Shown in pieces: positions 1 to 64,000 of a stretch of DNA of 64,000 bases. Both the position numbers and the translations under genes were made by a program. The stretch comes from a virus (taxonomy: Duplodnaviria; Caudoviricetes), in IMG/VR virus record IMGVR_UViG_3300017912_002502, positions 3,776 to 67,775 of that record; one strand, 5' to 3'. The notes below the pieces were generated by a model, which made no database searches, had not been told where the DNA came from, and saw only the letters and a list, made by a program, of their open reading frames with translations. Within the stretch, counting starts at the first letter, position 1, and each line of letters opens with the position of its first letter.

Positions 1-2
1 AC

Positions 3-1130
3 AAAACTGGTGAATTGAATATGGATAAGTTGTGGGCAACTAAGTTGACTGAAGATGTTTTCCTATCGACTACTGTTGTTCCTGATGGTAAAAATCACGG
101 TATGCTTATGGCTATCGACTTCTCTGGATCTATGTGGGATAAAATGGCTGGTACTATTGAGCAGTTGCTAGTCCAGATTGCCTTCTGTAAAAAAGTAAAC
201 ATTCCTTTTGAAGTTTACTCTTTCACTAATGGTCGTTCTAGTAAAAAAATAGAGCATGCAATTGAGAATCAGAAGAAAGGTGACCTTCAGCTGGTTGATC
301 AAGACTTGAATATTATGCGTCTTATCCACTCTGGTGCTGGTAAGAATGAATACAAGAAAGCATTTAACATGCTCTTGGTTATGATGTCTGGTTACACTTC
401 TTGGAAAAACCGTCAACTGGGTGAACCGTTCTGTGATAGTTACAGCTTCCCTCGTGATTTGAGTCTTGGTGGTACACCTCTTGACTCTATGGCTCTGTTG
501 TTAAGACCTATCGCGTTGGAGTTTCGTAAGAACTACGGTATTGATGTCTTGAATACTTTGTTCCTGACTGATGGCGGTAACACTGGTGCGCTCGGTATGG
601 GTGAGGTTGACGAGTCTCGTGGATGGAAATGGAGAAAAACTGCTCGTGATGTTTATGCTCCAAATGGTGCAAAAGTTGCTATCCGTGAAAACGGTATGAC
701 GACTCTTGGTAATCCTTCTGGACATATGTGGCAGAAAAGATTCTCTGATCAGGTTTGTGAAGCTGTGATTGCTCACTATGACAGGACAACTGGTTCTAGG
801 ACTGTTAACTACTTCCTTGGTGAAAACAATAAACACCGTAACAAACAGATATGGCAGGATGTCAAAGGTTGGTCTTTTGAGAAAGATGCCGAGTTTGCTG
901 ATGAATGGAAAAAGAACTGGTTGGGTGATGGTTTCCTAGAGGTTAATGGTATGAATGGTTTTGCTAATGCATTCATCCTGAAATCTTCAGATCTTGGTAA
1001 TGATGAAGAACTTGAAATCAACGGTGATGCAGAAAACAAAGGTGCACTGCTTCGTGGGTTCAAAAAGTTTCAGAAAAACAAGACTAATTCTAGGAAATTT
1101 TTAACCAAATTTATTGAAAAAATCGCTTGA
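3..1130 (+). CDS. CobT-like VWA-domain protein, partner of the MoxR AAA ATPase (5' truncated by the window edge)
   Basis: MIDAS motif DFSGSM, plus GGTPL and LTDG; the frame is open upstream of the track start; lies directly before the CobS-like ATPase. Confidence 0.8.
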   Translation, partial: KTGELNMDKLWATKLTEDVFLSTTVVPDGKNHGMLMAIDFSGSMWDKMAGTIEQLLVQIAFCKKVNIPFEVYSFTNGRSSKKIEHAIENQKKGDLQLVDQDLNIMRLIHSGAGKNEYKKAFNMLLVMMSGYTSWKNRQLGEPFCDSYSFPRDLSLGGTPLDSMALLLRPIALEFRKNYGIDVLNTLFLTDGGNTGALGMGEVDESRGWKWRKTARDVYAPNGAKVAIRENGMTTLGNPSGHMWQKRFSDQVCEAVIAHYDRTTGSRTVNYFLGENNKHRNKQIWQDVKGWSFEKDAEFADEWKKNWLGDGFLEVNGMNGFANAFILKSSDLGNDEELEINGDAENKGALLRGFKKFQKNKTNSRKFLTKFIEKIA

Positions 1131-1155
1131 CTTTTGGAGTAAAATAAGCGAGAAT
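1127..1155 (+). promoter_or_regulatory. sigma70-like early promoter
   Basis: TTGACT(1127)-17 nt-GAGAAT(1150), followed by the GAGAGAGG SD-leader seen at other early genes. Confidence 0.55.
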
Positions 1156-1184
1156 AGAGTATTACTTAATGAGAGAGGTATATT

Positions 1185-2342
1185 ATGAGTAAAGTAAATC
1201 GTGAGATCTTGATAAACGCTCTGAATGAGCAGAATCAAGAAACCTTTACGCGACCAGAAGTCGCTAAAATTGTCGAGGATCTCGGCATTTCCTATCCGCA
1301 CTGGTTCTTTAGAGAGAACAAAATCGGTTACAATAAATACGCTGTTGATGTAGCAGGACTGAAAGTCGTGGCGAGTAATCCCACTCCCCAGTCTGCACCT
1401 GCTCCAGTCGAGGACGCTAAGATTGTGACCCAAGCAAAACTTGCGGTTCAAGTTGATAACCTAATTCCTGTGGTTGACCCAACGTATGTCGCGTTTGGTT
1501 TCCACAGAGACCTGACCAAGATTATCAAGTCTGGTCTATTTTATCCCACGTTTATTTCTGGTCTGTCTGGTAACGGTAAGACCACTATGGTTGAGCAGAT
1601 CTGTGCTAAGACCAAACGTGAGGCAATCCGTGTCAATATCTCTGTTGAGACTGACGAGGATGATTTAATTGGTGGTAATACTCTGGTCGATGGTAACGTA
1701 GTTTACCGTGAAGGACCAGTGCTTACTGCTATGAAGCGTGGTGCGGTTCTAATTCTTGATGAGTTGGATCGTGGCTCTAATAAGCTGATGTGTCTTCAAG
1801 CTATCCTTGAAGGTAAACCATACTTCAACAAGAAGACTGGCGAGATGGTTGCTCCGTCTGCTGGGTTTAACGTCATTGCGACAGCTAACACTAAAGGTCG
1901 TGGGTCTGATGATGGTAAGTTTATCTCTGCCCAGATCCTTGATGAGGCATTCCTAGAAAGGTTTGCTATTACTGTTGAGCAACAGTTCCCTTCTGAAGCG
2001 CAAGAGAAAAAGATTGTGCTCGGTAAGATGAGTAAAGTTGGTAAAGTCGATGAAGACTTCGCTGAGAAACTTGTCCGTTGGGCTGATGTGATCAGAAAAA
2101 CCTTCTCTGAAGGTGCTATTGATGACCTCGTTTCTACTCGTAGGATTGAACACATCGTGAATGCATACGCTATGTTCGATGATAGGGTAAAAGCTATCGA
2201 GTTATGTGTTAATCGTTTTGACGAAGATACTCGTGCTGCCTTTATTGACCTTTACACTAAGGTTGATGCTGGTGCTCTCGAGGATGATGAAACTGTTGTT
2301 GATCAGCCAAGCGAAGATGACTTGGCTGACGATGACTTTTAA
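1185..2342 (+). CDS. cobS: CobS-like MoxR-family AAA+ ATPase
   Basis: Walker A GLSGNGKT, Walker B LILDE, TANTKG and LDEAFLERF motifs typical of T4-like phage CobS homologs. Confidence 0.9.
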   Translation: MSKVNREILINALNEQNQETFTRPEVAKIVEDLGISYPHWFFRENKIGYNKYAVDVAGLKVVASNPTPQSAPAPVEDAKIVTQAKLAVQVDNLIPVVDPTYVAFGFHRDLTKIIKSGLFYPTFISGLSGNGKTTMVEQICAKTKREAIRVNISVETDEDDLIGGNTLVDGNVVYREGPVLTAMKRGAVLILDELDRGSNKLMCLQAILEGKPYFNKKTGEMVAPSAGFNVIATANTKGRGSDDGKFISAQILDEAFLERFAITVEQQFPSEAQEKKIVLGKMSKVGKVDEDFAEKLVRWADVIRKTFSEGAIDDLVSTRRIEHIVNAYAMFDDRVKAIELCVNRFDEDTRAAFIDLYTKVDAGALEDDETVVDQPSEDDLADDDF

Positions 2343-2413
2343 GAGAAAGTGATTAATGAATGGCTTATCTACCAAACAAAGCTGCGGTCTATAAGTATAA
2401 TTTGGAGAAACGA

Positions 2414-2728
2414 ATGTCAAAAAGTATGGAAATAACACCACAAGAATATGGACTTGTTGACTACAAATATAATGAGGGCGATAACATCGCCCAACTTCAA
2501 GCGTATGTCGACGCCACTTATGGTGAACATTATTCCGTCAATAAGTTTCAAGCCACCGAGTTTATAATCGATGGTGGTCATGGCGAAGGATTTTGTATTG
2601 GAAACATTATGAAATATGCCCAACGCTATGGCAAGAAAGATGGATATAATCGCAAGGATCTAATGAAGGTCTTGCATTATGCCTTGATTGCACTTCATGT
2701 TCATGATATGGAACACGAAGATGGCTAA
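2414..2728 (+). CDS. Conserved T4-like hypothetical protein (DUF3310-like)
   Basis: HY...GFCIGNIMKYAQRYGKKDG...DLMK motif; GGAG SD before ATG 2414. Confidence 0.65.
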   Translation: MSKSMEITPQEYGLVDYKYNEGDNIAQLQAYVDATYGEHYSVNKFQATEFIIDGGHGEGFCIGNIMKYAQRYGKKDGYNRKDLMKVLHYALIALHVHDMEHEDG

Positions 2729-3494
2729 AGTTTTGGTCGCTATCCTGACCAATGGGAAACCTGAGAAGTTAGTTCGCTGTTTGCAGTCCGTGAACTCAAA
2801 CTCCTCTCCTCACGAGCGGATTGTCGTTATTAATACTCAAGATAGCGACTATCTTTCTCAGGCGACCCAACTTTCTTTTGACCATGGATTCCCAGTAAAG
2901 GTTACAGAGTCCAATGGCACTCCAGGATTGGGCAAAAATTCTGTACTTAAAACATTCCTAGAGACTGATGCAGATTATCTTCTCCAGATCGATGGGGATG
3001 ATTACATTTCAGATAATTGTGTTGCTCGATTACACGAGGAGATCAAGAACAATGAGTTTGATATTGCATGCCTTACAAATGGTTATGCTCTTACCTCTGG
3101 TGGTAATCAAATTCCTATATCACAGATTGAAAGTCTGCCAAAGATTTTACGACTCGGATCTAAGTGGGACAAAGAAGAACTTGATTTCTATTATAGATAT
3201 AAAGAGTTTATTCGTTCGCAGACACTGAATGGTGAACCATTTAATCGATATCTCCTGATCAGTCGCAAAGCTGCAAAAGTTAAATTCAATGAGAGCCTTG
3301 ACATTGCCGAGGATCTCTTACACTTCCTTCAGATTAAAAATATTATGAAGGTACACGAAGTCTCCTCTGATAAAGATGACTTCCTGTATATGTATGACTT
3401 TTCCGAAGATGGACAGGTTATGAATTCAATTAAAGATAAAAGTATGTTGAAAAATATACGAGCAATGATGCAAGAATATAATACAACAATATGA
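2721..3494 (+). CDS. GT-A fold (family 2-like) glycosyltransferase
   Basis: N-terminal VLVAILT, then GKNSVL and a DxD motif IDGDD; C-terminal ED. Confidence 0.75.
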   Translation: MAKVLVAILTNGKPEKLVRCLQSVNSNSSPHERIVVINTQDSDYLSQATQLSFDHGFPVKVTESNGTPGLGKNSVLKTFLETDADYLLQIDGDDYISDNCVARLHEEIKNNEFDIACLTNGYALTSGGNQIPISQIESLPKILRLGSKWDKEELDFYYRYKEFIRSQTLNGEPFNRYLLISRKAAKVKFNESLDIAEDLLHFLQIKNIMKVHEVSSDKDDFLYMYDFSEDGQVMNSIKDKSMLKNIRAMMQEYNTTI

Positions 3495-4291
3495 AAGTTT
3501 TAATTTTTGGACTTCCAGGATCTGGAAAAACATACTTAGCTGAACTTCTATCAGTTTATTTTGGTAACAAAGCTAAATGGTTTAATGCTGATAAAGTCAG
3601 AGATGAAGCAAACGATTGGGACTTTTCCGATGAAGGTCGGTTAAGACAATCCAAACGTATGTTAGATTTATGTGAAGAAGCAGAGTCTCATTATGATATC
3701 GTCATTGCAGATTTTATTGCACCATTCGAAGTAGCAAGAGAGCAATTCAGTGCTGACTATGAAATCTTTATGGATACAATAGAAGAAAGCAAATACAAAG
3801 ACACGAATAAAATATTTGAAAAACCAGCAAATGCTGATTACATTGTTACTGATCAACGTGGTGATATTGATGCAAAAATTATTGCATACGATATAGGTCA
3901 AAAATTTTTATGGGATAATCAAGCACCAACAACACAAATGTTAGGAAGATTTCAACCATGGCATCATGGTCATCAAATTCTTTTTGAACGAGCATTAGAC
4001 AAACACGGTCAAGTAAATGTTATGATTAGAGATATGCCACATGATAATATGAAAAACCCATATGTGGCTCCGCTTGTAAAAGAAAATTTGATACAACATT
4101 TACATAATTATGCTGGGCAAGTTAAGATAGATATCGTGCCAAACATAATGAATATTACATATGGTCGAGATGTTGGATATAAGATAGAGCAAGAACATCT
4201 TGGTGAAGAAATAGAGTCTATCTCAGCAACAGAAATAAGAAGGGCTGAGCATATTAGACAACAACAAGATCCGAGGCACAATCAAGAATGA
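3491..4291 (+). CDS. cysC: Adenylylsulfate (APS) kinase fused to a HIGH-family nucleotidyltransferase
   Basis: N-terminal GLPGSGKT, NADKVR, DFSDEGR, ADFIAPF (CysC-like); C-terminal GRFQPWHHGH ... ISATEIR. Confidence 0.75.
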   Translation: MKVLIFGLPGSGKTYLAELLSVYFGNKAKWFNADKVRDEANDWDFSDEGRLRQSKRMLDLCEEAESHYDIVIADFIAPFEVAREQFSADYEIFMDTIEESKYKDTNKIFEKPANADYIVTDQRGDIDAKIIAYDIGQKFLWDNQAPTTQMLGRFQPWHHGHQILFERALDKHGQVNVMIRDMPHDNMKNPYVAPLVKENLIQHLHNYAGQVKIDIVPNIMNITYGRDVGYKIEQEHLGEEIESISATEIRRAEHIRQQQDPRHNQE

Positions 4292-5478
4292 ATAGAGTCG
4301 CAATCACTGGTATAGGAATTGTTGATAATCTGGGAACAAATCCAAATGAATGTTTCCAGAATATGGTCACAGATGATTATGTTCATCCAGTCGATTATGA
4401 AACCGATATTGAATCCCTGAAGGGATTAAAATGTTTTAAGACACGTGAACCTGAATGGGTAGTTCCAGAAGGTATGCGTGTGCCAATGCATAATGCTTTG
4501 ACAGTAGCATCTAAGAATGCTTTACACGTTATACAACAAGCAACTGAACATATGGGAAGAGTCGCGAAGGGTGTTGAGTACAATCGATCTACAAATGTGG
4601 CAGTTGTTTTCAGTTCCCTCGCAGCAAAACCGCAGACTGAAGCTGGACCATTTGTTGACAAGATGAGAGGTGGCAAACGTCTTTCTCCTCGAACTGCTGT
4701 CCAATATCTAAATGACTTCACTGCTGGATTGATCAGTCAGACTTTTGACTTTCGTGGTGCATGTGTCAGTATGGATGCTGCATGTGCAACTGGTTTATAC
4801 TCTATTGATTACGCTATGCATCTGCTCAAGACTCATGACTATGTTGTTGTGGGCGGTACAGATACTCCAGCTGTTGACGATGATATGTATTTGTTCAATC
4901 AGTTAGGTGCACTGGGTACGAAGTCTAGCCCATTCGATAAAAATAGAGATGGGTTTATTATGGGTGAGGGTGCAGGATGTTTGATGTTAGAAAAGGAACA
5001 CAACGCTATTGCTCGTGGAGCAGATATACTTGGATATATTCATTCAGTATCACATCACACAGACGGTCAATTAGGATCTCCTACGTCTCCTGATTTGAGT
5101 ATGACTGGAGCCATAGCATCAATGAGAGAAGCTACCTCTGGTCTTGATAAAGATAGAATTGGTTTCGTAAATGCACACGGCACATCAACACCTATTGGTG
5201 ACGATCTAGAATATGGAGCCATACAACAAGTCATTCCTGAAACTCCTGTGCTGAGTTTCAAATCTAAGATTGGTCATTCACTCGCATCAAGCGGTATCAA
5301 TGAAACAATCTATTCATTGATGTGTCTACAAAATTCAGTAATACCGAAAAACTTTAATATAGATGATTGTGATTTAGAATTTGTCTATAAATACAGTCAG
5401 AAACTCAATAAAAATATGGCGGTAAAGAATTCATTTGCCTTTGGTGGTAAATCTTCTACACTGGTTTTGGAAGTATGA
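4288..5478 (+). CDS. fabF: Beta-ketoacyl-ACP synthase (FabF/KAS-like ketosynthase)
   Basis: Cys-His-His triad motifs DAACATG, NAHGTST and KSKIGH; also PFDKNRDGFIMGEGAG and C-terminal KNSFAFGG. Confidence 0.9.
   Translation: MNRVAITGIGIVDNLGTNPNECFQNMVTDDYVHPVDYETDIESLKGLKCFKTREPEWVVPEGMRVPMHNALTVASKNALHVIQQATEHMGRVAKGVEYNRSTNVAVVFSSLAAKPQTEAGPFVDKMRGGKRLSPRTAVQYLNDFTAGLISQTFDFRGACVSMDAACATGLYSIDYAMHLLKTHDYVVVGGTDTPAVDDDMYLFNQLGALGTKSSPFDKNRDGFIMGEGAGCLMLEKEHNAIARGADILGYIHSVSHHTDGQLGSPTSPDLSMTGAIASMREATSGLDKDRIGFVNAHGTSTPIGDDLEYGAIQQVIPETPVLSFKSKIGHSLASSGINETIYSLMCLQNSVIPKNFNIDDCDLEFVYKYSQKLNKNMAVKNSFAFGGKSSTLVLEV
5386..5393 (+). promoter_or_regulatory. Possible T4 late promoter inside the 3' end of the KS gene
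   Basis: Exact TATAAATA about 80 nt upstream of the desaturase start. Confidence 0.35.
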
Positions 5479-6194
5479 TAACAGAATATATTGGTAAAAA
5501 TACAGGATATTTGCACACGGTAGTTTATATCGCGTGTACTCTATTGACATTAGTTTATCTTCCTACATTATCACTTGTAGAGTTTTTACTTTGGTTGGTG
5601 GGTACAAATCTCCTAGTAGGATATTTGATATCAGGATTCCAACATAGATATTGTTCACATAAGTCGTGGCAACCAAGTCGATTTGTCGAGGCATTTAGCG
5701 TATTCCTCACAACATTCTTTTTACTCACTCCTTGTATGGGTTGGGCATCAGTCCACAGACTTCATCACAGATACACAGACACGGAGAAAGATCCACATGG
5801 AAACGTACATAGTATTTTCGATAATTTTATGGTATTCAATATTAGCCCTCCAGTAACATCAATCCCAAGATGGATGATCAGAGATAGACTATATGGTTTC
5901 CAAGCAAGATGGTATTGGGAGATCGGTTTGCTCTCTGGAGCATTGATGTTTTTACTTGGCTATGGTATGTTATGGGCATCAGTAATAGCAGTGGCATATG
6001 TATTTCAAGTCACACTAAATATTGTTGGACATCCTGATAGGAGTCCAGTGAACAATGCATTATTATCTATGTTATACAGTGGTGAATTATATCATAAAAA
6101 CCATCACCAGAAACCATCGAACCCAAAGTTCGGATTGATAGATGCACCGTACCAATTTTTTATAAGGTTTCTAAATGTTCGTAAGGATAGATAG
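5475..6194 (+). CDS. Membrane fatty-acid desaturase (delta-9-like)
   Basis: Three His boxes HRYCSH, HRLHH and HKNHH; hydrophobic segments; DPH motif. Confidence 0.88.
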   Translation: MITEYIGKNTGYLHTVVYIACTLLTLVYLPTLSLVEFLLWLVGTNLLVGYLISGFQHRYCSHKSWQPSRFVEAFSVFLTTFFLLTPCMGWASVHRLHHRYTDTEKDPHGNVHSIFDNFMVFNISPPVTSIPRWMIRDRLYGFQARWYWEIGLLSGALMFLLGYGMLWASVIAVAYVFQVTLNIVGHPDRSPVNNALLSMLYSGELYHKNHHQKPSNPKFGLIDAPYQFFIRFLNVRKDR

Positions 6195-6762
6195 TAACCA
6201 TATTGTTGATAATAAATTATTTGAGATGTGCAATAGTGCTCATCTAAGCAATGACCCAACGGCTGAGAATATAGAATCTTTAGACTGGTGGGATCGACCT
6301 GAAACATTATTACACCAGATCTTCAAACAGAAGGTCTATGATGAAGGTGGATATTTTGTTTACGAGGAAGATGAAAAATATCTGGGTGGATTAGGATGCT
6401 ATCCATTTGAAGAGGATAAAAATATATTTGTTTGCCCTGTTAGATTATATGTCACTCCAGATCTAGGTTTGAAAAAAAGTATGAGAGTAATTCAACAACT
6501 GGTAGCACATGCAGTAAATTATGCAAAAGATAAACATCGTGCTATGATATTTTTCGTCAACGAACATAACAAATGGAGATTAAAAAGCGTAGAACATGCG
6601 GTCAATCCTAAGAAAAACCCATATGCTGTATTTCCAAATCTAGCTATGAAGCAGTATGATAAGACAGTAAAATATAAATTCACTGATCAGACTGCAGTAT
6701 ATTTAGATTACAGCGAATATGAAAGCGAGATTTTAAAATGTCTGAAAAAAATTACTATTTAG
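6175..6762 (+). CDS. Hypothetical protein, possibly a GNAT-fold acyltransferase
   Basis: YFVYEEDEKYLGGLGC and VRLYV resemble GNAT beta-strands; overlaps the desaturase stop. Confidence 0.4.
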   Translation: MFVRIDSNHIVDNKLFEMCNSAHLSNDPTAENIESLDWWDRPETLLHQIFKQKVYDEGGYFVYEEDEKYLGGLGCYPFEEDKNIFVCPVRLYVTPDLGLKKSMRVIQQLVAHAVNYAKDKHRAMIFFVNEHNKWRLKSVEHAVNPKKNPYAVFPNLAMKQYDKTVKYKFTDQTAVYLDYSEYESEILKCLKKITI

Positions 6763-7061
6763 AATACACAATAACAAGAGATTCTTTAACAGAACCATTT
6801 GGTGCTCAAACTTCCGATCCATCAATCGCTAAAGGATGGGTAAAAAAAGCTGAAGAAATCTATCGTCAGACTGGTGCAGAGAAAACTTATCAAGCATCGC
6901 CTGATGGTTTGTCTTTAGTAATAACAGTAAAATTTAAAACTCCTGAGAGTCGAGATTCTATTATTAAAATGTATGAGGAAGAAACAGCAAAGCATAAAGA
7001 TTTTGTAGATGACCACAATCATCTTAATATTGAATACAAATTATTTGAAACTGATGCTTGA
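6738..7061 (+). CDS. Hypothetical protein
   Basis: 107-aa ORF overlapping the upstream gene; last gene before the next promoter. Confidence 0.6.
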   Translation: MSEKNYYLEYTITRDSLTEPFGAQTSDPSIAKGWVKKAEEIYRQTGAEKTYQASPDGLSLVITVKFKTPESRDSIIKMYEEETAKHKDFVDDHNHLNIEYKLFETDA

Positions 7062-7089
7062 CATTTTGATAATGTTGATGTATTATAAT
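7058..7089 (+). promoter_or_regulatory. sigma70-like promoter for the clamp operon
   Basis: TTGACA(7058)-17-TATTAT(7081), overlapping TATAAT(7084). Confidence 0.7.
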
Positions 7090-7121
7090 GACAATATTTG
7101 AAAGAAAGAGGAAACTATATT

Positions 7122-7778
7122 ATGAATATTTCTAAACCAACCCTTGAAGTCTTAAAAAACTTCGCAACTATTAACACGAACATCCTTGTTCGTGAAGGTA
7201 ATACTCTTGCCACTATTTCTAATGGTAAGAACATATTCTCTCGAGCCACAGTGACCGAATCCTTTGATAAGGAATTCGCGATTTATGACCTCAACTCATT
7301 GTTGGGTTTGCTCACATTTACTGAGAATCCTGATCTGGATCTTGGCGACGAGAGTCTTAAAATCAACAGCGGTGGTGCAGAGTTCGAGTATTTCTATGCC
7401 GATCCTAGCATCATCGTTGCTGCTCCCGACAAGACTATTGAAGTCGATAACTTTTATGAGTTTGAGATGAGCAAAGATGAAGTTACGAATATTACTCGTG
7501 CTGCATCTGTGATCAGTGCACCTGTACTGAGTGTTGTCGGTAAAGATGGTAAGGTTACATTATCTGTTGGCGATCCGTCAACTCCTAGAAGTAATACTTT
7601 CCGTCAGGTGATTGGTGAGACTGACAAAGAATTTGATTGCAGACTCGCTGTCGAGAACTTCAAAGTGATTGCAGATACTTACAAAGTGGTATTGTCACAG
7701 AAGAAGTTTATGTTCCTCGAGAACAAATCAGGTTCAATGAAATACTGGTTGGCTCTCGAACCTAACTCAGTAATCTAG
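7122..7778 (+). CDS. gp45: Sliding clamp gp45
   Basis: TLEVLKNFATINTNI, FAIYDLNSLLG and YWLALE motifs; position next to gp44. Confidence 0.93.
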   Translation: MNISKPTLEVLKNFATINTNILVREGNTLATISNGKNIFSRATVTESFDKEFAIYDLNSLLGLLTFTENPDLDLGDESLKINSGGAEFEYFYADPSIIVAAPDKTIEVDNFYEFEMSKDEVTNITRAASVISAPVLSVVGKDGKVTLSVGDPSTPRSNTFRQVIGETDKEFDCRLAVENFKVIADTYKVVLSQKKFMFLENKSGSMKYWLALEPNSVI

Positions 7779-7786
7779 GAGTAGAC

Positions 7787-8380
7787 ATGCCTTTATTTCC
7801 ACACCGCATTCCCAATGTGGTACATCATGTCCGAGTAAAAGACGAGGACGGCAATTTCCAGTGGACTCATCCGACTTCACATGAGATTGTAGGTCGTGGG
7901 AAGAATATTATCTTCTCACTTCCTGGAGCATTTACCCCAACTTGCTCTACTTATCAGCTTCCTGACTTTGAGAAACTCTTTCCAAAGTTTCAGGAACACG
8001 GTATTGAAAATATTTTTTGCCTATCAGTAAACGATACATTTGTCATGAACTGCTGGGCAAAAGATCAGAATCTGAAACACGTCAAAGTCATCCCTGATGG
8101 TTCTGGACAGTTTACAGGTTCAATGGGTATGGACGTTTACAAAGACAATATCGGTTTTGGTGTTCGTTCTTGGCGATATGCAATTATCGTAGAGAACTAT
8201 GAAATCACAAAACAGTTTGTTGAACGTGGTTTCATGCATAATGCTGAAGACGATCCATACGGTGTTTCATCGCCACAAAACATTCTTGACTTTTTAGATG
8301 GTAAAGAGTATGATGCTGGTGGTGAACAATTACAACTGAATCTCTCCGACGGAGTGGGTTCAGAAGATAAAATCGGATAG
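7787..8380 (+). CDS. Peroxiredoxin (Prx5/redoxin type)
   Basis: SLPGAFTPTCS peroxidatic motif, SVNDTFVM and RSWRYA. Confidence 0.9.
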   Translation: MPLFPHRIPNVVHHVRVKDEDGNFQWTHPTSHEIVGRGKNIIFSLPGAFTPTCSTYQLPDFEKLFPKFQEHGIENIFCLSVNDTFVMNCWAKDQNLKHVKVIPDGSGQFTGSMGMDVYKDNIGFGVRSWRYAIIVENYEITKQFVERGFMHNAEDDPYGVSSPQNILDFLDGKEYDAGGEQLQLNLSDGVGSEDKIG

Positions 8381-8389
8381 GAGTATTAT

Positions 8390-9328
8390 ATGATAAAAGA
8401 TGAATTTCTCTGGGTTGAAAAATACCGACCACAAAAACTAAGCGAGTGTGTCCTTCCCTCCTCTCTCTTGGATACATTCCAACAGTTCGTGGACGCAGGA
8501 GAAATTTCAAATCTATTATTATGTGGTACTGCTGGCACGGGAAAAACGACGGTTGCTCGTGCGTTGTGTAACGAATTAGGATGTGACTATATTATTATAA
8601 ATGGCTCTGAGGAGTCTGGTATTGATGTCTTGAGAACTAAAATCAAAGACTTTGCCAGCACTGTTTCCTTTGAAGGAAAGCCGAAAGTAGTCATTCTTGA
8701 CGAAGCAGATTATCTGAATCCCAATTCGACACAACCTGCTCTCCGTGCATTCATTGAAGAGTTTTCTTCAAACTGTCGGTTCATATTCACCTGTAATTTC
8801 CGCAACAGGATTATTGAACCACTGCATAGTCGAACTACGGTCATTGATTTCAAACTTGGTAAGTCTGACCGACAAAAGATGGCATCACGTTTTATGAAAC
8901 GTATGACCACTATTCTAGATGGTGAAGGTGTAGGATATTCTGAAAAAGTCCTTGCTGAACTTCTGATGAAGCACTTCCCAGACTATAGACGTGTACTTAA
9001 TGAATTGCAACGGTATAGTGTTTCTGGTAATATTGACGAGGGGATTTTATCTAATCTCTCCGAAGTCAATACCAAAGCACTTATTGATAGTCTGCGAGAT
9101 AAAGACTGGAAGAAAATGCGACAGTGGGTCGCCAACAATGTTGATGCAGATCCTCAAGGCGTGTACCGTAAAATCTATGATACACTAATTGATAAAGTTG
9201 CACAAGTTCCCCAGTTGGTTTTACTTATCGCAGACTATCAATACAAGGCAGCTTTTGTTGCTGATCAGGAAATTAATCTTACAGCATGTCTAACGGAGAT
9301 TATGGCAAATGTTGAATTTAGAGGTTGA
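8390..9328 (+). CDS. gp44: Clamp loader large subunit gp44
   Basis: LWVEKYRP, GTAGTGKT, ILDEADYL and SRTTVIDF. Confidence 0.96.
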   Translation: MIKDEFLWVEKYRPQKLSECVLPSSLLDTFQQFVDAGEISNLLLCGTAGTGKTTVARALCNELGCDYIIINGSEESGIDVLRTKIKDFASTVSFEGKPKVVILDEADYLNPNSTQPALRAFIEEFSSNCRFIFTCNFRNRIIEPLHSRTTVIDFKLGKSDRQKMASRFMKRMTTILDGEGVGYSEKVLAELLMKHFPDYRRVLNELQRYSVSGNIDEGILSNLSEVNTKALIDSLRDKDWKKMRQWVANNVDADPQGVYRKIYDTLIDKVAQVPQLVLLIADYQYKAAFVADQEINLTACLTEIMANVEFRG

Positions 9329-10088
9329 TATAAAAAATGCGACAGAGTCAACCGCTGAACTCGTCGCTGAAGCAGTATTAGAAAACTTAATTGTTGTAAT
9401 AAGAAATCAAGACCTCACTCCAGAGGATGAAGTTCGATTCTGTAAAATGATAGGTGAAGTTGAAGACTATCATGCACTCGAACACGTTAAAGAATTTACA
9501 AAACCAATAGCAGTAAATCAAAATGTTCTCCGCGTAACAGGAGAAAAAGATGAAGAAGGCAGAGAAGGTTTATTTGGTCATGTATCAGAATTAGACTGGC
9601 ATGCAAACCAAGTATCTCGCCACGACAGATATCCTCTTATATGGTTATATGCTGTCAAAGGTAGCGAAGGCTCTCAAACCAGTTGGTTAAATATGGCTAA
9701 AGTTTGGGAAGCATTAAGTGAAGAACAAAAAGAGATCGCAAAGACAAAACAGATCTGGTGTGGTTATGAAAAAGGTCGCGTAAGTGAAAGTGAATATTTC
9801 ATAGACCACGTTGGTGAAAAACCACACAACATCTATCATAAGAATGTTGCAGGTGTTGAAGGTTTGTTCTTCCCATTTTTACAAATATTCAATGAGGAAT
9901 GGGATCCATTTTTTGATGAGTTAAAAGAGATTGCACTCGATCCTTATTTTCAGTATCATCACTTCTGGAAAGATGGTGATATCGTGATCAGTGAACAATG
10001 GCTCTCATTACATAAACGCTGGGAGTTTGAGCATATGGATAAAAGATTACTGCATAGGATTGCATTTGATTATAGGAATGTAGTATGA
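9309..10088 (+). CDS. TauD/TfdA-family 2OG-Fe(II) dioxygenase
   Basis: LDWHAN, T-x-W-x-N, WKDGDIVISEQ...LHKR and RLLHR motifs. Confidence 0.8.
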   Translation: MLNLEVDIKNATESTAELVAEAVLENLIVVIRNQDLTPEDEVRFCKMIGEVEDYHALEHVKEFTKPIAVNQNVLRVTGEKDEEGREGLFGHVSELDWHANQVSRHDRYPLIWLYAVKGSEGSQTSWLNMAKVWEALSEEQKEIAKTKQIWCGYEKGRVSESEYFIDHVGEKPHNIYHKNVAGVEGLFFPFLQIFNEEWDPFFDELKEIALDPYFQYHHFWKDGDIVISEQWLSLHKRWEFEHMDKRLLHRIAFDYRNVV

Positions 10089-10324
10089 GAAAATATATAA
10101 TCTTACCATTTTTATCTTGGTTTATCTCTGTGATGTGGGCTGCAGTAACTGGTATGACTCTTAAACACAATAGCGTATTCTGGGAATTCTTAATTGTGTT
10201 TGGCGTATTGGGTGTTGCATATATACTCTCAGATCTTTACAAGTACTGGGTAAATAGTCTAGATAGATCTTTTATCTGGGACAAACAGAAAACAGTTAAA
10301 TATACAGAAGGAGACAACACATGA
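10085..10324 (+). CDS. Small two-TM membrane protein
   Basis: Two hydrophobic segments in a 79-aa ORF. Confidence 0.55.
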   Translation: MRKYIILPFLSWFISVMWAAVTGMTLKHNSVFWEFLIVFGVLGVAYILSDLYKYWVNSLDRSFIWDKQKTVKYTEGDNT

Positions 10325-10401
10325 ATAGAGACAATGTTGGTCTAATCGCATTCTGGACAATATTCTTTGGAATTGTTTGTATTTCATTATGGAATGGCTA
10401 G
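10321..10401 (+). CDS. 26-aa hydrophobic peptide (not in ORF track)
   Basis: GGAG SD and ATGA overlap; translates MNRDNVGLIAFWTIFFGIVCISLWNG. Confidence 0.4.
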   Translation: MNRDNVGLIAFWTIFFGIVCISLWNG

Positions 10402-10529
10402 TCTTATTATTGGTAGCGGTCATCTATGCTGCAGTATGGGCAGACAGTGAACGCACAAAGAAACACGAGTATGGCGATCGATCTAAGCATCGCCTTCACT
10501 CGCAAGACCATGAGGATCTACAACTGTGA
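10389..10529 (+). CDS. 46-aa single-TM protein (not in ORF track)
   Basis: Translates MEWLVLLLVAVIYAAVWADSERTKKHEY...; fills the gap and overlaps the next start. Confidence 0.45.
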   Translation: MEWLVLLLVAVIYAAVWADSERTKKHEYGDRSKHRLHSQDHEDLQL

Positions 10530-11329
10530 TGAAAGTTAATCTGATCAATGATTGGGTTGTTGAAATCAGTGATGTGTGGTTGCCAGATCTATCTCCTGCA
10601 GAATGTAGGATGATAGGTAAATTAGTTTTGACAAACCTTGTAGTGGTTGTCAAGAATCAAATGATGTCTCCTGAGGCACAAATAGATTTTTGTAATCATT
10701 TAGGTAAGGTCGAAAGATACTATTCATCACAGAGAAAGATTGAAATATCAAAAGACTTATCAGTCGGTGATGGCGTGGCTCGTATCACTGGTGCAAAAAA
10801 TGAACGCGGTGCAAGAGGTATGTTCCCAGATAAGCACGAACTTATTTGGCATGCAGATGGTTGCGAGAAACCAAATCGAAACTCTATTGTTTGGTTACAT
10901 GCAATTGAAGGTAGTATAGGAAGTAAGACAAGTTGGAACAACACCGCACTCGCTTACAGAGATATGCCAGAGGATATCAAAGCCAAAGTTCGTGAGATGA
11001 AAATTTACACAAAGACTCCTGAAAATTTCCCATTGTATATCAAAAGATCGAGAAAACCATTTGATGTATTCATGAAAAATGATGCAGGTGTCGAGGGATT
11101 ATATTATCCTCATAACTTTGTTGATGAAATTATCGGTGAAGATATCCACGATTATTTGGTTGACTTTTTGTTTCAACCCAAGTATATTTACGACCATGAA
11201 TGGACAGATGGTGATATTGTGATTAGTGAACAATGGCTCACAACACATATGAGACACTACTGTGAAACAATCGAAACTCGAGTGCTCAATCGTATTGGGC
11301 TCAAACACGACAAGGTGCTAAATGCTTGA
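10526..11329 (+). CDS. Second TauD/TfdA-family 2OG-Fe(II) dioxygenase
   Basis: LIWHADG (HxD), TSWNN, WTDGDIVISEQWLTTHMR; paralog of 9309..10088. Confidence 0.82.
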   Translation: MMKVNLINDWVVEISDVWLPDLSPAECRMIGKLVLTNLVVVVKNQMMSPEAQIDFCNHLGKVERYYSSQRKIEISKDLSVGDGVARITGAKNERGARGMFPDKHELIWHADGCEKPNRNSIVWLHAIEGSIGSKTSWNNTALAYRDMPEDIKAKVREMKIYTKTPENFPLYIKRSRKPFDVFMKNDAGVEGLYYPHNFVDEIIGEDIHDYLVDFLFQPKYIYDHEWTDGDIVISEQWLTTHMRHYCETIETRVLNRIGLKHDKVLNA

Positions 11330-11762
11330 AGGAATGGGAGACCCAGTTGTAAAGGTCGATGAAGAAGAATTTAAAGTAAAGAAGAAGGCAATCAGTCCTT
11401 TTGATTTTGTCAATGCAATCCATCATACTAAAGCTGATATGATTGTAGATGACTGGTCTGAAAAACAATACAATCCATATATCGTAAACAAAGCATTAAG
11501 TTATGGCGCAGATACAGTCATCGCTGCAAATGAGATGAACAGTAGACCACATATTGAAAAGAGACCACAGTTTGATTTTCTCAAAGCAGTTGTCCGTCCA
11601 AAGAAAAGATTTAACAAGTGGTTGAAGCCAGTAAAAGAAGAAGATCTAGAAGTTGTGAAAGAATGGTATGGCTACAATAATACTCTTGCAGCATCTGCTC
11701 TCAGGATATTGACTCCTGATCAGCTTGAAATAATTAAGAAGAAATTAGAAAGGGGTGGTTGA
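11322..11762 (+). CDS. gp62: Clamp loader small subunit gp62
   Basis: SPFDFVNAI, YNPYIVNKALSY and KKRFNKW motifs. Confidence 0.9.
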   Translation: MLEGMGDPVVKVDEEEFKVKKKAISPFDFVNAIHHTKADMIVDDWSEKQYNPYIVNKALSYGADTVIAANEMNSRPHIEKRPQFDFLKAVVRPKKRFNKWLKPVKEEDLEVVKEWYGYNNTLAASALRILTPDQLEIIKKKLERGG

Positions 11763-12461
11763 TAACCAACCATTGCTCTGGAATCTTTTTAGAGTATCTT
11801 GATATTTTCCAAGAAACATAATTTGTACTGATACACTTTTACCATTATAGTGTTCGTTGGTTTGTTCAAAAAAATCACCAGCACTATGCAATTTTGACAT
11901 ATTAATCAGACAAGGAGATCTTAAGACTTTATAATCTACTTGATACGCAATATCATTTCTATCATAGCTGTTGTGAAAGTTTGTTGGTCTATAAAATGCA
12001 TAGTCAGGATATATGGGTAAGTTTAAATTAGATTGTGGTCCAATTTTTGGATCGTGATGTATTGGCAATTGACCTTTATCATTATATGATATCATCAATC
12101 TCCAACCACTACCACCATATCGTTTAGCAATATTCCATATGATGTTTGAGTTTGATTCGCCGAAAAGTTTAGTTACAATTGGTTCATTAATCCCAAGAAA
12201 GTCTGGATTACTTTTTCCAACCCATTTTGGAATATTATTTTTTGTATATTCTCCATTATCTTTTGGTAAATTGTTTTTTTCTCTCCAGTTGTCAATTACT
12301 TTCTGAATGTTGTGTAGAGATGTATAATCAGATTTTTGTTCTATAACATCTTTTTGATTACTTTCAGACATAACTGTACGTGCTAATTCATTTAATTGCC
12401 TTCTTTCTTCGGGAGAAATTAAATCTTTACACGGATAGTAGTGTTGATGCTTTGCTGACAT
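11745..12461 (-). CDS. Putative 2OG-Fe(II) oxygenase-like (DSBH) protein on the minus strand
   Basis: LPIHHD (HxD), SNLNLPI and INMSKLHS distal His; 238-aa ORF with its own late box. Confidence 0.55.
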   Translation of the reverse strand: MSAKHQHYYPCKDLISPEERRQLNELARTVMSESNQKDVIEQKSDYTSLHNIQKVIDNWREKNNLPKDNGEYTKNNIPKWVGKSNPDFLGINEPIVTKLFGESNSNIIWNIAKRYGGSGWRLMISYNDKGQLPIHHDPKIGPQSNLNLPIYPDYAFYRPTNFHNSYDRNDIAYQVDYKVLRSPCLINMSKLHSAGDFFEQTNEHYNGKSVSVQIMFLGKYQDTLKRFQSNGWLSTTPF

Positions 12462-12466
12462 ACTGA

Positions 12467-12478
12467 TATTTATAAATA
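12467..12478. promoter_or_regulatory. Palindromic bidirectional T4 late promoter
   Basis: TATTTATAAATA is a perfect palindrome giving TATAAATA on both strands between divergent genes. Confidence 0.7.
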
Positions 12479-12519
12479 AATCCAGAATAGTCCAAAAACA
12501 ATACTAAAAAGGATTTATA

Positions 12520-12933
12520 ATGAGTGAAGATTTCTTCCAGATAGATTACTCTGGATATGCTCCGCTTGAAATCGAACTAAACAATGCAGATGACTTTCTT
12601 AAAATTAGAGAAACCTTATCGCGTATTGGCGTAGCATCCAGAAAAGAAAAAGTTTTATACCAGTCTTGTCACATATTGCACAAGAAGGGTAGATATTTCA
12701 TCACACACTTCAAAGAGTTATTTGCGCTTGATGGCAAGGCAGCTGACTTTGGTGAAGGTGATATAGAGAGACGTAATACGATCGCTAAATTACTTTCAGA
12801 TTGGGGACTGATGAAAATAGTTTCTGAGGAGAAGCATGCAAATCAAGCACCTTTATCTCAGATTAAAGTTCTCTCGTTCAAAGAAAAGGGCGATTGGGAA
12901 CTGATAACGAAATATAATATCGGCAAAAAATAA
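12520..12933 (+). CDS. regA: Translational repressor RegA
   Basis: DDFLKIRETLSRIG, LYQSCHILHK and YFITHFKELFALDGK. Confidence 0.96.
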   Translation: MSEDFFQIDYSGYAPLEIELNNADDFLKIRETLSRIGVASRKEKVLYQSCHILHKKGRYFITHFKELFALDGKAADFGEGDIERRNTIAKLLSDWGLMKIVSEEKHANQAPLSQIKVLSFKEKGDWELITKYNIGKK

Positions 12934-12975
12934 CAAAAAATACTTGAAATTTTTTGATTAGTTCTTATATATAGA

Positions 12976-13026
12976 GTGTACGCCGAAAAAGGGTACACAT
13001 TTTACTAACTCGCTTAATTAAGGAGG
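12976..13026 (+). promoter_or_regulatory. Structured 5' leader of hsp20 (hairpin, ACTCGC, SD)
   Basis: GTGTAC/GTACAC stem with GAAAAA loop, then ACTCGCTT...AAGGAGG. Confidence 0.5.
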
Positions 13027-13033
13027 AAACAAT

Positions 13034-13492
13034 ATGGTAGTTCGTAAATTTAAAGCAACAGACCTGCATGATCTTGCAAGTCAAATCTCACCGTTCACAA
13101 TAGGGTTTGATCGAGTATTCGATAATCTAAACTCTGTCGCTGAACTTTCTAATAATTACCCACCTTACAACATCGTGGATGTCGGTGAAGGCAAGTACGT
13201 CATTGAATTTGCTGCAGCTGGTTTCAAGGAAGATGAACTGACGGTAACGCAAGTTCCTGAAGGAAACAAACTTGTTGTGCAAGGTGTGCAGAGTAAAGAA
13301 GATGAGCGCAAGTATGTCCATCAGGGAATTGCAGCCAGAAACTTTACTAAGACTTTTGCATTGAACCAAGATGTTCAGGTAACTGGAGCAGCACTCGTAG
13401 ATGGTGTGTTGAATATCCAGCTTGAACATATTGTTCCAGATGAAAGAAAGCCAAAAGAAATTAAAATTGGCAAAACCTTTCTGCAAGAGTAG
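13034..13492 (+). CDS. hsp20: Small heat-shock protein Hsp20
   Basis: NYPPYNI, HQGIAARNF and DGVLNI alpha-crystallin motifs. Confidence 0.95.
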   Translation: MVVRKFKATDLHDLASQISPFTIGFDRVFDNLNSVAELSNNYPPYNIVDVGEGKYVIEFAAAGFKEDELTVTQVPEGNKLVVQGVQSKEDERKYVHQGIAARNFTKTFALNQDVQVTGAALVDGVLNIQLEHIVPDERKPKEIKIGKTFLQE

Positions 13493-13502
13493 ATAAATAA
13501 TC

Positions 13503-13524
13503 GGGAGGGCAATAAAGCCCTCCC
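13503..13524 (+). terminator. GC-rich hairpin after hsp20
   Basis: GGGAGGGC-AATAAA-GCCCTCCC perfect 8-bp stem; the U-tract is weak. Confidence 0.55.
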
Positions 13525-13543
13525 AACTTTATAGGAATATATT

Positions 13544-13876
13544 ATGGCAGACAAAGTCGCACCCAAACAAGTCCAAATCTTAAAATTATCTTCAGGCGAA
13601 GAAATAATCGGTCAAGTTACCGACCTCGTTGTTGAAGAAAGACAAATCATCGTTATGGAAAAACCTGCTGTTATTGTTTTACAACCAACAGAAAATGGCG
13701 GTAAATTCAGTATTGGTCTTGCACCATATGCACCATACGCAGTAGATAATACAATTCATCTTATGCCTAACCATGTGATTGGTGTCATGCAACCGACTCA
13801 GCAACTCCTCGATGAATACAATACTCACTACGGATCGAGTCTGATCACACCAAAGAAAAAAGAAATAATCACATAA
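13544..13876 (+). CDS. Conserved T4-like hypothetical protein, Sm/LSm-like fold
   Basis: ILKLSSGEEIIG N-terminus; usual position between hsp20 and gp43. Confidence 0.6.
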   Translation: MADKVAPKQVQILKLSSGEEIIGQVTDLVVEERQIIVMEKPAVIVLQPTENGGKFSIGLAPYAPYAVDNTIHLMPNHVIGVMQPTQQLLDEYNTHYGSSLITPKKKEIIT

Positions 13877-13882
13877 TCGTCC

Positions 13883-13911
13883 TTGACATTTTTGTCTAAA
13901 TGAGGCATAAT
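13883..13911 (+). promoter_or_regulatory. sigma70-like promoter of gp43
   Basis: TTGACA-17-CATAAT with TGAGG upstream of the -10; ATG follows 6 nt later. Confidence 0.7.
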
Positions 13912-13917
13912 GGACTC

Positions 13918-16434
13918 ATGTCTGAATTCTATACATATTGCTGGCAGTATGGCAAAAACGTACTGACCAGAGGGTATCGCGATGGTAAACCCTTTACTGA
14001 ACGAGACCCAAAATTCAAACCGAAACTGTATGTCCGCTCAAACGAAGAATCAGATATCAAAGGTTTGTATGGTGAGCAGTTAAAAGAAATCGAGTTTGGC
14101 GACGCTGCCGACTGTCGAGAGTTTCTAGAAAAGTATAAAGGGATTGAGAATTATCCCATATACGGTCAAACAGATCTCACCTATCAGTATCTCTCTGAAA
14201 AATATCCAGACGATATTCCTTTTGATATGTCTGTGATGAACATACAATCTCTTGATATTGAAACCACTATTGAAAATGGTTTCCCAGATCCAGATAATCC
14301 CACTGAAAAGATTACACTGATCACAGTTGTAAATAATAACACCAAAGAAATATTGACATGGGGTGAAGGTGACTGGACTCCTGAGAGTCCTGAGATTGAT
14401 GGCTTAAATGTCACATATACTTCTTGTCAAGATGAAAAAGAACTATTGTCCAAGTTTGGTGACTGGTGGGTAAAAAATACTCCTGATATTGTCACTGGTT
14501 GGAACATCGAGTTTTTCGATATTCCCTATCTGATGAATCGTTTTGCAAGAGTATTTGGTAAGAACGATGAATTCAAAGAAAACAAAGTAAGAAACTCATT
14601 CAGCCCATTCGATATGACTCGTAAGAAAGTTGTAACGATGATGGGTAAAGCACATACTCTATATGAAATCAAGGGTGTGGCTCAACTCGATTATCTCGAC
14701 CTCTACAAAAAATTTACATACACAGTTAGAGAATCTTACAAACTAGATTACATTGCTGAGGTTGAACTTGGTTACAAAAAACTAGAAAACAATCACGAAA
14801 CATTCAAAGAGTTTTATGAAAAAGACTGGAACAGATTTGTAGATTATAATATCATCGATAGTAAATTGGTTGATGACCTTGAAGACAAGATGAAACTTAT
14901 CGAGTTGATTGCCACTATGGCATACGATGCAAAGTGTAATCTAACTGACATATATTCTTCAGTTCGTACTTGGGATTGTCTTTTGTATAATCACCTGCTA
15001 AAGAAAAACATTATGATACCACAGAAGCGTGAGAACGAAGGTCGTATTATTGAAGGTGCATATGTTCAGCAACCAGAGATTGGTGATTACAATTGGGTGT
15101 TGAGTTTCGATGCGACTTCTCTGTATCCTTCAATTATTATGCAGTACAATATGTCTCCTGAGACTTTGATGGCTGAACAACCGATTGATACATCAGTTGA
15201 TCAGTTGTTGGACAGGAAAACAAAAATTGATACTGACCTTGCCGTCGCTGCAAATGGTGTAAAATTTTCTCGTGACAAACAGGGTGTGTTCCCAGAGATT
15301 ACACAAAAGTTTTTTGATGACCGACAAAAATACAAAAAGCTGATGAAAGAAGCTGAACGCGAGTATGAAAAGACAAAAGATCCTAAACTCAAAGCAAAGA
15401 TTGCAAAGTATAATAACTTCCAGATGGCTAGAAAAATTCAGCTAAACAGTCTTTATGGTGCACTCGCTAATCAGTATTTCAGATATTATGATGACAGGAT
15501 TGGTGAAGGTATTACATTGACTGGTCAGTTTATTATCAGAGAAGCAGCGAAAGCACTGGATGAATATCTAAACAAAGTTTGTAATACTGAAGGTGAGGTA
15601 TATTCTTTCTATTCAGATACAGATTCTTGTTATATAACTCTTGACAATTTGGTCAAAAAGTATTATAATGACCAGAGTAAAGAGAAGATTGTAAATCTTC
15701 TCGATAAAATTGGTGAAGAAAAAATCGAACCTGCAATCGCAAAAGCGATGAGTGGTTTGGCAAAGTATACAAATGCCTTTGATGAAAAGATTTTCTTCAA
15801 GCGTGAAGCGATTGCGGATCGAGGTATTTGGGTTGCCAAGAAGCGATATGCTCTCAACGTCTGGGACAACGAGGGTGTTCGTTATGAAGAACCAAAACTA
15901 AAAGTTATGGGTCTTGAGATTGTAAGGTCATCGACTCCTGCTCCAGTTAGAGATAGTTTGAAAGAAGCAGTAAGAATTTGTTTATTGGAAGATGAAAAAG
16001 CGTTGCAAGATTTTGTCAATAAAACCAAAGAAGATTTTTGTCGTAGACCAGTACAAGAGATTGCTTTTCCTAGAGGTTGTAACAATCTTGAAAAGTATGC
16101 TTCTTCTTCTGACATTTATCAGAAGGGTACACCAATTCAGGTAAGAGGTGCATTGTTGTATAATAATGAATTGAAGAAACACAGACTCGGTATGAAATAT
16201 CCTAAGATACAAGAGGGTGATAAAATCAAGTTTGTGTACCTTAAAGAACCTAATACACTTGGTGAGAATACGATTGCATTCTCTACTAAGATTCCGCGTG
16301 AATTCGATCTCGATCGATTTATTGATTATGAATTGATGTTTGAGAAAGCATTTATTGAACCGCTAAATACTGTGGCAGATACTATTGGTTGGAAATCAAA
16401 ACCAGTTGCATCGCTAGAAGATTTATTTGCATAA
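13918..16434 (+). CDS. gp43: Family B DNA polymerase gp43
   Basis: ExoI DIETT, SFDATSLYPS, K..LNSLYG and YSDTDS; start moved to 13918 because the track start lies inside the promoter. Confidence 0.97.
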   Translation: MSEFYTYCWQYGKNVLTRGYRDGKPFTERDPKFKPKLYVRSNEESDIKGLYGEQLKEIEFGDAADCREFLEKYKGIENYPIYGQTDLTYQYLSEKYPDDIPFDMSVMNIQSLDIETTIENGFPDPDNPTEKITLITVVNNNTKEILTWGEGDWTPESPEIDGLNVTYTSCQDEKELLSKFGDWWVKNTPDIVTGWNIEFFDIPYLMNRFARVFGKNDEFKENKVRNSFSPFDMTRKKVVTMMGKAHTLYEIKGVAQLDYLDLYKKFTYTVRESYKLDYIAEVELGYKKLENNHETFKEFYEKDWNRFVDYNIIDSKLVDDLEDKMKLIELIATMAYDAKCNLTDIYSSVRTWDCLLYNHLLKKNIMIPQKRENEGRIIEGAYVQQPEIGDYNWVLSFDATSLYPSIIMQYNMSPETLMAEQPIDTSVDQLLDRKTKIDTDLAVAANGVKFSRDKQGVFPEITQKFFDDRQKYKKLMKEAEREYEKTKDPKLKAKIAKYNNFQMARKIQLNSLYGALANQYFRYYDDRIGEGITLTGQFIIREAAKALDEYLNKVCNTEGEVYSFYSDTDSCYITLDNLVKKYYNDQSKEKIVNLLDKIGEEKIEPAIAKAMSGLAKYTNAFDEKIFFKREAIADRGIWVAKKRYALNVWDNEGVRYEEPKLKVMGLEIVRSSTPAPVRDSLKEAVRICLLEDEKALQDFVNKTKEDFCRRPVQEIAFPRGCNNLEKYASSSDIYQKGTPIQVRGALLYNNELKKHRLGMKYPKIQEGDKIKFVYLKEPNTLGENTIAFSTKIPREFDLDRFIDYELMFEKAFIEPLNTVADTIGWKSKPVASLEDLFA

Positions 16435-16455
16435 TATGAAAGAGGTAATATAATT

Positions 16456-17520
16456 ATGAGTTTAATTGAAAAACTAAAAAAGAATTCGACTATCAAAGAG
16501 TCGAATATTCTTTCCAAATCTAAGTTCTTCAATACAAAGGATCTGATACAAACATCAGTTCCTGCATTGAATGTAGCACTTAGTGGTCGCCTTGATGGTG
16601 GTCTCACTCCAGGATTGACAGTGTTCGCTGGACCAAGTAAACACTTCAAGACTGCATTTGCGATGCTTATGATCAAAGCATATCTGGGTAAGTATGACGA
16701 TGCCGTTGTATTGTTTTACGATTCAGAGTTTGGTGCACCGCAAGGGTATTTTGATTCTTTCGGTATTGATACTGATAGAGTTGTGCATACTCCAATAACT
16801 GATATTGAGCAGTTGAAACACGATGTAATGTCTCAGCTGAATGGTATTGAAAGAGGTGATCGAGTAATTGTTGTGGTAGATTCTGTCGGTAACTTAGCAT
16901 CTAAAAAAGAAGTTGAGGATGCACTCGATGGTAAATCAGTCGCGGATATGACGAGAGCAAAACAAATGAAGTCATTGTTCCGTATGATTACACCACATCT
17001 TACAATCAAAGATATTCCTGCCATTGTGGTAAATCATACTTACAAAGAGATTGGTATGTTCCCGAAAGATATCGTTTCTGGTGGTACTGGTATCTATTAC
17101 TCTGCTGATAATATTTTCATCATTGGTAGACAACAAGAAAAAGATGGTAAGGATGTAACTGGTTATAATTTTATAATCAATGTCGAGAAGTCAAGATTTG
17201 TACGCGAAAAATCTAGGATTCCAATTGAAGTATCATTTGAAGGTGGTATCAGTAAATGGTCTGGTCTGCTTGATATGGCTATGGAGTCTGGTCACGTGGT
17301 CAAACCTAAAGTCGGATGGTATATGAAGTCTAATGATAAAGAAGGTAAGAATTACAGAGCCAAAGATACTTACAACAAAGAGTTTTGGCTTCCTATCCTA
17401 GCAGATAAAACATTCACTGATTGGATTGAGAAAAGATATTTGATTTCTGGTAGTGAAATTATGCAAGATGAAATATCAGAAGATGATATCGCCGAAGCGT
17501 ATGACACAAGTGATGGCTGA
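16456..17520 (+). CDS. uvsX: RecA-like recombinase UvsX
   Basis: GPSKHFKT Walker A, FYDSEFG and VVDSVGNL. Confidence 0.96.
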   Translation: MSLIEKLKKNSTIKESNILSKSKFFNTKDLIQTSVPALNVALSGRLDGGLTPGLTVFAGPSKHFKTAFAMLMIKAYLGKYDDAVVLFYDSEFGAPQGYFDSFGIDTDRVVHTPITDIEQLKHDVMSQLNGIERGDRVIVVVDSVGNLASKKEVEDALDGKSVADMTRAKQMKSLFRMITPHLTIKDIPAIVVNHTYKEIGMFPKDIVSGGTGIYYSADNIFIIGRQQEKDGKDVTGYNFIINVEKSRFVREKSRIPIEVSFEGGISKWSGLLDMAMESGHVVKPKVGWYMKSNDKEGKNYRAKDTYNKEFWLPILADKTFTDWIEKRYLISGSEIMQDEISEDDIAEAYDTSDG

Positions 17521-17692
17521 ATTTCTCTTGACTTGTGACAGGTGTTCGGTTAAAATATACGATAATGATACCGCACTTGTTTTCCAAACTCCAGATGGCG
17601 AGGTTGGATTGTGTGAGAAATGTGTTGAAGAAGTAAGAAGAGAATTTATTGATGAGAATAGAGACCCAAATTTTATCGAGTCTAGTGACTAA
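17513..17692 (+). CDS. Small CxxC...CxxC zinc-binding protein
   Basis: CDRC ... CEKC; overlaps both uvsX and gp41. Confidence 0.55.
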   Translation: MAEFLLTCDRCSVKIYDNDTALVFQTPDGEVGLCEKCVEEVRREFIDENRDPNFIESSD

Positions 17693-19037
17693 TGAAGAGT
17701 ATGTCCGCAAAGTCATACCCTTCCTGAAAACTGATTACTTTACAGATTCTAGCGATCGTATTGTATTCGATAAAATTCATGCATATGTAAGTAAGTACAA
17801 CAATCCACCAACTAAGGGTGCATTGTTGATTGCTCTACAAGACGACAGAAAAATTGGTGAAGATTTATATGTTCAATGTGAAACTCTGATCAATAGTTTG
17901 AATCCAGTCGAAGCAAATCAAACTTGGTTGATAGATGAAACCGAAAAGTTTTGTAAAGACAAAGCAGTCTATAATGCTATCATGGACAGTATTCAAATCA
18001 TCGATGGCTCGGACAAAGCAAGATCCAAAGATGCATTGCCAAGTCTGCTTTCAGATGCACTCGCTGTTGGGTTTGATACTAATGTTGGTCACGATTATAT
18101 TGAAAATGCCGATGACCGTTTTGATTTCTACAATCGAGTCGAGGAAAAGATTCCTTTTGATCTCGAGTTTTTCAACAAGATTACCGATGGTGGTTTACCA
18201 AACAAAACTTTGAACATTGCCCTTGCTGGTACTGGTGTTGGTAAATCATTGTTCATGTGTCATATGAGTGCAGCTGCTTTGTCACAGGGTAAAAATGTTT
18301 TGTATATCACTCTTGAAATGGCTGAAGAACGTATCGCTGAAAGGATCGATGCGAATCTGATGAATGTGCCTATCCAAGATCTGAAAGATCTTCCCAAGAA
18401 AATGTTTGATGACCGTGTAACGAAAATTAAAAACAAGATAGATGGTAAACTTATCATCAAAGAATATCCCACTGCCTCTGCTCATGCTGGTCATTTCAAA
18501 GCATTATTACAAGAACTAAAACTTAAAAGATCTTTCAGTCCTGATATTATCTTTATTGATTATCTAAACATCTGCACATCACAAAGATTCCGTGCAGGTT
18601 CGAGTGCAAACTCTTATACTATCATCAAAAGTATTGCTGAAGAACTTCGTGGTCTCGCAGTTGAACAAGATCTTCCAATTGTATCAGCTACTCAAACAAC
18701 AAGGTCTGGTTATGGTAGCAGTGATGTTGACCTTACAGATACTTCCGAGTCGTTTGGTCTGCCAGCAACTGCTGACTTAATGTTTGCTCTGATCAGTACT
18801 GAAGAACTCGAAGCACAACAGCAGATGATGGTCAAACAATTGAAAAACAGATATTCAGATCCCACATCAAACAAAAGATTTATGGTCGGTGTTGACAGAT
18901 CTAAGATGCGTTTGTTTGATTTGGCAGATTCGGTACAAAAACAAATTACAGACAGTGGACAGGACGATGGTCCAGTTTTCGATAATTCATCATTCGGAAC
19001 TAAGTTTGCTGGTAAGTTCGAGGAATTTAAACTATAA
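17649..19037 (+). CDS. gp41: Replicative helicase gp41
   Basis: AGTGVGKS, ITLEMAEE, IDYLNI and SESFGLPATAD. Confidence 0.97.
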   Translation: MMRIETQILSSLVTNEEYVRKVIPFLKTDYFTDSSDRIVFDKIHAYVSKYNNPPTKGALLIALQDDRKIGEDLYVQCETLINSLNPVEANQTWLIDETEKFCKDKAVYNAIMDSIQIIDGSDKARSKDALPSLLSDALAVGFDTNVGHDYIENADDRFDFYNRVEEKIPFDLEFFNKITDGGLPNKTLNIALAGTGVGKSLFMCHMSAAALSQGKNVLYITLEMAEERIAERIDANLMNVPIQDLKDLPKKMFDDRVTKIKNKIDGKLIIKEYPTASAHAGHFKALLQELKLKRSFSPDIIFIDYLNICTSQRFRAGSSANSYTIIKSIAEELRGLAVEQDLPIVSATQTTRSGYGSSDVDLTDTSESFGLPATADLMFALISTEELEAQQQMMVKQLKNRYSDPTSNKRFMVGVDRSKMRLFDLADSVQKQITDSGQDDGPVFDNSSFGTKFAGKFEEFKL

Positions 19038-19040
19038 ATA
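19033..19040 (+). promoter_or_regulatory. T4 late promoter
   Basis: TATAAATA 11 nt upstream of the cytochrome c ATG. Confidence 0.7.
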
Positions 19041-19051
19041 ACATATAATAT

Positions 19052-19483
19052 ATGAAAGAAACAATAATGACTGCCCTAGTCGGAATTTTAGGGCTAATTG
19101 GGATTCTGGGTTTCGCTTATGGCGAGGCAGAATATAAAGGATATGGTGATGTGCATGGTTGCTGGGGTGAATGTTACGAAGAATATGTTCGTATAAATGG
19201 TACATTCACAGAGCAACTCGAAGCTAAAAGGATTGCAATGCAATCAGAAACACCTGCTGATAGAGGTGCAAAGGTATATATTAATTGCGCTGCATGTCAC
19301 GGAGTAAACGGTGAAGGTGGTATTGGTCCAGCTTTAATCGGAAGCACTTCAATCGTCAAGATGCTGACTCAGTATAAAAATGGCGAAACAAGAGGTGCAC
19401 AATCAGCACTTATGTGGGGACAAGCTGCAAGTCTCTCACAACAAGATATGGAAGATTTGCAGGCATATATATCTGGGTTGTAA
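19052..19483 (+). CDS. Membrane-anchored or exported c-type cytochrome
   Basis: N-terminal hydrophobic helix, heme motif CAACH, GIGPAL and distal Met (ALMW). Confidence 0.88.
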   Translation: MKETIMTALVGILGLIGILGFAYGEAEYKGYGDVHGCWGECYEEYVRINGTFTEQLEAKRIAMQSETPADRGAKVYINCAACHGVNGEGGIGPALIGSTSIVKMLTQYKNGETRGAQSALMWGQAASLSQQDMEDLQAYISGL

Positions 19484-19485
19484 AT

Positions 19486-19833
19486 ATGAAATATAATCCA
19501 GAAACAAATAGATACGAAGAAGATTTATCTCATGCCAGTAACTGTATAACACATCAAGAAATAGCTAGAGTGTTACATGCAGATGGTAGTGAATATAAAA
19601 TGGGTACACCTGTATATGGTACATACGAAGAAATAGAAGCATGGTGTGAAAAGAATGATATGTGGGTTGATAAATATCTAGACCACTTGAACCCATCTAC
19701 TATTTACAATGTAGGAGAATGGGTAGGCACAGGAATACGAAATCCTTTTTCTGTTAGTGTACCATATGATTACAGAGAAAACAGAGCAATGGGTACATTT
19801 AATACTCGTGGCGTAAATTTGGAGAAATGGTAA
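19486..19833 (+). CDS. Hypothetical protein
   Basis: ORF MKYNPE...; start adjusted to the ATG after the cytochrome c stop. Confidence 0.6.
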   Translation: MKYNPETNRYEEDLSHASNCITHQEIARVLHADGSEYKMGTPVYGTYEEIEAWCEKNDMWVDKYLDHLNPSTIYNVGEWVGTGIRNPFSVSVPYDYRENRAMGTFNTRGVNLEKW

Positions 19834-19834
19834 A

Positions 19835-20005
19835 ATGAAAGCATTACAATTTATTAAAGACAGATTAACCGAGAGAACATCTTGGGATGGTATAGTCTTA
19901 ATCATTGCAGGAATCGCATTCCTAGTCTTAAAACCTATCGCAAATCTTATGGCATTGTTTGCTATCGGATATGGCGCATGGACAATTTATAAGAAAGAAG
20001 ACTAA
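19835..20005 (+). CDS. 56-aa two-TM membrane protein, holin candidate (not in ORF track)
   Basis: MKALQFIKDRLTERTSWDGIVLII...WTIYKKED; TAATG coupling to the i-spanin. Confidence 0.55.
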   Translation: MKALQFIKDRLTERTSWDGIVLIIAGIAFLVLKPIANLMALFAIGYGAWTIYKKED

Positions 20006-20391
20006 TGATCAGAGTCTATGCATTTTTGGCTATCTTCGGAGTTGTCGGTGCAATCCTATTTGGTGCGTACTGGGAATATAAAGATATGCAAAACAGAATT
20101 GACACATTGAGAGAAAACAATGCGAAGTTAGAACAAGTTTCTAAAGCAAACGCTGAAGCACTCTCAAAGGCAACTGCCTTCGCTGCCGAAATGGAACAGC
20201 AAAACTTACAATTAACAGAAAGTCTACAGGAAGCAGAGAAATATAAAGACGAGTTGTTGAATAAATTTCAACGACACGATCTATCATTATTGTCTTTGAA
20301 AAAACCTGGATTAATAGAACGGAGAGTAAACAATGCAACTAAGAAAGTATTCGATGATATCGAGCGTCTTACTGCTATCGATTCTGATTAG
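20005..20391 (+). CDS. Inner-membrane spanin (Rz-like)
   Basis: N-terminal TM, long coiled coil and KPGLIERRVN motif. Confidence 0.75.
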   Translation: MIRVYAFLAIFGVVGAILFGAYWEYKDMQNRIDTLRENNAKLEQVSKANAEALSKATAFAAEMEQQNLQLTESLQEAEKYKDELLNKFQRHDLSLLSLKKPGLIERRVNNATKKVFDDIERLTAIDSD

Positions 20392-20755
20392 TGGTTGTGC
20401 TTTACTGAGATCCCCTGAAGATCGTGTAGTGGTACAAAGTGAATTTATCGAAAAGAAGATCCCACTACAAGCTAATCCAAAACCTGTAACTCTTGGTGAT
20501 GCAAAATATTATGTAGTTACTGAAGAAAACTGGGATGAGTTTATTGAAACCTACAAAAAAGAGAACGGAGAGCCATGGGTGTTCTATGCGATGTCTGTTC
20601 GTGGGTATGAAACAATGGCTCTAAATGTTGCTGAAGTCGCAAGATATTTACAGCAACAAAAACAAATAATCATTTACTATGAGAACGCTATCACTGGAGA
20701 CAATAAGGTCGCACCAGTGTTCGGTGAAGAGGAAAAAAAAGAGGAGAAAAAATAA
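20333..20755 (+). CDS. Outer-membrane lipoprotein spanin (Rz1-like)
   Basis: Lipobox LISG-C; overlaps the 3' end of the i-spanin. Confidence 0.75.
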   Translation: MQLRKYSMISSVLLLSILISGCALLRSPEDRVVVQSEFIEKKIPLQANPKPVTLGDAKYYVVTEENWDEFIETYKKENGEPWVFYAMSVRGYETMALNVAEVARYLQQQKQIIIYYENAITGDNKVAPVFGEEEKKEEKK

Positions 20756-21349
20756 ATGGTAGATATGATTATCACACAAGCACTTAATTTTTGGCAGTTT
20801 ACTGTTGTCGGTATTCTGATCATAATTGGGTTCGTAGTAAATATGTTTGGCGTAGACCAAGAAGAACCACTGGTAAATCTCTCATATAAAGAGATGCCAG
20901 ATATGAAACCTATCACTATTCCAACTGCTGGAAAAGGATTTTGGGGAGCAATCTGGATGTGGATTACTGGCGTCAGAACTTGGGAAATTTCTAAAGATTG
21001 GCACTTCTCAGTCAATGGCGAAAACTATGTCATTCCTAAAGGTTTTGTATTTGATGGTGCATCTGTACCGAAGTTTCTAGCATCATGGCTCTCACCAGTA
21101 GGTGTATTGCTTGTTGGTGGATTGGTACACGATTATGCTTACAAATACACTGTACTCTTGAAAAAGGGTAAGAAGTCTACTTCTGCTCCAATGACTCAAA
21201 ACGAGGCTGATCAATTGTTCCGTGATATCAATATTGAACAAAACGGATTTCATCTATTGAACAATCTTGCATATTGGGCGTTGGTACTTGCTGGATTTAT
21301 GGCATGGAACAAGCACAGAAAAGCTAACTGCCAAGCTATCGAAAAGTAG
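20756..21349 (+). CDS. DUF1353-like protein with N-terminal TM
   Basis: IPKGFVFDGASVP ... VHDYAY ... ADQLF. Confidence 0.7.
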   Translation: MVDMIITQALNFWQFTVVGILIIIGFVVNMFGVDQEEPLVNLSYKEMPDMKPITIPTAGKGFWGAIWMWITGVRTWEISKDWHFSVNGENYVIPKGFVFDGASVPKFLASWLSPVGVLLVGGLVHDYAYKYTVLLKKGKKSTSAPMTQNEADQLFRDINIEQNGFHLLNNLAYWALVLAGFMAWNKHRKANCQAIEK

Positions 21350-21355
21350 TTTCGC

Positions 21356-21363
21356 TATAAATA
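21356..21363 (+). promoter_or_regulatory. T4 late promoter
   Basis: TATAAATA followed by AGGAG SD and ATG 21382. Confidence 0.7.
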
Positions 21364-21381
21364 TCTCCAGAGGAGATTAAC

Positions 21382-21690
21382 ATGAGTGAAACATCACACC
21401 ATCCAGCCGATACTAATGGCGATGGCAAAGTAAGTAAAGAAGAAGAACAAATGTTCCTTGAGTTTAAGCGTAAGCAACTCGAGGATGAAGATGCAATGAG
21501 AGATGCCCAGCGTAAGATGGCATGGTACTCTCTCGCAGGAATGCTTTTATATCCTGCAGCTGTGGTTGCAGCCAATCTGATCGGTCTTGATCAGGCTGCA
21601 AAGATCCTCGGTGACATGGCATCGGTATATTTTGTTTCTGTTGCTGCAATCGTTGCAGCTTTCTTTGGTTCACAAGCCATAAAAAAGTAG
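21382..21690 (+). CDS. EF-hand-like loop plus two-TM membrane protein
   Basis: DTNGDGKVSKEE loop and two C-terminal hydrophobic helices. Confidence 0.6.
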   Translation: MSETSHHPADTNGDGKVSKEEEQMFLEFKRKQLEDEDAMRDAQRKMAWYSLAGMLLYPAAVVAANLIGLDQAAKILGDMASVYFVSVAAIVAAFFGSQAIKK

Positions 21691-21710
21691 CAAATTAGAC
21701 AAAAAAACGC

Positions 21711-21739
21711 TTGACATTTTACGCATTATGAGGCATAAT
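21711..21739 (+). promoter_or_regulatory. sigma70-like early promoter
   Basis: A-tract, then TTGACA-17-CATAAT (TGAGGCATAAT). Confidence 0.75.
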
Positions 21740-21770
21740 GTGTATATAACTTGTTAAGAGAGGATTTGTT

Positions 21771-21986
21771 ATGTTAGATTATGAAGCTATTTTTAATACT
21801 GATTTTGTAATGAAAGCTATGGATTTAGAAACCATGGAACTTGTGGATAAGGTTGTTAAAGTAACAAACATCCTCGATGGTCCAGGAATGGACAAGCGTG
21901 ATTATTGTACGGTTAAAGGTCTACAAGACTGGGAAATCGACATGCCCTTCGAAGATTTCTTAAAGAATGCGAAGGTGGCTGCATAA
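21771..21986 (+). CDS. Hypothetical early protein
   Basis: GAGAGG SD, downstream of the early promoter. Confidence 0.6.
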   Translation: MLDYEAIFNTDFVMKAMDLETMELVDKVVKVTNILDGPGMDKRDYCTVKGLQDWEIDMPFEDFLKNAKVAA

Positions 21987-22249
21987 TGGATGCACTACTT
22001 GACCACATAGACCGCCTTAACGAAGGTCGCGTCTTCAAAATACCATCAACTGCTTCTTATTGGCGACACAAAGGTGTCGAAACTATTGATCAGTTTGCTC
22101 GGCATAATCTTGAAAAAGAGTTTGCTGAGGCATGGTTAGGATGCTACGGTGTCCAACATAACGGTTCTGTAAAACATTTCACCAGTCCTGAACTGGTCGT
22201 AATGATTGATGAACTTAATGAGCAACGCCTATTTGACGAGGAATTGTAA
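21986..22249 (+). CDS. Hypothetical early protein
   Basis: TAATG coupling to the upstream ORF. Confidence 0.6.
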   Translation: MDALLDHIDRLNEGRVFKIPSTASYWRHKGVETIDQFARHNLEKEFAEAWLGCYGVQHNGSVKHFTSPELVVMIDELNEQRLFDEEL

Positions 22250-22250
22250 T

Positions 22251-22424
22251 ATGGCTCAAGAAGGTCTTGATGAGATCTTTATGGTTAAGCTGACACGTGA
22301 TGTGTCAAATTTTCCATCCGATGGAGATATTGATTATCTCCGCAATAAATACAGCATTGAACGTGGCAAAGTAATTGCTGTCTTCAATACTGACGGAGAG
22401 TGGGTAAGCACCCACAACGCTTAG
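22251..22424 (+). CDS. Hypothetical early protein
   Basis: GAGG SD before ATG 22251. Confidence 0.5.
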   Translation: MAQEGLDEIFMVKLTRDVSNFPSDGDIDYLRNKYSIERGKVIAVFNTDGEWVSTHNA

Positions 22425-22431
22425 ATTTTAT

Positions 22432-22508
22432 GCATCTGTGGCGCAACTGGATAGCGCATCAGACTTCTAATCTGAGGGTTGTAGGTTCGAGTCCTACCAG
22501 ATGCGCCA
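22432..22508 (+). tRNA. tRNA-Arg(UCU)
   Basis: Acceptor GCATCTG/CAGATGC, anticodon stem TCAGA/TCTGA with TCT at 22466-22468, GTTCGAG T-loop, encoded CCA. Confidence 0.95.
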
Positions 22509-22528
22509 ATAACTGAGATATATATTGT

Positions 22529-22855
22529 ATGCCGATTTATGACTTTCTAAATACCAAAACTGATCAGTACGAGGAACATCTCGTATCAATAAGCGAATAC
22601 GATCAGTTTGCGAAAGATAATCCGCATTTACAACGAGCATATCTCAAAGCACCGAACCTAAATAAAGGTGGTGTCGGTGATAGAACAAAAGCACCAGATG
22701 GTTTCAAAGAGGTTCTCTCTAAGATATCTGATGCTAATCCGAATTCTAACCTTGCCTCTGATTATGGTAAAAAAGACCACAAATCAGTAGCAGTAAGAAA
22801 CGCTGTTCAAAAGGTTACAAAAAAACTTGGGGATAAAATCACCAAGTCAGAATGA
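22529..22855 (+). CDS. Conserved T4-like protein with an FmdB-like N-terminus
   Basis: MPIYDFLNTKT...; GFKEVLSKI motif. Confidence 0.55.
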   Translation: MPIYDFLNTKTDQYEEHLVSISEYDQFAKDNPHLQRAYLKAPNLNKGGVGDRTKAPDGFKEVLSKISDANPNSNLASDYGKKDHKSVAVRNAVQKVTKKLGDKITKSE

Positions 22856-22868
22856 TTGGGTTAGACGC

Positions 22869-22904
22869 CATAAATAGTCTCGCGTGGATCAACGGTAAGT
22901 CCAC
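22869..22904 (+). promoter_or_regulatory. Late promoter variant followed by a leader hairpin
   Basis: CATAAATA, then GTGGAT/GTCCAC stem, upstream of ORF 22928. Confidence 0.45.
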
Positions 22905-22927
22905 ATTAATTTGTTATGGAGTAAAAT

Positions 22928-23146
22928 ATGCAAATAAGAGCGAAATCAAGTCCTCTAGTAAAAGCACTCGCTAAAAAACTAGAAGGTGATATTGCTGTTG
23001 CTCAAGCGAACATTGACGTTTACTTAGAGCAATCAGTTGGTATCGGTGAACATCCCGATGTCGTACAAGCCATAGAAACTCAAATCGAGGTCTTGGCTGC
23101 TGCAGATGAAAAGCTGCAAATCCTGAAGAAATATTATGGAGTTTAA
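22928..23146 (+). CDS. Conserved hypothetical protein
   Basis: GGAG SD; VYLEQSVGIGEHPD motif. Confidence 0.6.
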   Translation: MQIRAKSSPLVKALAKKLEGDIAVAQANIDVYLEQSVGIGEHPDVVQAIETQIEVLAAADEKLQILKKYYGV

Positions 23147-23175
23147 GGAATCATGGACGATCCTACTGAATAAGT

Positions 23176-23250
23176 GCTGGCATGGCTCAACGGTAGAGCA
23201 ACTGATTTGTAATCAGTAGGTTGGGAGTTCGATTCTCTCTGCCAGCACCA
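23176..23250 (+). tRNA. tRNA-Thr(UGU)
   Basis: Anticodon arm ACTGA-TTTGTAA-TCAGT, GTTCGATT T-loop, 3' TGCCAGCACCA. Confidence 0.9.
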
Positions 23251-23271
23251 CTTTATTAAAACGGAGATATA

Positions 23272-23499
23272 ATGCCTGTAAAATATAAAAAAGATGAGAT
23301 CCTAGTAAAAAGAAATGCTGACGGATCTCAAACAAAAACGATAAAAAGATATTATATGCAGAATGAAACAACTGAGTTTCTAATTGATCTTCTCAATGGA
23401 GAAAAAACGAGACCAAAACTGAAGCATAAAATTAGAAACTTTTTATCTCATGCTAGAGGCATCAAGCTAGTACGAAAAGATAAAGATGGCGTTTCATAG
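23272..23499 (+). CDS. Hypothetical basic protein
   Basis: GGAG SD; 75-aa ORF. Confidence 0.6.
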   Translation: MPVKYKKDEILVKRNADGSQTKTIKRYYMQNETTEFLIDLLNGEKTRPKLKHKIRNFLSHARGIKLVRKDKDGVS

Positions 23500-23641
23500 T
23501 AAGGATCCTGATCAGTGCAAATGGATATTAGAAACATTTGGCACAAAAGAGAAGGAAGAACTTTATAAAGATAACCGAACCATGCAGGAATGGTTACAAT
23601 ACTGTCGCGATATACTCGCTGCAAGGAGATTGGATTACTAA
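23486..23641 (+). CDS. 51-aa hypothetical protein (not in ORF track)
   Basis: MAFHSKDPDQCKWILETFG...RRLDY; TAATG coupling to the next ORF. Confidence 0.5.
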   Translation: MAFHSKDPDQCKWILETFGTKEKEELYKDNRTMQEWLQYCRDILAARRLDY

Positions 23642-23805
23642 TGATGACACCACAAGAAAGAATGCATAGATACGATCATCTGATCAAAAATGCGATGGCA
23701 GCACATGACCGAGCAAAATCGGAATGGGCTAAAAAATATTGGTTGGGAGTTGCAAAACAACTCGCTGAAAACTTCAAACGTAAAGAACCACAAATGGTTC
23801 ATTGA
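23641..23805 (+). CDS. Hypothetical protein
   Basis: Start adjusted to the coupled ATG at 23641. Confidence 0.5.
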   Translation: MMTPQERMHRYDHLIKNAMAAHDRAKSEWAKKYWLGVAKQLAENFKRKEPQMVH

Positions 23806-23806
23806 T

Positions 23807-23814
23807 TATAAATA
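23807..23814 (+). promoter_or_regulatory. T4 late promoter
   Basis: TATAAATA heading the late block. Confidence 0.72.
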
Positions 23815-23824
23815 GGGAATAACA

Positions 23825-24088
23825 ATGGCAGAACTTGAAGGACAAGTTAATGTAGTTTATGAAGAGATGTTGTCTGAACTGATAACAAATCTTTATAAGG
23901 ATCGATTAAAAGCACTCGCACAAGGAAAGGTTATAGCGACCAAGTACAATGAAGTGTTACAATTGAACACAAAACTTAACGAACAGTTAATTCTTGCCCA
24001 GACCGAGTTGAGCCATAAAATAAAAGAACTTGAGAAGTTAAAGAAGAGACAACCAAAAAATGCAAAGTCTAAGGACATTTCTAAATGA
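23825..24088 (+). CDS. Coiled-coil hypothetical protein
   Basis: Heptad-rich 87-aa ORF. Confidence 0.55.
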   Translation: MAELEGQVNVVYEEMLSELITNLYKDRLKALAQGKVIATKYNEVLQLNTKLNEQLILAQTELSHKIKELEKLKKRQPKNAKSKDISK

Positions 24089-25304
24089 GGATGCTGACGG
24101 TAAAAATCTGCATCTAGAACATATTGAGGATGAGATCCTCAATTTCGGTATTGGTGGTGCACGTGGATCCATCAATTTTTTAAGATCCCTTAGAGATATG
24201 TTGGCTGGTAACTCTCGCTCGTCAATCAATATGACGGTAAAGTGGGATGGTGCACCAGCCATTTTTGCAGGCATCGACCCATCTGACAACAAGTTCTTTG
24301 TTGCCAAGAAATCGGTGTTTAACAAAACACCTTTACTTTACAAATCACAATCTGATATCAATAATGATACCAGACTCCCCCAATCATTAAAACCAAAATT
24401 TAGTATTGCTCTGCGTGAGTTTTCAAAGCTGGGCATTACAAACGTCCTCCAAGGTGATTTGATGTTCACATCATCTGACCTAGAGTCTGATATGATTGAC
24501 GGTCAAAGGCACACGACTTTCCAACCTAATACAATCGTCTACGCAGTTCCACAAGGAACGCCACTGGACGCCACCATTAAACAAGCAAAGATCGGTGTGG
24601 TTTGGCATACAACATATTCTGGAAAATCTCTTCCTGAAATGAGAGCATCGTTTGGTGCAAACATTAGCAATCTTCGTAAGAATCGTAACGTCTGGATGGA
24701 TGATGCGACATATAAAGATGTATCAGGAAAAGCTACTTTCACTCAAACGGAAACTGCTGCAGTGACAACTGTATTATCAGGAGTCGGCAGAACATTCAGA
24801 ACAATAAATTCATATAAGTTAAATGCATTTCTAAACTTTCAAGCTGGGTTTACTGGCAAGATGGTTGGTGCAAGTGTGAAGACTTATATCAATTCGCTTG
24901 TGAGGAGTCAAACACAACTCAAAGCATCACATGCATCTGGATATAAAAAGTGGGTTTCTGACAAATACGATACAGAGATTGCAAAACTCAAGACTGAAAA
25001 GTCTCAGAACGCACTCACCGAAAAGAAAAAGAGCGCAATACAATTGTGTGATGATTTCAAAGATTTACTCGGAAACGTATTTGAGTTTATGGCAGGTATT
25101 GCCAAAGCAAAAGCATTGATTGTAAAGAAATTAAACACTGTCAAAAGTATTGGCACATTTATTAGAACAAGTAACGGTTTCAAAGCAACTACACCTGAAG
25201 GATATGTTGCTATCGATCGTGTGGGTGGCAACGCTGTCAAACTCGTAGATCGTATGGAATTCAGTTTCAATAACTTCACAGCAATTAAGGCATGGGATAG
25301 ATGA
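24060..25304 (+). CDS. Conserved T4-like protein with a ligase-type nucleotidyltransferase fold (DUF6267-like)
   Basis: VKWDGAP (KxDG motif I), QGDLMF, EGYV and VKLVDR; CTS-like N-terminus MQSLRTFLNE. Confidence 0.6.
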   Translation: MQSLRTFLNEDADGKNLHLEHIEDEILNFGIGGARGSINFLRSLRDMLAGNSRSSINMTVKWDGAPAIFAGIDPSDNKFFVAKKSVFNKTPLLYKSQSDINNDTRLPQSLKPKFSIALREFSKLGITNVLQGDLMFTSSDLESDMIDGQRHTTFQPNTIVYAVPQGTPLDATIKQAKIGVVWHTTYSGKSLPEMRASFGANISNLRKNRNVWMDDATYKDVSGKATFTQTETAAVTTVLSGVGRTFRTINSYKLNAFLNFQAGFTGKMVGASVKTYINSLVRSQTQLKASHASGYKKWVSDKYDTEIAKLKTEKSQNALTEKKKSAIQLCDDFKDLLGNVFEFMAGIAKAKALIVKKLNTVKSIGTFIRTSNGFKATTPEGYVAIDRVGGNAVKLVDRMEFSFNNFTAIKAWDR

Positions 25305-25894
25305 GCAAGACATTAGTATTCGCATTTGGTAGGATGAATCCACCAACCGTTGGTCACGGTAAACTGATCACAAAAGTAAAACGTCTTGCTAATACAAGTC
25401 GTGCAGACCATTTAATTATAGCCAGTCATTCAGAGGACAAGAACAAAAACCCACTTCCACCAAGAGATAAATTAACACACCTTAAAGGTATGTTCCCCAA
25501 TACAAAGTTTAAATTATCAGATCGTACAAATCCTAATTTTATTTCTCAGTTGAAACTATTAACAGGTAAATATGACCACATTATTATGGTCGCTGGATCT
25601 GATAGAGTACCAGATTTTCAAAGGTTGTTAGACAAATACAACGGAAAAGATTTCACATTTAAATCAGTAAAAGCAGTATCTGCAGGTGAGAGAGATCCAG
25701 ATGCAGATGGTGTTACTGGTATGAGTGCGAGTAAAATGAGATTGGCAGCAAAAAATAACAAATTTGATGAATTCAGTCGCGGTCTGCCAACCACCTATTC
25801 GGCTACGAATAAGAAAAAATTATTCAAACAAGTCCGTAAAGGTATGCAACTGAAGGAAACATATATATCATTTTCACAATATTTAAGGGATTAA
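25301..25894 (+). CDS. Cytidyltransferase-like (HIGH family) nucleotidyltransferase
   Basis: FGRMNPPTVGH, VAGSDR and MSASKMR. Confidence 0.82.
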   Translation: MSKTLVFAFGRMNPPTVGHGKLITKVKRLANTSRADHLIIASHSEDKNKNPLPPRDKLTHLKGMFPNTKFKLSDRTNPNFISQLKLLTGKYDHIIMVAGSDRVPDFQRLLDKYNGKDFTFKSVKAVSAGERDPDADGVTGMSASKMRLAAKNNKFDEFSRGLPTTYSATNKKKLFKQVRKGMQLKETYISFSQYLRD

Positions 25895-25896
25895 TT

Positions 25897-26394
25897 ATGA
25901 AATTATCAAAAAACTTTACACTCAAGGAGTTTACAAGGTCACAGACTGCTACTCGCTTGGGTCTTGACAACACTCCTAATGAAGAGCATCTTGAAAATGC
26001 AAAAGCATTATTTGAGAATGTTGTGCAAAAAATTAGAGACGAACACGGTGTAACCAGAATTAACTCTGGATATCGTGGTCCAGAATTAAATAAAGCAGTC
26101 GGTGGTTCACCAAACTCTCAACACTGTCACGGAGAAGCTGCAGATCTAGAATGTGATGGCATTGACAACCTAGAGTTAGCAAAGTGGATTCGTGATAACT
26201 TAAAGTTTGATCAGTTGATTTTAGAATTCTACACTCCTGGAGACCCATCATCAGGATGGATACACATTACGTGGAAGCGTGATATATCCCAAAACCGCAA
26301 TAAAACTCTTACTGCATCTAGAGTAGATGGCAAAACACAATACAGTCTTGGATTGCCAGATGATAGTGGTTCCACTGGTCCATATGATTTCTAA
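25897..26394 (+). CDS. Peptidase M15A-family Zn peptidoglycan hydrolase (endolysin candidate)
   Basis: SGYR, SQHCHGEAAD and WIHI motifs. Confidence 0.85.
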   Translation: MKLSKNFTLKEFTRSQTATRLGLDNTPNEEHLENAKALFENVVQKIRDEHGVTRINSGYRGPELNKAVGGSPNSQHCHGEAADLECDGIDNLELAKWIRDNLKFDQLILEFYTPGDPSSGWIHITWKRDISQNRNKTLTASRVDGKTQYSLGLPDDSGSTGPYDF

Positions 26395-26405
26395 GGAACA
26401 GATTC

Positions 26406-26582
26406 ATGGATCGGATTACTCGTAGATTATTCAATAGATTAAATAGATTACATAAAAGACAGACTCCTCTAACCTCTGAAGAACGTCAAAATCTTATAAA
26501 TAGTGAAGGATTATACAAATTAATTACCAACCATAATAAAAGAGTGGATGGTATTGTAAATGAACTTATTGCGAGGAAATAG
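26406..26582 (+). CDS. 58-aa basic hypothetical protein (not in ORF track)
   Basis: MDRITRRLFNRLNRLHK...LIARK; its stop overlaps the next GTG. Confidence 0.45.
   Translation: MDRITRRLFNRLNRLHKRQTPLTSEERQNLINSEGLYKLITNHNKRVDGIVNELIARK
26495..26502 (+). promoter_or_regulatory. T4 late promoter
   Basis: TATAAATA about 80 nt upstream of the 859-aa gene. Confidence 0.6.
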
Positions 26583-29161
26583 TGGATCTCGAAACCATAC
26601 TTGAAGGAATAAACGATCCTGCTATTTTTAAGGCAGTGTTTCTTGCTGGTGGTCCAGGAAGTGGCAAGTCCTTCGTAGTAGGTAGGACAGCATTACAGGC
26701 ACAGGGTTTGAAACTAATTAACTCTGATGACCATTTTGAAAGGTTGCTGTCAAGAGAAGCGATGAAGACAGATCCTTCATCAATATTTTCGCCACGTGGT
26801 CAACAGATTAGACAACAGGCGAAATACCTTACCAATCTCCAAATGAGAATGGCAATCAATGGTAGATTGGGTCTCGTGATTGACGGAACTGGTAAGGATA
26901 TAGGTAAAATTAGAAACCAGAAGCAAATGCTCGAAACAATGGGCTATGAAACTTCTCTGGTTTTTGTAAATACCGATCTGGAAACTGCCATGTCTAGGAA
27001 TAATAATAGACCGAGACAACTTCCAGATGACCAAGTAAAGAAAATGTGGAACGAGGTTCAAAATAATCTCGGCAGTTTTCAAAGAATGTTTGGTCAAAAT
27101 ATGATTATTGTTGATAATAGCGATGGCATCAACACTGATCAAGTTTTATTACAGGCATATAGAGATGTCCAAAGATTTGTTAAAGCACCATTGAGAAGCA
27201 GAAAAGCATTACAATGGATTAAGCAACAAAAGGCTGCAAGAATGAATGAAGACATAAAAAAGATGGATATGGGTGATGTTATCAAAGACTTTCAAAAGTC
27301 TGATGCACCTCAATTCAAAGGTAAGAGCAAGAAAAAGAAACGCGAAATGGCGATTGCAGCAAAGTTAAGTGCTATGGATGAAGCACCAAAAGTGCCACAA
27401 GACAGCGATATAGCAAAAAGAAAAGGTTCACAACCTGCAAAATATCATGCAGGTTTAAGCAAATCAACAAAACAAAAAAGAGACGCGCAATTCAAAAAGC
27501 AGGCAAAAATGTCTGACAGTAACCCAGCTGCATACAAACCAGCAGCAGGTGACAAGAATGCGAAGACGAAGCCATCGAAGTACACCAAATATGTCCAGAA
27601 AATGATGGACGAGGAGAAGTTCGAGCCTCACATGATGTACCACCCAGAGACTGGTAAGGGTATAATGGCACAAAGGCATTCTGATCACATGCGTATGTCT
27701 CAGCTGGGTTACACTCTGGATGAAAAATGTTGGGATAGCCACAAACAAGTTGGCATGAAGAAAAAAGGGAACAAGATGGTTCCTAATTGTGTGCCTAAAA
27801 ATGAAGGCAATGAGGATGTGTTAATCGATCCTAAAAAATATAAGAAAAAAGACCCAATGGCTCTACCACAAATTGGTAAACTTCGCAACGTAAAGAAAAG
27901 AGTTTCAAAGCAACGTGTAAAAGACACGAAAGTATTCGACAAAATTAAGATTGACGAATCAGAATATATGGTAGAAGTATCTATGTCTGATGTAATTAAA
28001 TCAAAGTCAATCTACAAAGACAAATATATGAAACTGGCGAATTACATTGTCTCTGATTACAGAAAAGATAAACTTCGCGGTGGTGGTCGTGCAAGACACG
28101 ATGTTTATTATCATGCCCACGAAATCCTACGCAAGATGGGTCAAGAAGGTAGAAAACTCAACTCAAGGATACTCGGCGACAAAGCTAAAGCAATCTTGGG
28201 TGAAGAATACAAATATGAATGGGGAACAGATGACGGCACAGCATATATGAAAGCTGTGACTCCTGGATATCCTCATAAGACAACTAAGAGAAACAAATCC
28301 AATTCTAAGAGACATTACAAAGTTGACGAAAAAAGTATCCAAGAAGAAGACGGAATCATGTGTAAAGATGGTATGTATTGGTGTAGGCAACGTAAAGCGT
28401 GTGTGCCTATTCCAGATGGTTACAAAGACAGAGGTGATGGATATATCATCCGTGAGACTGTAGCAGAAGCCATTGAGCAAGTAAATGAAATCTATAAAGA
28501 TTTACTCGAAAGACTTGATGATAATGGTAAACCACATATCGCTGAACCAATTGAAGATGTCCTCTCTGCAGAGGATATTCGCGACCTATTGATACAGGCA
28601 GATAATCTTTCAATCGATGATATGAAAGATCTTGGCATTATAGACGAGGAAGAGCCTGAAGAAGAACTAGAGATTGATACAGCAGAGGTTCAAGTTACAG
28701 AAGCACTTACACCACTTGGTCGTATCAAGCGTAGACAAGCTGCAAGAAGAAATAAAACAAAATTAAAACTCGCTCGTGTTCGTGCATTAAAACGTGCAGG
28801 TGGTAACGCTCGTATCAAATTACGTGCTACACGTGGTGCGAGAAATTTGATGTATAAACGTCTATTACGTGGACGTGATAAGGCAGGATTACCACCATCA
28901 GAGAAGGCAAGACTGGAAACAATGATACAAAGATTCCAGCCATTGATTGCTCGAATCGCTGTTCGTATTTTACCACAGATTCGTAAGACAGAACTTAGTC
29001 GTTTGAAAAACAAACGTGCTGGTATGAAACCACAAAAAGCTAAGAAATTTGTGATCAAGAAAGGTGGTAATGCTTCTAAGTATAAAGCTAAGAAATTTGT
29101 GATCAAAAACAAACCTAAAGGTTCTGGTCCACAGAAAGCGAAAAAAGCAGCGATTAAATAA
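26582..29161 (+). CDS. P-loop kinase domain followed by many Lys-rich modules (putative internal head polyprotein)
   Basis: GGPGSGKS, INSDD and LVIDGTG kinase domain in the first ~220 aa; basic modules separated by hydrophobic-x-E motifs. Confidence 0.65.
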   Translation: MDLETILEGINDPAIFKAVFLAGGPGSGKSFVVGRTALQAQGLKLINSDDHFERLLSREAMKTDPSSIFSPRGQQIRQQAKYLTNLQMRMAINGRLGLVIDGTGKDIGKIRNQKQMLETMGYETSLVFVNTDLETAMSRNNNRPRQLPDDQVKKMWNEVQNNLGSFQRMFGQNMIIVDNSDGINTDQVLLQAYRDVQRFVKAPLRSRKALQWIKQQKAARMNEDIKKMDMGDVIKDFQKSDAPQFKGKSKKKKREMAIAAKLSAMDEAPKVPQDSDIAKRKGSQPAKYHAGLSKSTKQKRDAQFKKQAKMSDSNPAAYKPAAGDKNAKTKPSKYTKYVQKMMDEEKFEPHMMYHPETGKGIMAQRHSDHMRMSQLGYTLDEKCWDSHKQVGMKKKGNKMVPNCVPKNEGNEDVLIDPKKYKKKDPMALPQIGKLRNVKKRVSKQRVKDTKVFDKIKIDESEYMVEVSMSDVIKSKSIYKDKYMKLANYIVSDYRKDKLRGGGRARHDVYYHAHEILRKMGQEGRKLNSRILGDKAKAILGEEYKYEWGTDDGTAYMKAVTPGYPHKTTKRNKSNSKRHYKVDEKSIQEEDGIMCKDGMYWCRQRKACVPIPDGYKDRGDGYIIRETVAEAIEQVNEIYKDLLERLDDNGKPHIAEPIEDVLSAEDIRDLLIQADNLSIDDMKDLGIIDEEEPEEELEIDTAEVQVTEALTPLGRIKRRQAARRNKTKLKLARVRALKRAGGNARIKLRATRGARNLMYKRLLRGRDKAGLPPSEKARLETMIQRFQPLIARIAVRILPQIRKTELSRLKNKRAGMKPQKAKKFVIKKGGNASKYKAKKFVIKNKPKGSGPQKAKKAAIK
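29036..29106 (+). repeat. 23-bp direct repeat encoding KAKKFVIK twice
   Basis: AAAGCTAAGAAATTTGTGATCAA at 29036-29058 and 29084-29106. Confidence 0.85.
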
Positions 29162-29277
29162 TGAAACCGAATAAATATATAAAGAAACCAAAACTCAAGC
29201 CAGTAACTAAGGCAGAAGCGATGGAAAGAGTCTGGAAAGACAATACCATTATTGGTAATAAAGGTAAGAAAAAATGA
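29161..29277 (+). CDS. 38-aa Lys-rich peptide (not in ORF track)
   Basis: MKPNKYIKKPKLKP...GKKK; coupled at both ends (TAATG and ATGA). Confidence 0.45.
   Translation: MKPNKYIKKPKLKPVTKAEAMERVWKDNTIIGNKGKKK
29170..29177 (+). promoter_or_regulatory. Late promoter variant
   Basis: AATAAATA upstream of the CTS-bearing genes. Confidence 0.4.
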
Positions 29278-29501
29278 AAACATTTAATGATTTTATCGTA
29301 GAGGGCGCATTAGCAGACAAAGCAAAGAAGTCTGGTATCTCAGTTGGAACATTGCGTAAAGTCTACAATCGTGGGATGGCTGCATGGAAGACTGGTCACC
29401 GTCCAGGAACAACCCCACAACAATGGGGACATGCTCGTGTAAATGCATTCATTACGAAAAAGAAAAAAGGTGGATTGAACCACGATAAGGATCTAGCGTA
29501 A
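29274..29501 (+). CDS. Small basic putative internal head protein (DUF5824-like module)
   Basis: N-terminus MKTFNDFIVE resembles the T4 IP capsid-targeting sequence MKTYQEFIAE; contains RKVYNRGMAAW...ARVN. Confidence 0.7.
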   Translation: MKTFNDFIVEGALADKAKKSGISVGTLRKVYNRGMAAWKTGHRPGTTPQQWGHARVNAFITKKKKGGLNHDKDLA

Positions 29502-30481
29502 TGAAAAAATTTGCAGAATCATTGGTCGTAAAAGAAATTAGTGACAAGGTCGTCAATAGAGTCACTCAAAAAAGAAATCAGGCGATGAGAAATGCCATCA
29601 TTCAAAAAAATAAACAGGCAAAAGATAATGCTGTTGATCGTATTGAAAGAAATATGAAACTAAGAATGAACAGAGCATATAGACAAATGAATAAAAAAAC
29701 CGATGCTGCAATGGCAAGGTTAAAAGAAGATGGTCATACAGATGTTTCTTCTATGAAGACCAAAGTTAAAACTGCAATGTCAGCACTTTCAAAAATGAAC
29801 ACTGAACTATCTAAGTTGCCAGACGATGGCGACTTACCTACATGGTGGACAAATAAAGTTGCAGTCGCAGTAGATAAACTCGATGGTATGGCAGATTATC
29901 TAGATGCTAAAGTTGAATCTGTTGATGAAGCATCTGCTGCAGATGTATTGAAAAGAAGATATGCTTCAAACGATCCAGATGACAATCCTCAAGCAACCAA
30001 AAGAGTTAAGGATGCCATTCCTGGTGTGGCTACATACAAGATGCACAAACATGCAGGTTTAACAAACAAAGGATACTCTAAGAAAGGTAAAATGGCTGCT
30101 CTTAAAAAGCAACATGCAAGAAGACCTGAGCAGTATGGTATCACTAGAGAAGATTCTTGTTGTGAAGAATGTAAATATGAAGACATCATTGAAGATGCAA
30201 TGATTATAGAAAACGGAGAAAAGAAAGGTGTTAAATTAAATAACATCATCCGTACCTCTGAAAATCCGAATAAGAAATTTAAAGTATATGTTCGCGACCC
30301 AGCAACAAAAAAAATTAAAGTAGTTAGGTTTGGCGATCCAAATATGGAAATCAAAAGAGACGATCCCAATCGTAGAAAAAACTTCCGTGCCAGACATAAC
30401 TGCGACAATCCTGGACCAAAAACTAAAGCAAGATATTGGTCTTGTAAACAATGGCGTGGTGGAGCAAAAGTAGAAAACTAA
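29501..30481 (+). CDS. Modular basic putative internal head protein
   Basis: MKKFAE... N-terminus; modules LPTWWTNKVA and KKFKVYV...FGDPNM...FRARHNC...YWSC. Confidence 0.6.
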   Translation: MKKFAESLVVKEISDKVVNRVTQKRNQAMRNAIIQKNKQAKDNAVDRIERNMKLRMNRAYRQMNKKTDAAMARLKEDGHTDVSSMKTKVKTAMSALSKMNTELSKLPDDGDLPTWWTNKVAVAVDKLDGMADYLDAKVESVDEASAADVLKRRYASNDPDDNPQATKRVKDAIPGVATYKMHKHAGLTNKGYSKKGKMAALKKQHARRPEQYGITREDSCCEECKYEDIIEDAMIIENGEKKGVKLNNIIRTSENPNKKFKVYVRDPATKKIKVVRFGDPNMEIKRDDPNRRKNFRARHNCDNPGPKTKARYWSCKQWRGGAKVEN

Positions 30482-30494
30482 TACTTCTAACTCA

Positions 30495-30502
30495 TATAAA
30501 TT
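30495..30502 (+). promoter_or_regulatory. Late promoter variant
   Basis: TATAAATT 6 nt before ATG 30509; no SD. Confidence 0.45.
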
Positions 30503-30508
30503 TATATT

Positions 30509-32110
30509 ATGAAATATCATGGAATAATCCTTGGAATCTTCCAAGCATCACATATCCTAATTAGAGACCCTTGTTGGGTAAGTGTTAAGCGTTCAGCTGG
30601 TGCGTATAAAATTGCACACTTTATGCGTGGCGAAGGTTGGGATGTTGAGGTAGTCGATTACTGGCTACAATTCGATTATGAAGAATTCAAAGAACTTATA
30701 GACTCTCGTGTTACTAAAGATACCAAATTTATTGGGTTAAGTCTTACCTTCCCAATTACTGGTAGAAATATCATTCGATCAAAAAAATATCTCCAATACA
30801 TCAAAGATACTTATCCTGACGTAGCTATTGTTTGCGGTAGTAAAGCCATATACACTGGAATATATCTTCATGAGTATGTAGATTATTTTCTGTTTGGTTA
30901 TGGAGAATACGGTTTTAATGAACTGATGAAAAAACTCACAGGTCGTCCATCATCCGTTGTCATTGAAGAATTTAAAGTTGGACCACAATATGGAGTAGCT
31001 GAAGGTGTTATAAAATATATTGATTGTGATAAAAACCATATCTGTGCACCACAAAAAGATCTTTCTGTAGAATATGAAGATAGAGATTTCATATTACCCA
31101 ATGAACATATGACTTTTGAATTTGCTCGTGGTTGTAAATTTAAGTGTAAATTCTGCTCATATAATATGATAGGTGTGAAAGGCGATTACACCAGAGATAT
31201 GAATAATTTTTATACTGAAGCTATGAGAAACTACGATAAGTGGGGGTTGACTAATTATTCAGTAGCTGATGAAACTTTCAATGACAGTATTCCTAAACTT
31301 GAAAGTATTCTTGAACAAACAAGAAAGATGCCATTTAAGTTAGATATGGCTGGATATGTTCGTGCTGATTTGATTGCCTCTCGTCCACAAGACAGAGAAT
31401 TAATGGCTGAGATAGGTTTCTGGGGACATTATTATGGTATTGAAACTTTAAATCACGAGTCTGGAAAAACTATTGGTAAAGGTATCAACCCAGACAAATT
31501 AAAAACTGAACTTAAAGCAATTAAAAAGTATTTTGAAACTCATAATCAAGGAAGGTATCGAGCAACAGCTAGTTGGATTGTAGGATTACCATTTGAAACG
31601 CCTGAAACATATTGGGATGGTATTAGTTGGTGGGCTAGAGAAATGCCACTACAACATATGGCTGCATTTCCATTGTTTATTAATGCTGGAAATGAAGATG
31701 AAAGAAGAGTATTTAAAGGTGCAGAGTCTGAGTTTGATAGAACTTGGAGACAGTCTAATTTATTTGGAACTTATGAAGATGACGAAGAAGTTGGTGTGGA
31801 TCCAAAACAGTTACCTGATTTTGTTAGAGAATATGTAATGATGCGTTATAACCAATCTGCTGGAGCAAGATGGACACACGAACACTTCAATCATTGGACT
31901 GCACACGTTGAATGGGGTAAAACTATGATGTCTGATCAGTTTTTGAACTCTGGTATTGGTGCTTGGTGGTTCCATCACTATCATACCACTGGAATGGGCA
32001 CATATGAGGAGTTATTAAAACTAAGAGAACGTGATATTCACATCCCTGAGGTTATGAGGCGTACAGAAGAACACATTGAAAATTATAAGTGGAAGAAGCT
32101 GAGTTTATAA
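30509..32110 (+). CDS. Radical SAM enzyme with an N-terminal B12-binding-like domain
   Basis: CKFKCKFC cluster motif, VADETFN, GIETLN and SWIVGLPFET; N-terminal Rossmann-like region. Confidence 0.82.
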   Translation: MKYHGIILGIFQASHILIRDPCWVSVKRSAGAYKIAHFMRGEGWDVEVVDYWLQFDYEEFKELIDSRVTKDTKFIGLSLTFPITGRNIIRSKKYLQYIKDTYPDVAIVCGSKAIYTGIYLHEYVDYFLFGYGEYGFNELMKKLTGRPSSVVIEEFKVGPQYGVAEGVIKYIDCDKNHICAPQKDLSVEYEDRDFILPNEHMTFEFARGCKFKCKFCSYNMIGVKGDYTRDMNNFYTEAMRNYDKWGLTNYSVADETFNDSIPKLESILEQTRKMPFKLDMAGYVRADLIASRPQDRELMAEIGFWGHYYGIETLNHESGKTIGKGINPDKLKTELKAIKKYFETHNQGRYRATASWIVGLPFETPETYWDGISWWAREMPLQHMAAFPLFINAGNEDERRVFKGAESEFDRTWRQSNLFGTYEDDEEVGVDPKQLPDFVREYVMMRYNQSAGARWTHEHFNHWTAHVEWGKTMMSDQFLNSGIGAWWFHHYHTTGMGTYEELLKLRERDIHIPEVMRRTEEHIENYKWKKLSL

Positions 32111-32113
32111 ATA
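32106..32113 (+). promoter_or_regulatory. T4 late promoter
   Basis: TATAAATA, then AGGAG SD. Confidence 0.75.
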
Positions 32114-32149
32114 CTATACGCAAGAATAATTCTTAGGAGAAAACCAAAG

Positions 32150-34636
32150 ATGTCATTAGAAAAAGAAATTAGGAATAAGCTGGTCGCAGAAGCTGCTGAT
32201 TATAAAAAGCTAGATCAACTTGTTCGTCAGGGTATGATGTCACCAGCACAACTTCCTATGCTACATCGTGGCTTAGACAAAATGCAGTCTGGTAAAGTAC
32301 TGAACCCACAAGAACGTGAAGCTGTAAACAAAGTAATGCAATCTATGCTTTTTATCGTAACTGGAGACTCACAGGTTTTCAATAAAGCAAGACAGCACAC
32401 ACAAAAAACTAGATACCAAACTGAAAGTTATACAGAAGAAGAAGTTCGTGAGTTATGTCATTCAAAAGACCACGATTGTGCTGTAACAGTAAATCACCCT
32501 AAATGGGGTCTTGGTAAACCAATATACGAATCTCATGCTATTCCAGATGATGAAGGGAATGTTGAATGGTATGATGTGCAGTTTAAACACGGTATTGAAA
32601 AAGAAGTACCAGCTGCAGATATGGAAATCTTACAGTCTGAAGGTCATGAGAAAACAATGTATGCTTCTACTAAAAAAGGTAAAGCAAAGAATTCAAAACA
32701 ACAAGCTGCAATTGCCATTGCTAAGAAAGAAAAAGATCTTGATGAATATGGCACGATAACTGCCTCTACTAAGAAACGTAAGAAAGTAAAGAAACCAAAC
32801 GTATATGCTATGGCTGCTGAAGAATCACCAGCTGAAGATAAATTAGACAGCGGTTACAAAGCAAAATTCCAAGCTATGTTGAAGAAAACTGGCAAGTCTT
32901 TGAAAGATATGTCAGACGAAGAAAAGAAAAAATTCTTCAATGCAGTTGATGCTTCTCATTCAGCTAAAAATGAGTCTGTAAACGAAGAAGACATTAAAGA
33001 ATACATCACAGCTAAACAAGTAAAGATGGCTAAAGGTATTGCATTTGATAAACGCCACAAAGGTGGTGATATGACAGGTGCAGCTAAGAAGATGGAAAAA
33101 ATCAAGAAAGGTTTATCTAACCATCCTGGAGCCAAAAAAGCATTAAGACAAGCTAATGAAGAAGATGAATCGCAGGAGATGGATCCTAAGAAACATGTAA
33201 AAAAAGAAGATGACAAATACTGTGTCTACAATAAAGACGGTAAAAAAGTCGCTTCTTTTGACTCAAAAGATGAAGCTGAAGCATATGCAGTAAAAAACCA
33301 TAAAGATCTTATGGAATTAAAAATGCATCCACAGCACAGTCAAATAAAAAAGTACGCAAAAGCCAAAGCCAGTGACACATTTAAAAGAACATTTGGTGCT
33401 GTTGGCGACGGTGGTCCAGAAGGAGATACGTCAAAAGCAAGAGCAGCAGGAAAGAAAGTTCTTCGTAAACTGAAAAAACCTTTAGCTAAAACAGGTATGA
33501 CAAAAGCTGCAAATAAAGCTGCAAAGAAATCTTCTGATCGTATGATAGATTTGACACGTCAAGATAGTGGTTCATCCGAGCCAGTCAAGAAAATGTCTAA
33601 CAAACAACGTAAAGATCAAATGAAAACTGGTATGTATCCTGATGCAAATGATAAGGAATACAGAAAAAATGTAGAACAAGTTGAAGAAAATTATGAAAAG
33701 GGTCGTGGTCCAACAGGAATAGCATTTGCTATTAAGAAAGGACATCCTGATGCTGAGAATCCTAAAACAAGGAAAAAGTATCCTGAAAGACAGACTCCTG
33801 AATATAAGAAAAAATTCTTCCAAAATAACAAAGAAGAAACTGAAGATCTTGAAGAGCGTAATAAACAGAACGCAATGAAGCGTAAAATGATGGATGCTAG
33901 TCGTGGTGCTCGATACAAGTTGAACAACCCAAATGTTCCAGACTCTGATCACAAAACACCACAAGCACAAAACAAAGCAATCGGTCGTGCTCTTCGTAGT
34001 TTTGAAGACGCTAATTCTGATTCTATTGAAAATCAAGAAAAGATGAATAGAAAGATGAAGCGTAAATCAGATGCTAATGCAAGAAAAGAAAGAGAAACTG
34101 ATCACGGTTTCAAAGCTGCAATGAAAGAAAGTCTAATCGATAAGGTTGTAGAAAAACTGGGCGAAGGCGCAATGAAGCGTATGGCAACCCAAGCTGCAGA
34201 AAAAGAAAGACTCGGTAAACAGAAAGTCAAGGGCGACGGTATGAAAACCTTTAAGAAGCCAGACAATTCTAGAGACAAATATGGAAGATCTAATAAAATG
34301 TACTTCCATCCGAGTGAAGATGCGCAATCTGATGCAAGAAGAGATGCTAAAAGGGACTCAAGAGGTTTGGCTCAAACTAAAAAAGACAAACCAGATATGC
34401 AACATAAAGGCACAAAAGCTGGAGATGAAAAAGATGGCGGTCATATCGTCATGCAACTCCGCAAAGCTGTAAGCATTAATAAGCCAGTCAAATTTAAAGA
34501 CGGCAGTAGTCATAATATTAGTAAGGCAGACGCACACAAATACTTGAATAAGTATATGTCAGCGAAAAAACCTGCTGATAAAGAAAAGATGCATAGTGCA
34601 CACGATTCGCATGATGCTTTTAAGAAACACTTATAA
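32150..34636 (+). CDS. 828-aa Lys-rich modular protein (putative internal head polyprotein)
   Basis: Basic modules separated by LDE, VNEE, IKE, LME, VEE, LEE and LGE motifs; contains an HDCAVTVNHPKWG...WYDVQF domain. Confidence 0.6.
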   Translation: MSLEKEIRNKLVAEAADYKKLDQLVRQGMMSPAQLPMLHRGLDKMQSGKVLNPQEREAVNKVMQSMLFIVTGDSQVFNKARQHTQKTRYQTESYTEEEVRELCHSKDHDCAVTVNHPKWGLGKPIYESHAIPDDEGNVEWYDVQFKHGIEKEVPAADMEILQSEGHEKTMYASTKKGKAKNSKQQAAIAIAKKEKDLDEYGTITASTKKRKKVKKPNVYAMAAEESPAEDKLDSGYKAKFQAMLKKTGKSLKDMSDEEKKKFFNAVDASHSAKNESVNEEDIKEYITAKQVKMAKGIAFDKRHKGGDMTGAAKKMEKIKKGLSNHPGAKKALRQANEEDESQEMDPKKHVKKEDDKYCVYNKDGKKVASFDSKDEAEAYAVKNHKDLMELKMHPQHSQIKKYAKAKASDTFKRTFGAVGDGGPEGDTSKARAAGKKVLRKLKKPLAKTGMTKAANKAAKKSSDRMIDLTRQDSGSSEPVKKMSNKQRKDQMKTGMYPDANDKEYRKNVEQVEENYEKGRGPTGIAFAIKKGHPDAENPKTRKKYPERQTPEYKKKFFQNNKEETEDLEERNKQNAMKRKMMDASRGARYKLNNPNVPDSDHKTPQAQNKAIGRALRSFEDANSDSIENQEKMNRKMKRKSDANARKERETDHGFKAAMKESLIDKVVEKLGEGAMKRMATQAAEKERLGKQKVKGDGMKTFKKPDNSRDKYGRSNKMYFHPSEDAQSDARRDAKRDSRGLAQTKKDKPDMQHKGTKAGDEKDGGHIVMQLRKAVSINKPVKFKDGSSHNISKADAHKYLNKYMSAKKPADKEKMHSAHDSHDAFKKHL

Positions 34637-34639
34637 ATA
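34632..34639 (+). promoter_or_regulatory. T4 late promoter
   Basis: TATAAATA, then AGGAG SD. Confidence 0.75.
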
Positions 34640-34675
34640 ATTTAACAACAAAAACTCAATTTAGGAGAGAAAAAT

Positions 34676-35437
34676 ATGTCAGGTTGGGGAAATAAAGACG
34701 ATAAAACGTCAACAGGCACGATTGCCATGTCTACTGCAGGTGCGGTAACTGGTACATCAACTGCCTTCACAACGGAAGCTGCTGTCGGTGATATCCTCAC
34801 TGCAAGTTCTAAAGATTTTAGAATCACAGCAATTACTTCCGACACAGCAGCCACAGTTGTGGATGCTGATACTCCAGGAGCAAGCATTACAGCAATTAGT
34901 GCTGGTGAAAATTATACACTTAGTGAAAAGCCAAGTGGAATGATTAAAGCTGAGTCTTCTGGAACTTTAACATCCGAAACAGTATTCGGTGTTGATGAAG
35001 CTGAAATTGCAGCTGCAGCTGGTGACGGCAAAGGTATTGCCCAAACTGGTTGGGTAAATGTAAAAACTGTCGCTTCAGGTCGTATCACTGCTATCGACAC
35101 AGTCGGTGCTGCTGACACAGATCGTGCACAAGGTACTTACATTTTAGACCCAAGCATGTATAGCACTGCCTCTAGTGGCGATGGTGCTAGATTTCAGATC
35201 GATGTTGCTTCTAACGGTGCAGCAACGGTAACTGTTTTAAATCCAGGATCTGGATTTGCTGATAACGAAGTCATTACAGTTGCTGATGCTCAACTCGGTG
35301 GAGGTGGCGGTGCTGCTTTGACTTTCGCTGTTAACGGTATTGAAAGCCGTAAACAATATGAAACTCTGGTTGCTCTTGCCAAAGCTGATGCTTCAACTAT
35401 GGGCGACGCTGAAGATACTGAGTTCCCAGATTCCTAA
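34676..35437 (+). CDS. Virion structural protein (Ala/Thr/Gly-rich beta protein)
   Basis: MSGWGNKDD N-terminus, beta-rich composition and NPGSGF motif; late promoter. Confidence 0.6.
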   Translation: MSGWGNKDDKTSTGTIAMSTAGAVTGTSTAFTTEAAVGDILTASSKDFRITAITSDTAATVVDADTPGASITAISAGENYTLSEKPSGMIKAESSGTLTSETVFGVDEAEIAAAAGDGKGIAQTGWVNVKTVASGRITAIDTVGAADTDRAQGTYILDPSMYSTASSGDGARFQIDVASNGAATVTVLNPGSGFADNEVITVADAQLGGGGGAALTFAVNGIESRKQYETLVALAKADASTMGDAEDTEFPDS

Positions 35438-35461
35438 TAACTTATTAAAGGAGTCTGAATA

Positions 35462-35908
35462 ATGGCTGATCAAAAGCTAAGTGAACTAACTGCTGCAACG
35501 AGTGCTGCTGGTGCGGATAATTTATATCTCGTAACAGGTGGCGCAAGTAGAAAAATTACGGTCGCAAATTTGTTTGCCGATGTAGACACACCAGTCAAAC
35601 TCGGTTCAACAGTTGCGATCGATGATTCGGAAACTCTTACTGGTGCTGGGGTTGTATCTGTCGCTAAAACAGTTACAGTACTCAGCAATCCAGGAGCATC
35701 TGGAACATTGACAATCGCTGCAGGATCTACAGGACAAATCAAGATTATAGTAATGACATCTAACACAGGCAGTAACACCTTGACGTTAGATGATACAGAT
35801 CTTGGTCATGACACTGTAGTATTTAACGAAAAAGGTGACACTGCGACTCTAATATATATTGGGTCAAAGTGGTGGGTCATAGGAGGCACTGCTGCAGTCA
35901 CCAACTAA
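35462..35908 (+). CDS. Virion structural or fibre-like protein
   Basis: MADQKLSELTAA...KITVANL N-terminal module typical of fibre proteins. Confidence 0.6.
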   Translation: MADQKLSELTAATSAAGADNLYLVTGGASRKITVANLFADVDTPVKLGSTVAIDDSETLTGAGVVSVAKTVTVLSNPGASGTLTIAAGSTGQIKIIVMTSNTGSNTLTLDDTDLGHDTVVFNEKGDTATLIYIGSKWWVIGGTAAVTN

Positions 35909-35926
35909 TTAGAAAAATAATACATC

Positions 35927-36295
35927 ATGGAATTGAATGATTCGAACTTTTTGATTTATGCTATAAAGAAATATAATAACCCTCAATGCGAGGGTATGGA
36001 AGATTTAGAAGAGGATCTGAAAAGATTTAAGTATCTAAAAAGACTCTTCCGACGTTATGAAAGGAATGGCGTATTAAGTGAAAGGTTAATTATCAATCAT
36101 TTAATTGTCCTTTATAATGTTTTTGGGCAGAATGCCACTGAGTTATTATTCTTTAAAACTGACCCAGAACATTTTGCTATTTTAAAATCGTTTCTAGTTT
36201 ATCTCAATAGAGTACCACTAGAAATTATAGGATCGAACGAGTACACGGATATTCCGCTTGATGCTAATATATTAGATGAACTGAGGAAACTTTAA
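35927..36295 (+). CDS. Conserved T4-like hypothetical protein
   Basis: YAIKKYNNPQC...RLIINHLIVLYNVFG. Confidence 0.7.
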   Translation: MELNDSNFLIYAIKKYNNPQCEGMEDLEEDLKRFKYLKRLFRRYERNGVLSERLIINHLIVLYNVFGQNATELLFFKTDPEHFAILKSFLVYLNRVPLEIIGSNEYTDIPLDANILDELRKL

Positions 36296-36825
36296 TGTCA
36301 AGATTTGTAGATACAGTTGTTGCATATCGTCTTCTACGATTATTGGCAACTCCCATAGAACGCTCTGATGCGTTTCAGCTTGGCATCATCGACCGTGATG
36401 GTAACAAACTCAAAGAACCCCAATCATCTCAAGAAATGAATGCGTACTCGCTTCTGCAAAGATTTGTATTCAAGGTGCAGAAGTCTCTCATGAAATCACC
36501 TGACAGAAATGCAAGACGTCTATTGACTTTTGCTGCTGCAATGGCTATACTAAAAGAATACACGGAAGAAGATGAAAATAATGTTGATGCATTGTTGGAA
36601 GTTTTCGAAAAAGACGAGGATGTAATTAAACAAGCTGAACTTTTAGAAAGTTCCAACCTCATCTCCTTTCACAACTTCATCGGTGAAGACTTGGCTGCAA
36701 ATAATGCAGGCAGTGGTGCAATTCACGGTATAGGCGTTGGTCCAAAAGGTGAGCCTGGAAGAGACCCACGTTTAATGCCTCTCGCTAGAAGAAGGAAAAA
36801 GAAACGTGAGTCAAGTGGAAAGTAA
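36295..36825 (+). CDS. Conserved T4-like hypothetical protein
   Basis: AYRLLRLLATP...AFQLGIIDRDG. Confidence 0.7.
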   Translation: MSRFVDTVVAYRLLRLLATPIERSDAFQLGIIDRDGNKLKEPQSSQEMNAYSLLQRFVFKVQKSLMKSPDRNARRLLTFAAAMAILKEYTEEDENNVDALLEVFEKDEDVIKQAELLESSNLISFHNFIGEDLAANNAGSGAIHGIGVGPKGEPGRDPRLMPLARRRKKKRESSGK

Positions 36826-37291
36826 GATAGCAGTCCTAGAAAACGAAGTCAACCAGATGCGTGGACTTTTTTCTAAACTAGACGAATCAATTGATAAAAT
36901 GGCTGAGATTTCTGGAGCAATCCAGCAAATGCTTGCCGTTCACGAAACCCAAATTCAATCACAAGCACAAGATACGGAGGATCTTTTTCATTTGGTAGAA
37001 AAACGCAGAATCGAAAACGATGAGAATCTAAAAGAACTACATTCTCGAATTACGACCAATGGAAAAGAGACCAGAAAAGAAATGAACGAGAATGTGATCA
37101 AGATTATGAATGCCATAGAGGATGTAAAAGATCTCATGGTAGACAGAGAACGCATAATCAACGAGCAACAAGCACAACTCGAAGAACGTATCAACAGCCT
37201 TGAGAAAAAGTCCTACTTTATGATGGGTGGGGCTGCAATTATAGGGTTTCTCGTAGGTGCATACGACTGGATCGCCGAAATCTTTTCTTAA
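36806..37291 (+). CDS. Coiled-coil protein with a C-terminal TM
   Basis: GTG start, heptad repeats and a hydrophobic tail; position upstream of primase. Confidence 0.65.
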   Translation: MSQVESKIAVLENEVNQMRGLFSKLDESIDKMAEISGAIQQMLAVHETQIQSQAQDTEDLFHLVEKRRIENDENLKELHSRITTNGKETRKEMNENVIKIMNAIEDVKDLMVDRERIINEQQAQLEERINSLEKKSYFMMGGAAIIGFLVGAYDWIAEIFS

Positions 37292-37298
37292 ATACTTC

Positions 37299-37327
37299 TT
37301 GACATTTTAGTATGAATGAGGCATACT
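37299..37327 (+). promoter_or_regulatory. sigma70-like promoter of primase
   Basis: TTGACA-17-CATACT (TGAGGCATACT); ATG follows 6 nt later. Confidence 0.7.
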
Positions 37328-37333
37328 CTCTCT

Positions 37334-38350
37334 ATGTCTTTATATGTGGATGTAAAATATCTGAACATGGCATCTTCTCGCTTCGAGATATTCAAGCGAA
37401 AAGGTGAATATCTGTTCAATGTCCGTTGCCCTATCTGTGGCGACTCTCAAAAGAACAAACGCAAGATGCGTGGTTATTTCTTCAAACGAAATAACGATCT
37501 CCTCTATAAATGTCATAACTGCCAATGGTCTGGATCTTTCGGTAAACTACTGAAGGAAGTAGACCAGATTCTTTATAAACAATATGTCCTAGAAAGATTT
37601 GCTGACGGCGAGACTGGTAAGGGTAAAGGACACTCTAAACCAGAGGTTGTGATGGATTTCAAACCTAAGTTTGAAAAGAAACCTATCATTGAACAACTGA
37701 TGGATAAACTATCAGATCTCCCAGCTGATCACGAGGCAGTCGAGTATGCACTCGGTCGTGGACTCCCACCTAAATCTCTTGAAAGACTATTCTACGTTGA
37801 TAATGTTCAAAACGTAGCAGGTCTGAATAAGAAATATAAAGAATCAATCAAAACTGATGAGCCAAGATTAGCCATCCCATTTATAGACGAGAAGGGTAAG
37901 TTGACAGCAGTCAGCCTTCGAGGGATGCGAGATGAGGCTCTAAGGTACATCCTCGTTAAGGTAGACGAGGATGCTCCAACTGTCTACGGTCTGGATACAG
38001 TCGATAAGAACAAGCCAGTTATCGTTGTTGAAGCACCACTTGACAGTTTATTCATCCCCAACTCCATCGCTTGTGCTGGCACTTCTTTCAACAAGATCGA
38101 TGAGTTGGGGTTGGACAAGGACAAAACGACAATCGTCTTCGATAATCAACCACGAAATAAAGAAGTTTGTAAAATGCTTGAAAAGTATATTGACTTGGGA
38201 TATAATGTCGTGGTTTATCCCGACAATATAACTGGTAAAGATATAAACGATATAGAAAATGAAGGGATTGATTCGTATAAATTAATAAGGGAGAACACTT
38301 TTAGTGGGCTCACTGCTAAAGCTAAATTTTCGTTATGGAGAAAAACATGA
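37334..38350 (+). CDS. gp61: DNA primase gp61
   Basis: Zn finger CPICGD...CHNC and TOPRIM VVEAPLDS, VFDNQP. Confidence 0.95.
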   Translation: MSLYVDVKYLNMASSRFEIFKRKGEYLFNVRCPICGDSQKNKRKMRGYFFKRNNDLLYKCHNCQWSGSFGKLLKEVDQILYKQYVLERFADGETGKGKGHSKPEVVMDFKPKFEKKPIIEQLMDKLSDLPADHEAVEYALGRGLPPKSLERLFYVDNVQNVAGLNKKYKESIKTDEPRLAIPFIDEKGKLTAVSLRGMRDEALRYILVKVDEDAPTVYGLDTVDKNKPVIVVEAPLDSLFIPNSIACAGTSFNKIDELGLDKDKTTIVFDNQPRNKEVCKMLEKYIDLGYNVVVYPDNITGKDINDIENEGIDSYKLIRENTFSGLTAKAKFSLWRKT

Positions 38351-38997
38351 GTGAAGTGTCTTTGGTTGCACTGAGTAAACCATCAGCTATAACAGATTGT
38401 AACACTGCTGCTGAATTGGTTGCATATACTGCTAGGGTGAGTAATCCTACAAACCAAAATAATACCGCGACAGCCCCAAAATTATTGGGATATCTGATAC
38501 GCGAAGACCACTGGTCTCCATTTGAGATGGTACATATGACAATGGAGATTAAGACTACTAGGGATATTGCCAGACAGATATTACGTCACAGGTCATTTTC
38601 CTTCCAAGAGTTTAGTCAGCGATATGCTGAAGCAACTGAATGGGAAACAAGAGAAGCGAGATTACAAGATCTCAAAAATCGTCAAAACTCAATGGAAACT
38701 GACGACCCAGAAATAAATGAAATGTGGAATGTTGTTCAAAAGAAACTAATCAAAAATGCCGAAGATGCCTACAAGTGGGCATTAGAACAAGGTATCGCAA
38801 AAGAACAAGCACGTGCTGTTTTACCAGAGGGTAATACCATGTCTACATTATACATGGCTGGTTCATTACGCTCTTGGATACACTATTGTCAATTGCGCAC
38901 TGGTAACGGTACGCAGAAAGAACATATCAAAGTTGCAGAAAAATGCTGGGAGATTATTGAGCAACATTTTCCCGATGTTGTAAAGGCTCTTAAATGA
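38347..38997 (+). CDS. thyX: Flavin-dependent thymidylate synthase
   Basis: HWSPFE, QILRHRSFSFQEFSQRY signature and TQKEH. Confidence 0.96.
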   Translation: MSEVSLVALSKPSAITDCNTAAELVAYTARVSNPTNQNNTATAPKLLGYLIREDHWSPFEMVHMTMEIKTTRDIARQILRHRSFSFQEFSQRYAEATEWETREARLQDLKNRQNSMETDDPEINEMWNVVQKKLIKNAEDAYKWALEQGIAKEQARAVLPEGNTMSTLYMAGSLRSWIHYCQLRTGNGTQKEHIKVAEKCWEIIEQHFPDVVKALK

Positions 38998-39848
38998 GAG
39001 ATCCAGTCTTTACCATAGACTGGGATGTAGATTTTGACGGTCTACGGAACGAGGTCAGCGAGTATGTCAAAGATGATGACATAAAGCTAATGACTAAAGA
39101 ACGTGCACTGTCCATGGGTGCTGCATTACCCACAGAAGATAATTCGACTGTAAAAGATGTAAACTCTTACTCGGCTGTTTCGCCATATGATGCAGAAAAG
39201 CAAATGTGGTTGCCAGTGTTGAAAAAACATAAGGAACAGTTACAAGACTTTTTGCAAGTCCCGATGGAGATGGGAAGTTCGTACACGATACAAAACCCAC
39301 ATTCATCTTTTGCCTTGCATACTGATATCATGGCTTCTATATTTTTTAAAGATAGAAATGACATGACTGAATGGAATAAGTTTTTAGAACGAGGAAGACA
39401 AAAAGGGAACGATCTTGGAGAATCATGGTTAGATCTCCAGATTATGATTAATAGGGATGCTGCTGATCAGGATGATATTAGTAAAAATATCGTTGATAAT
39501 CTGTATCGGTGGTGTGTAAAATGGGATCTGCTGGAAGACGAAAACCACTTTGAACGTCTGATCAGTGATGATTTCTGGAATAAATGGATGGACGAAGCAC
39601 CTCGTGCATCAATAAACATAGTACTGGACGAACAAAATGCGATTGATACGGCTGTTTCTTTTCTTAATGTGGATAGTAACAGCTTCAGCGACTGGAAGTA
39701 TCGTTGCGGTGTACTCAACGTCGATCGACCACATGTGGTCTTCAACAAAACAGACAGTCACCGAATTATGGCAAGGTTCACAACCTACAGAATGACACAT
39801 AAAGAAGTGTATGATAGATTCGAACAGGCAAACTTTAAATTAAACTAA
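38994..39848 (+). CDS. Putative 2OG-Fe(II) oxygenase-like protein
   Basis: ALHTD (HxD), ASINIV, LNVDRPHVV distal His and RIMARF. Confidence 0.45.
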   Translation: MRDPVFTIDWDVDFDGLRNEVSEYVKDDDIKLMTKERALSMGAALPTEDNSTVKDVNSYSAVSPYDAEKQMWLPVLKKHKEQLQDFLQVPMEMGSSYTIQNPHSSFALHTDIMASIFFKDRNDMTEWNKFLERGRQKGNDLGESWLDLQIMINRDAADQDDISKNIVDNLYRWCVKWDLLEDENHFERLISDDFWNKWMDEAPRASINIVLDEQNAIDTAVSFLNVDSNSFSDWKYRCGVLNVDRPHVVFNKTDSHRIMARFTTYRMTHKEVYDRFEQANFKLN

Positions 39849-39870
39849 ATAGAAATACGCGCAAGGAGTT

Positions 39871-41676
39871 ATGACGTTGGCAAAAAGAGAATATATGGGG
39901 ATTCAGATCGATGAATCTCGTGACGAACTGTTTGATAAATTAGGATTACAGCGTCTAAAAGAAAGTTATATGCGCGAAGATGAAACAACACCTCAAGAGA
40001 GGTTTGCTTTCGTATCAAAATCATTTTCATCCAATCCAGAACACGCACAGAGGTTATATGAATACAGTAGCAAACACTGGCTTTCTTACTCTACACCTAT
40101 CCTTTCTTATGGTCGGTCTAAACGTGGTATGCCTATATCTTGCTTTCTCAACTACATTGAGGATACAGCTGAAGGTCTTGTTCAAAACTTTAGTGAAACA
40201 GCGTGGCTCTCTATGTTGGGTGGCGGTGTTGGTATTGGGTTCGGCATCCGTGCTGCCGATGACAAATCGACTGGTGTCATGCCACATCTTAAAACCTATG
40301 ATGCTAGTTCCCTTGCTTATCGACAGGGAAAAACTAGACGCGGAAGTTACGCAGCTTACTTAGATATTTCTCATCCAGACATCATGATGTTCCTCGAAAT
40401 GAGGAAACCAACTGGTGATCAAAACATGCGTGCATTGAACTTGCACCACGGAATTAATATTAGCGACAGGTTCATGGAAGTTATTGAACGCTGTATGCAA
40501 GATCCGACAGCAGACGATGGCTGGAATCTACTAGACCCACATTCAGGTGCAATTCGCGAAACAGTATCGGCGAAAGCACTTTGGCAAAAAATTCTCGAGT
40601 TGCGTATGGAAACTGGTGAGCCATACATTCATTCTATTGATACAAGCAACCGATTGATGCCTGAATTCCAAAAAGAATTAGGATTGAAAATTCACCAGAG
40701 TAACTTATGTTCGGAGATTATTCTCCCCACAAATGAAGAACGAACTGCCGTTTGTTGTTTGTCTTCAGTGAACTTAGAAAATTATGATGCTTGGTCAAAA
40801 GACCAGTTGTTCCTGAAAGACATGGCAGAAATGCTAGACAATGTCCTTCAATACTTCATTGACAATGCTCCAGATTCTGTATCACGTGCAAAATATAGTG
40901 CCATGAGAGAACGCTCTATTGGTATCGGTGCACTTGGCTTTCATGCTTATCTACAGAAAAAAGGTATTGCTTGGGAGAGCGCAGTTGCCAAAGGTGCAAA
41001 CATGCGTATGTTCCGACTTATTCGGAGTAAATTAGATGAAGCAAATATTCAATTGGGAAAAGAAAGAGGAGAGTCCCCAGACGCTAAAGGAACAGGCAAG
41101 AGATTTAGCCATGTTATGGCTATTGCTCCCAATGCATCTTCTAGTATTATTATGGGAAACACTTCGCCTTCTATTGAACCTTTTAGAGCAAATGCCTATC
41201 GACAGGACACTATATCGGGATCTTTTCTTAACAAAAACAAGTATCTGGATGCTCTCATCAAAGGAAAAATTGAAAAAAATAAAAAATTGGATTATGACGA
41301 AATTTGGTCGTCAATAATCGCTAATGATGGTTCGGTTCAACACTTAGATTGTTTGGAAGAATCTGAAAAGTATATATACAAGACATCAATGGAAATTGAT
41401 CAGAGATGGCTCATTGAACACGCTGCAGATAGGCAGGTATTCATTGACCAAGCACAATCTCTCAACCTATTTTTCCGTCCAGATGTCAACATAAAATACC
41501 TTCATGCTATCCATTACTTGGCTTGGAAGCAGGGATTAAAGACACTTTATTATTGTCGTTCAGAAAAACTCGGCAAAGCTGATAAAGTGTCAAAGCGTAT
41601 TGAACGCCAAGTAATTAATGAATTGGATATGAATGCGTTGGTAAATGATGAAGAATGTATCGCATGTGAAGGCTGA
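39871..41676 (+). CDS. nrdA: Ribonucleotide reductase class I alpha subunit (no ATP cone)
   Basis: PISCF, SNLCSEI, AIAPNASSS and C-terminal CIAC. Confidence 0.96.
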   Translation: MTLAKREYMGIQIDESRDELFDKLGLQRLKESYMREDETTPQERFAFVSKSFSSNPEHAQRLYEYSSKHWLSYSTPILSYGRSKRGMPISCFLNYIEDTAEGLVQNFSETAWLSMLGGGVGIGFGIRAADDKSTGVMPHLKTYDASSLAYRQGKTRRGSYAAYLDISHPDIMMFLEMRKPTGDQNMRALNLHHGINISDRFMEVIERCMQDPTADDGWNLLDPHSGAIRETVSAKALWQKILELRMETGEPYIHSIDTSNRLMPEFQKELGLKIHQSNLCSEIILPTNEERTAVCCLSSVNLENYDAWSKDQLFLKDMAEMLDNVLQYFIDNAPDSVSRAKYSAMRERSIGIGALGFHAYLQKKGIAWESAVAKGANMRMFRLIRSKLDEANIQLGKERGESPDAKGTGKRFSHVMAIAPNASSSIIMGNTSPSIEPFRANAYRQDTISGSFLNKNKYLDALIKGKIEKNKKLDYDEIWSSIIANDGSVQHLDCLEESEKYIYKTSMEIDQRWLIEHAADRQVFIDQAQSLNLFFRPDVNIKYLHAIHYLAWKQGLKTLYYCRSEKLGKADKVSKRIERQVINELDMNALVNDEECIACEG

Positions 41677-42241
41677 TATACCTGAAGGCAAACGGATAGC
41701 AGTTTGTGTATCAGGTGGCTGGGATAGTGCTGTATTATGGCACATCATATATAATGAATGCAAAGAACGCGGTCAAAGTTGTAGACCGTACACCGTCCCC
41801 AAGATCGATGGGGCAGTTAATTATGCAAATCAAGTCCTGAAGTGGTCAGGATATGACACTGAAACAAATATAGTAGGATCTATTCAATCTGAAGACCCTT
41901 CTGAATATGTTACCAGTGGTGTCAAAGAGATTTTGATAAACGGATATGCTGATGTAGTATATTCTGCTGTCACCTCTTATTATGATGATATGGAACCTGA
42001 TCACGATCGTCAGTTTACGAAAGGAACTCCATTCGAACAAATTGTTCGGCAACCTTTTGCTGAGTGGACAAAAGACAAAGTTGTCCAGCTTGGCTTCGAT
42101 CTAGGTATCGCCGACGATATTATGAACATCACTCATTCGTGCACAGAACGTGACGAAGGGAGATGTGGGTACTGTCCATGGTGTAAAGAACGTGCATGGG
42201 CATTTAACAAAATTAACAAAATAGATAAAGGAACTAACTAA
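41645..42241 (+). CDS. QueC-like PP-loop ATPase
   Basis: SGGWDS PP-loop and C-terminal HSC-x8-CGYCPWC Zn site. Confidence 0.7.
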   Translation: MMKNVSHVKADIPEGKRIAVCVSGGWDSAVLWHIIYNECKERGQSCRPYTVPKIDGAVNYANQVLKWSGYDTETNIVGSIQSEDPSEYVTSGVKEILINGYADVVYSAVTSYYDDMEPDHDRQFTKGTPFEQIVRQPFAEWTKDKVVQLGFDLGIADDIMNITHSCTERDEGRCGYCPWCKERAWAFNKINKIDKGTN

Positions 42242-42459
42242 TGGCAATCAAAGCAAAAATATTTTCAAGGGATGACTGCTCCTTCTGCAGTCAAGCAAAA
42301 GAATTTCTAAACGGAATGGAGATTGAATTCGAAGAAGTACATCAGCCGACTGGTAGAGTTCCACAAATCTATGCAGGTGATACTCACATTGGTGGGTACA
42401 CAGAGTTAATTGAGTTATCTCAATCTTTGTCCAAATGGGATGAAACTTTTAACATATAA
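42241..42459 (+). CDS. nrdC: Glutaredoxin
   Basis: CSFC, VPQI and IGGY. Confidence 0.9.
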   Translation: MAIKAKIFSRDDCSFCSQAKEFLNGMEIEFEEVHQPTGRVPQIYAGDTHIGGYTELIELSQSLSKWDETFNI

Positions 42460-42473
42460 GAATAGGAAAAACA

Positions 42474-43460
42474 ATGGCTAACAAATTAAACTTACAAGAC
42501 GAACGCGACTATTTTAAACCTTTCTCATATCCATGGGCATATGAAGCATGGCTAAAACACGAACAATCACATTGGCTTCACACTGAAGTACCAATGGCAG
42601 AAGATGTAAAAGATTGGAAAAATACACTTTCAGATGCAGAACAAACATTCTTGACTAACATATTTAGATTTTTTGTTCAAGGAGATGTAGATGTAGCAGG
42701 TGGTTATGTAAATAACTATCTTCCATATTTCCCACAACCAGAAGTCCGTATGATGTTATCTGGTTTTGCTGCAAGGGAAGCATTACACATTGCAGCATAT
42801 GCACATCTTATTGAAACACTCGGTATGCCTGAGTCTACATATAATGAGTTTTTAGAATATGAAGCTATGAAAGACAAACACGAATACTTCATGGATCTCT
42901 CTGGTAAAAATGGTACGAAAGAAAGTGTAGCAACTAACATTGCAGCATTCAGTGCATTTACTGAAGGCATGCAGTTGTTCTCATCTTTTATTATGTTATT
43001 GAACTTCCCAAGACACGGTAAAATGAAGGGTATGGGTCAGATTGTTACATGGTCAATCGTAGATGAAACTATGCATGCTGAATCTATGATTAAGTTGTTC
43101 CGTACATATATTGAAGAAAACAGAGAACTTTGGAACGACTCGCTGAAAAGTAAAATCTATACAATCGCTGAAAAGATGGTAGAACTTGAGGATAAATTTA
43201 TCGACCTCGCTTTTGCTATGGGTGATATGGAAAACTTAACAGCAGATGAAGTTAAGAAATATATTCGTTATATTGCAGACCGTCGTCTGATCAGTCTTGG
43301 TATGAAAGGTATCTTTAAAGTTAAGAAGAATCCTCTGCCATGGGTTGAAGAAATGATTAATGCACCAACACACACAAACTTCTTTGAGAACCGAGCCACC
43401 GATTATGCTCGTGGCGCAATCACAGGTGACTGGGGAGATGTCTGGGGATCGGCTGCTTAA
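42474..43460 (+). CDS. nrdB: Ribonucleotide reductase class I beta subunit
   Basis: REALHIAAY, EGMQLFSSF and DETMH diiron ligands. Confidence 0.96.
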   Translation: MANKLNLQDERDYFKPFSYPWAYEAWLKHEQSHWLHTEVPMAEDVKDWKNTLSDAEQTFLTNIFRFFVQGDVDVAGGYVNNYLPYFPQPEVRMMLSGFAAREALHIAAYAHLIETLGMPESTYNEFLEYEAMKDKHEYFMDLSGKNGTKESVATNIAAFSAFTEGMQLFSSFIMLLNFPRHGKMKGMGQIVTWSIVDETMHAESMIKLFRTYIEENRELWNDSLKSKIYTIAEKMVELEDKFIDLAFAMGDMENLTADEVKKYIRYIADRRLISLGMKGIFKVKKNPLPWVEEMINAPTHTNFFENRATDYARGAITGDWGDVWGSAA

Positions 43461-43642
43461 TGGCTGACCCGACTAGAATACGATGCGAATGCTCGTCTTG
43501 TGATGCGGTGTTTTGGGTCGAGCATGAATTAGAAAGTGATTATTATCCAATCGAAAAATGTCCATTCTGTGGAGACGATTTGGACTTTGAAGAAGAATTA
43601 ATTTTAGATTACGGCGAGGAGGATTTCGAAGCTGATGTATGA
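43460..43642 (+). CDS. Small Zn-ribbon protein
   Basis: CSSC ... CPFCG with an acidic tail. Confidence 0.65.
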   Translation: MADPTRIRCECSSCDAVFWVEHELESDYYPIEKCPFCGDDLDFEEELILDYGEEDFEADV

Positions 43643-44063
43643 ATATAAAGCAATAATTAAAAGAGTGGTTGATGGAGATACGGTAGACGTAGACATCGAT
43701 CTTGGGTTTGGTGTTATATTTGCCAATCAACGTATCAGACTATATGGTATTGATACACCAGAATCTCGTACAAGAGATAAAGTTGAAAAAGTATTTGGTA
43801 AAATGGCTGGTGCTTTCCTGAAAGAAAAATTAGGAGAGTCCTGCACTTTACAGACAGTTTTGGATGGTAAAGGTAAGTTTGGTCGTATTCTCGGCAAATT
43901 TATCGTTCACGACGATGTAACAGGTGTAGACAGGTCAGTCCACGAAATTATGATCAGACAAAATCTTGGTGTGGAATATCATGGTCAGTCAAAAGCAGAC
44001 ATCGAAGCTGAACATTTGAAAAACAGGCAGATCCTAATTGAAAGATTGGATTTGCAAATATAA
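43635..44063 (+). CDS. SNase/thermonuclease-like nuclease
   Basis: VVDGDT, RIRLYGIDTPE and GKFGRILG. Confidence 0.85.
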   Translation: MYEYKAIIKRVVDGDTVDVDIDLGFGVIFANQRIRLYGIDTPESRTRDKVEKVFGKMAGAFLKEKLGESCTLQTVLDGKGKFGRILGKFIVHDDVTGVDRSVHEIMIRQNLGVEYHGQSKADIEAEHLKNRQILIERLDLQI

Positions 44064-44066
44064 ATA
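44059..44066 (+). promoter_or_regulatory. T4 late promoter
   Basis: TATAAATA 6 nt before the iscU ATG. Confidence 0.7.
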
Positions 44067-44072
44067 ATAGAT

Positions 44073-44495
44073 ATGGCATATTCAAAAAAGGTAGTAGATA
44101 GATTTGAATCAGTATTAGCGGATCCAGAGAAACACTCTGTAGGAAGGTTCGACCCTAAAGATCCTAACATCGCGACAGGTTTAGTGGGTGCACCAAGTTG
44201 TGGTGATGTAATGAAACTAGACCTTAAATTAGATCCAATGACAGATGTTATTGAAGATGTAAAATTTAAAACTTATGGTTGTGGTAGTGCAATCGCATCG
44301 AGTACGATGTTTGTTGAAATGCTCAAAGGTAAAACCATAGAAGAAGCAAAACAAATCAAAGATAAGGATATTGCAGACGCTTTAGAATTACCAGCGATTA
44401 AAATACATTGTTCTGTTCTCGCTGAAGAGGGCATACATAGAGCAATAGCTGACTGGGAAGAAAAAAGTGCGCATAGAAAACATAACCAGAGATGA
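44073..44495 (+). CDS. iscU: Fe-S scaffold IscU
   Basis: GAPSCGDVM, FKTYGCGSAIAS and KIHCSVLAE. Confidence 0.95.
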   Translation: MAYSKKVVDRFESVLADPEKHSVGRFDPKDPNIATGLVGAPSCGDVMKLDLKLDPMTDVIEDVKFKTYGCGSAIASSTMFVEMLKGKTIEEAKQIKDKDIADALELPAIKIHCSVLAEEGIHRAIADWEEKSAHRKHNQR

Positions 44496-44815
44496 TAGAA
44501 CTCACCAATGAAGCGTTTGCAAAAGTTGCTGAACGATGTCGAGAGTCTGATTCCGAAAAAAATATTGTTCGGATTGATCTTGTTGACAGTGGTTGTGCTG
44601 GGTATGAATATGATATTCGGTTTTCCGATACTATCAATAACGACGATACTGTTATAGATTATGGCAAGTTTAGTATCGTTGTAAGTGAAAAAAGTAAACC
44701 TTTTCTACAAGGGACAACTTTAGATTATGTCAAAGAAGGGTTAAATGAAACTCTTAAATTCATCAATCCAAATGAAGTGTCCACTTGTGGATGTGGAGTT
44801 TCGATTCAATTTTAG
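44492..44815 (+). CDS. iscA: A-type Fe-S carrier (IscA/HesB)
   Basis: SGCAGYEY and FINPN...CGCGVS. Confidence 0.92.
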   Translation: MIELTNEAFAKVAERCRESDSEKNIVRIDLVDSGCAGYEYDIRFSDTINNDDTVIDYGKFSIVVSEKSKPFLQGTTLDYVKEGLNETLKFINPNEVSTCGCGVSIQF

Positions 44816-44829
44816 GTTTCTCTGCACCG

Positions 44830-44837
44830 AATAAATA
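44830..44837 (+). promoter_or_regulatory. Late promoter variant
   Basis: AATAAATA 5 nt before ATG 44843. Confidence 0.5.
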
Positions 44838-44842
44838 GGTGT

Positions 44843-45181
44843 ATGGCGAAACGGAAACCTAAAGAGAAAAAGGTTCACCGAGTTTACTGTACTTACTTTC
44901 CAAATGGCGATTATTATATTGGCTATTCTGGAAAACCGCAGAGACTATATGAAAACTATTATGGCTCATCAAAGTATGTGCTACAATATGAAGGTGAATT
45001 GAAAAAAGAAACTATTGCTGAGTTCGAGATGAAGTCTTGGGCAAAAATGCAAGAGTTTCTATTACAATGGCAGCAGAGACACGATCCAAAATGTCTTAAC
45101 TCCATGCTTAATATTCGGCTCAATAAAGAGCCACTGGCAGATTTTGAGCCAGTAAAATGGGAGCCAAATGGTAACAATTGA
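44843..45181 (+). CDS. Short GIY-YIG-like (Seg-type) catalytic domain protein
   Basis: VYCTY...YYIGYSG, YYGSS, then conserved E and CLN positions. Confidence 0.55.
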   Translation: MAKRKPKEKKVHRVYCTYFPNGDYYIGYSGKPQRLYENYYGSSKYVLQYEGELKKETIAEFEMKSWAKMQEFLLQWQQRHDPKCLNSMLNIRLNKEPLADFEPVKWEPNGNN

Positions 45182-45752
45182 GACAGATATATTTGTAATG
45201 GCATTATCGTTACGATCAGGATCTAAAGTTGTAAGCAAATACATTATGGGCGATGCTCATATAAATGCTGAAAGACTTAATTCATATAGAGATATAAATT
45301 ATTATCTTGAAATGTCAAACAAAGAAGTTTGGTTTTTGATCAGAAACCCTTTAGATAGGTTTATCTCTGGAATATATAGAGATTTGTTAATAGAACGTAA
45401 GACCATAGAGGAAATACATGAATATCGTAAGAACAATTGGTATCATGGTCAACCTATTCTACAATATATAAAAGATAAAGAATATAAAATTTTACCATAT
45501 GATGACATAAAAAAATATGTGGATGTAGAAAATGATGAAAAATTTGCTGAAAACTTTAAGACTACACATTATGATTTAGCAAGAGAATACGCTAACACAA
45601 TAGATTTAAAAGCTGAGTTTGATGCATATGATTACATTATGAATAACAAACAAGTTTTGTCTCCTAAACATTTTAAAAATATGGTAGCAAAAGCCAAATT
45701 AGTTAATTATAAGGGAGATAATATAAACAAGGGACAGTTATGGGATATGTAG
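45168..45752 (+). CDS. Sulfotransferase-like protein
   Basis: LRSGSKVV (5'-PSB-like) and LIRNPLDRFISG (3'-PB-like). Confidence 0.6.
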   Translation: MVTIETDIFVMALSLRSGSKVVSKYIMGDAHINAERLNSYRDINYYLEMSNKEVWFLIRNPLDRFISGIYRDLLIERKTIEEIHEYRKNNWYHGQPILQYIKDKEYKILPYDDIKKYVDVENDEKFAENFKTTHYDLAREYANTIDLKAEFDAYDYIMNNKQVLSPKHFKNMVAKAKLVNYKGDNINKGQLWDM

Positions 45753-46702
45753 TTTTACTTTTCTTTTCTGCACTGGCAGTATCTGCCGTTGCAGCATATT
45801 TTTCGATCGTCGGTCTTATGGCGATCTTCCCTGCAGCAGCGATGTCCATCCTCGCGATGGGTGTTGTGTTAGAGATTGCCAAACTGGTGACAGCATCGTG
45901 GTTGTATCAGAACTGGGAACGAGCCAATCTCTTTATGAAAACTTATTTCATTCCAGCTGTAGTAATTTTATCTCTGATCACAAGTATGGGTATCTTTGGA
46001 TTCCTATCGAAAGCACACATTGATCAGGGTATCGAAAGCGGAGATGCTTCAGCAAAAATCGAAAGGATTGAACTCCGCATAGAATCTAACAACAAACAAA
46101 TAGCACGTGCACAACGTACACTCGATGGTTTTGATAAAGCTATGGATGAGTTTACCGAGAGAGGATATATCTCTTGGGGATTGAAGAAACGTGAAGAACA
46201 AAAAGAAGAACGTGACGCAATGCGTGCAATCATCTCTGAAGCAGAAGCAGATAATGACATATTGTATGATGAACGTGCTGAACTTGCCACAGAGGTAAGA
46301 GCATTCGAGGTAGAAGTTGGTCCAATCAAATATATTGCTGACCTCATTTATGAAGACGGCAGAGAAAATCTAGAGGAAGCAGTAAGATGGGTAATTATTA
46401 TGCTTGTATTGGTATTCGATCCACTTGCTATCTTACTTGTTGTGGCTGCAAATATGCAATTGAACTATGCCACAGGTAGAAGAATCGAGTTTTTATCATT
46501 AGACGAAACCAGTGCTGAGACTGAAACTATAATTGAAAAGGAAGAAGCACCTGCAGAACAAATAGAAGCAGTTGAAAAGGTTATGGAAGAAGATAAGGAA
46601 TTGCTTTCAAAGATTGGTGATGGTGATACACTTAATCCTGCTGAAAGAAAAACATTAAAATCAAGTTTAGAGTGGTTAATAGACAAAAAAAGAAATAAGT
46701 GA
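45740..46702 (+). CDS. Multi-TM plus coiled-coil membrane protein
   Basis: Three N-terminal TMs, a long coiled coil, then VLVFDPLA TM. Confidence 0.65.
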   Translation: MGYVVLLFFSALAVSAVAAYFSIVGLMAIFPAAAMSILAMGVVLEIAKLVTASWLYQNWERANLFMKTYFIPAVVILSLITSMGIFGFLSKAHIDQGIESGDASAKIERIELRIESNNKQIARAQRTLDGFDKAMDEFTERGYISWGLKKREEQKEERDAMRAIISEAEADNDILYDERAELATEVRAFEVEVGPIKYIADLIYEDGRENLEEAVRWVIIMLVLVFDPLAILLVVAANMQLNYATGRRIEFLSLDETSAETETIIEKEEAPAEQIEAVEKVMEEDKELLSKIGDGDTLNPAERKTLKSSLEWLIDKKRNK

Positions 46703-46705
46703 TGC

Positions 46706-46737
46706 TTGACATTTAGGTCTTGTTGATATATTATAAT
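46706..46737 (+). promoter_or_regulatory. sigma70-like promoter
   Basis: TTGACA-17-TATTAT(AAT), same design as the 7058 promoter. Confidence 0.7.
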
Positions 46738-46765
46738 GAGTACATTTTTAACTATGGAGATAATT

Positions 46766-46987
46766 ATGAAAGATATAGTGAATGAACTAAAAAAGAGAGT
46801 TGTTGAAATTACTTTCGATAAACTTGATGGAACTGAGAGAGTAATGAATGCTACTCTTCAAGAGTCTGTCGTGCCAGAAACTAAGGGTGGTACTTCTAAA
46901 TCATCTGATACGCATTTAGTCGCGTTTGATGTCGATAAACAAGGGTGGAGAACCATCATTGTTGACAGAATCAAAAAAGTCGCTTAA
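46766..46987 (+). CDS. Small SH3/WYL-like conserved T4-like protein
   Basis: ITFDKLDGTERVMNATL ... FDVDKQGWRT. Confidence 0.65.
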   Translation: MKDIVNELKKRVVEITFDKLDGTERVMNATLQESVVPETKGGTSKSSDTHLVAFDVDKQGWRTIIVDRIKKVA

Positions 46988-46996
46988 AAATACTTC

Positions 46997-47025
46997 TTGA
47001 CATTTTGACTACTTTGATATATACT
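46997..47025 (+). promoter_or_regulatory. sigma70-like promoter
   Basis: TTGACA-17-TATACT. Confidence 0.75.
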
Positions 47026-47051
47026 TGGTATATTACTAAAGGAGTCCTTAA

Positions 47052-47606
47052 ATGGCAAAACGTATAACGAAGGACGATTTTCGTCCAACTCCAAAGAAGA
47101 TTCGGCGCAGACGAAAGCCGATGACTGAGGAGCAAAAAGCTGCAGCTGTCGAACGTCTCAAAAAAGCAAGAGAGGCAAAGGCAGCTGCAAATCCTACTAA
47201 ACCTGCAAATGTGTGTGACCATGTTCTGAGTCTTCCAGACGATCATTACTTGTCATACGTTAAAGTGAAGGGATGGATAAAAGCAAATCAGGAAGCACTT
47301 ACTGCAGCAAGAGCAGACGTCAGACGAGACGTAAAAGGTGCACGTGCAAAACAAGCACAAATTGAAGGATATATCAGAAACATGAAGAGATATCTTGCTC
47401 ATGGTGATTGGTGTGATAATTTTTATGGTGAACACCAAGAGAAAAAGATCCAATGGGTAAACCTAGTTCCAGGATATGACAAGAATGGAGAGATAAAACG
47501 TCAGCGTGGTGTTTACTATCCAGACTTGGGTTTCCGCTGGGGCTATCCACCTGAAGACGATCCTGTGCTTGATCAGATATTAAATCTACCAGAGGATGAA
47601 GAGTGA
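47052..47606 (+). CDS. Conserved hypothetical protein
   Basis: AGGAG SD; basic N-terminus; YIRNMKRYL..GDW motif. Confidence 0.6.
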   Translation: MAKRITKDDFRPTPKKIRRRRKPMTEEQKAAAVERLKKAREAKAAANPTKPANVCDHVLSLPDDHYLSYVKVKGWIKANQEALTAARADVRRDVKGARAKQAQIEGYIRNMKRYLAHGDWCDNFYGEHQEKKIQWVNLVPGYDKNGEIKRQRGVYYPDLGFRWGYPPEDDPVLDQILNLPEDEE

Positions 47607-48493
47607 TGATTGTTATAGATTATAACCAAACTTTCATATCCAATTATATGGCTGAAACACGTGGTCGTCCAGATGTAGAGATGAACATTGACTTGCTTCG
47701 TCATATGATACTAAATCAGATTCGTAAATACAGAACACAGTTTACATCTGAGTTTGGCGAGTTGGTCATTGCCTGTGATAATCGTCGTTACTGGCGAAGA
47801 GAAGTTTATCCTTACTATAAGGCATCTCGTAAAAAATCCAGAGAGTCTAGTGGACACGATTGGTCATCTATCTTTGATGCATTACATTTGATTCGTAGCG
47901 AGATAGATGAGTATCTTCCATATCCTGTGATTGATGTAGATGGTGCAGAGGCAGATGATGTAATTGGTGCATTGGTTGAGTATAGTCAAGAGAATGAAAT
48001 GACTGATCATCCGATGTTTGCCGAGCCAATGCCATTTTTGATCATATCTGGCGACCATGATTTCCAACAGTTACAAAAATATCCTAATGTGAAACAATGG
48101 TCACCAATCAAGAAACGCTGGGTAAAAATTACTGGCTCTCCACAAGAGGTATTGATGGAACATATCATTACTGGTGATAAAGGTGATGGTGTACCAAATA
48201 TTCTGAGCGATGATGATACATTTGTCACAGAAGGTAAACGCCAAAAGCCAATTCGTAAAGCTGTCCTTGCTGAGTGGAAGAAACAAAAACCAGAGCAGTT
48301 TGTTAATGGTGAAATGGCATCTGGGTATGTAAGAAATCGTCAGCTGGTAGACTTATCACTAACACCAGATGAAATAAAACAAGAAGTCGTAGAAGAATAT
48401 ATGCGACAAAAAGGTAAAAGTCGTCAGCATCTACTGAACTACTTTGTTAAGTTTCGTCTCAAAAATATGATGGAAGTCCTTGATGACTTCTAG
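47603..48493 (+). CDS. rnh: RNase H / 5'-3' exonuclease (T4 rnh)
   Basis: IDYNQ, YKASR, EADDVIG, ISGDHDF and GDKGDGVPN. Confidence 0.95.
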   Translation: MMIVIDYNQTFISNYMAETRGRPDVEMNIDLLRHMILNQIRKYRTQFTSEFGELVIACDNRRYWRREVYPYYKASRKKSRESSGHDWSSIFDALHLIRSEIDEYLPYPVIDVDGAEADDVIGALVEYSQENEMTDHPMFAEPMPFLIISGDHDFQQLQKYPNVKQWSPIKKRWVKITGSPQEVLMEHIITGDKGDGVPNILSDDDTFVTEGKRQKPIRKAVLAEWKKQKPEQFVNGEMASGYVRNRQLVDLSLTPDEIKQEVVEEYMRQKGKSRQHLLNYFVKFRLKNMMEVLDDF

Positions 48494-48525
48494 TATATAT
48501 AGAAAGACAATGGAGAAAATATATT

Positions 48526-49026
48526 ATGGCTAGAAAATTTAGACAAGCAAATGAAGGTTTCGACTGGGTATTCGAAGCCACTAAAAAAGATGAACAGATC
48601 GCTCGTTTGAAAGAATGGGCATCAGGGAATCAAACTGTTGTTCCTCTCGTTAGATATGGAGTCGGTGCAGACAAAGCTGATTTTGGGTTGCCTTCAGGTA
48701 TGCCTGAAACTGTGAAGTTAGATAAAGACATCCCAGACGGAATGAGTGACACATCAATTCAGATGGAGTGGAGAAGGATTAATACATTCCTAGATCCAAA
48801 CGGTAATCTGAAAAATCTTCCTACTTGGAAACAAGAAATGAACTGGTTGCAAATCTTAGAAGGTTTGCATTGGAAAGAAGCAGAAGTCTTGACACACGTC
48901 AAAGACGGAACTTTACTCACACAGTATCCAAAACTCGAAAAGATATTGAAAGATATTGGAATTACTGATTGGAATAAAACCACTGCCAAGAAAACAAGGA
49001 AGAAAAAAATTGCAAAAACCGATTGA
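48526..49026 (+). CDS. Conserved T4-like hypothetical protein
   Basis: WLQILEGLHWKEAEVL motif; position after rnh. Confidence 0.65.
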   Translation: MARKFRQANEGFDWVFEATKKDEQIARLKEWASGNQTVVPLVRYGVGADKADFGLPSGMPETVKLDKDIPDGMSDTSIQMEWRRINTFLDPNGNLKNLPTWKQEMNWLQILEGLHWKEAEVLTHVKDGTLLTQYPKLEKILKDIGITDWNKTTAKKTRKKKIAKTD

Positions 49027-49747
49027 TTTTCATGACGGTGTTCGTGGGCAGACTCTCAAATGGTTTGTTATGGACACTCCAGATCGTGCACACTTCGACA
49101 AAGAGGGTGAGTTAATTGAATATCGCTTCAACCAAGATGGATTCCGAATGGATATTGAAATGGATGAAGTCGAAAAGGGTTGTGATATTTACATCGGAGA
49201 TTCTACCACACTCGCCTTTGGTCAAAATGTTGAAGACGGATGGGCATATAAACACTTTGTTCAAACAGAGCAGAAAAATCAGTTTGTAAATCTATCTCAA
49301 GCATCATGCGGTCTTGACACAATCACACGTTTGTTAGGTTACTGGGTTCCAATACTCGAACCAGAGAACGTATGGCTTTTAGAACCAGCACCAAATCGTC
49401 AGGAGTTTCTCGATAATAACGGTGTTGGGTGGTCGTCTGGAGTTTGGCATCAAATCGTTGTGCAGAAAATGGGTGGTCATGAAATCACAGATGAAAGTTA
49501 CTTCAAAGAAAAACTATTCCTCGAGCACATTTCATTAGATCCACAAGTAGCGGTTCAAAAAGCAAAGAATCTGGATGCGATACAATGGATATGTCGAGAT
49601 ACCAATTTACATTACGCTGATCACAGTCCCTTTGAATGGTATGGTGGATCTAGAGATGGATACCATCCTGGAGCCGACCAGCATGATAAAATTCTAGAGA
49701 GGTTTATAAGGGTCGAAGTATCTTCCCCATTGCCATCCACTTGGTAA
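49010..49747 (+). CDS. SGNH/GDSL-like hydrolase or acyltransferase, paralog 1
   Basis: YRFNQDGFR, IGDS, VNLS and RDGYHPG (DxxH); TTG start inferred. Confidence 0.6.
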   Translation: MQKPIDFHDGVRGQTLKWFVMDTPDRAHFDKEGELIEYRFNQDGFRMDIEMDEVEKGCDIYIGDSTTLAFGQNVEDGWAYKHFVQTEQKNQFVNLSQASCGLDTITRLLGYWVPILEPENVWLLEPAPNRQEFLDNNGVGWSSGVWHQIVVQKMGGHEITDESYFKEKLFLEHISLDPQVAVQKAKNLDAIQWICRDTNLHYADHSPFEWYGGSRDGYHPGADQHDKILERFIRVEVSSPLPSTW

Positions 49748-50212
49748 TTCTGCATCTTCATTGATCAGATGCATACTCCCATTGGGTTCAACACACCATT
49801 TTCGTTTTGGTCTTTCAAATGCTTTTTGACGGATCTTGGCGATCGACTCTGGTGAATGCTTTCGACCATACATTGGGTTGAACTCTCCAATCCTCGTACC
49901 AGTCATAGTCTTACTAATTTTCTCTCGATGAGAGTCTTTGAGACCATTTTTATGGGGGTGTTTGTCTCCCATTTTGGCTTGTCGTATTCTTTCACGACCT
50001 TCTGGAGTATGCCATTCAGTTCTGTCTCGGCATCTATCTACAATAGGAGAGTTGGTTTTGTTCTGGGTTAGTACATACTCGCGAATAGACTCTACAGAGG
50101 AGAGTTTGATCAACATCTCGCGTGGTTTAGGTACGTCTTGAAGTGTATTTTCGTCTACAATCCAGAACTCATTCCTTGATTTGAAGGCGAAAAATCGTGT
50201 TGCACGGCTCAT
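49694..50212 (-). CDS. NUMOD3-repeat DNA-binding protein with no evident nuclease domain
   Basis: HTPEGRERIRQ, SHREKISK and HSPESIAKIRQ repeats; NPMYGRKH. Confidence 0.7.
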   Translation of the reverse strand: MSRATRFFAFKSRNEFWIVDENTLQDVPKPREMLIKLSSVESIREYVLTQNKTNSPIVDRCRDRTEWHTPEGRERIRQAKMGDKHPHKNGLKDSHREKISKTMTGTRIGEFNPMYGRKHSPESIAKIRQKAFERPKRKWCVEPNGSMHLINEDAELPSGWQWGRYFDPYKPL

Positions 50213-50242
50213 AACTAACTCATTTTATTCATAATTTATTTG

Positions 50243-50250
50243 TATTTATA
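50243..50250 (-). promoter_or_regulatory. T4 late promoter on the minus strand
   Basis: TATTTATA on + equals TATAAATA on -, pointing at the NUMOD3 gene. Confidence 0.65.
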
Positions 50251-50263
50251 GGCAAAAAAACGC

Positions 50264-50291
50264 TTGACATTTCGCTCCAATGTAGTAGAAT
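50264..50291 (+). promoter_or_regulatory. sigma70-like early promoter
   Basis: A-tract, then TTGACA-16-TAGAAT. Confidence 0.65.
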
Positions 50292-50316
50292 ATGTGTATA
50301 AATGAGAGAGAAAATT

Positions 50317-50757
50317 ATGGATGTTATATTTGATGTTGATGGTACTCTTATGGATATCGAGCATAGGAGACACTTTGTAACACAAAGACCTAAAGACTTT
50401 GATGCCTTCAGAGATCCTGAAGTCGTCATGCAAGACACTCCCAATAAAGAGATATTTGAACTAGCGAAAGCATTGAAAGACGCTGGTAATAGGATTATTG
50501 TTTCTACTGGTAGAAATAAAAGACAAAGAGCCACCACTCTCAAGCAATTGATGATGAATGGTCTTGTCTTTGATGCCATGTACATGAGAGGTGATACTGA
50601 CTTCAGACCTGATGATGAACTCAAAAAAGAGTTTCTGATCAAGATGAAGGAAGATGGGTTCAACCCAGTTATGGCAGTTGACGACAGACAACAAGTCGTT
50701 GATATGTTCAGAGCGGAAGGGTTGAGAGTTTTACAAGTTGATAAAGGAAATTTCTAA
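50317..50757 (+). CDS. HAD 3'-phosphatase (PseT/PNKP phosphatase domain only)
   Basis: FDVDGT, STGR, MR..DFRPD..K and VDDR..V..M. Confidence 0.85.
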   Translation: MDVIFDVDGTLMDIEHRRHFVTQRPKDFDAFRDPEVVMQDTPNKEIFELAKALKDAGNRIIVSTGRNKRQRATTLKQLMMNGLVFDAMYMRGDTDFRPDDELKKEFLIKMKEDGFNPVMAVDDRQQVVDMFRAEGLRVLQVDKGNF

Positions 50758-50776
50758 AAAACAAGAGAGGTAAATT

Positions 50777-51166
50777 ATGATATGTGTTGATGAAATTAAA
50801 TCTGAAGACGTTGAATATGAGATCGTAGAGTATTTAAATGGCTCTACTTCATATCAAGGTGAGATAACTACTGAATACCATAAGTTGAGAGAGTTATTCG
50901 GTAAACCGTCTTATGACACTGGGGATCCAGATGAAAAAGTCCAGACTTGCTGGTATATCGAAGGTAAAGTTTTCTTTGAAGATGAAGAGGGCGAGATCGA
51001 TAATGAATATGTAAGGGCATCAGTCTATAACTGGAAATCTGGTGGTAGAACACCAGTCGGAGAGTATGACTGGCATATCGGTGGTGACAATTATGACTCG
51101 GTTGAACTTGTCCAAGCCATAGTAAACGGCGAAATTAAGCCATATTTTAATTTAGATAACGCTTGA
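50777..51166 (+). CDS. Acidic hypothetical early protein
   Basis: GAGAGG SD; VYNWK...WHIGG motif. Confidence 0.6.
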   Translation: MICVDEIKSEDVEYEIVEYLNGSTSYQGEITTEYHKLRELFGKPSYDTGDPDEKVQTCWYIEGKVFFEDEEGEIDNEYVRASVYNWKSGGRTPVGEYDWHIGGDNYDSVELVQAIVNGEIKPYFNLDNA

Positions 51167-51191
51167 CATTGATCACAAAATGTTGTATAAT
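51163..51191 (+). promoter_or_regulatory. Consensus sigma70 promoter
   Basis: TTGACA-17-TATAAT. Confidence 0.85.
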
Positions 51192-51222
51192 GTCTATATA
51201 ATGAAAAAAAGAGAGGTAAATT

Positions 51223-51432
51223 ATGAGTAAAATTGGTGACTTTGTTCTTGAGTGTCAAACTATCGCTCAAGACTATTACAACGAGCCAAAAGAGACCGTT
51301 GTTTCGGAAGTGAAAAAAACATTCCCTGCGAGTCAATTTGACTATGCCCTTGAAACTGTTGAGATGTATATCCAAGAGATACACGATGATATGGAAGCAG
51401 TTTGGGGATCTAATTCAGGATATATAAGCTGA
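51223..51432 (+). CDS. Hypothetical early protein
   Basis: GAGAGGTAAATTATG leader. Confidence 0.6.
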   Translation: MSKIGDFVLECQTIAQDYYNEPKETVVSEVKKTFPASQFDYALETVEMYIQEIHDDMEAVWGSNSGYIS

Positions 51433-52025
51433 TGTTACAAAAACAAAAATACATACTAACTGACTGTGATGGCGTCTGTCTCGATTGGGAAGAGGCATTC
51501 ATGTGTTGGATGAAAGAAATGGGACACCAGACTGTTGAAGGGTATCAGTTTATGTATGGTGTTCACAAAAGGTTCGGTATTACTAAAGAACTTTCAAACA
51601 AGCTGGTAGCACAATTCAATGCTTCAGCTGCCATTGGGTTCTTACCACCTCTGAGAGATGCTCAATACTATATCAAGAAGTTGGCTGAGAAGCATAATTA
51701 TAAATTTATAGCGGTGACCAGTTTGTCTTCAGATAAGTATGCGCAGAAACTAAGAGAAAGAAACCTTAACAAGTTATTTGGTTCAAATACTTTTTCAGAA
51801 GTACACTGTCTTGAGACTGGTGCTGATAAAGATGAGATCCTAAGATACTTGGCGTTTGAATATGAAGGTTGTTACTGGATCGAAGATAAGATTACTAACG
51901 CTGAACTCGGTTCTAAACTGGGTTATGATAGTTTACTCCTTGAGCACGGACACAGTATGCATGCTGAAGGAGATTTCAAAGTTGTTAAAAACTGGGAGGA
52001 GATCTATAATGTTATCACTGGATAG
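51432..52025 (+). CDS. HAD 5'(3')-deoxyribonucleotidase-like protein
   Basis: TDCDGVCLDW, VTS and WIEDK. Confidence 0.8.
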   Translation: MLQKQKYILTDCDGVCLDWEEAFMCWMKEMGHQTVEGYQFMYGVHKRFGITKELSNKLVAQFNASAAIGFLPPLRDAQYYIKKLAEKHNYKFIAVTSLSSDKYAQKLRERNLNKLFGSNTFSEVHCLETGADKDEILRYLAFEYEGCYWIEDKITNAELGSKLGYDSLLLEHGHSMHAEGDFKVVKNWEEIYNVITG

Positions 52026-52204
52026 AGAATCAGGTTTCTATGCATTTTGCTCTCACATGTGGAGAGAAAATTGTCAAGAACGTAGAGACTGGCAAGAAGA
52101 GATCTTAGATAAAGATATCTATATTGCTCGCAATCTATCATTCCTGAAAGAAGCATTCGAAGAGGAAAAGGATTTGTGGTGTGAATTAGCCACTGGTTGA
52201 TCAA
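52004..52204 (+). CDS. Hypothetical protein
   Basis: 66-aa ORF overlapping both neighbours. Confidence 0.45.
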
Positions 52205-53229
52205 TGGCTATAAAATATACGAAGGACGATTCTAACGTCAAGAAAATGTATCTTGACACACGACATTGTTTGCGCCAAGGCAAACACCGACCAAATTATC
52301 GACTCCCACCTGAAGCATATGCATTTGGTCGTGCAACTCCTATTAGTCTGCTCAATGCAGAATTTTATTTTTTTGGACCAGATACTCTCGATAATTGTGT
52401 CGAGATGGAAGATTATGTTCGGAAAGCTGGGTATGTAGATGATAATGATACTCTAATTCCAGTTGTATATAAGACAAACGATTTCGGATATCGTGAACAA
52501 AAAGATATGATCAACCCAGAGCATGTGGGTAATTGTATTTTGGTCACTGGTAATTCAGCTGCATTTGCAACAGCACAACACGAGGAGGATGGGTTCTGCT
52601 ATCACCTCGAGGAGTTTGCTGGGATACCAGTCTATAATCTAGGCATAAATAACGGTGGAAGCAAATCTTCTTATAGGATTATCAAAGCGTGGCGAAATAT
52701 TCTTCAACCCTATTGTACGATTTCTCATTTAGTTTGGGACACAACTAGATTAGAATTCGAGGATGCCATACAAGTTGGACCACATAACTGGAAACGTATC
52801 TTCAAAGAGTATTACAAGAATGTAGATTATTTCGGCGACCGAAAGTCAGAAGATTTTGGTGGCAAGATCCGTGAACCAAACAAAGAACAGTTATACAATC
52901 AGATGACAGAGATATGGGAAAAGGATCTAGAGTTACTTCTTGAAGTGGAAAAAAATCTAAATGTAATTTGGGATCTGCAAGTGCAACACGAATTAGATGT
53001 AGACCAATCAACAAAAGAAAAATATCAAGACCACGAAAACATTTTGGTTACACCTTGGACTTTCTATAAAAAAGATGCTGAACATTGGACTGATCAGGAG
53101 AAAGAAGAGTATATGGCTGGTAAACCTGCAAGGGATGGTATTCACGAATCTGCAGAAAATTATCGAGCCAGTGCAGAAAAATGCACTGAAATTTTAAGGA
53201 GAAGAAAATGGATCCCCTCACACACTTAA
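52204..53229 (+). CDS. SGNH/GDSL-like protein, paralog 2
   Basis: YKTNDFGYR, TGNS, YNLG and ARDGIH. Confidence 0.6.
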   Translation: MAIKYTKDDSNVKKMYLDTRHCLRQGKHRPNYRLPPEAYAFGRATPISLLNAEFYFFGPDTLDNCVEMEDYVRKAGYVDDNDTLIPVVYKTNDFGYREQKDMINPEHVGNCILVTGNSAAFATAQHEEDGFCYHLEEFAGIPVYNLGINNGGSKSSYRIIKAWRNILQPYCTISHLVWDTTRLEFEDAIQVGPHNWKRIFKEYYKNVDYFGDRKSEDFGGKIREPNKEQLYNQMTEIWEKDLELLLEVEKNLNVIWDLQVQHELDVDQSTKEKYQDHENILVTPWTFYKKDAEHWTDQEKEEYMAGKPARDGIHESAENYRASAEKCTEILRRRKWIPSHT

Positions 53230-53390
53230 TCATAACATTTATTTGGACAGTCGCAGCCTACATACTAGGTTGGTATTTTGGTCACAAACAAGGAAATATA
53301 CTTGGTGCTGCTGTGGTTCTTGAATGGGTAGAACGTAAAGTTGGTAAGATACAATTTAATGCTTGGATGCGAGAACGCGAAGAAGAATAG
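53208..53390 (+). CDS. Small membrane protein
   Basis: Hydrophobic N-terminal half. Confidence 0.5.
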   Translation: MDPLTHLIITFIWTVAAYILGWYFGHKQGNILGAAVVLEWVERKVGKIQFNAWMREREEE

Positions 53391-54701
53391 ATGTCTGACG
53401 TAATTTGTCCATATATCCTGAATCACGTTTATACAGGAACGCGAAACGAACGTAGACTTTGCTGTTCATCTACACCCAGAGTTTCACAAGATAAAAAGCG
53501 TACAGATGAAGAGTGGTGGAACTCGGAGGAAATGAAAAGCATCAGACGTAAGATGATGCGAGGTGAAAAACTCGAGATGTGTAATGTGTGTTACTATCGA
53601 GAGGATAATGGTCTGGAGTCATTACGCCAAGAGGCATTACAAGAGTTTGATATTGAGGAACTAAAATCTAATCTAAATGAAGATGGCTCGATGTCGATCC
53701 AACCAGAATATTTTGAACATAAATCTGTGCATTGTAATCTACAATGCCAAACTTGCACACCTGTCCTATCCTCTACATGGGCGACACTCGAGAAAAAGAT
53801 GTTTGGGTTCAAGTGGGCGAACAATATGGATGCACCATACGAACAAGCACAAGCAGATTCTATTATCAAAGCTATACTCGAGAAAAGATGTAAGAAAATA
53901 AACTGGGCTGGTGGTGAACCAATGATGATGCCAGTACACTGGAAGGTTACAGATAAACTCGTTGAACTATTAGACGATCCAGAGTATTCAGCCTATGTCA
54001 AAACAATCAAGATCCAATACAACACAAACCTAACTCGTAGTATCTGGAAAAACAAATCAATACCTGAAATGCTCCAGCCATTCAATATTGAACTAAGAAC
54101 TTCAATGGATGGTGTCGGCGATACATTTGAATTCAATCGCGATGGAGCGAAGTGGGATGAATGCTGGAAAACTTGGAATCAATATTACGATCTAGGGTTT
54201 GATATAGAAGTGAACTCAGTCTATACATCGACAGTTATTATGCAGATGGAAGAATACCAACGACTCTATGTCGACAAAGACGTAAGATTCTACGACCACA
54301 TTTACGTTTGCTATCCTGATCAGTATCCTGGAGGAGGACAGGGATTTATGGACGTAAGATTATTCCCACAACACATATTCGATCGTATAGTTACGAATGC
54401 AGAGAACGTGCTGAAAAAATATATGAACGAAGGTTACGAGCGAGGATTAGATATCCTTAGAATATATCGTGACGAAAAACAGAAGTATGAAAACCTTTTT
54501 GAAAACGAGGACACATTACGAAAGATGAAAGGGTATGCTGAATATAGGGATAACTTTTGCGAGAACGTAAAGTACCAAGATTTGATATGGACTTTAGATG
54601 AAGAGGCAGCTGAATGGTTCGACAAAATAGAATCATTACCATATGACCCAAATGAAAATAAACAGTCAGGCTGGAGAGCCGAAGACTGGGAGGACAGATA
54701 A
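53391..54701 (+). CDS. Radical SAM enzyme with an N-terminal Cys-rich (Twitch-like) region
   Basis: HCNLQCQTC, AGGEPM and YNTN; N-terminal CPY..CC..CNVC. Confidence 0.85.
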   Translation: MSDVICPYILNHVYTGTRNERRLCCSSTPRVSQDKKRTDEEWWNSEEMKSIRRKMMRGEKLEMCNVCYYREDNGLESLRQEALQEFDIEELKSNLNEDGSMSIQPEYFEHKSVHCNLQCQTCTPVLSSTWATLEKKMFGFKWANNMDAPYEQAQADSIIKAILEKRCKKINWAGGEPMMMPVHWKVTDKLVELLDDPEYSAYVKTIKIQYNTNLTRSIWKNKSIPEMLQPFNIELRTSMDGVGDTFEFNRDGAKWDECWKTWNQYYDLGFDIEVNSVYTSTVIMQMEEYQRLYVDKDVRFYDHIYVCYPDQYPGGGQGFMDVRLFPQHIFDRIVTNAENVLKKYMNEGYERGLDILRIYRDEKQKYENLFENEDTLRKMKGYAEYRDNFCENVKYQDLIWTLDEEAAEWFDKIESLPYDPNENKQSGWRAEDWEDR

Positions 54702-54703
54702 AA

Positions 54704-55531
54704 GTGAAAGACCATTGGTTATATGCTCGAGGTTTTTATGAGAAACCAAAAGAGTATTCATTTTACAGCACCGATACAGAAGATAAGTATCAAAAAAACC
54801 TGAAAGAAAATTTTGAAGAATTAAAATTAAACGGTTGGATTCATCATGACGTAGAAGAAGATGATCGTGTACTCGGTTACAAATACGACTATAACCCATA
54901 TAATCCTCAAATAAATGACTGGGTAAATCTTTCATACAAAATAAATGAGCATGGTTTTAGAGGTGAAGAAATGCCCAAAGAGAAAAAACCAAGAAGCATA
55001 ATGACTCTTGGATGTTCGAATACATTTGGAGTCGGTATGCCTGTCGGTCAAATTTGGTCAACACTTGTCGGTAATACATTACGTCAACGAGCATATAATC
55101 TTGGTGTTCCAAGTGGTTCTTTAGATACATGCTTTAGAGTTTTACTTGCTTGGCTTCCTAAAATTAGACCTTCTCATGTATTTTTATTGGAGCCTCCAGG
55201 AGTCAGATATGAAACTCATATTCTATCAGGGATTATACCATCTTCAGTTGAAAGCCCAGAACCAGTAGCTTTTAGATTTGAGCATGAAGATGAGTGGGTT
55301 CTTCATAGAGAGAAAACGATGAGAGGAATTAAATCATTGTGTGATCAATTCGATACGCCTTTCTATCATTTAAGTTATGATGCACACTTAACTAAAGAAA
55401 TTGCTGAGTTCTTTTCATTCATTGACTCAGCCAGAGATCTGATGCATCCAGGAAGAAATGCTCACACATATATTGCTATGAATATGTTAAAACTAGCTGG
55501 ATATAAATGGGATGTTGAAATAAATGGATAA
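54704..55531 (+). CDS. SGNH/GDSL-like protein, paralog 3
   Basis: YKINEHGFRG, LGCSNTFG, YNLG and ARDLMHPG. Confidence 0.65.
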   Translation: MKDHWLYARGFYEKPKEYSFYSTDTEDKYQKNLKENFEELKLNGWIHHDVEEDDRVLGYKYDYNPYNPQINDWVNLSYKINEHGFRGEEMPKEKKPRSIMTLGCSNTFGVGMPVGQIWSTLVGNTLRQRAYNLGVPSGSLDTCFRVLLAWLPKIRPSHVFLLEPPGVRYETHILSGIIPSSVESPEPVAFRFEHEDEWVLHREKTMRGIKSLCDQFDTPFYHLSYDAHLTKEIAEFFSFIDSARDLMHPGRNAHTYIAMNMLKLAGYKWDVEING

Positions 55532-55949
55532 ATGGGATTACGCACATATGGAGGTGGCTCGGATTTATTCTCAGCTATCATCCGCAAAACGATTACAAGT
55601 CGGCGCAGTCATAGTAAAAGATAAAAGAGTATTGTCTATCGGTTATAATGGTATGCCGACAAAATGGACTAACGAATGTGAATTCACAGATGAACATGGC
55701 TTGAACACTTATACAAAACCTGAAGTGTTACATGCCGAGACAAACGCGATTGCAAAAGTTGCGAAGTCAAGCGAGAGTTGCGATGGCGCAACAATATATA
55801 CAACAACCGCACCATGCCTTGATTGTGCTAAGTTAATTTATCAATCTGGTATAAAACGTGTCGTCTGGAATACACCACATTTACGAAGCGATGATGGTGT
55901 TCAATTCCTAATGAAATGTGAAGGTGTATCAGTGGAGCATTTAGAATGA
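55524..55949 (+). CDS. cd: dCMP deaminase
   Basis: GYNG, LHAETNAI and PCLDC. Confidence 0.93.
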   Translation: MDKWDYAHMEVARIYSQLSSAKRLQVGAVIVKDKRVLSIGYNGMPTKWTNECEFTDEHGLNTYTKPEVLHAETNAIAKVAKSSESCDGATIYTTTAPCLDCAKLIYQSGIKRVVWNTPHLRSDDGVQFLMKCEGVSVEHLE

Positions 55950-56749
55950 AAATAACTATTTTTGGTTATGGATTTGTAGGTCGAGCACATGAGATGGCTC
56001 TGTCGGTTCATGGGTTGCATGAGATTACAATCGTAGATCCGAAGTTCGAAGCATGGGATATTGGTAATCCTGAAGCGATTATTATCGCAGTGTCAACACC
56101 ACAAGGTAAATATGGTGCATGTGATATGACTAATGTATATGCTGCATTGGATGAATGTCCTCCAAATATTCCTATTCTGATCAAGTCAACTATATCTCTC
56201 GAGGGATGGGATCATATCTGTGAGCACTATCCTGAACACGAGGTTACATTCAGTCCTGAGTTTCTACGAGCAGACCATGCACTCGAGGATTTTAACAATA
56301 GAGAAAAAATGTTCTTTGGTGGTGGTGATGATTTATTCTGGGCAACTCTATTTTGGAAACAGGGTTGTGAAATGGTCAGACGCGATCCAGAAGAACTTAT
56401 CGTGATGAAATATACAATCAATAGTTTTCTGGCGACAAAGGTCGCCTTTCTCAATCAAATCTATGATATGTGTCAGAGTGCTGGTATAAATTATGATACA
56501 GTAAAAGATTTGATTGCAACCGACGAGCGTATCGGTCAGTCACATTTGGAAGTGACTCAAGAAAGGGGTTTCGGTGGACATTGCTTCCCGAAAGATACCA
56601 ATGCGCTCGTCCACTCTGGAGTAAAACAAGGAGTAGATCTTTCTATTTTAAAGTCTGCCATAGACTATAACGATGGTCTAAAGAATGTAAAACATATCAG
56701 TTACGCTTTAGAGGGTATAATGAAACGGTTTGAAAGAGATAAGAATTAA
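55946..56749 (+). CDS. UDP-glucose/GDP-mannose 6-dehydrogenase-like protein lacking the C-terminal domain
   Basis: GYGFVG, KSTI, SPEFL, KYTINSFLA and GFGGHCFPKD; only 267 aa. Confidence 0.85.
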   Translation: MKITIFGYGFVGRAHEMALSVHGLHEITIVDPKFEAWDIGNPEAIIIAVSTPQGKYGACDMTNVYAALDECPPNIPILIKSTISLEGWDHICEHYPEHEVTFSPEFLRADHALEDFNNREKMFFGGGDDLFWATLFWKQGCEMVRRDPEELIVMKYTINSFLATKVAFLNQIYDMCQSAGINYDTVKDLIATDERIGQSHLEVTQERGFGGHCFPKDTNALVHSGVKQGVDLSILKSAIDYNDGLKNVKHISYALEGIMKRFERDKN

Positions 56750-56752
56750 TGC

Positions 56753-56781
56753 TTGACATCTATAAAGGAGTAAAGTATAAT
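56753..56781 (+). promoter_or_regulatory. Consensus sigma70 promoter upstream of the modification operon
   Basis: TTGACA-17-TATAAT; the -10 overlaps the ATG of the 60-aa ORF. Confidence 0.8.
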
Positions 56782-56962
56782 GTTAACAAATTGGTGGCGT
56801 GTATGGGCGCAAAGTCTGGGCGAGAAGGTCGGCGATTCTGACCGTGAAGCAGACACTATTGCAATTATCCGTACCGTTTGGTGGCTCACACATATGGCGA
56901 CTTGCATCTTTATTATTCTAAATGCAATTGCTAATCATGGGTGGGGTTTGATTGGACTTTAA
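56780..56962 (+). CDS. Small conserved membrane protein
   Basis: AAGGAG SD; WRVWAQSLGEK...AIIRT; C-terminal TM. Confidence 0.6.
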   Translation: MLTNWWRVWAQSLGEKVGDSDREADTIAIIRTVWWLTHMATCIFIILNAIANHGWGLIGL

Positions 56963-56976
56963 TATGGGACTAAATT

Positions 56977-58281
56977 ATGGTAAAAGAACTTACAATTGAA
57001 AAAGTCGACTGTGAAGACAAACTAGGTAAATGGCTCGATGAGTCAACCTATGATCAAGTCATCACTGAAGACACTGACTTATATGCTCTCGATAAATTCG
57101 AGGCAAATGGTGAACACAATGTCATCTTCAAGTTTCGTAAAGGTGTATTCTCATCTCAGGAACAGCAAGATGCATATGATGGATTGGCTCCAGCTGCAAT
57201 TGAAACTCAGAATCGTGGGTTGGCTGCTGGACCACGTGCAGGGCAAAATGGCAAACGTGACTGGGTTACACCTCTACAAGAGGATATTCTAGACGCTATC
57301 TTTACCGCACCAGACTCGTCACTTGATGACGAGTTTGACGCGATTGAAAATGCTATTGCTAGACATAAACCAGATGAAGCTGGTCGTGGTCGTGTATGGT
57401 TACGCGACAACATCAAGAAAACAGGAGTTGAATACTCTGAATTCTTCGACTGGTGGCTCGACTCTGTTCGTCCACTATCTCCTGCAGAACGTAAAGTCGA
57501 AGCAAAGAGTATGGTCAAAAACTATATTTCAGATACATCATACGCGAATACAGTGAACTCTGGTATCGCTGGATGGTTCGATAGATATCCTCGGATTCCA
57601 TATGGTCGTGCTACAGCATACACTGAAAAGAATCCTGAACTATTCGCGAAGTCGTATCCATATCTGCAGACTCTGGCTCGTAAGTTTGAAGAGTTACTGC
57701 CTGAAAGATATGCAAGACAAAAAGCATTCACTGATCAGATCGATCCAGCGTTTGTTGTTCCTGAAACTCCTTACACAACACTAACAGTCAACAGGACATT
57801 CAGAACTGCTGCACATAGAGATGCTGGTGATTACACTGAAGGTTTCTCTAATATCAGTTGCATCTCTCCAGATGGTAAAAAAGGTTGGGATGGTTGTCTG
57901 TTTGTTCTACCTGAATATCGTATCGCAGTTGAGTTGCATCCAGGAGATCTCCTGCTTGTAAACAATCACGATGGTATTCACGGCAATACTGAAATCATTG
58001 GTGACGATCCTATCCGTATTTCGATCGTCGCATATGCTCGTGAGAAAATGGCTCTGCTTGGGTCATATGATTACGAGAATCTCAGACGTCAGTTCGTTGA
58101 TGACAGACGTTTGAATGAAGAACATCCCGAGTGGCGACCACTCTGGAATGGCGTATCTACTAAAATGTGGGATTCACAAGAGTGGTACGACTATCTCAGA
58201 GAGCGAGGTGGAGAAGAAATGCTGAACAAGTATCATCCGTCAGCATCCACAGGATCCGCATCACTCGAGGATTTGTTCTAA
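56977..58281 (+). CDS. Tet/JBP-family 2OG-Fe(II) DNA base dioxygenase
   Basis: TLTVN...TAAHRD (HxD), GDLLL...HGNT (distal H) and RISIVAYAREKM (2OG-binding RxS). Confidence 0.85.
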   Translation: MVKELTIEKVDCEDKLGKWLDESTYDQVITEDTDLYALDKFEANGEHNVIFKFRKGVFSSQEQQDAYDGLAPAAIETQNRGLAAGPRAGQNGKRDWVTPLQEDILDAIFTAPDSSLDDEFDAIENAIARHKPDEAGRGRVWLRDNIKKTGVEYSEFFDWWLDSVRPLSPAERKVEAKSMVKNYISDTSYANTVNSGIAGWFDRYPRIPYGRATAYTEKNPELFAKSYPYLQTLARKFEELLPERYARQKAFTDQIDPAFVVPETPYTTLTVNRTFRTAAHRDAGDYTEGFSNISCISPDGKKGWDGCLFVLPEYRIAVELHPGDLLLVNNHDGIHGNTEIIGDDPIRISIVAYAREKMALLGSYDYENLRRQFVDDRRLNEEHPEWRPLWNGVSTKMWDSQEWYDYLRERGGEEMLNKYHPSASTGSASLEDLF

Positions 58282-58928
58282 TGTGCGCAGTTATTGGCGC
58301 ATCTCTAGTCTCTCCCAGCAATCAAGACCTAGATCTGGTGAGAGATGTTTTTCTCGAATCTCGTATTCGAGGTTTGCATGCGACTGGTGTGTCGTATGTT
58401 AAACAAGGTAAGGTTGCCACTCTCATTAAACCTGTCCCTGCTCCTGACTTCTTCTCTCTCGTTGAAATGGAGCAATTTGTTAATGAGGATGGCAACCTTT
58501 ACCTGATAGGTCACTGTCGTTATTCAACCAGTGACCTTCGATTTAACCAACCCATACAAACTAATCCAGACTTGGCGATCGTACACAATGGTGTAGTGAC
58601 ACAGGAGTTACCACATAACTGGGAATATTTGTATGGTTATCAAACTGAGACAGCCAATGATAGTGAACTGATCAATAGAACACTAGAAGCTGGACTGAAT
58701 CCTCAAGATATCTGGGCAGACTCGTCATTATCTGTAATCGAGTTACGCTCTGATAAATCTATGAAAGCATATCGCAACGGAAAGCGACCACTATACAGAA
58801 CGCAGATGCACAACGGTACTATTTTCACATCAACGAAAGATATTGCCATCCGTGCTGGTCTGCCTGATAATCAAGAACTTATGGAAAATGGAGGAATAAA
58901 TGCTGACTTACAGCCCAGCTACTCGTGA
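58281..58928 (+). CDS. Stand-alone class II (Ntn) glutamine amidotransferase domain
   Basis: True start is the TAATG-coupled MCAVIG (Cys2 nucleophile); RGLHATG, GHCRYST, HNGV and NDSE. Confidence 0.85.
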   Translation: MCAVIGASLVSPSNQDLDLVRDVFLESRIRGLHATGVSYVKQGKVATLIKPVPAPDFFSLVEMEQFVNEDGNLYLIGHCRYSTSDLRFNQPIQTNPDLAIVHNGVVTQELPHNWEYLYGYQTETANDSELINRTLEAGLNPQDIWADSSLSVIELRSDKSMKAYRNGKRPLYRTQMHNGTIFTSTKDIAIRAGLPDNQELMENGGINADLQPSYS

Positions 58929-59553
58929 TGAGGTAGAACATTTATTACTCGTCTCGGAAGAAGGTAAGAACACTCGCTTCCTAAAATCATCACACAATCT
59001 GTGGTATCGTTTTAAAAACTATACAAAAGCACCACCACTCGCTGCACGTGAGGGTAATGATATTGTCGCTCTGATATTTGCCACATTCAATAAAGATGGT
59101 TACACGAATCTATATGAGATCGTTACAATGGAAGGTCATGAGGGTAAAGGATATGGCTCGAAGGTATGGGAATATTTCTTAGACTACGCAGTGAACCAGA
59201 AACAGAGTAAACGATTAAAGATATCTTGTACGCCATCATCAGTTACTTGGCATATGCGTAATGGTCTGGTGTTCTGGGCAGTCGATCCATCTGGTAGTTT
59301 ACGATCTGATCAGCCACTGTTTGCTACTCGAGGTGAGCAGTTGGAGTTTCGTGCGAAGGCGATTGTAACTCCGAGTATCGCCAAACCTACTAATCCTCGA
59401 GTGATAGAACAATTAAAGAAAGAAGCACCAGAGTCTCATGGCTTTGGTAAAAAGAAAATGAGTGCCACAGAGGAAGCAATTGCTGCTGTCGGCGAGTGTT
59501 GGTTACGCGATGCATTATATGAGGATGCATCTCTGGAGAGTCTGTTTGACTGA
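58900..59553 (+). CDS. GNAT acetyltransferase
   Basis: LYEIVT...EGKGYGS acetyl-CoA-binding motif A. Confidence 0.78.
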   Translation: MLTYSPATRDEVEHLLLVSEEGKNTRFLKSSHNLWYRFKNYTKAPPLAAREGNDIVALIFATFNKDGYTNLYEIVTMEGHEGKGYGSKVWEYFLDYAVNQKQSKRLKISCTPSSVTWHMRNGLVFWAVDPSGSLRSDQPLFATRGEQLEFRAKAIVTPSIAKPTNPRVIEQLKKEAPESHGFGKKKMSATEEAIAAVGECWLRDALYEDASLESLFD

Positions 59554-60565
59554 TTATAGAAAAAAAGAAAATCGTAGAGAAGCATTCAAGCGATGGTATG
59601 CTTGGTCATTGAAGCATGGTGATTGCGATCCAGCGATATGGCTCGGTAATTATCTGAACAAAAGATACGAACACAATGACGAACAGCGACTTTGGTTTGC
59701 TTGGTTATATGGTAACACATACTATCTCCCGACATCGTGGGTATTGATGAATGAGTTTCCTGATTATGAACTGGCTACATTCGATCGTATGGACGCATGG
59801 AACACAGAGAACTATAAGCGACTACGATATCAGACAGACACCAAGTGGAGCAAAGGACATCTAGCTGATATGTTTAAATCATACGAGGTATTTGTTACTC
59901 CTGCTCGTACACAACGCCAAGCTATCGAATCTTATTATGGTGATACAGAGGAACAGAACTTTGATAATCTCTGGACAGCATTCAAGGAAAAGCTGTATAA
60001 GTTTGGACGCTATTCCGTCTGGTTTTATATGCAACAATTGAAACACACAGCAGACGTAGCAATCGAACCAACCAGTCTGATGTTTAATGATTACTCTGGC
60101 TCTCGATCTCATCGTAATGGATGGCTATATGCATTGGGACAAGAACACAACGTGGATACAAGATTGACTCCTGCCGAGTATGATAGACTCGAAGCAGAGG
60201 GTACTGAACTGATCAAAGAAATGAAAGCTGAATATCCTGAACTATCCAAAGACATTAATTATTTCTCGATGGAAACCTGTCTGTGTTCATTCAAGAAGTT
60301 ATTTCGTAAGAATCATGGCAGATATCTGGGTTACTATCTGGACAGACAAGCTGAAGAGATATTGAAAGTCGAGCAAGATGGTTGGTCTGGTATCGAGTGG
60401 GAAGTTTTGTGGCAAGCAAGACGTGAATGTTTGGACTTGACTTTAGCTGGTAAAACAGGAATAATCAAAGAAAAATATGCATCGTTTATGAATACAGGCA
60501 GACTCGATAGACTTGAGATGATGTATCGTGACGAGAAAAAAGTGGAAGGAGTGTTACCATTATGA
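59546..60565 (+). CDS. alpha-glutamyl/putrescinyl-thymine pyrophosphorylase clade 2 (amino-group:DNA transferase)
   Basis: GDCDP, EQRLWFAWLYGNTY, KFGRYS, SRSHRNG and METCLCSFKK; TTG start with GGAG SD inferred. Confidence 0.78.
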   Translation: MTDYRKKENRREAFKRWYAWSLKHGDCDPAIWLGNYLNKRYEHNDEQRLWFAWLYGNTYYLPTSWVLMNEFPDYELATFDRMDAWNTENYKRLRYQTDTKWSKGHLADMFKSYEVFVTPARTQRQAIESYYGDTEEQNFDNLWTAFKEKLYKFGRYSVWFYMQQLKHTADVAIEPTSLMFNDYSGSRSHRNGWLYALGQEHNVDTRLTPAEYDRLEAEGTELIKEMKAEYPELSKDINYFSMETCLCSFKKLFRKNHGRYLGYYLDRQAEEILKVEQDGWSGIEWEVLWQARRECLDLTLAGKTGIIKEKYASFMNTGRLDRLEMMYRDEKKVEGVLPL

Positions 60566-61131
60566 GTACAGTAATTGCAATTGTCGGTGTTCCTGGAACT
60601 GGGAAGACGACATTAATGAAAGAGTTTCTTGAAATCCCCAGAGCATACGATGAATATTGGGAACTATCTAAACCAGTCGATCTGGTTGAAGGTCAGATAA
60701 ATGGCGATGTATTTGTTATGGGTAAGTATGAGGAAGGTGAAGTTTTTTCTGGTACTGATAGACTCTCAATGGCGGTTCAGCCAAAAGCAATTGAATATCT
60801 GCAGGGTGATCCAGCCAAGTTTGTATTATTCGAGGGAGATAGATTGACGACTGTATCATTCTTTCAAGCAGTCAAACAAGCTGGTCATACACTTCATATT
60901 ATTGAACTAACTATTCCAGATGAACTTCGAGAGCAGAGATATATAGATCGTGGTTCTGATCAGAGTGAGCAATTCATTCAATCAAGGTTCACAAAACTCA
61001 AAAACATACGCAGTGAATTCGGAAGTAATCTATTCGATGATGGTAACATTACATCATTCGAGCATAAGGATGTAGAGGACACTCATAAAGTATTAGACTT
61101 TATAATAGGAATTATCAATGAGCAAAGGTAG
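60562..61131 (+). CDS. P-loop kinase of the 5-hydroxymethyluracil DNA kinase type
   Basis: GVPGTGKT, GKY, GTDRLSM, EGDRL and R..RGSDQ; directly follows aGPT-PPlase2. Confidence 0.78.
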   Translation: MSTVIAIVGVPGTGKTTLMKEFLEIPRAYDEYWELSKPVDLVEGQINGDVFVMGKYEEGEVFSGTDRLSMAVQPKAIEYLQGDPAKFVLFEGDRLTTVSFFQAVKQAGHTLHIIELTIPDELREQRYIDRGSDQSEQFIQSRFTKLKNIRSEFGSNLFDDGNITSFEHKDVEDTHKVLDFIIGIINEQR

Positions 61132-61315
61132 CAGAAGAAGATTGCAACAAATAGCTGACGAACAGATGAGAGAAAACTGGGATAAGATATTCAGTCGTAA
61201 GAAAGATTTCGTAGAAAAGCAACAAGATCTAACCGAATTGAACGCTGATGGCAATCGTGACAGAGGTAGATACGGCGAAGATCTTAGTCAAAAAAGTTCT
61301 AAAAAAAGATCCTAA
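61118..61315 (+). CDS. Hypothetical protein
   Basis: MSKGSRRR...NWDKIF motif. Confidence 0.55.
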   Translation: MSKGSRRRLQQIADEQMRENWDKIFSRKKDFVEKQQDLTELNADGNRDRGRYGEDLSQKSSKKRS

Positions 61316-61331
61316 AATACAAAAATAATTG

Positions 61332-61359
61332 TTGACATTTATCTCTAATTAGGTATAAT
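61332..61359 (+). promoter_or_regulatory. sigma70-like early promoter
   Basis: TTGACA-16-TATAAT with an upstream A-tract. Confidence 0.75.
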
Positions 61360-61390
61360 ATCTGTATAGTTAATGAGAGAGGTAAATATT

Positions 61391-61750
61391 ATGGATAAAG
61401 CTATTGAAACCCTGATCGAGAAAATCAAAGATGATTACGCTCGGTTCATGCCAGTAACTGGTGAAAATGATACAAAAGACTCGATTCGCGAGAAAATGCA
61501 GAAAGAGTTTTTTGAAAACATTACCGTCAAAAAAGGTCGTAAATACACGAAAATTATCACTGGATCTTCTGTCTGGGGATTTATCGTGAACGCTGAAAAC
61601 GATCCTAAATTCAAACAAGGTGACATATTAAAAGCTGCTGGGTGGCAAATGCCTACTCGTAATCACTCGCGTGGTAATATCTTCGCTGAGAATTACTCGG
61701 TTGCTTGGACTGGACCACACTATATGGGTGATCCAAGGTTGGTCGCGTAA
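61391..61750 (+). CDS. Conserved early hypothetical protein
   Basis: GRKYTKI...VWGFI...GDILKAAGW..P..N..RGNI. Confidence 0.7.
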   Translation: MDKAIETLIEKIKDDYARFMPVTGENDTKDSIREKMQKEFFENITVKKGRKYTKIITGSSVWGFIVNAENDPKFKQGDILKAAGWQMPTRNHSRGNIFAENYSVAWTGPHYMGDPRLVA

Positions 61751-61887
61751 GTATGGAATTAGACAGAGCAATGGTGAACAGACACGATGAAATTGAAGTC
61801 GGAAGTAAACCTGTTCAGAAATCCAGAGAAGTAGCCACTGGATGCTCTGTCGCCCTTATTCACTTATTATATTATTGAGGAGTTATT

Positions 61888-62280
61888 ATGAAGCTAGTGA
61901 TTGATACCCAAATAAAAGAAAACTATGGTGCTCACACGTGGGATGGCGAGAGTGAATGTCCGCAGTATTGGAAATTCAAAGGTGGTCATACATACGTGGT
62001 TGAGAATGTTGATCAGTATGCTGGGATCTGTCATCCCTATATGGAACTCTCAGAACTCATCACGATGAAGGATGATTACTTCGAGGAATACTTGTTAGAT
62101 GCCTACGAAAAAGAGGACAATGAACAGGCTGGTGAAGACTGGGAACAGGAGTGGGTAAGGTATTGCACTCGTAACTTCTACGGTGAATGGATTTGTGAAG
62201 ACGCCAACGGTAGCTGGATTATCGGTAAAGATGGCGAAAAGATTGATTATAAAATGAAACAAAAACTGGAGGTGGCGTAA
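61888..62280 (+). CDS. Conserved acidic early hypothetical protein
   Basis: TQIKENYGAH...PQYWKFKGG. Confidence 0.7.
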   Translation: MKLVIDTQIKENYGAHTWDGESECPQYWKFKGGHTYVVENVDQYAGICHPYMELSELITMKDDYFEEYLLDAYEKEDNEQAGEDWEQEWVRYCTRNFYGEWICEDANGSWIIGKDGEKIDYKMKQKLEVA

Positions 62281-62624
62281 TGGCTTTAAAATATTGTGAT
62301 TATATTGCAGATGTGATCAAGAAATCGCTCTGTGCAGATGAAGGTCTGGTTTCGGAAGTTGGACATATACAGATGGATCTACATCCCGAAGAAGGATATT
62401 TTGTCTCTACGAAGAAAACAATACCAGTCAAAGATGTAAACGGTACATCTTATATCGTTACAGTGGAAGAGGATCTCGATGCTAAATCTTATCCGAAGGA
62501 CGAGGAAATCGCAGATTTGCTGGTGGAATTAGCAAGGAGAGCAGCGGATGATGATGATTATGAGGAAGGAATATTTCCGATTGCGACTGCTGCAGTAGAG
62601 AAACTGAGAGGAGATTATGTCTGA
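62280..62624 (+). CDS. Acidic hypothetical protein
   Basis: GGAGG SD and TAATG coupling. Confidence 0.6.
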   Translation: MALKYCDYIADVIKKSLCADEGLVSEVGHIQMDLHPEEGYFVSTKKTIPVKDVNGTSYIVTVEEDLDAKSYPKDEEIADLLVELARRAADDDDYEEGIFPIATAAVEKLRGDYV

Positions 62625-62839
62625 GTTTGAAGTGGTATTTGCGAGTATGACTGTAATTGCATTATGTCTCGTAGTAATGCATCATATGAATGACTAACCA
62701 CACTCTCCAAGCCATTTCTTTAGTCGTCATAAGCAGTCTGATGACAGCGATACTTGATGAAGCAGAGATGAGCAGATGGATGAAGTTTGGTTACTCGTTG
62801 AAGATCTACAAAAAAAGTGATAAAAGTGCAAAATAAGTG

Positions 62840-62867
62840 TTGACTTTTGCGAAGAATGTTGTAGATT
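62840..62867 (+). promoter_or_regulatory. sigma70-like early promoter
   Basis: TTGACT-16-TAGATT with an upstream A-tract. Confidence 0.55.
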
Positions 62868-62897
62868 AAGAGTATAGTTGATTGAAAGGAAAAAGCT

Positions 62898-63149
62898 ATG
62901 TTTATTATTGGTGCTAACGAAGGAACTCTTGAAATTCGTGGTGAAAACGGTGTAATTGCGGATGGTATTGCTACCGCGAAAACGCTGGTTTATAACCTAG
63001 AGAAAGCAGATATCGACCTTGATTTTGATGATGTTTACTTCTCCTCGAGTATGGATTTCGCTGATGAATATGGATTTGATACCTATGATGGTGCGAAAGA
63101 ACTCTGGGAAGAGGGAGCAAAACGGTGGTATGCGACTCGCGAGGGATAG
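62898..63149 (+). CDS. Acidic hypothetical early protein
   Basis: AAGGA SD; SSSMDFADEYGF motif. Confidence 0.6.
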   Translation: MFIIGANEGTLEIRGENGVIADGIATAKTLVYNLEKADIDLDFDDVYFSSSMDFADEYGFDTYDGAKELWEEGAKRWYATREG

Positions 63150-63204
63150 GCAAAGTTCTATACTTGAACTCTCGAGGGTGAAATGCTAGGAAATACTGTG
63201 GATC

Positions 63205-63270
63205 CTAATTCACGGAGAAATGCAGATGGCGATGCCGAGACGAGCGAAAATGTCTCGAGCCACGAGCCAT
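63205..63270 (-). other. Possible 21-aa leaderless peptide or 5' part of an sRNA
   Basis: MARGSRHFRSSRHRHLHFSVN begins 5 nt after a minus-strand TATAAT. Confidence 0.25.
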
Positions 63271-63275
63271 CTCTC

Positions 63276-63304
63276 ATTATAGCACACTCCACGACAGAAG
63301 TCAA
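63276..63304 (-). promoter_or_regulatory. Minus-strand sigma70 promoter
   Basis: Reverse complement reads TTGACT-17-TATAAT. Confidence 0.65.
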
Positions 63305-63338
63305 CACAAAAAAACACAAAAAAGATGCAAAATAATGC

Positions 63339-63367
63339 TTGACTTCTTGGAGTGACTCTCATATAAT
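63339..63367 (+). promoter_or_regulatory. sigma70-like early promoter
   Basis: TTGACT-17-TATAAT, back-to-back with the minus-strand promoter. Confidence 0.75.
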
Positions 63368-63429
63368 AGGGTGTCGCCCTTTGAGAGAGAGACGAAAAGA
63401 ATTTTAAACGTAACAGAGAGAGGTAAATT

Positions 63430-63552
63430 ATGAGTTGTAACGTAAATGAAATCTTCCTAGAGCAGAAGTTCGAGGAAGGATTGGCACTCGGTATGTCGGA
63501 AGCTGAAGCGGAAGCATACGCCAACAAATGCTTTGAAGAGCAAGGAGTATAG
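63430..63552 (+). CDS. 40-aa acidic early protein (not in ORF track)
   Basis: GAGAGGTAAATTATG leader; translates MSCNVNEIFLEQKFEE... Confidence 0.55.
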   Translation: MSCNVNEIFLEQKFEEGLALGMSEAEAEAYANKCFEEQGV

Positions 63553-63814
63553 CATGGAAAATCTAAAGCTAATATTAGAAAACCCTAATACCCAAACTGA
63601 GATAGTTCTTGGTTTCGTTGCGAATGAGGACGAAGCTAACGAGATGATAGAGGACATCGAGGAAAAGTGGCTTACAGTAGTTGACGCTAATCTAGAAAGA
63701 GCACCACTGGAGCAAATAACCGATGATCCTGTGTTACTCGAGTGGGAAGGTAGCGAAATCTACTATGTCAATCCAGACAATGAAAGGGTTTATTTTTAGG
63801 AGTATAGCATGGAA
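63543..63814 (+). repeat. 17-bp direct repeat of an RBS/start module
   Basis: AGGAGTATAGCATGGAA at 63543-63559 and 63798-63814. Confidence 0.8.
63554..63799 (+). CDS. Highly acidic early protein
   Basis: AGGAG SD; strongly D/E-rich. Confidence 0.6.
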   Translation: MENLKLILENPNTQTEIVLGFVANEDEANEMIEDIEEKWLTVVDANLERAPLEQITDDPVLLEWEGSEIYYVNPDNERVYF

Positions 63815-63958
63815 GAGTATTTCGAATTCTTGGATGACCTACGCGAGACAGGAGACATTAATATGTTTGGTGCTGCTCCACATCTCGCTGCCATGTTTGA
63901 CCTTGACAAGTACGAGTCGAGAGAGATCCTCTCTGCTTGGATGAAAGAAAGGAGTTGA
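63809..63958 (+). CDS. 49-aa conserved phage protein (not in ORF track)
   Basis: FLDDLRETGDINMFGAAPHL...ILSAWM. Confidence 0.6.
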   Translation: MEEYFEFLDDLRETGDINMFGAAPHLAAMFDLDKYESREILSAWMKERS

Positions 63959-64000
63959 TCATATGGCAAAAGCAAAATACGAGGTACGGCTCTCCACCTA

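Follow-up and report, generated by a model that had tools for sequence, protein, structure and literature searches.

Lipid-related auxiliary genes of phages are known mainly as the desaturases of cyanophages. These delta-9 enzymes (vFADs) were active in yeast, where they acted on C16, and a role in membrane fluidity during infection was proposed for them (Roitman et al. 2017, PMC5776448). Beside these proven desaturases, what was known before is one listing of fabF together with a stearoyl-CoA desaturase in freshwater pelagimyophages of group PMP-D, given as a single annotation sentence that leaves linkage, clade and function unanalysed (Zaragoza-Solas et al. 2020, PMC7029224). Here we describe a related gene island in an uncultured marine T4-like phage (IMG/VR record IMGVR_UViG_3300017912_002502; 67,775 bp, approximately 42% of a genome), whose DNA polymerase is less than 49% identical to that of any cultured phage. 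The window, i.e. the whole stretch of DNA analysed, covers 64,000 nucleotides of this record.

By annotation, the phage resembles the PMP-D pelagimyophages in being a T4-like aquatic myophage whose auxiliary genes include a ketosynthase (KS) and a desaturase of delta-9 type, while PMP-D phages are freshwater and this phage is marine, with an added module of a family 2 glycosyltransferase (GT2), a GNAT-like protein and a 107-aa protein, and an inserted kinase-nucleotidyltransferase (kinase-NTase) fusion. With the cyanophage vFADs it shares a phage-encoded desaturase of the DesC/SCD type with three His boxes; the vFADs are not linked to a KS, whereas the desaturase of this phage is KS-linked and of a minimal 239-aa form. 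We found a deep, virus-only clade of elongating-type KS on hundreds of uncultured marine phage contigs, often coupled to a minimal delta-9 desaturase and without a carrier protein of its own. If these enzymes are active, abundant marine phages would have direct control, while they infect, over how long and how unsaturated the chains in host membranes are, which matters for membrane physiology, the timing of bursts and the pool of marine lipids.

Layout of the island

The island sits in the replication-gene block, between a cobS-like ATPase/DUF3310 region and the gp45 clamp gene. Its features, in window coordinates, are:

2360-2728, + strand: DUF3310 gene, conserved left neighbour of the island (PF11753, 43.3 bits)
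2721-3494 (alternative TTG start at 2688), + strand: soluble GT2 glycosyltransferase (PF00535, Glycos_transf_2, 40.4 bits against a cut-off of 23.3)
3491-4291, + strand: fusion of a P-loop (APS-kinase-like) kinase and a HIGH/ISxTxxR nucleotidyltransferase (Pfam APS_kinase and CTP_transf_like)
4288-5478, + strand: FabF/FabB-like, elongating-type beta-ketoacyl synthase (PF00109 and PF02801)
5386-5393, + strand: TATAAATA, match to the T4 late-promoter consensus, inside the 3' end of the KS gene
5475-6194, + strand: minimal 239-aa membrane delta-9 (SCD/DesC-type) desaturase (PF00487, FA_desaturase, 32.7 bits against a cut-off of 29.7)
6175-6762, + strand: predicted GNAT-fold protein of an unannotated phage family (marginal Acetyltransf_1 match and predicted structure)
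6738-7061, + strand: 107-aa protein, predicted ferredoxin-like (beta-alpha-beta-beta-alpha-beta) from its modelled structure, no Pfam match
7058-7086, + strand: sigma-70-like promoter match, TTGACA-17-TATTAT (11 of 12 consensus positions)
7098-7778: gp45 clamp gene (Pfam search)

The sequence-only reading of this DNA had described six overlapping ORFs, a KS with an intact Cys/His/His triad and a desaturase with three intact His boxes, and all of these were recovered. The six ORFs, with the positions and domains it had given, lie on the same strand with successive overlaps of 4, 4, 4, 20 and 25 nt. The DUF3310 gene was found directly upstream of the KS or GT2 gene in 25 of 58 distinct KS loci. 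Four of the genes are under purifying selection and are not chance ORFs, with dN/dS values against the relative L001 of 0.065 (KS), 0.11 (desaturase), 0.13 (GT2) and 0.17 (GNAT-like); the reference value for gp45 was 0.035. The 107-aa protein is fast-evolving (dN/dS 0.68 against L001 and 0.47 against L002). Elsewhere the window also holds a set of Tet/JBP, amidotransferase and amino-acid:DNA-transferase genes, a UDP-sugar dehydrogenase and radical SAM genes.

Ketosynthase and desaturase

The KS scored 97.2 bits for ketoacyl-synt and 75.5 bits for Ketoacyl-synt_C, and its Cys166, His297, His330, Lys325 and Phe385 were invariant in 30 diverse family members. It shares with bacterial FabF/FabB (KAS II/KAS I; TIGR03150, PDB 4ls5, 1kas, 1dd8) the two-domain thiolase fold, the Cys-His-His-Lys set, the HGTSTP and GHS motifs and the gating Phe in xFGFGG, but is 20-40 residues shorter, with loop deletions. 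Identity to bacterial FabF/FabB was 28-32%, with approximately 30% for the solved structures, and the best 80 cellular KS matches from 185,579 scanned species genomes were at most 32% identical. Against the FabF equivalog model TIGR03150 the protein reached 218.6 bits, below the cut-off of 493.75, and it fell below the cut-off of every remaining KS equivalog model. Three loops set the clade apart from housekeeping FabF: an 8-residue loop that follows the ALST motif is missing, and the GSGIGG pocket loop and the one ahead of HxTAP have changed; these altered loops, together with a score far below the FabF equivalog, mean that the substrate or carrier of the phage KS could differ.

The family was found on 278 IMG/VR contigs as a virus-only clade. 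In a quick IQ-TREE analysis, whose cellular side consisted of the best-scoring (FabF-type) matches rather than the whole KS superfamily, the phage sequences formed a single clade (SH-aLRT 100) on a long branch away from cellular FabF. An acpP motif was present upstream in 61 of 79 cellular KS matches and at none of the phage KS genes. A search of cultured phages returned only matches of approximately 30% identity, on records resembling bacterial fab genes.

The desaturase carries the His boxes HRYCSH, HRLHH and HKNHH, together with His186 and a TDTxxDPH motif. All nine histidines (H57, H62, H94, H97, H98, H186, H207, H210 and H211) were invariant in 25 members, as were D102, D106 and H108. The protein aligned with human and mouse SCD1 over His boxes 1-2, including TDTxxDPH (4zyo, E 2.5e-06). 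A tblastn search against cyanophage genomes gave no match at E 1e-5, and the only match in a cultured phage was to Pelagibacter phage Mosig (25% identity). A narrow, single-pattern scan for cellular relatives, too limited to speak for their absence, returned only five matches, in Bdellovibrionota or other MAGs, at 26-36% identity. The TATAAATA match lies 89 nt upstream of the desaturase start and encodes Tyr-Lys-Tyr within an otherwise variable KS loop. Every relative whose KS is at least 67% identical, L023 excepted, keeps it at -89/-92; it is a putative late promoter.

The two genes were directly adjacent in 20 of 52 distinct KS loci, and a desaturase lay within 7 kb of the KS in 14 of the 21 loci having at least 5 kb on both sides. 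In two phage lineages the pair occurs, with different surroundings in each. A joint action of KS and desaturase on fatty-acyl chains is very likely, and on balance we favour, with restrained confidence, an auxiliary island of independent modules in which these two retune the membrane fatty acids of the host through the host's carrier protein. The KS, probably coupled translationally to the desaturase through their 4-nt overlap, would condense host acyl-ACP with host malonyl-ACP and so keep chain elongation going, or bias it, once host gene expression has been shut off. For its part, the desaturase would place a cis double bond into saturated chains, using O2 and a host reductant. The length and unsaturation of the membrane lipids of the infected cell would thereby be kept or shifted, with all other components of fatty-acid synthesis supplied by the host. 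The functions of both proteins are predicted from sequence, including the condensing activity of the KS and the regiospecificity and carrier of the desaturase. Since no substrate passes directly between an acyl-ACP condensing enzyme and a delta-9 desaturase of acyl lipids, the notion of one module rests on gene linkage.

Dependence on the host carrier was examined on a wider set of records. The sequence-only reading had noted that no ACP is present in the window, and this extends to the whole 67,775-bp record, where searches for both ACP (PF00550) and PPTase (PF01648, searched on this record only) were negative. The PF00550 search also covered 51 related viral records: five larger relatives, one of them a 138.7-kb genome that is 86% complete, had no ACP, and none scored above the cut-off on 46 further KS-bearing viral records. 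Small ORFs adjacent to the KS were considered as hidden ACPs (77 aa in L012, 68 aa in L009, the 107-aa protein of the window, and ORFs of 114 and 116 aa) and rejected, none being ACP-like in sequence. As no phage ACP was found, host AcpP would be needed, in agreement with the earlier expectation; with only 42% of the genome on the record, this phage may still have a distant ACP. Neither a FabA/Z dehydratase (PF07977) nor a PlsC acyltransferase (PF01553) was found in G000 and four larger relatives, and no Fer2 was found.

Two other roles for the KS were weighed against this evidence. It may feed a cofactor or special chain (octanoyl- or pimeloyl-ACP for lipoate or biotin, or an acyl group for lipid A or an aminolipid), with the GT2, GNAT-like and kinase-NTase proteins working elsewhere, for example in modifying DNA or glycans. 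The distance of the clade from housekeeping FabF, with its altered pocket and surface loops, is consistent with such a role, as is another lineage in which the KS adjoins a MaoC-like hot-dog protein and cupin/Asp-Arg-hydroxylase-like genes. The Tet/JBP set, UDP-sugar dehydrogenase and radical SAM genes of the window are plausible other clients for sugar- and acetyl-transfer enzymes. However, the KS is most often partnered by a delta-9 desaturase, an enzyme of long chains, and no lipoate, biotin or lipid A genes were found near the KS in any locus examined; we consider this role improbable. The KS could also be a takeover tool that binds or drains host acyl-ACP or malonyl-ACP and arrests host lipid synthesis, which would suit the many loci where it stands alone among unrelated genes with no other lipid gene. 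The full catalytic set, to which the His pair for decarboxylation, the Lys and the gating Phe belong, is nevertheless invariant over a very deep clade, which argues for productive catalysis, and the pairing with a desaturase argues for making lipid rather than blocking it. A takeover role appears highly improbable.

Separable modules

Synteny was compared over approximately 120 related viral loci, and the island splits three ways: KS and desaturase; GT2, GNAT-like and 107-aa genes; and the kinase-NTase. The sequence-only reading had proposed that the genes form one pathway, which would be expected to co-occur in relatives. For five genes this was observed: 10 distinct relatives, the most remote with a KS identity of 39%, share the order GT2, KS, desaturase, GNAT-like, 107-aa, contiguous and overlapping in each, and partial presence was never seen among the KS loci. 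The kinase-NTase was absent from this position in the relatives, the KS often stood by itself, and the two smaller modules were each also found apart, so a single six-gene pathway is not upheld. The KS-desaturase pair occurs without the GT2, GNAT-like and 107-aa genes in a pelagimyophage-like lineage, while these three fill the same slot between DUF3310 and gp45 in phages without a KS, as in the arrangement AAA5-DUF3310-107like-GT2-GNAT-gp45. A 92%-complete genome of 150 kb has GT2 and GNAT-like genes and no KS. GT2, GNAT-fold and 107-aa genes are thus a recurrent phage unit separable from the KS, and the supposed mini biosynthetic operon turns out to be assembled, mosaic-like, from modules that can be separated, a guide to which genes to co-express.

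The GT2 retains its DGDD motif and its gene adjoins the GNAT-like gene whether a KS is present or absent. In L021/L022 it is shortened to 153 aa, with the other genes there intact. The GNAT-like protein (AlphaFold2 pLDDT 93) belongs to a family of 135 cluster representatives, and its model matched the GNAT fold (Foldseek E 2e-06; VIA Z 10-13 over approximately 140 residues), pointing to a probable member of this superfamily. Its Acetyltransf_1 score was marginal (21.6 bits against a cut-off of 20.7), and the Q/RxxGxG/A pyrophosphate-binding loop is not conserved, reading PDLGLKK here and HRDNVFAK in other members. The top structural matches were small acetyl-CoA-dependent N-acetyltransferases, with an AHL synthase at rank 46. 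In loci without a KS its gene lies beside GT2, the desaturase or both. The 107-aa model (pLDDT 90) matched only generic ferredoxin-like folds in Foldseek, with no functional lead, and the ORF has no Cys cluster or ACP motif; within KS loci its gene always accompanies the GT2 and GNAT-like genes.

The five genes might instead make one product, an unsaturated acyl chain transferred by the GNAT-like protein and glycosylated by the GT2 or attached to a glycan, which could be a surface, receptor-masking or signalling molecule. Their constant, overlapping order, never partial among KS loci, speaks for this, together with purifying selection on all but the 107-aa gene. The families of the GT2, KS, desaturase and GNAT-like protein are met again, differently arranged (GT2-GNAT-methyltransferase-Des-...-KS), in the L218/L219 lineage, which is unrelated and where a Pfam search of the L219 neighbours gave nothing further, and the desaturase adjoins the GNAT-like gene without a KS in L207-209 and L203. 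Such recurrence in several arrangements might point to a shared product and not to modules that are independent of each other. The GNAT superfamily also includes acyl-ACP-dependent N-acyltransferases. Against a common product, either sub-module exists without the other, the GT2 is truncated in L021/L022 while the rest is intact, the best structural matches of the GNAT-like protein are to acetyl-CoA-dependent enzymes, and no ACP, PPTase, acyltransferase, ketoreductase or dehydratase was found. Adjacency is itself weak evidence, since islands of this kind in marine T4-like phages gather auxiliary genes that have nothing to do with each other. We regard a common product as unlikely, and a phage-owned pathway that uses host ACP to place an unsaturated acyl chain onto a sugar, amine or protein as somewhat less likely still. 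Were the five genes one pathway, infected cells or virions would gain a virus-specified lipid or lipoglycan; of the acyl-glycoside, N-acyl compound and virion decoration suggested earlier, these data single out no product.

The kinase-NTase matched phrog_10255 'kinase' (E 2e-53) and the Pfam domains APS_kinase (34.5 bits) and CTP_transf_like (20.4 bits). It had been read as a sulfate-activation fusion, and the two-domain fusion stands, with its APS_kinase match at domain level only. As a label, sulfate activation is weak: the score against the apsK/CysC equivalog TIGR00455 was 26 bits (cut-off 138.7), and the C-terminal domain had no ATP-sulfurylase match, its matches being to CTP_transf_like, NadM/archaeal NMNAT and cytidylyltransferase models. 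A PAPS-synthase reading of 3491-4291 was rejected for want of support. The best NCBIfam matches were NadM-type NMNAT and apsK, both far under cut-off. The second domain looks NMNAT-like, and the protein may have an NMNAT/NadR-like or other nucleotide-cofactor role.

At the GT2-KS junction the fusion was absent in every relative, including those with 95-97% identical neighbours, and a kinase-only homolog lay 8.6-8.8 kb upstream in L021/22 and L038/39. The family phrog_10255 is widespread in phages, and full-length homologs of the same kinase and HIGH-nucleotidyltransferase architecture (40-44% identity) are carried by Stenotrophomonas phage DLP_6 and by the Xylella phages Sano and Salvo; unlike this phage, these three have no KS or desaturase. 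The kinase-NTase is a mobile phage gene, inserted between GT2 and KS only in this phage and outside the lipid module. At its right end the island is closed, ahead of gp45, by the sigma-70-like match, a putative promoter by consensus match only.

Integrity and putative expression signals of the block

The source record (viral, IMG/VR; 67,775 bp, of which the window spans 3776-67775) was 42% complete by estimate and belonged to a T4-like myophage, with genes for a clamp loader, RegA, gp43 polymerase, UvsX, ThyX and NrdA/B present besides gp45. Its DNA polymerase was less than 49% identical to that of any cultured phage, and its best matches were cyanomyophages. The six ORFs at 2721-7061, beginning with a GT2 glycosyltransferase, were all on the plus strand with successive overlaps of 4, 4, 4, 20 and 25 nt. 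Their coordinates and domains agreed with the sequence-only reading, the domain calls being upheld by Pfam, NCBIfam and PHROGs. The FabF-like ketosynthase (KS) retained Cys166, His297, His330, Lys325 and Phe385, and the GT2 kept its DGDD motif. The desaturase (Des) was alignable to solved SCD1 and retained HRYCSH, HRLHH, HKNHH, His186 and the SCD-type TDTxxDPH motif.

Features in and beside the block
3491-4291, plus strand: kinase-nucleotidyltransferase
4288-5478, plus strand: KS
5386-5393, within the KS coding region, 89 nt upstream of the Des start: T4 late-type TATAAATA
5475-6194, plus strand: Des, 239-aa delta-9-type membrane desaturase
6175-6762, plus strand: GNAT-like protein
6738-7061, plus strand: 107-aa protein
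7058-7086, directly before gp45: strong sigma-70-like site (consensus match 11/12)
7098-7778: gp45 clamp (Pfam search)

No gap between genes exceeded ~20 nt from 1185 to 7061. The sigma-70-like site may serve as a promoter. The TATAAATA element, which codes for Tyr-Lys-Tyr in a KS loop that otherwise varies, was kept at the same offset (-89/-92 of the Des start) in every relative whose KS was at least 67% identical, L023 excepted. This conservation spans two phage lineages, and the element may be an embedded late promoter.

Gene arrangements in related phages

The KS as sole query recovered 8 close viral loci, while a 30-sequence KS family alignment (A1) matched 278 IMG/VR contigs, 80 of which were retrieved. 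ORFs were called in 92 loci and then searched with iterated profiles of every window gene. The distinct KS loci (58 in total) showed four arrangements.

Arrangements of the KS loci
A: cobS-like AAA5, DUF3310, GT2, KS, Des, GNAT-like, ~107 aa, gp45, Prx
B: ThyX, 223 aa, DUF3310, KS, Des, then small ORFs, CsgF/CsgG, FecR, CHASE2 cyclase
C: KS with desaturase at 2-7 kb distance
D: KS without partners, amid unrelated genes (e.g. Band_7, AAA ATPase, GDSL-like protein)

Des directly adjoined KS in 20 of the 52 loci with enough room for it; where at least 5 kb was available on each side (21 loci), Des was adjacent in 9, nearby in 5 and missing from 7. The surroundings in arrangement B were pelagimyophage-like. 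Arrangement A was found in 10 distinct relatives (KS identity 39-95%), and its gene order was also seen on metagenome contigs L019, L020 and L093-95. No relative had the kinase-nucleotidyltransferase at the GT2-KS junction, not even L001, whose KS is 95% identical, or the Tara scaffolds L093-95, whose GNAT-like protein is 97% identical. Relatives L021/22 and L038/39 carried only a kinase-domain homolog of 144-150 aa, 8.6-8.8 kb upstream.

The fused protein was assigned to phrog_10255 (E 2e-53) and is frequent among viral protein clusters; the Xylella phages Sano and Salvo and Stenotrophomonas phage DLP_6, all of them without KS, encode homologs that are 40-44% identical to it. Its kinase half passed the Pfam APS_kinase cut-off and scored 26 bits with the apsK equivalog against a cut-off of 138.7. 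The second half, bearing GRFQPWHHGH and ISATEIR, was best matched by NadM/archaeal NMNAT and cytidylyltransferase models rather than by ATP sulfurylase. The low apsK score and the type of the second half therefore leave the "sulfate activation" role once proposed for this fusion unsupported. Judged by gene order, the gene is an insertion in the window's phage, and its role, whatever its nature, is unconnected with the lipid genes.

The GNAT-like protein was modelled with confidence (pLDDT 93), and both Foldseek (E 2e-06) and VIA (Z 10-13) assigned the model to the GNAT fold, with small acetyl-CoA-dependent N-acetyltransferases as nearest structures. The model of the 107-aa protein showed a ferredoxin-like fold of a generic kind, and the protein lacks Cys ligands. 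The canonical pyrophosphate loop of GNAT was not conserved in the GNAT-like family, but a distinctive N-terminal W-x-x-RPET...Q...YD-x-GGY segment was. Among 1.84 billion representatives searched by profile, 135 clusters proved related, nearly all ~200 aa and without Pfam annotation, and an IMG/VR scan with remote members placed the family in KS-free T4-like phages.

Further arrangements with GNAT-like genes
L211-215 and L220 (contigs without KS): AAA5, DUF3310, 107-like, 205 aa, GT2, GNAT, gp45, Prx
150-kb genome, 92% complete, without KS: GT2, Coq4-like, GNAT, B12 radical SAM
L207-209 (contigs): nrdA, Des, GNAT, nrdB
L203 (contig): TauD, GNAT, Des
L218/L219 (contigs): GT2, GNAT, methyltransferase, Des, three ORFs, KS

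These loci indicate that the GT2/GNAT-like/107-aa trio and the KS-Des pair are each able to exist alone, and by this comparison the trio is a module separate from KS-Des. A dedicated five-gene pathway making an acyl conjugate is therefore unlikely, the more so as GT2 is truncated to 153 aa in L021/L022, although the GT2, GNAT-like, Des and KS families recur close together in different orders, and given this proximity a common process for the four is possible. The sequence-only interpretation of the block is supported in part: its enzymes are intact and the KS-Des linkage is recurrent, but the kinase-nucleotidyltransferase is inserted and the trio separable.

Against L001, the 107-aa protein was 55% identical while the neighbouring gp45 was ~100% identical. 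The dN/dS of its gene was 0.68 (against L001) and 0.47, compared with 0.07-0.17 for the enzymes of the block, which suggests diversifying or relaxed selection. Synonymous divergence from L001 was 0.34-0.65 for genes of the island (2721-7061) and 0.11-0.16 for the flanking AAA5, DUF3310, gp45 and Prx, a 2-5x difference; the recombination history of the island seems to differ from that of the surrounding core genes.

The ketosynthase clade and a proposed lipid function

The window KS was ~30% identical to solved FabF/FabB, and full-length identity to cellular KS was 28-32% among the best 80 matches when 185,579 species genomes were scanned. An acpP motif lay immediately upstream in 61 of 79 cellular matches. 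In a quick maximum-likelihood tree with 45 cellular FabF of many phyla, 30 phage KS formed a single clade (SH-aLRT 100), set apart from the cellular sequences by a long branch of 0.88 + 1.11 substitutions per site, and the divergence within this clade was as deep as that among bacterial phyla. On this phylogeny the phage KS is an old viral family rather than a recent copy from a host. Phage KS were also 20-40 residues shorter, with the 8-residue loop after the ALST motif missing and the GSGIGG loop and the loop preceding HxTAP altered, and their substrate range may differ from that of FabF. That the KS makes a specialised acyl product instead of bulk lipid is nevertheless quite improbable in our estimation, and that it serves to block the host is highly so.

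We instead propose that the KS would join host acyl-ACP to malonyl-ACP by condensation and that Des would put in a delta-9 double bond with O2 and with reductant from the host. In the infected cell the two would jointly keep or change how long and how unsaturated the membrane fatty acids are. No ACP or PPTase was found on the whole 67,775-bp record, consistent with the earlier failure to see a phage carrier in the window. PF00550 (ACP) had no match on five larger relatives, including a 138.7-kb, 86%-complete genome bearing the whole block, and none above cut-off on 46 further KS-bearing records; since the records searched were mostly fragments, its absence is not proven genome by genome. Fer2 was likewise not found, nor were FabA/Z and PlsC on the record or on four larger relatives. 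The block thus has intact, conserved enzymes and a recurrent KS-Des linkage, with neither a carrier protein nor a redox partner found. Delta-9 desaturase activity has been proven for cyanophage vFADs, which are phage delta-9-type desaturases like that of the window (PMC5776448). As a further precedent, fabF and stearoyl-CoA desaturase genes have been reported from freshwater pelagimyophages (PMC7029224). Auxiliary genes named in virome surveys also include fabF (PMC10653327). The block belongs with viral lipid auxiliary genes, a kind already known.

Additional loci in the window and its relatives

In two KS-Des relatives, CsgF, CsgG, a FecR-domain protein and a CHASE2-guanylate/adenylate cyclase were observed in a row (L004 13772-18550; L009 11981-16819). 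In another phage lineage (L015 8001-11247), the next genes after KS were a 114-aa ORF and one for a 269-aa protein that bears a cupin-like HxD...H motif; a MaoC-like hot-dog protein is encoded on the opposite strand, and an Asp/Arg-hydroxylase-like protein comes after it. In other phages the nrdA-nrdB gap houses a GNAT-like gene, alone or together with a desaturase (L201 2570-6635; L207 2459-6574). In the window (region 39871-43460) this gap is occupied by a 198-aa ORF that matches QueC in part. The ORF at 45168-45752, a putative sulfotransferase, stayed under the Sulfotransfer_2 cut-off (19.8 bits against 22).

Candidate DNA-modification genes of the window
56977-58281: Tet/JBP-type 2OG oxygenase
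58167-58928: GATase_6 amidotransferase
59462-60565: amino-acid:DNA transferase (ADDT)

These three genes lie side by side and look like a set for DNA base hypermodification. A paralogous ORF pair (9309-10088 and 10526-11329, 34% identical) was observed around the clamp-loader genes, and its homologs on contig L093 are TauD-family dioxygenases.

Follow-up and report, generated by a model that had tools for sequence, protein, structure and literature searches.

The window, by which we mean the whole 64-kb stretch of DNA analysed, lies in a 67.8-kb phage genome fragment that is estimated to be about 42% complete. Five overlapping genes occupy positions 56977–61131 on the + strand, and their open reading frames were recovered exactly where the preliminary description had placed them. 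The genes of this cassette and the features around them are as follows:

56753..56781, + strand: predicted promoter opening the transcription unit, a perfect sigma-70 consensus (TTGACA-17-TATAAT)
56780..56962, + strand: putative small ORF between the promoter and TET, 60 aa, gene status uncertain
56977..58281, + strand: TET/JBP (5mYOX) Fe(II)/2OG dioxygenase gene (TET), 434 aa, PF12851 match
58281..58928, + strand: stand-alone class II (Ntn) glutamine amidotransferase gene (GATase), 215 aa, GATase_6 match
58900..59553, + strand: GNAT acyltransferase gene, 217 aa, Acetyltransf_1 match
59510..60565, + strand: amino acid:DNA transferase gene (AADT), PF18724 match, true start perhaps the TTG at 59546
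60562..61131, + strand: P-loop nucleotide kinase clade 3 gene, 189 aa, PF18751, presumed 5-hmU DNA kinase
61118..61315, + strand: small ORF overlapping the kinase stop, 65 aa, conserved in relatives
61332..61359, + strand: next predicted promoter, a perfect sigma-70 consensus, taken as the downstream edge of the unit

By ORF positions, TET and GATase share 1 nt at a TAATG junction, GATase and GNAT overlap by 29 nt, GNAT and AADT by 8–44 nt depending on whether AADT starts at about 59510 or 59546, and AADT and the kinase meet in an ATGA overlap. Perfect sigma-70 consensus sequences were found four times in the window, against 0.06 expected, every one on the + strand; the cassette would form one early transcription unit driven by a host-type promoter. 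The 65-aa ORF past the kinase is 55% identical in one related locus (L007) and 94% identical in another (L013). Gene order was kept both in near-identical contigs and in contigs that are 84–92% related, and TET, GATase and AADT occurred together in 44 of 82 non-redundant related loci, indicating that the arrangement is not due to chance.

The cassette proteins

The Pfam scores of all five cassette proteins exceeded the curated cut-offs. TET matched Tet_JBP (PF12851; 65.4 bits, cut-off 34.9, E = 4.7e-18), and its iron triad (H280-x-D282...H335) and 2OG-binding arginine (R347) were invariant across 30 homologues. The best PDB matches of its AF2 model (pLDDT 82) in Foldseek were human TET2, CcTet and NgTET1 (E about 1e-9, probability 1.00), and as modelled the protein has the TET-type double-stranded beta-helix fold. 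The profile match, the invariant HxD...H/R residues and the fold together confirm its identification as a Tet/JBP oxygenase. At least 2501 homologues were found. Across related loci TET is a fixed anchor, while the set downstream swaps between AADT/kinase and TET-associated glycosyltransferases, the latter being paired with TET in sister phages (a 74% relative, DLP6 and S-CBWM1). Swapped downstream cassettes behind a constant TET are what is expected of a handle-making enzyme.

The kinase matched Ploopntkinase3 (PF18751; 56.5 bits, E = 3.3e-15) and generic AAA models only, and gave no match to the HMUD family models, one of which (HMUD2) is matched by a ViI-type kinase at 2e-168. A BLASTP alignment of the window kinase with the ViI-type HMUD2 kinase covered the P-loop only. 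By these sequence comparisons the PF18751 kinase falls outside the validated families of 5-hmdU DNA kinases (M6 gp54, ViI gp67/gp243). It had earlier been typed as a 5-hmU DNA kinase; its assignment as a P-loop kinase stands, but that type is an analogy. Phosphorylation of 5-hmU by this kinase is nevertheless supported indirectly, by its linkage in 46 loci and by a natural kinase-TET fusion protein, P0032, which ties the kinase to the dioxygenase.

AADT matched PF18724 (ADDT, formerly aGPT-Pplase2; 61.4 bits, cut-off 26.2, E = 1.4e-16), which upholds its assignment to aGPT-pyrophosphorylase clade 2, a family now called ADDT/AADT. A profile search with AADT did not reach PUGT (PaMx11 gp46) by sequence. 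Its AF2 model (pLDDT 91), however, aligned with PUGT 8Z2N at a VIA Z of 17.3 (rmsd 3.8 Å, 255/288 residues aligned), compared with Z 8.6 for the next unrelated match, and the top three Foldseek matches were PUGT each time. The model thus has the two-helix-bundle fold of PUGT (8Z2M/8Z2N). In the homologue alignment of AADT, E255 and C259 never vary and T256 almost never does; the E-T-x-x-C spacing equals that of Glu243-Thr244-x-x-Cys247 in PUGT, an equivalence by spacing and motif rather than by residue-level superposition. In PUGT these three residues hold the metal and the base, contacting thymine O4 via Ca2+, and glycine is bound via Trp146, Lys150 and Asp24.

The GATase matched GATase_6 with 32.8 bits against a cut-off of 27 (E = 8e-8), and its best NCBIfam match was purF (E = 1.4e-7), whose 31 bits fall far short of the cut-off of 350. 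The sequence starts with MC... and goes on to the motifs CRYSTS, HNG and NDSE, which, from PurF and GlmS, we read as a nucleophilic N-terminal Cys followed by the R, N-G and D of the glutamine site. The fused synthase (acceptor) domain of PurF, GlmS and AsnB is absent, and the 215-aa protein consists of the glutaminase domain only. All 44 loci with the window-type AADT have a GATase, whereas it is missing from the three loci whose AADT is long and ViI-like. Because the window-type AADT is always accompanied by a glutaminase, the pairing, seen at the level of gene content, suggests ammonia as the nucleophile. GNAT matched Acetyltransf_1 (32.2 bits, E = 1.5e-7); the same type is present in 19 related loci, and no similarity to any phage record was detectable. 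Both Pfam matches agree with the Ntn amidotransferase and GNAT proposed earlier. Many related cassettes carry an Amidoligase_2-like gene inserted between GATase and GNAT, so the ancestral product may have been more complex than acetamidomethyl-U; the window cassette has no amidoligase.

Polymerase-like tails

TET sits in a T4-like replication module. Two replication genes of the window bear on the ends of the cassette proteins:

7122..7778, + strand: gp45-like sliding clamp (phrog_223, E = 1.8e-63), putative docking partner of the tails
13900..16434, + strand: gp43-like family B DNA polymerase (DNA_pol_B), ending ...VASLEDLFA

The C-termini of TET (...SASLEDLF) and GNAT (...ASLESLFD) are the same as the tail of the phage DNA polymerase, a clamp-binding motif like that of T4 gp43. 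In T4, gp43 ends in ASLDFLFG and gp55 has SLDFLY..., and the clamp-binding C-terminal tails of gp43, gp55 and gp33 bind gp45 and are interchangeable (PMC2988020). Homologues of the clamp with 218 aa carry PF02916/PF09116. Since their tails equal that of the polymerase, TET and GNAT may be tethered to the sliding clamp. The T4 alpha-glucosyltransferase also binds gp45 (PMC13216743). The acidic-hydrophobic C-terminal tail, ASLEDLF(A) in the window phage, is thus shared with T4 gp45 ligands, but neither T4 glucosyltransferase has such a tail, while TET and GNAT of the window do.

Source of thymine

Two genes of dTMP synthesis were identified:

38335..38997, + strand: ThyX, FAD-dependent thymidylate synthase (PF02511, E = 1.4e-42)
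55524..55949, + strand: dCMP deaminase (PF00383, E = 1.8e-23; phrog_174, 1e-49)

ThyX clears the TIGR02170 equivalog cut-off (159.9 against 87.9). From these family matches, dCMP deaminase feeds dUMP to ThyX and the phage makes dTMP, in line with the ordinary dTTP supply that had been deduced from the two genes.

The absence of a dUMP hydroxymethylase and of a C5-methyltransferase, noted at first for the window, is weak evidence when taken alone because of the incompleteness of the record, but it held in every wider set. Neither PF00303 (the ThyA family, which includes dUMP hydroxymethylase) nor PF00145 (C5-methyltransferase) had a match in the record or in 49 related IMG/VR records (about 1.5 Mb), among them G004, which is 86% complete and has a TET 83% identical to that of the window. 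Both were likewise not found in the complete cultured relatives DLP6, C48C1 and S-CBWM1. The only ThyA-family protein found in a fourth complete relative, Cr30, scored above the equivalog cut-off for canonical thymidylate synthase, and PF00145 was not found in any of the four. Across the record, the 49 related viral records and these four phages, no dUMP hydroxymethylase was found.

A probable post-replicative route and its alternatives

We infer the substrates and products of the cassette from the families, folds, conserved residues and linkage observed, and from the missing alternative sources of 5-hmU and 5mC. In the proposed route, the phage would make ordinary dTTP by dCMP deaminase and ThyX, and T would be incorporated at replication. 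TET would then oxidise T within DNA to 5-hydroxymethyluracil (5-hmU), the P-loop kinase would add a phosphate to the hydroxymethyl group, and AADT would flip the base out and swap the phosphate for a nitrogen nucleophile. The glutaminase would release ammonia from glutamine, in chemistry like that of PurF on PRPP, to give 5-aminomethyl-dU, which GNAT would acylate, probably to 5-acetamidomethyl-dU. Such a modification would protect the phage DNA against host nucleases.

We consider it likely that this uncultured T4-like marine phage uses a post-replicative route from T through 5-hmU and phospho-5-hmU to an N-adduct; the specific version with ammonia and an acetyl product is put forward tentatively. 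The general route is the model of the preliminary description, and it gains support from the missing hydroxymethylase and C5-methyltransferase and from the P0032 fusion. Some points count against it. The record covers about 42% of the genome, and a hydroxymethylase or methyltransferase may lie elsewhere in it. The clade of the kinase, PF18751, is unvalidated. ParB-less members of 5mYOX clade C1 had been inactive on both T and 5mC in earlier assays (PMC13229309), and a ParB appears to be missing here: in the record ParB_N drew no match at E ≤ 10, and across 50 records no match passed the cut-off, although this is a sequence profile only and the published ParBs were recognised by structure too.

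The nature of the nucleophile is where the closest alternative departs. The entry through 5-hmU and phospho-5-hmU would be the same, but AADT would install a free amino acid or amine in the manner of M6, ViI, PaMx11 and PhiW-14, the Ntn protein would later act on the side chain as a hydrolase or amidotransferase (e.g. on a glutaminyl or glutamyl adduct), and GNAT would cap it. Every AADT characterised so far transfers an amino acid (glycine or serine) or putrescine, which speaks against ammonia, as does the glycine site of PUGT, and the amidoligase gene of many related cassettes fits an amide-linked side chain rather than addition of NH3 alone. We regard this alternative as unlikely, since the GATase has a full glutaminase signature without an acceptor domain, accompanies the window AADT subtype without exception but not the ViI-like AADTs known to use amino acids, and has no amidoligase beside it in the window.

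Sources of the modified base other than oxidation of T are much less probable. A dUMP hydroxymethylase encoded in the 58% of the genome that the record lacks could supply pre-replicative 5-hmdU as in ViI, M6 and PhiW-14, with TET serving elsewhere, e.g. in further oxidation or in clearing residual T. Many kinase/AADT contigs do have a hydroxymethylase nearby (PMC8989533), but the absence of PF00303 from all 49 related records and from the three complete relatives without ThyA, together with the outlay of the phage on dTMP through ThyX and dCMP deaminase, makes this very improbable. Equally hard to credit is that TET acts on 5-methylcytosine (5mC) supplied by a methyltransferase of the host, or by an unseen one of the phage, and that the kinase and transferase then build a cytosine hypermodification, as Burke et al. 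2021 proposed for some contigs. Clade A/B phage TETs oxidise 5mC and are paired in some contigs with P-loop kinases and aGPT-Pplases, and T-dioxygenases tested in vitro oxidise 5mC too. The incompleteness of the genome leaves room for such a methyltransferase as well. However, PF00145 is unmatched in all the records and relatives searched, a C5-methyltransferase accompanies only 6% of 5mYOX pathways, and AADT retains the residues with which PUGT holds thymine O4 via Ca2+.

Comparison with known systems

In kinetoplastids, JBP1/2 oxidise T in DNA to 5-hmU, which a glucosyltransferase then decorates to give base J. The post-replicative route proposed here shares the oxidation of T by a TET/JBP enzyme followed by decoration, and in the sister phages this TET is paired with a TET-associated glycosyltransferase. 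It differs in that the handle would be phosphorylated and aminated, not glycosylated, and the window has no J-binding domain.

PaMx11 makes 5-NmdU and 5-AcNmdU with the gp49 kinase, gp46 (PUGT), the gp47 FAD lyase and the gp48 acetyltransferase (PMC8989533, PMC11472151). The kinase, the AADT of the same fold and the acetyltransferase are common to both systems, and the end product may coincide. Its 5-hmdU, however, comes from a hydroxymethylase, and an FAD enzyme unmasks the amine from glycine, a place taken in the window by the glutaminase.

Phage T-dioxygenases were demonstrated in vivo and in vitro by O'Toole et al. 2026 (PMC13229309), where clade C1 5mYOX enzymes are 'consistently linked' with GATases, P-loop kinases and AADTs. 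Like the ParB-dependent C1 and ParB-independent C2 clades (PMC13229309, PMC8256090), the window TET is an Fe/2OG TET/JBP enzyme with no neighbouring C5-methyltransferase and a C-terminal extension after the catalytic core. Unlike them, it has a gp43-like tail, a place among T4-like replication genes and no ParB_N match, and at 434 aa it is longer than the clade C2 homologues of stated length (about 290–300 aa; PMC13229309).

The closest precedent is the work of Lee et al. 2021 (PMC8989533), in which TET_JBP was predicted to stand in for the hydroxymethylase, generating 5-hmU in situ for the kinase and transferase encoded next to it, and unexplained glutamine amidotransferase and amidoligase genes were noted in such clusters. 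Their metavirome clusters (TET_JBP + 5-HMUDK + aGPT-Pplase2; Fig. 2, sequences 22–25) share this gene set and its proposed logic, without a dUMP hydroxymethylase. The doubt about novelty voiced at the outset was thus justified: this other way into T hypermodification already stands in that paper, phage T-dioxygenases with GATase, P-loop kinase and AADT genes beside them appear in O'Toole et al. 2026, and the cassette is real but of a kind already published. The earlier clusters were presented as gene maps only, and the description does not include the kinase clade, the polymerase-like tails or the strict GATase-AADT pairing. What may be new, judged from sequence, is the pairing of this AADT subtype with a glutaminase, pointing to ammonia, and the clamp-binding-like tails of TET and GNAT.

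Organization of the record and the cassette

The source record is linear, 67.8 kb long (the window being its bases 3776–67775) and estimated by CheckV to be about 42% complete. A T4-like replication module is present in the window, consisting of a family B polymerase, a DnaB-like helicase, ribonucleotide reductase and ThyX, and a gp45-like clamp (7122–7778) and its clamp loader are likewise encoded there. The polymerase is about 49% identical to marine cyanomyophage polymerases, and the G+C content is 36–43%.

The cassette (56977–61131, + strand) encodes a TET/JBP dioxygenase, a glutaminase (GATase), a GNAT, an amino acid:DNA transferase (AADT) and a kinase, with overlaps of 1, 29, 8–44 and 4 nt between consecutive ORFs. 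All five proteins scored above the Pfam curated cut-offs, for Tet_JBP, GATase_6, Acetyltransf_1, ADDT (formerly aGPT-Pplase2) and Ploopntkinase3 respectively. A twitch-domain radical SAM gene and a truncated UDP-glucose-dehydrogenase-like gene lie upstream; they were not counted as part of the cassette because only some relatives with the cassette have them at this place, while others lack them or carry them elsewhere. By megablast the operon had no nucleotide-level match among 50,697 phage records, and its relatives were found at the protein level only.

Features of the window outside the cassette
15641–15669, +, perfect TTGACA-N16–18-TATAAT consensus match
26582–29161, 859-aa protein, of which the N-terminal part alone was assigned (AAA_33/zeta-toxin-like kinase domain)
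30509–32110, radical SAM of the B12-binding-domain type, further upstream
51163–51191, +, perfect TTGACA-N16–18-TATAAT consensus match
53391–54701, radical SAM of the twitch-domain type, near the cassette (NF033640, 281 bits); position varies among relatives
54704–55531, conserved 275-aa protein, adjoining dCMP deaminase in all close relatives
55946–56749, truncated nucleotide-sugar dehydrogenase-like protein, 267 aa (model positions 73–298 of 413; TIGR03026 below cut-off)
56753–56781, +, perfect TTGACA-N16–18-TATAAT consensus match
61332–61359, +, perfect TTGACA-N16–18-TATAAT consensus match

The four perfect sigma-70 sites in the window, all on the + strand, compare with 0.06 expected by shuffling, and probably serve this T4-like phage as early promoters. 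Because two of them, at 56753 and 61332, bracket the cassette, the layout suggests a single early transcription unit with putative promoters at both edges. The dehydrogenase-like gene at 55946–56749 lies directly 5′ of the TET gene in several relatives and is absent in others. The 275-aa protein was checked as a possible hidden ParB, and Pfam gave weak DUF6473/SGNH-like hints only; in one related locus (L003) a paralogue of 25% identity occurs a few kb upstream.

The cassette proteins

In the TET protein, H280-x-D282, H335 and R347 are invariant among 30 homologues. The predicted model (pLDDT 82) has human TET2, CcTet and NgTET1 as its best solved matches, and the family is large, homologues about 430 aa long numbering at least 2501, many of them from 130–168-kb contigs. 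The possibility that the N-terminal half is a fused ParB or other domain was rejected: the AF2 model matches TET2 over its full length, phage TETs with a length of just about 280 aa can be aligned across it, and no ParB_N signal was found in the record. The TET/JBP homologues of phages DLP6, Cr30 and S-CBWM1 are labelled ‘SNF2 DNA repair protein’, apparently in error.

Searching the PDB by sequence with TET, AADT, kinase and GATase, as well as a 15-sequence AADT profile, returned nothing meaningful. By fold alone, the AADT model (pLDDT 91) reached PaMx11 gp46 (PUGT), on which it superposes across 255 residues (Z 17.3, against 8.6 for the next fold); to our knowledge PUGT is the sole solved AADT structure. 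The AADT motif E255-T256-x-x-C259, in which E255 and C259 are invariant and T256 nearly so, has the same spacing as Glu243, Thr244 and Cys247, through which PUGT holds its metal and the flipped thymine.

The GATase is a bare Ntn domain of 215 aa that begins MC, bears the arginine, Asn-Gly and Asp motifs of class II glutaminases and has no acceptor domain. Its nearest named relative is PurF. Its closest relatives in cultured phages (H92–H111, 26–30% identity) belong to Pseudomonas phages tf, NV1 and PaP3/LUZ24-like phages, which are Bruynoghevirus-type podophages, and are annotated as GlmS-like. The GNAT gave zero matches against phages by tblastn, and thus has no sequence link to PaMx11 gp48.

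The kinase is the weakest of the five assignments. Its family, PF18751, lies outside the Pfam families built on validated 5-hmdU DNA kinases; a ViI-type kinase matches HMUD2 at 2e-168 and has only the P-loop in common with the kinase of the window. Its presumed role has indirect backing from its constant linkage and from a metagenomic protein of 661 aa (P0032), a natural fusion of Ploopntkinase3 (residues 3–174) and Tet_JBP (444–581). In cluster B mycobacteriophages the kinase homologues adjoin an AADT homologue and are labelled ‘terminase small subunit’ or ‘adenylate kinase’; a ‘queuine tRNA-ribosyltransferase’ gene is annotated at the same place in at least one of these records.

Substrate of the dioxygenase

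The preliminary description proposed that TET/JBP oxidizes T to 5-hmU after replication, arguing from the lack of a hydroxymethylase or C5-methyltransferase in the window. That absence holds for the whole record, which has no match to PF00303 (ThyA family) or PF00145 (C5-methyltransferase), but is unsafe as an argument by itself in a record 42% complete, and the test was therefore widened to relatives. Neither family had a match in 49 related IMG/VR records, one of which (G004) is 138.7 kb long and 86% complete, with a TET 83% identical. The complete genomes of four cultured phages that carry this TET clade gave no C5-methyltransferase, and among these only Cr30 has a PF00303 protein, which passes the thymidylate synthase equivalog cut-off. 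The ThyX reported earlier passes its own equivalog cut-off, and a dCMP deaminase gene precedes TET by about 1 kb. With ThyX and dCMP deaminase but neither PF00145 nor a hydroxymethylase-type ThyA, thymine is the only 5-methylpyrimidine that these phages are seen to make. This genomic context supports the model of a post-replicative conversion of T to 5-hmU.

Comparison of related loci

Across related loci TET serves as a constant anchor, with an exchangeable set of genes behind it. GATase, GNAT, AADT and kinase are kept on contigs whose TETs are 84–92% identical. A 74% relative (134–158-kb contigs) carries a TET-associated glycosyltransferase in place of the cassette, as do DLP6 and S-CBWM1, while phage C48C1 has a UDP-galactopyranose mutase behind TET, and in Cr30 an AADT and a kinase-like gene lie within 8 kb of TET. 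More distant cassettes have an amidoligase and a 437-aa protein without known function inserted. GATase and AADT occur together in 44 of 82 non-redundant loci; in the loci with GATase only (n = 5) the contig ends within 1–3.7 kb, and those with AADT only (n = 3) have a different, ViI-like long AADT. This pattern fits an oxidase that makes a handle, followed by interchangeable decorators, and ties the AADT subtype of the window to the glutaminase.

Between TET and the kinase-like gene, Cr30 carries a dATP/dGTP diphosphohydrolase-like gene (by Pfam) and an annotated inositol-1-phosphate synthase (10172–10699 and 13269–14450), which hints at a different thymine adduct in that phage, possibly inositol- or sugar-bearing. 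In the distant cassettes of L066 (7877–9190) and L047 (5397–6857), a 437–486-aa protein of no Pfam family lies directly upstream of AADT. Whole-record searches gave it a sub-threshold ParB_N-like stretch (12–17.5 bits), and it could be a ParB-type activator of these cassettes.

Predicted pathway

In the predicted pathway, TET would oxidize T to 5-hmU, the kinase would convert 5-hmU to 5-phosphomethyl-U, AADT would turn this into a nitrogen adduct, and the GNAT would perform the last step. The favoured nucleophile is glutamine-derived ammonia from the glutaminase, because this enzyme is catalytically intact by its motifs but has no acceptor domain, because it is always paired with the window-type AADT, and because PurF displaces a phosphate ester with glutamine-derived ammonia. 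An amino acid could instead be installed first and processed afterwards, and the amidoligase in many relatives' cassettes speaks for such a route. With ammonia as the nucleophile the adduct would be 5-aminomethyl-dU, which the GNAT would then convert to 5-acetamidomethyl-dU, a product also of PaMx11, where it arises by another route. By mass the two nucleosides would be 257 u (the value in Lee et al. 2021) and 299 u respectively. The main mechanism is well supported by gene context, and both it and its product are predictions for this enzyme set.

Polymerase-type C-terminal tails

A scan of the record's ORFs that are 40 aa or longer (436 in all) found this type of C-terminal tail only on the polymerase (…VASLEDLFA), TET (…SASLEDLF), GNAT (…ASLESLFD) and one 43-aa antisense ORF (55684–55815), whose tail is taken to be due to chance. 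In T4, gp43 ends ASLDFLFG and gp55 carries SLDFLY, and these acidic-hydrophobic C-termini are interchangeable gp45-binding epitopes (PMC2988020).

Polymerase-type tails in related loci (loci with tail/loci)
TET, 84/91
DNA polymerase, 8/8
TET-associated glycosyltransferase, 9/11
AADT, 24/52
GNAT, 6/47
GATase, 0/53
Kinase, 0/46
Amidoligase, 0/25
Other glycosyltransferase, 0/39

Polymerase and TET tails also end alike within a phage, both in -DLF in the window and G004, and both in -FF in L031, L049, L056, L086, L088, DLP6 and C48C1. Among the papers searched, none was found to describe such tails on TET-cassette enzymes. The tails of TET and GNAT here, and of the glycosyltransferase and AADT in sister phages, would dock on the gp45 clamp. 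We propose tentatively, and with somewhat less than even confidence, that in ParB-less T4-like phages hypermodification is coupled to the replisome by docking of these tails on the clamp, and that the glutaminase acts as the subunit that supplies a distinct AADT subtype with ammonia.

Relation to published systems

The cassette is real, well conserved and of a kind already published. Lee et al. 2021 (PMC8989533) remarked on amidoligase and glutaminotransferase genes as unexplained, and Burke et al. 2021 (PMC8256090) reported one phage TET that oxidizes T. O'Toole et al. 2026 (PMC13229309) demonstrated T-dioxygenases of phages both in vivo and in vitro, and state that GATases, P-loop kinases and AADTs consistently accompany the ParB-associated clade C1; C1 members without ParB were inactive in earlier assays. 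The doubt first expressed about the novelty of the post-replicative model was thus justified, since it is in print (Lee 2021, PMC8989533; O'Toole 2026, PMC13229309).

The cassette adds to the naturally occurring cases of a route that has been published but is chemically unsolved, post-replicative T hypermodification starting from a phage T-dioxygenase. Its compact set of five genes should give a product readable by LC-MS. From the strict GATase–AADT linkage one defined intermediate is expected, 5-aminomethyl-dU that carries label from the glutamine amide nitrogen, and from the common polymerase-type tail, activity that depends on the clamp. The same TET clade occurs in cultured Stenotrophomonas phage DLP6, phage C48C1 and Caulobacter phage Cr30, and because TET shares its tail with the phage's own polymerase in DLP6 and C48C1, the idea is open to testing in real phages. 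For sequencing and labelling chemistry, enzymes able to write 5-hmU and amines onto unmodified DNA are of practical interest as well.

If the proposal is correct, there would be a glutamine-fed route to aminomethyl-uracil, and the clamp would take the role proposed for ParB, retaining the oxidase on duplex DNA and acting as its activator. A need for the clamp could then explain the inactivity of ParB-less enzymes in E. coli. T4 offers an earlier example of a DNA-modifying enzyme that binds the clamp, its alpha-glucosyltransferase (PMC13216743).

Follow-up and report, generated by a model that had tools for sequence, protein, structure and literature searches.

A gene cluster on a fragment of a T4-like phage raises the question of where the nitrogen of a modified thymine comes from when the usual maturation enzymes are missing from the unit. 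Phages use thymidine hypermodifications to protect their DNA against restriction and against CRISPR-type nucleases, and these modifications also serve as tools for enzymatic DNA labelling. To our knowledge, every characterised route begins with the attachment of an amino acid or a polyamine, which is then remodelled. Characterised AADT transferase systems without a glutamine amidotransferase (GATase) bring PLP, FAD or radical SAM enzymes (PMC8989533), and Montesquieu likewise has such an enzyme instead of a GATase; the conserved module of the cassette studied here contains none of the three. The DNA analysed, called the window below, comprises 64,000 nucleotides of IMG/VR record IMGVR_UViG_3300017912_002502, which is itself a 67.8-kb fragment and about 42% complete. 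Judged from its sequence, the five-gene set most likely converts thymine in finished DNA to 5-aminomethyluracil with nitrogen from glutamine, followed by acetylation.

Layout of the unit and predicted origin of 5-hydroxymethyluracil

The genes for a TET/JBP dioxygenase, a GATase, a GNAT, an AADT and a 5-hydroxymethyl-dU (5-hmdU) DNA kinase form a tight, translationally coupled unit (Table 1). It is bounded by two perfect matches to the sigma-70 consensus, both putative promoters, one heading the unit and one 3' of the kinase gene. The initial annotation had placed a GNAT and an aGPT-Pplase2 directly after the GATase, and both are confirmed above their Pfam cut-offs. Two members of the unit were absent from that annotation, the Tet_JBP gene directly upstream and the Ploopntkinase3 gene directly downstream. 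By megablast, the cassette has no match among GenBank phages.

Table 1. Features of the cassette and related genes in the window.
Feature	Position	Strand	Evidence
Family B DNA polymerase	13900..16434	+	C-terminus ASLEDLFA; tail matches TET and GNAT proteins
ThyX flavin-dependent thymidylate synthase	38335..38997	+	PF02511, 145.9 bits
Twitch-domain radical SAM gene	53391..54701		family NF033640
Candidate sigma-70 promoter, TTGACA-17-TATAAT	56753..56781	+	perfect consensus, 12/12 matches; heads the unit
TET/JBP-family Fe(II)/2OG dioxygenase, 434 aa	56977..58281	+	Pfam Tet_JBP 65.4 bits, cut-off 34.9
Stand-alone class II (Ntn) glutamine amidotransferase domain, 215 aa	58281..58928	+	GATase_6 33.5 bits, cut-off 27
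GNAT acyltransferase, 217 aa	58900..59553	+	Pfam Acetyltransf_1 32.2 bits, cut-off 20.7
AADT (aGPT-Pplase clade 2), 339 aa from TTG	59546..60565	+	ADDT PF18724 61.4 bits, cut-off 26.2
P-loop 5-hydroxymethyl-dU DNA kinase, 189 aa	60562..61131	+	Pfam Ploopntkinase3 56.5 bits, cut-off 27
Second sigma-70 consensus site (putative promoter)	61332..61359		perfect consensus; 3' of kinase gene

The earlier statement that the operon holds no maturase stands for the promoter-bounded unit but not for its surroundings, as a radical SAM gene lies 3.6 kb upstream. We rejected this gene as a maturase of the M6 gp53 kind, since its product has no similarity to gp53 and belongs to a twitch-domain family. It was likewise rejected as a member of the cassette: it sits upstream of the cassette promoter and is missing in L006, L015 and L018, close relatives in which the cassette is retained. 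Genes for a UDP-glucose-dehydrogenase-like protein and a dCMP deaminase were not accepted as core members either, as they accompany the window's nearest relatives only.

The start of the pathway falls to the TET/JBP dioxygenase and not to a dUMP hydroxymethylase. This protein shares 42-51% identity with counterparts in the phages DLP_6, C48C1 and Cr30, and its predicted reaction is the oxidation of thymine within DNA, giving 5-hydroxymethyluracil (5hmU). ThyX is present and no ThyA-like gene was found in the fragment; ThyX supplies dTMP, so thymine rather than 5hmU is predicted to be incorporated. The 67.8-kb record has no match to the C5-methyltransferase family PF00145, which would supply 5mC, a provisional result given a record completeness of about 42%. 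Phage T-dioxygenases include a partner-dependent subclass with ParB as the partner, and the published GATase-linked subclass is called ParB-dependent (PMC13229309), whereas the 67.8-kb fragment contains no match to the ParB family PF02195 at E <= 0.1.

The glutaminase and its neighbours

The GATase reading frame had been listed from a GTG at 58167, with the remark that it really starts at an in-frame ATG at 58281, in a TAATG overlap with the TAA of the upstream gene. We fix the start there because 142 of 150 GATase representatives (the family clustered at 50% identity) begin with Met-Cys. The product (MCAVIG...) is the Ntn glutaminase that had been recognised, with a Met-Cys-Ala start and without a synthase domain, as Pfam finds no second domain. 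Cys2 is predicted to become the N-terminal nucleophile once Met is removed. C2, R30, G31, H78, R80, T83, S84, N103 and G104 are identical among the 150 representatives wherever the residue is aligned, and D127 is kept in all but one. We take the glutamine site of GlmS to consist of Arg26, Arg73, Asn98, Gly99 and Asp123, i.e., the oxyanion Asn-Gly and the Arg and Asp that hold the carboxylate and amine. Position 26 of the glmS model is aligned to GATase residue 30, and in the 150-representative alignment the window protein has the class II hallmarks, an oxyanion Asn-Gly and a glutamine-holding Arg and Asp.

Among NCBIfam models, purF comes closest. Neither the GATase sequence nor its profile retrieved anything useful from the PDB, and the fold search alone was informative. 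The top Foldseek matches of the AF2 model (pLDDT 82.6, pTM 0.82) are GFAT/GlmS, PurF and EgtC, with a probability of 1.00 to GlmS, PurF and GFAT and TM scores of 0.66-0.70; the modelled fold, a four-layer alpha-beta-beta-alpha Ntn fold, is that of GlmS/PurF. EgtC, the ergothioneine gamma-glutamyl hydrolase, resembles the GATase in being a stand-alone protein of about 220-230 aa with the same fold, but the two are only 11-13% identical. Since EgtC ranks as high as the true amidotransferases, the fold leaves release of ammonia to a partner unproven. As far as we know, EgtC works without a partner synthase, and no fusion between the two exists.

The GNAT shows an E-G-K-G-Y-G acyl-CoA loop in its sequence and is predicted to be an N-acetyltransferase for a DNA-borne amine. 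It probably acts on DNA, because the TET (ASLEDLF) and GNAT (ASLESLFD) proteins both end in the tail of the Family B DNA polymerase. Many AADTs carry such a tail as well; it is never present on the GATase (0/64), and the kinase also lacks it. A homologue of the GNAT (E 3e-6) is encoded in the TET-less locus L099 by a 203-aa gene located after a GATase-AADT fusion. With PaMx11 gp48, BLASTP gave no significant match (E 0.095 over 26 residues), and only the superfamily is common to both.

Translation of the AADT likely starts at TTG 59546, with GGAG 7 nt upstream, and not at GTG 59462. Its nearest characterised relative is the serine:DNA transferase ViI gp247 (29-31% identity), with which it has a long C-terminal region in common; a PDB sequence search gave nothing useful. 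The METCLC motif, invariant in 14 cassette AADTs, aligns with VETILC of PaMx11 gp46. The gp46 residues Glu243, Thr244, Cys247, Asp24 and Trp146 are kept, while Lys150 is replaced by a Gln that is invariant in cassette AADTs. In gp46, Cys247 is catalytic, Glu243 and Thr244 bind metal and Lys150 holds the glycine amine, and an exocyclic-methylene mechanism has been described for AADTs (PMC11472151). The predicted reaction of the window AADT is replacement of the 5-phosphomethyl-dU phosphate by a nitrogen nucleophile. In the AADT tree it falls in the same large clade as ViI gp247; GATase-linked AADTs do not form a demonstrably separate clade, the tree having long branches and a nested non-GATase group with support 84/79. 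The kinase gene overlaps the AADT stop codon, and its product is 28% identical to PaMx11 gp49 (E 3e-5).

Association of glutaminase and transferase across loci

An AADT gene is present in 104 of 113 distinct GATase loci, and the remaining 9 end at a contig end within 1.5 kb; co-occurrence is thus complete (104/104) among loci with enough flank. In TET-type loci, including the window, the GATase gene adjoins TET and not the AADT. Among those listed with enough upstream flank, TET is in nearly every case the gene immediately before the GATase, and the stop codon of the first mostly overlaps or abuts the start codon of the second; in three TET-type loci (L068, L139 and L175) the gap is about 600 bases. 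In TET-less loci that combine a thymidylate-synthase-like (TS-like) gene with other kinase families (HMUD1, HMUD2 and HMUDK_hel), the GATase directly adjoins the AADT (L104-L107) or is fused to it. L125 has the two genes side by side as well, and its known stretch yielded no TET and no TS-like gene. The GATase-AADT link is therefore independent of how 5hmU is made.

GATase-AADT fusions occur in at least three protein clusters (P0219, P0269 and P0270), with the GATase N-terminal, the AADT C-terminal and both catalytic motifs kept. The P0270 fusion is found on two contigs from independent samples, and L103 adds another contig with a fusion like P0219; beside the fusion in L098, only kinases and a TS-like gene were found. 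The AF2 model of P0270 has good domains joined by a disordered linker (pTM 0.69); it shows no fixed interface and is neutral as to channelling, and a fold search with this model returned GATase-domain matches only. Where other genes lie between GATase and AADT, they encode amine-acylating enzymes throughout, namely amidoligase-type enzymes, GNATs of two families unrelated to each other, or a combination of these, and 58 of the 104 AADT-bearing loci, the window among them, have solely GNAT or GNAT2 in this slot. One protein (P0160) is a GATase-Amidoligase_2 fusion, which suggests that the GATase may also, or instead, serve the amidoligase where one occurs.

The initial annotation proposed that nitrogen from glutamine is the nucleophile of the AADT, giving 5-aminomethyl-dU that the GNAT then acetylates. 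Complete co-occurrence, a link that does not depend on TET, the fusions and an amine-acylating slot all speak for this proposal; together they give it strong comparative backing and fit it better than any rival. One alternative is that the AADT transfers an ordinary amino acid, e.g., serine, whose free amine is acetylated by the GNAT, with the GATase acting elsewhere, for instance by amidating an appended carboxylate together with an activating enzyme. The likeness and shared clade with the ViI serine transferase agree with this, as do P0160 and the many cassettes with an amidoligase able to activate a carboxylate. However, the 58 loci with only GNAT or GNAT2 in the slot, and L098, have no carboxylate-activating enzyme, so that the GATase would lack an acceptor. 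Nor would it be clear why, in loci without TET, the GATase is always fused or adjacent to the AADT itself, and we consider this alternative unlikely.

We likewise see only a slim chance that the AADT joins a gamma-glutamyl compound (glutamine via its amide nitrogen) to the 5-methylene and that the GATase, as an EgtC-like Ntn enzyme, trims the DNA adduct, freeing glutamate. Trimming of an adduct by the Ntn enzyme had been raised as an alternative in the initial annotation. This would leave 5-aminomethyl-dU for the GNAT just as ammonia channelling would. EgtC, itself a stand-alone Ntn hydrolase with this fold, ranks among the best structural matches, the conserved residues for the glutamyl alpha-amino and alpha-carboxylate groups (R80 and D127) suit either substrate, and fusion and adjacency are equally expected of two consecutive enzymes. 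On the other hand, an amide nitrogen is a poor nucleophile, and the canonical amidotransferase layout, known from PurF, GlmS and AsnB, places the Ntn domain at the N-terminus and the acceptor domain after it, as in the fusions. The missing polymerase-like tail also argues against a GATase that works on DNA as TET, GNAT and many AADTs would, but weakly, because the kinase has no tail either. That the GATase is instead an activator or cofactor supplier of the TET/JBP dioxygenase, as its position right after TET and the ParB-partnered dioxygenases (PMC13229309) might suggest, is very improbable, given that GATase and AADT occur together in loci without any TET, that the complete phages DLP_6 and C48C1 have a 47-51% identical TET with neither GATase nor AADT, and that glutamine hydrolysis would have no obvious link to Fe/2OG chemistry.

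The proposed route and its relation to known systems

From the observed gene identities, catalytic residues, operon structure, co-occurrence and fusions we infer a route for the glutamine-nitrogen proposal, including each chemical step, the hand-over of ammonia and the acyl donor. The phage would make dTMP by ThyX and incorporate ordinary thymine, which the TET/JBP dioxygenase would hydroxylate in DNA to 5-hydroxymethyl-dU and the P-loop kinase would convert to 5-phosphomethyl-dU. The catalytic Cys of the AADT would add to C6 and expel the phosphate, leaving an exocyclic methylene. Acting as an AADT subunit, the stand-alone Ntn glutaminase would hydrolyse glutamine and pass on ammonia as the nucleophile, yielding 5-aminomethyl-dU; the net enzyme would be a two-subunit, PurF-like glutamine:5-phosphomethyl-dU(DNA) amidotransferase. 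Acetylation of the new primary amine by the GNAT would give 5-acetamidomethyl-dU, the base proposed for PaMx11, without glycine transfer or flavin-dependent cleavage. Amines are reported to serve AADTs as nucleophiles, among them putrescine, a compound without a carboxylate (PMC8989533, Table 1). We give roughly even chances to such a post-replicative thymine hypermodification, in which an AADT-bound glutaminase supplies ammonia and the GNAT acetylates 5-aminomethyl-dU.

The likeness to PurF and GlmS lies in the N-terminal Cys nucleophile, the Arg/Asn-Gly/Asp glutamine site, the fold and, in the fused relatives, the order of glutaminase first and acceptor domain second. PurF swaps a (pyro)phosphate leaving group for ammonia. 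Unlike in PurF and GlmS, the window glutaminase is a separate 215-aa protein, ammonia would be accepted by a base of polymeric DNA, and the AADT, as the acceptor domain, has no relationship to PRTase or isomerase domains. ViI, by contrast, has no GATase and matures O-seryl-thymidine with a PLP decarboxylase (PMC8989533). PaMx11 encodes a glycine:DNA transferase (gp46), an FAD lyase (gp47), an acetyltransferase (gp48) and a 5-hmdU DNA kinase (gp49), as described in PMC8989533 and PMC11472151. It resembles the window in its homologous kinase, a clade-2 AADT with a Glu-Thr-x-x-Cys motif, a GNAT and the predicted end product. The differences are a dUMP hydroxymethylase where the window has a dioxygenase acting on DNA, a flavin enzyme in the place of the glutamine amidotransferase, an AADT of the gp46/M6 rather than the ViI-like subfamily, and an acetyltransferase of which the window GNAT is not an ortholog.

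Metavirome clusters combining TET_JBP/5mYOX, a P-loop kinase, an AADT and a GATase have been published (Lee et al. 2021, PMC8989533 section 21; O'Toole et al. 2026, PMC13229309), and the window belongs to exactly this kind of neighbourhood. Both papers associate glutaminotransferase genes with 5-HMUDK and aGPT-Pplase2 and speak of "function not yet known" or "machinery"; the available text of the two describes no GATase role, fusion or TET-independent adjacency. The initial annotation's claim of new chemistry thus applies to the mechanism, which would be new, and not to the gene set, which is already in print.

If the modification is glutamine-dependent, it would represent a new enzyme activity, a DNA-acting amidotransferase, and give a function to a glutaminotransferase family assigned no role in those two papers. 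It would also offer a single enzymatic step for equipping thymine in duplex DNA with a reactive primary amine. The natural GATase-AADT fusions make the role of the GATase directly testable and are ready-made constructs. More tentatively, and a little short of an even chance, GATase and AADT may be the first amidotransferase with a polymeric-DNA base as acceptor, split or fused in a PurF-like manner, with 5-aminomethyl-dU as a universal handle capped via interchangeable GNATs and amidoligases. Such a handle, bearing acetyl, aminoacyl or other acyl groups phage by phage, would account for the combinatorial diversity of the cassettes. In cultured phages, tblastn matched the GATase to the N-terminal domains of 530-aa proteins from the amidoligase/ATP-grasp/BtrG systems of LUZ24, PaP3 and tf; these are only distant relatives and were not used. 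The GATase family itself, with 4042 representatives at E <= 1e-3 and about 490 IMG/VR contigs, is very common among T4-like phages of environmental metagenomes.

Cassette organisation and predicted expression

The window, 64 kb long, is part of a viral record of 67.8 kb with an estimated completeness of approximately 42% (CheckV). The record is of T4-like character and encodes a family B polymerase, RNase H and ThyX. The initial annotation had singled out three adjacent genes, encoding a stand-alone class II (Ntn) glutamine amidotransferase (GATase), a GNAT and a clade 2 amino acid:DNA transferase (AADT). This observation is borne out and should be extended by the neighbouring Tet_JBP dioxygenase (TET) and 5-hmdU DNA kinase genes, giving a unit of five genes with successive overlaps of 1, 29, 8 and 4 nt. 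The GATase start proposed at the ATG at 58281 holds as well: the product begins MCAV, and after clustering of the family at 50% identity, 142 of the 150 representatives share the MC start. With perfect sigma-70 consensus sites at both flanks, the cassette, together with a 60-aa ORF, has the appearance of a single early transcription unit. Near it, no T4-type late box (TATAAATA) was found, which, together with the two bracketing promoters, suggests early expression by the host polymerase.

Features of the cassette and the region upstream
Feature	Position	Strand	Remarks
341-aa protein	52204-53229		no family match
Twitch-domain radical SAM protein	53391-54701		NF033640, 281 bits
275-aa protein	54704-55531		no family match
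267-aa nucleotide-sugar dehydrogenase-like protein	55946-56749		between dCMP deaminase and cassette promoter
Sigma-70 consensus, TTGACA-17-TATAAT	56753-56781		12/12, heads cassette
Tet_JBP dioxygenase	56977-58281	+	above Pfam cut-off
Class II glutamine amidotransferase domain	58281-58928	+	above Pfam cut-off
GATase Asp-Leu-Gln motif	58902-58916		residues 208-212
GNAT	58900-59553	+	above Pfam cut-off
AADT	59546-60565	+	PF18724 (formerly aGPT-Pplase2), above Pfam cut-off
Ploopntkinase3 kinase	60562-61131	+	above Pfam cut-off
Second sigma-70 consensus	61332-61359		12/12, other flank of cassette

Three proteins of the window share a C-terminal tail: the polymerase (13900-16434) ends in ASLEDLFA, TET in ASLEDLF (58255-58278) and the GNAT in ASLESLFD (59527-59550), and none of the remaining ORFs among the 72 examined carries such a tail. 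Counting distinct tails across loci, the motif terminates TET (46/52), GNAT (18/25) and AADT (21/61), with 0/64 for the GATase and 1/49 for the kinase. T4-family polymerases contact the sliding clamp via their C-terminal tail, and the ASLEDLF-type tail is probably a clamp-binding tail too. By analogy, the tails suggest that enzymes acting on DNA travel with the clamp and that the GNAT, too, acts on DNA.

The GATase and a possible glutamine-dependent route

Cys2, Arg30, Gly31, His78, Arg80, Thr83, Ser84, Asn103 and Gly104 of the GATase are invariant wherever the residue is aligned among the 150 representatives, and Asp127 is conserved in all except one. We take these positions to be equivalent to the nucleophile, the oxyanion hole and the residues that bind glutamine in GlmS and PurF. 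AF2 modelled the protein with confidence (pLDDT 82.6), and its top structural matches are GFAT/GlmS, PurF and EgtC, a stand-alone hydrolase. The GATase is predicted to be an intact Ntn enzyme acting on a glutamyl amide. Near its C-terminus lies an Asp-Leu-Gln motif (Asp in 121/150 and Gln in 132/150 representatives), located in a stretch that is disordered in the AF2 model and kept in the linker of one fused GATase-AADT protein (P0270); the motif might serve for docking, as a short peptide.

In the pathway we propose, dTTP would be supplied through ThyX and dCMP deaminase, and TET would hydroxylate thymine within DNA; neither a C5-methyltransferase nor a ThyA-like hydroxymethylase was found in the record fragment. 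The kinase would then convert the TET product to 5-phosphomethyl-dU. In the glycine:DNA transferase gp46 of Pseudomonas phage PaMx11, Cys247 adds at C6, phosphate is lost and the amine attacks the exocyclic methylene (PMC11472151); the catalytic residues of gp46 are conserved in the window AADT by alignment. Glycine, serine and putrescine are known substrates of the AADT family (PMC8989533). For the window enzyme, ammonia released by the GATase would be the nucleophile, and 5-aminomethyl-dU, with a mass of 257 u, the product. PurF, which swaps pyrophosphate for glutamine-derived ammonia, offers a parallel, with the phosphate of 5-phosphomethyl-dU as the proposed leaving group here. The window GNAT, which is not an ortholog of the PaMx11 acetyltransferase gp48, would finally use acetyl-CoA to acetylate the amine, giving 5-acetamidomethyl-dU with a mass of 299 u.

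The gene set itself is not new; a role for the GATase would be. Lee et al. associate glutaminotransferase genes of as yet unknown function with such clusters (PMC8989533), O'Toole et al. 2026 count GATases as part of the machinery that goes with clade C1 T-dioxygenases (PMC13229309), and full-text literature searching found no glutamine-dependent route to 5-aminomethyl-dU.

Genomic partners of the GATase and alternative roles

In two IMG/VR scans and several contig look-ups, GATases of the window's family were recovered from 113 distinct loci, and a script using BLAST assigned the neighbours. An AADT is present in 104, and in all 9 others the contig ends within 1.5 kb of the GATase. Between GATase and AADT lie a window-type GNAT (51 loci), a second GNAT family without detectable similarity to the first (GNAT2; 7), a divergent amidoligase plus second GNAT, with or without a 437-aa protein (26), Amidoligase_2 plus a low-molecular-weight phosphatase, with or without a TET-associated glycosyltransferase (11), or a divergent amidoligase only (1); the genes are directly adjacent in 5 loci and the proteins fused in 3. 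Judged by their families, all the enzymes of this variable slot acylate amines, consistent with a primary-amine handle.

In 7 distinct loci, a thymidylate-synthase-like gene replaces TET, with kinases of the HMUDK_HMUD1, HMUD2 and HMUDK_hel families. The GATase adjoins the AADT (L104-L107) or is fused with it (L097, L098, L099/L100) in all 7, and L103 is an additional, 5'-truncated contig of the L097 kind. The window GNAT family recurs downstream of the L099 fusion (E 3e-6). DLP_6 and C48C1, both complete phages, show the converse, a TET 47-51% identical to that of the window and neither AADT nor GATase; ViI has an AADT and no GATase. By gene context, the GATase is linked to the AADT and not to TET.

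The fusion proteins (P0219, 588 aa; P0269, 555 aa; P0270, 584 aa) all begin MCG, with the GATase motifs N-terminal and the Glu-Thr-x-Leu-Cys motif of the AADT C-terminal; every fused Ntn amidotransferase known to us likewise has the glutaminase first. P0270 is not an assembly artefact, since it is encoded on two contigs from separate samples. An AF2 model of a natural fusion gave no usable interface information. In Mycobacterium phage Fortunato, gene 2 (L179:1258-2826; 522 aa) adjoins genes for a ParB-like protein and a kinase. An AADT domain takes up the C-terminal two thirds of its product, preceded by an unassigned stretch of approximately 165 residues outside the window's GATase family.

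A 523-aa natural fusion of the GATase family with an Amidoligase_2 domain (L101:418-1989), followed by a GNAT of the window family (E 3e-12), is known from one 2.7-kb contig and hints that an amidoligase, where there is one, is likewise a close working partner of the GATase. This single fusion suggests an alternative, in which the AADT transfers an ordinary amino acid and the GATase serves the amidoligase. We consider this unlikely, as the GATase would then lack an acceptor in the 58 loci with only GNAT or GNAT2 in the interval, and the GATase-AADT fusions would be unexplained. The modelled GATase fold alone does not tell ammonia from a larger leaving group, and an EgtC-like hydrolase trimming a DNA-borne gamma-glutamyl adduct would yield the same base as the ammonia route; we regard such trimming as quite improbable. 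That the GATase is a partner of TET is scarcely credible, being contradicted by the TET-less loci.

In two loci whose GATases are 74% identical to that of the window, a TnsA-like endonuclease gene (PF08722; L006:8153-8530, L007:5245-5622) and a 67-aa ORF separate AADT from kinase, which looks like a mobile endonuclease insertion.

Genes upstream of the cassette

The initial annotation had stated that the operon contains no maturase. The radical SAM protein encoded upstream was considered as a maturase like M6 gp53 and rejected, being unlike gp53 and lying upstream of the cassette promoter. Because its gene is also missing from three loci that all retain the cassette (L006, L015, L018), the statement stands for the conserved module. 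The two genes flanking the radical SAM gene are, like it, not conserved together with the cassette, and related phages have two or three relatives of the 275-aa protein at each locus. Of the UDP-glucose dehydrogenase domains, the dehydrogenase-like protein matches only the N-terminal and the central one, the C-terminal domain being missing, and conservation of its gene is limited to the nearest relatives.
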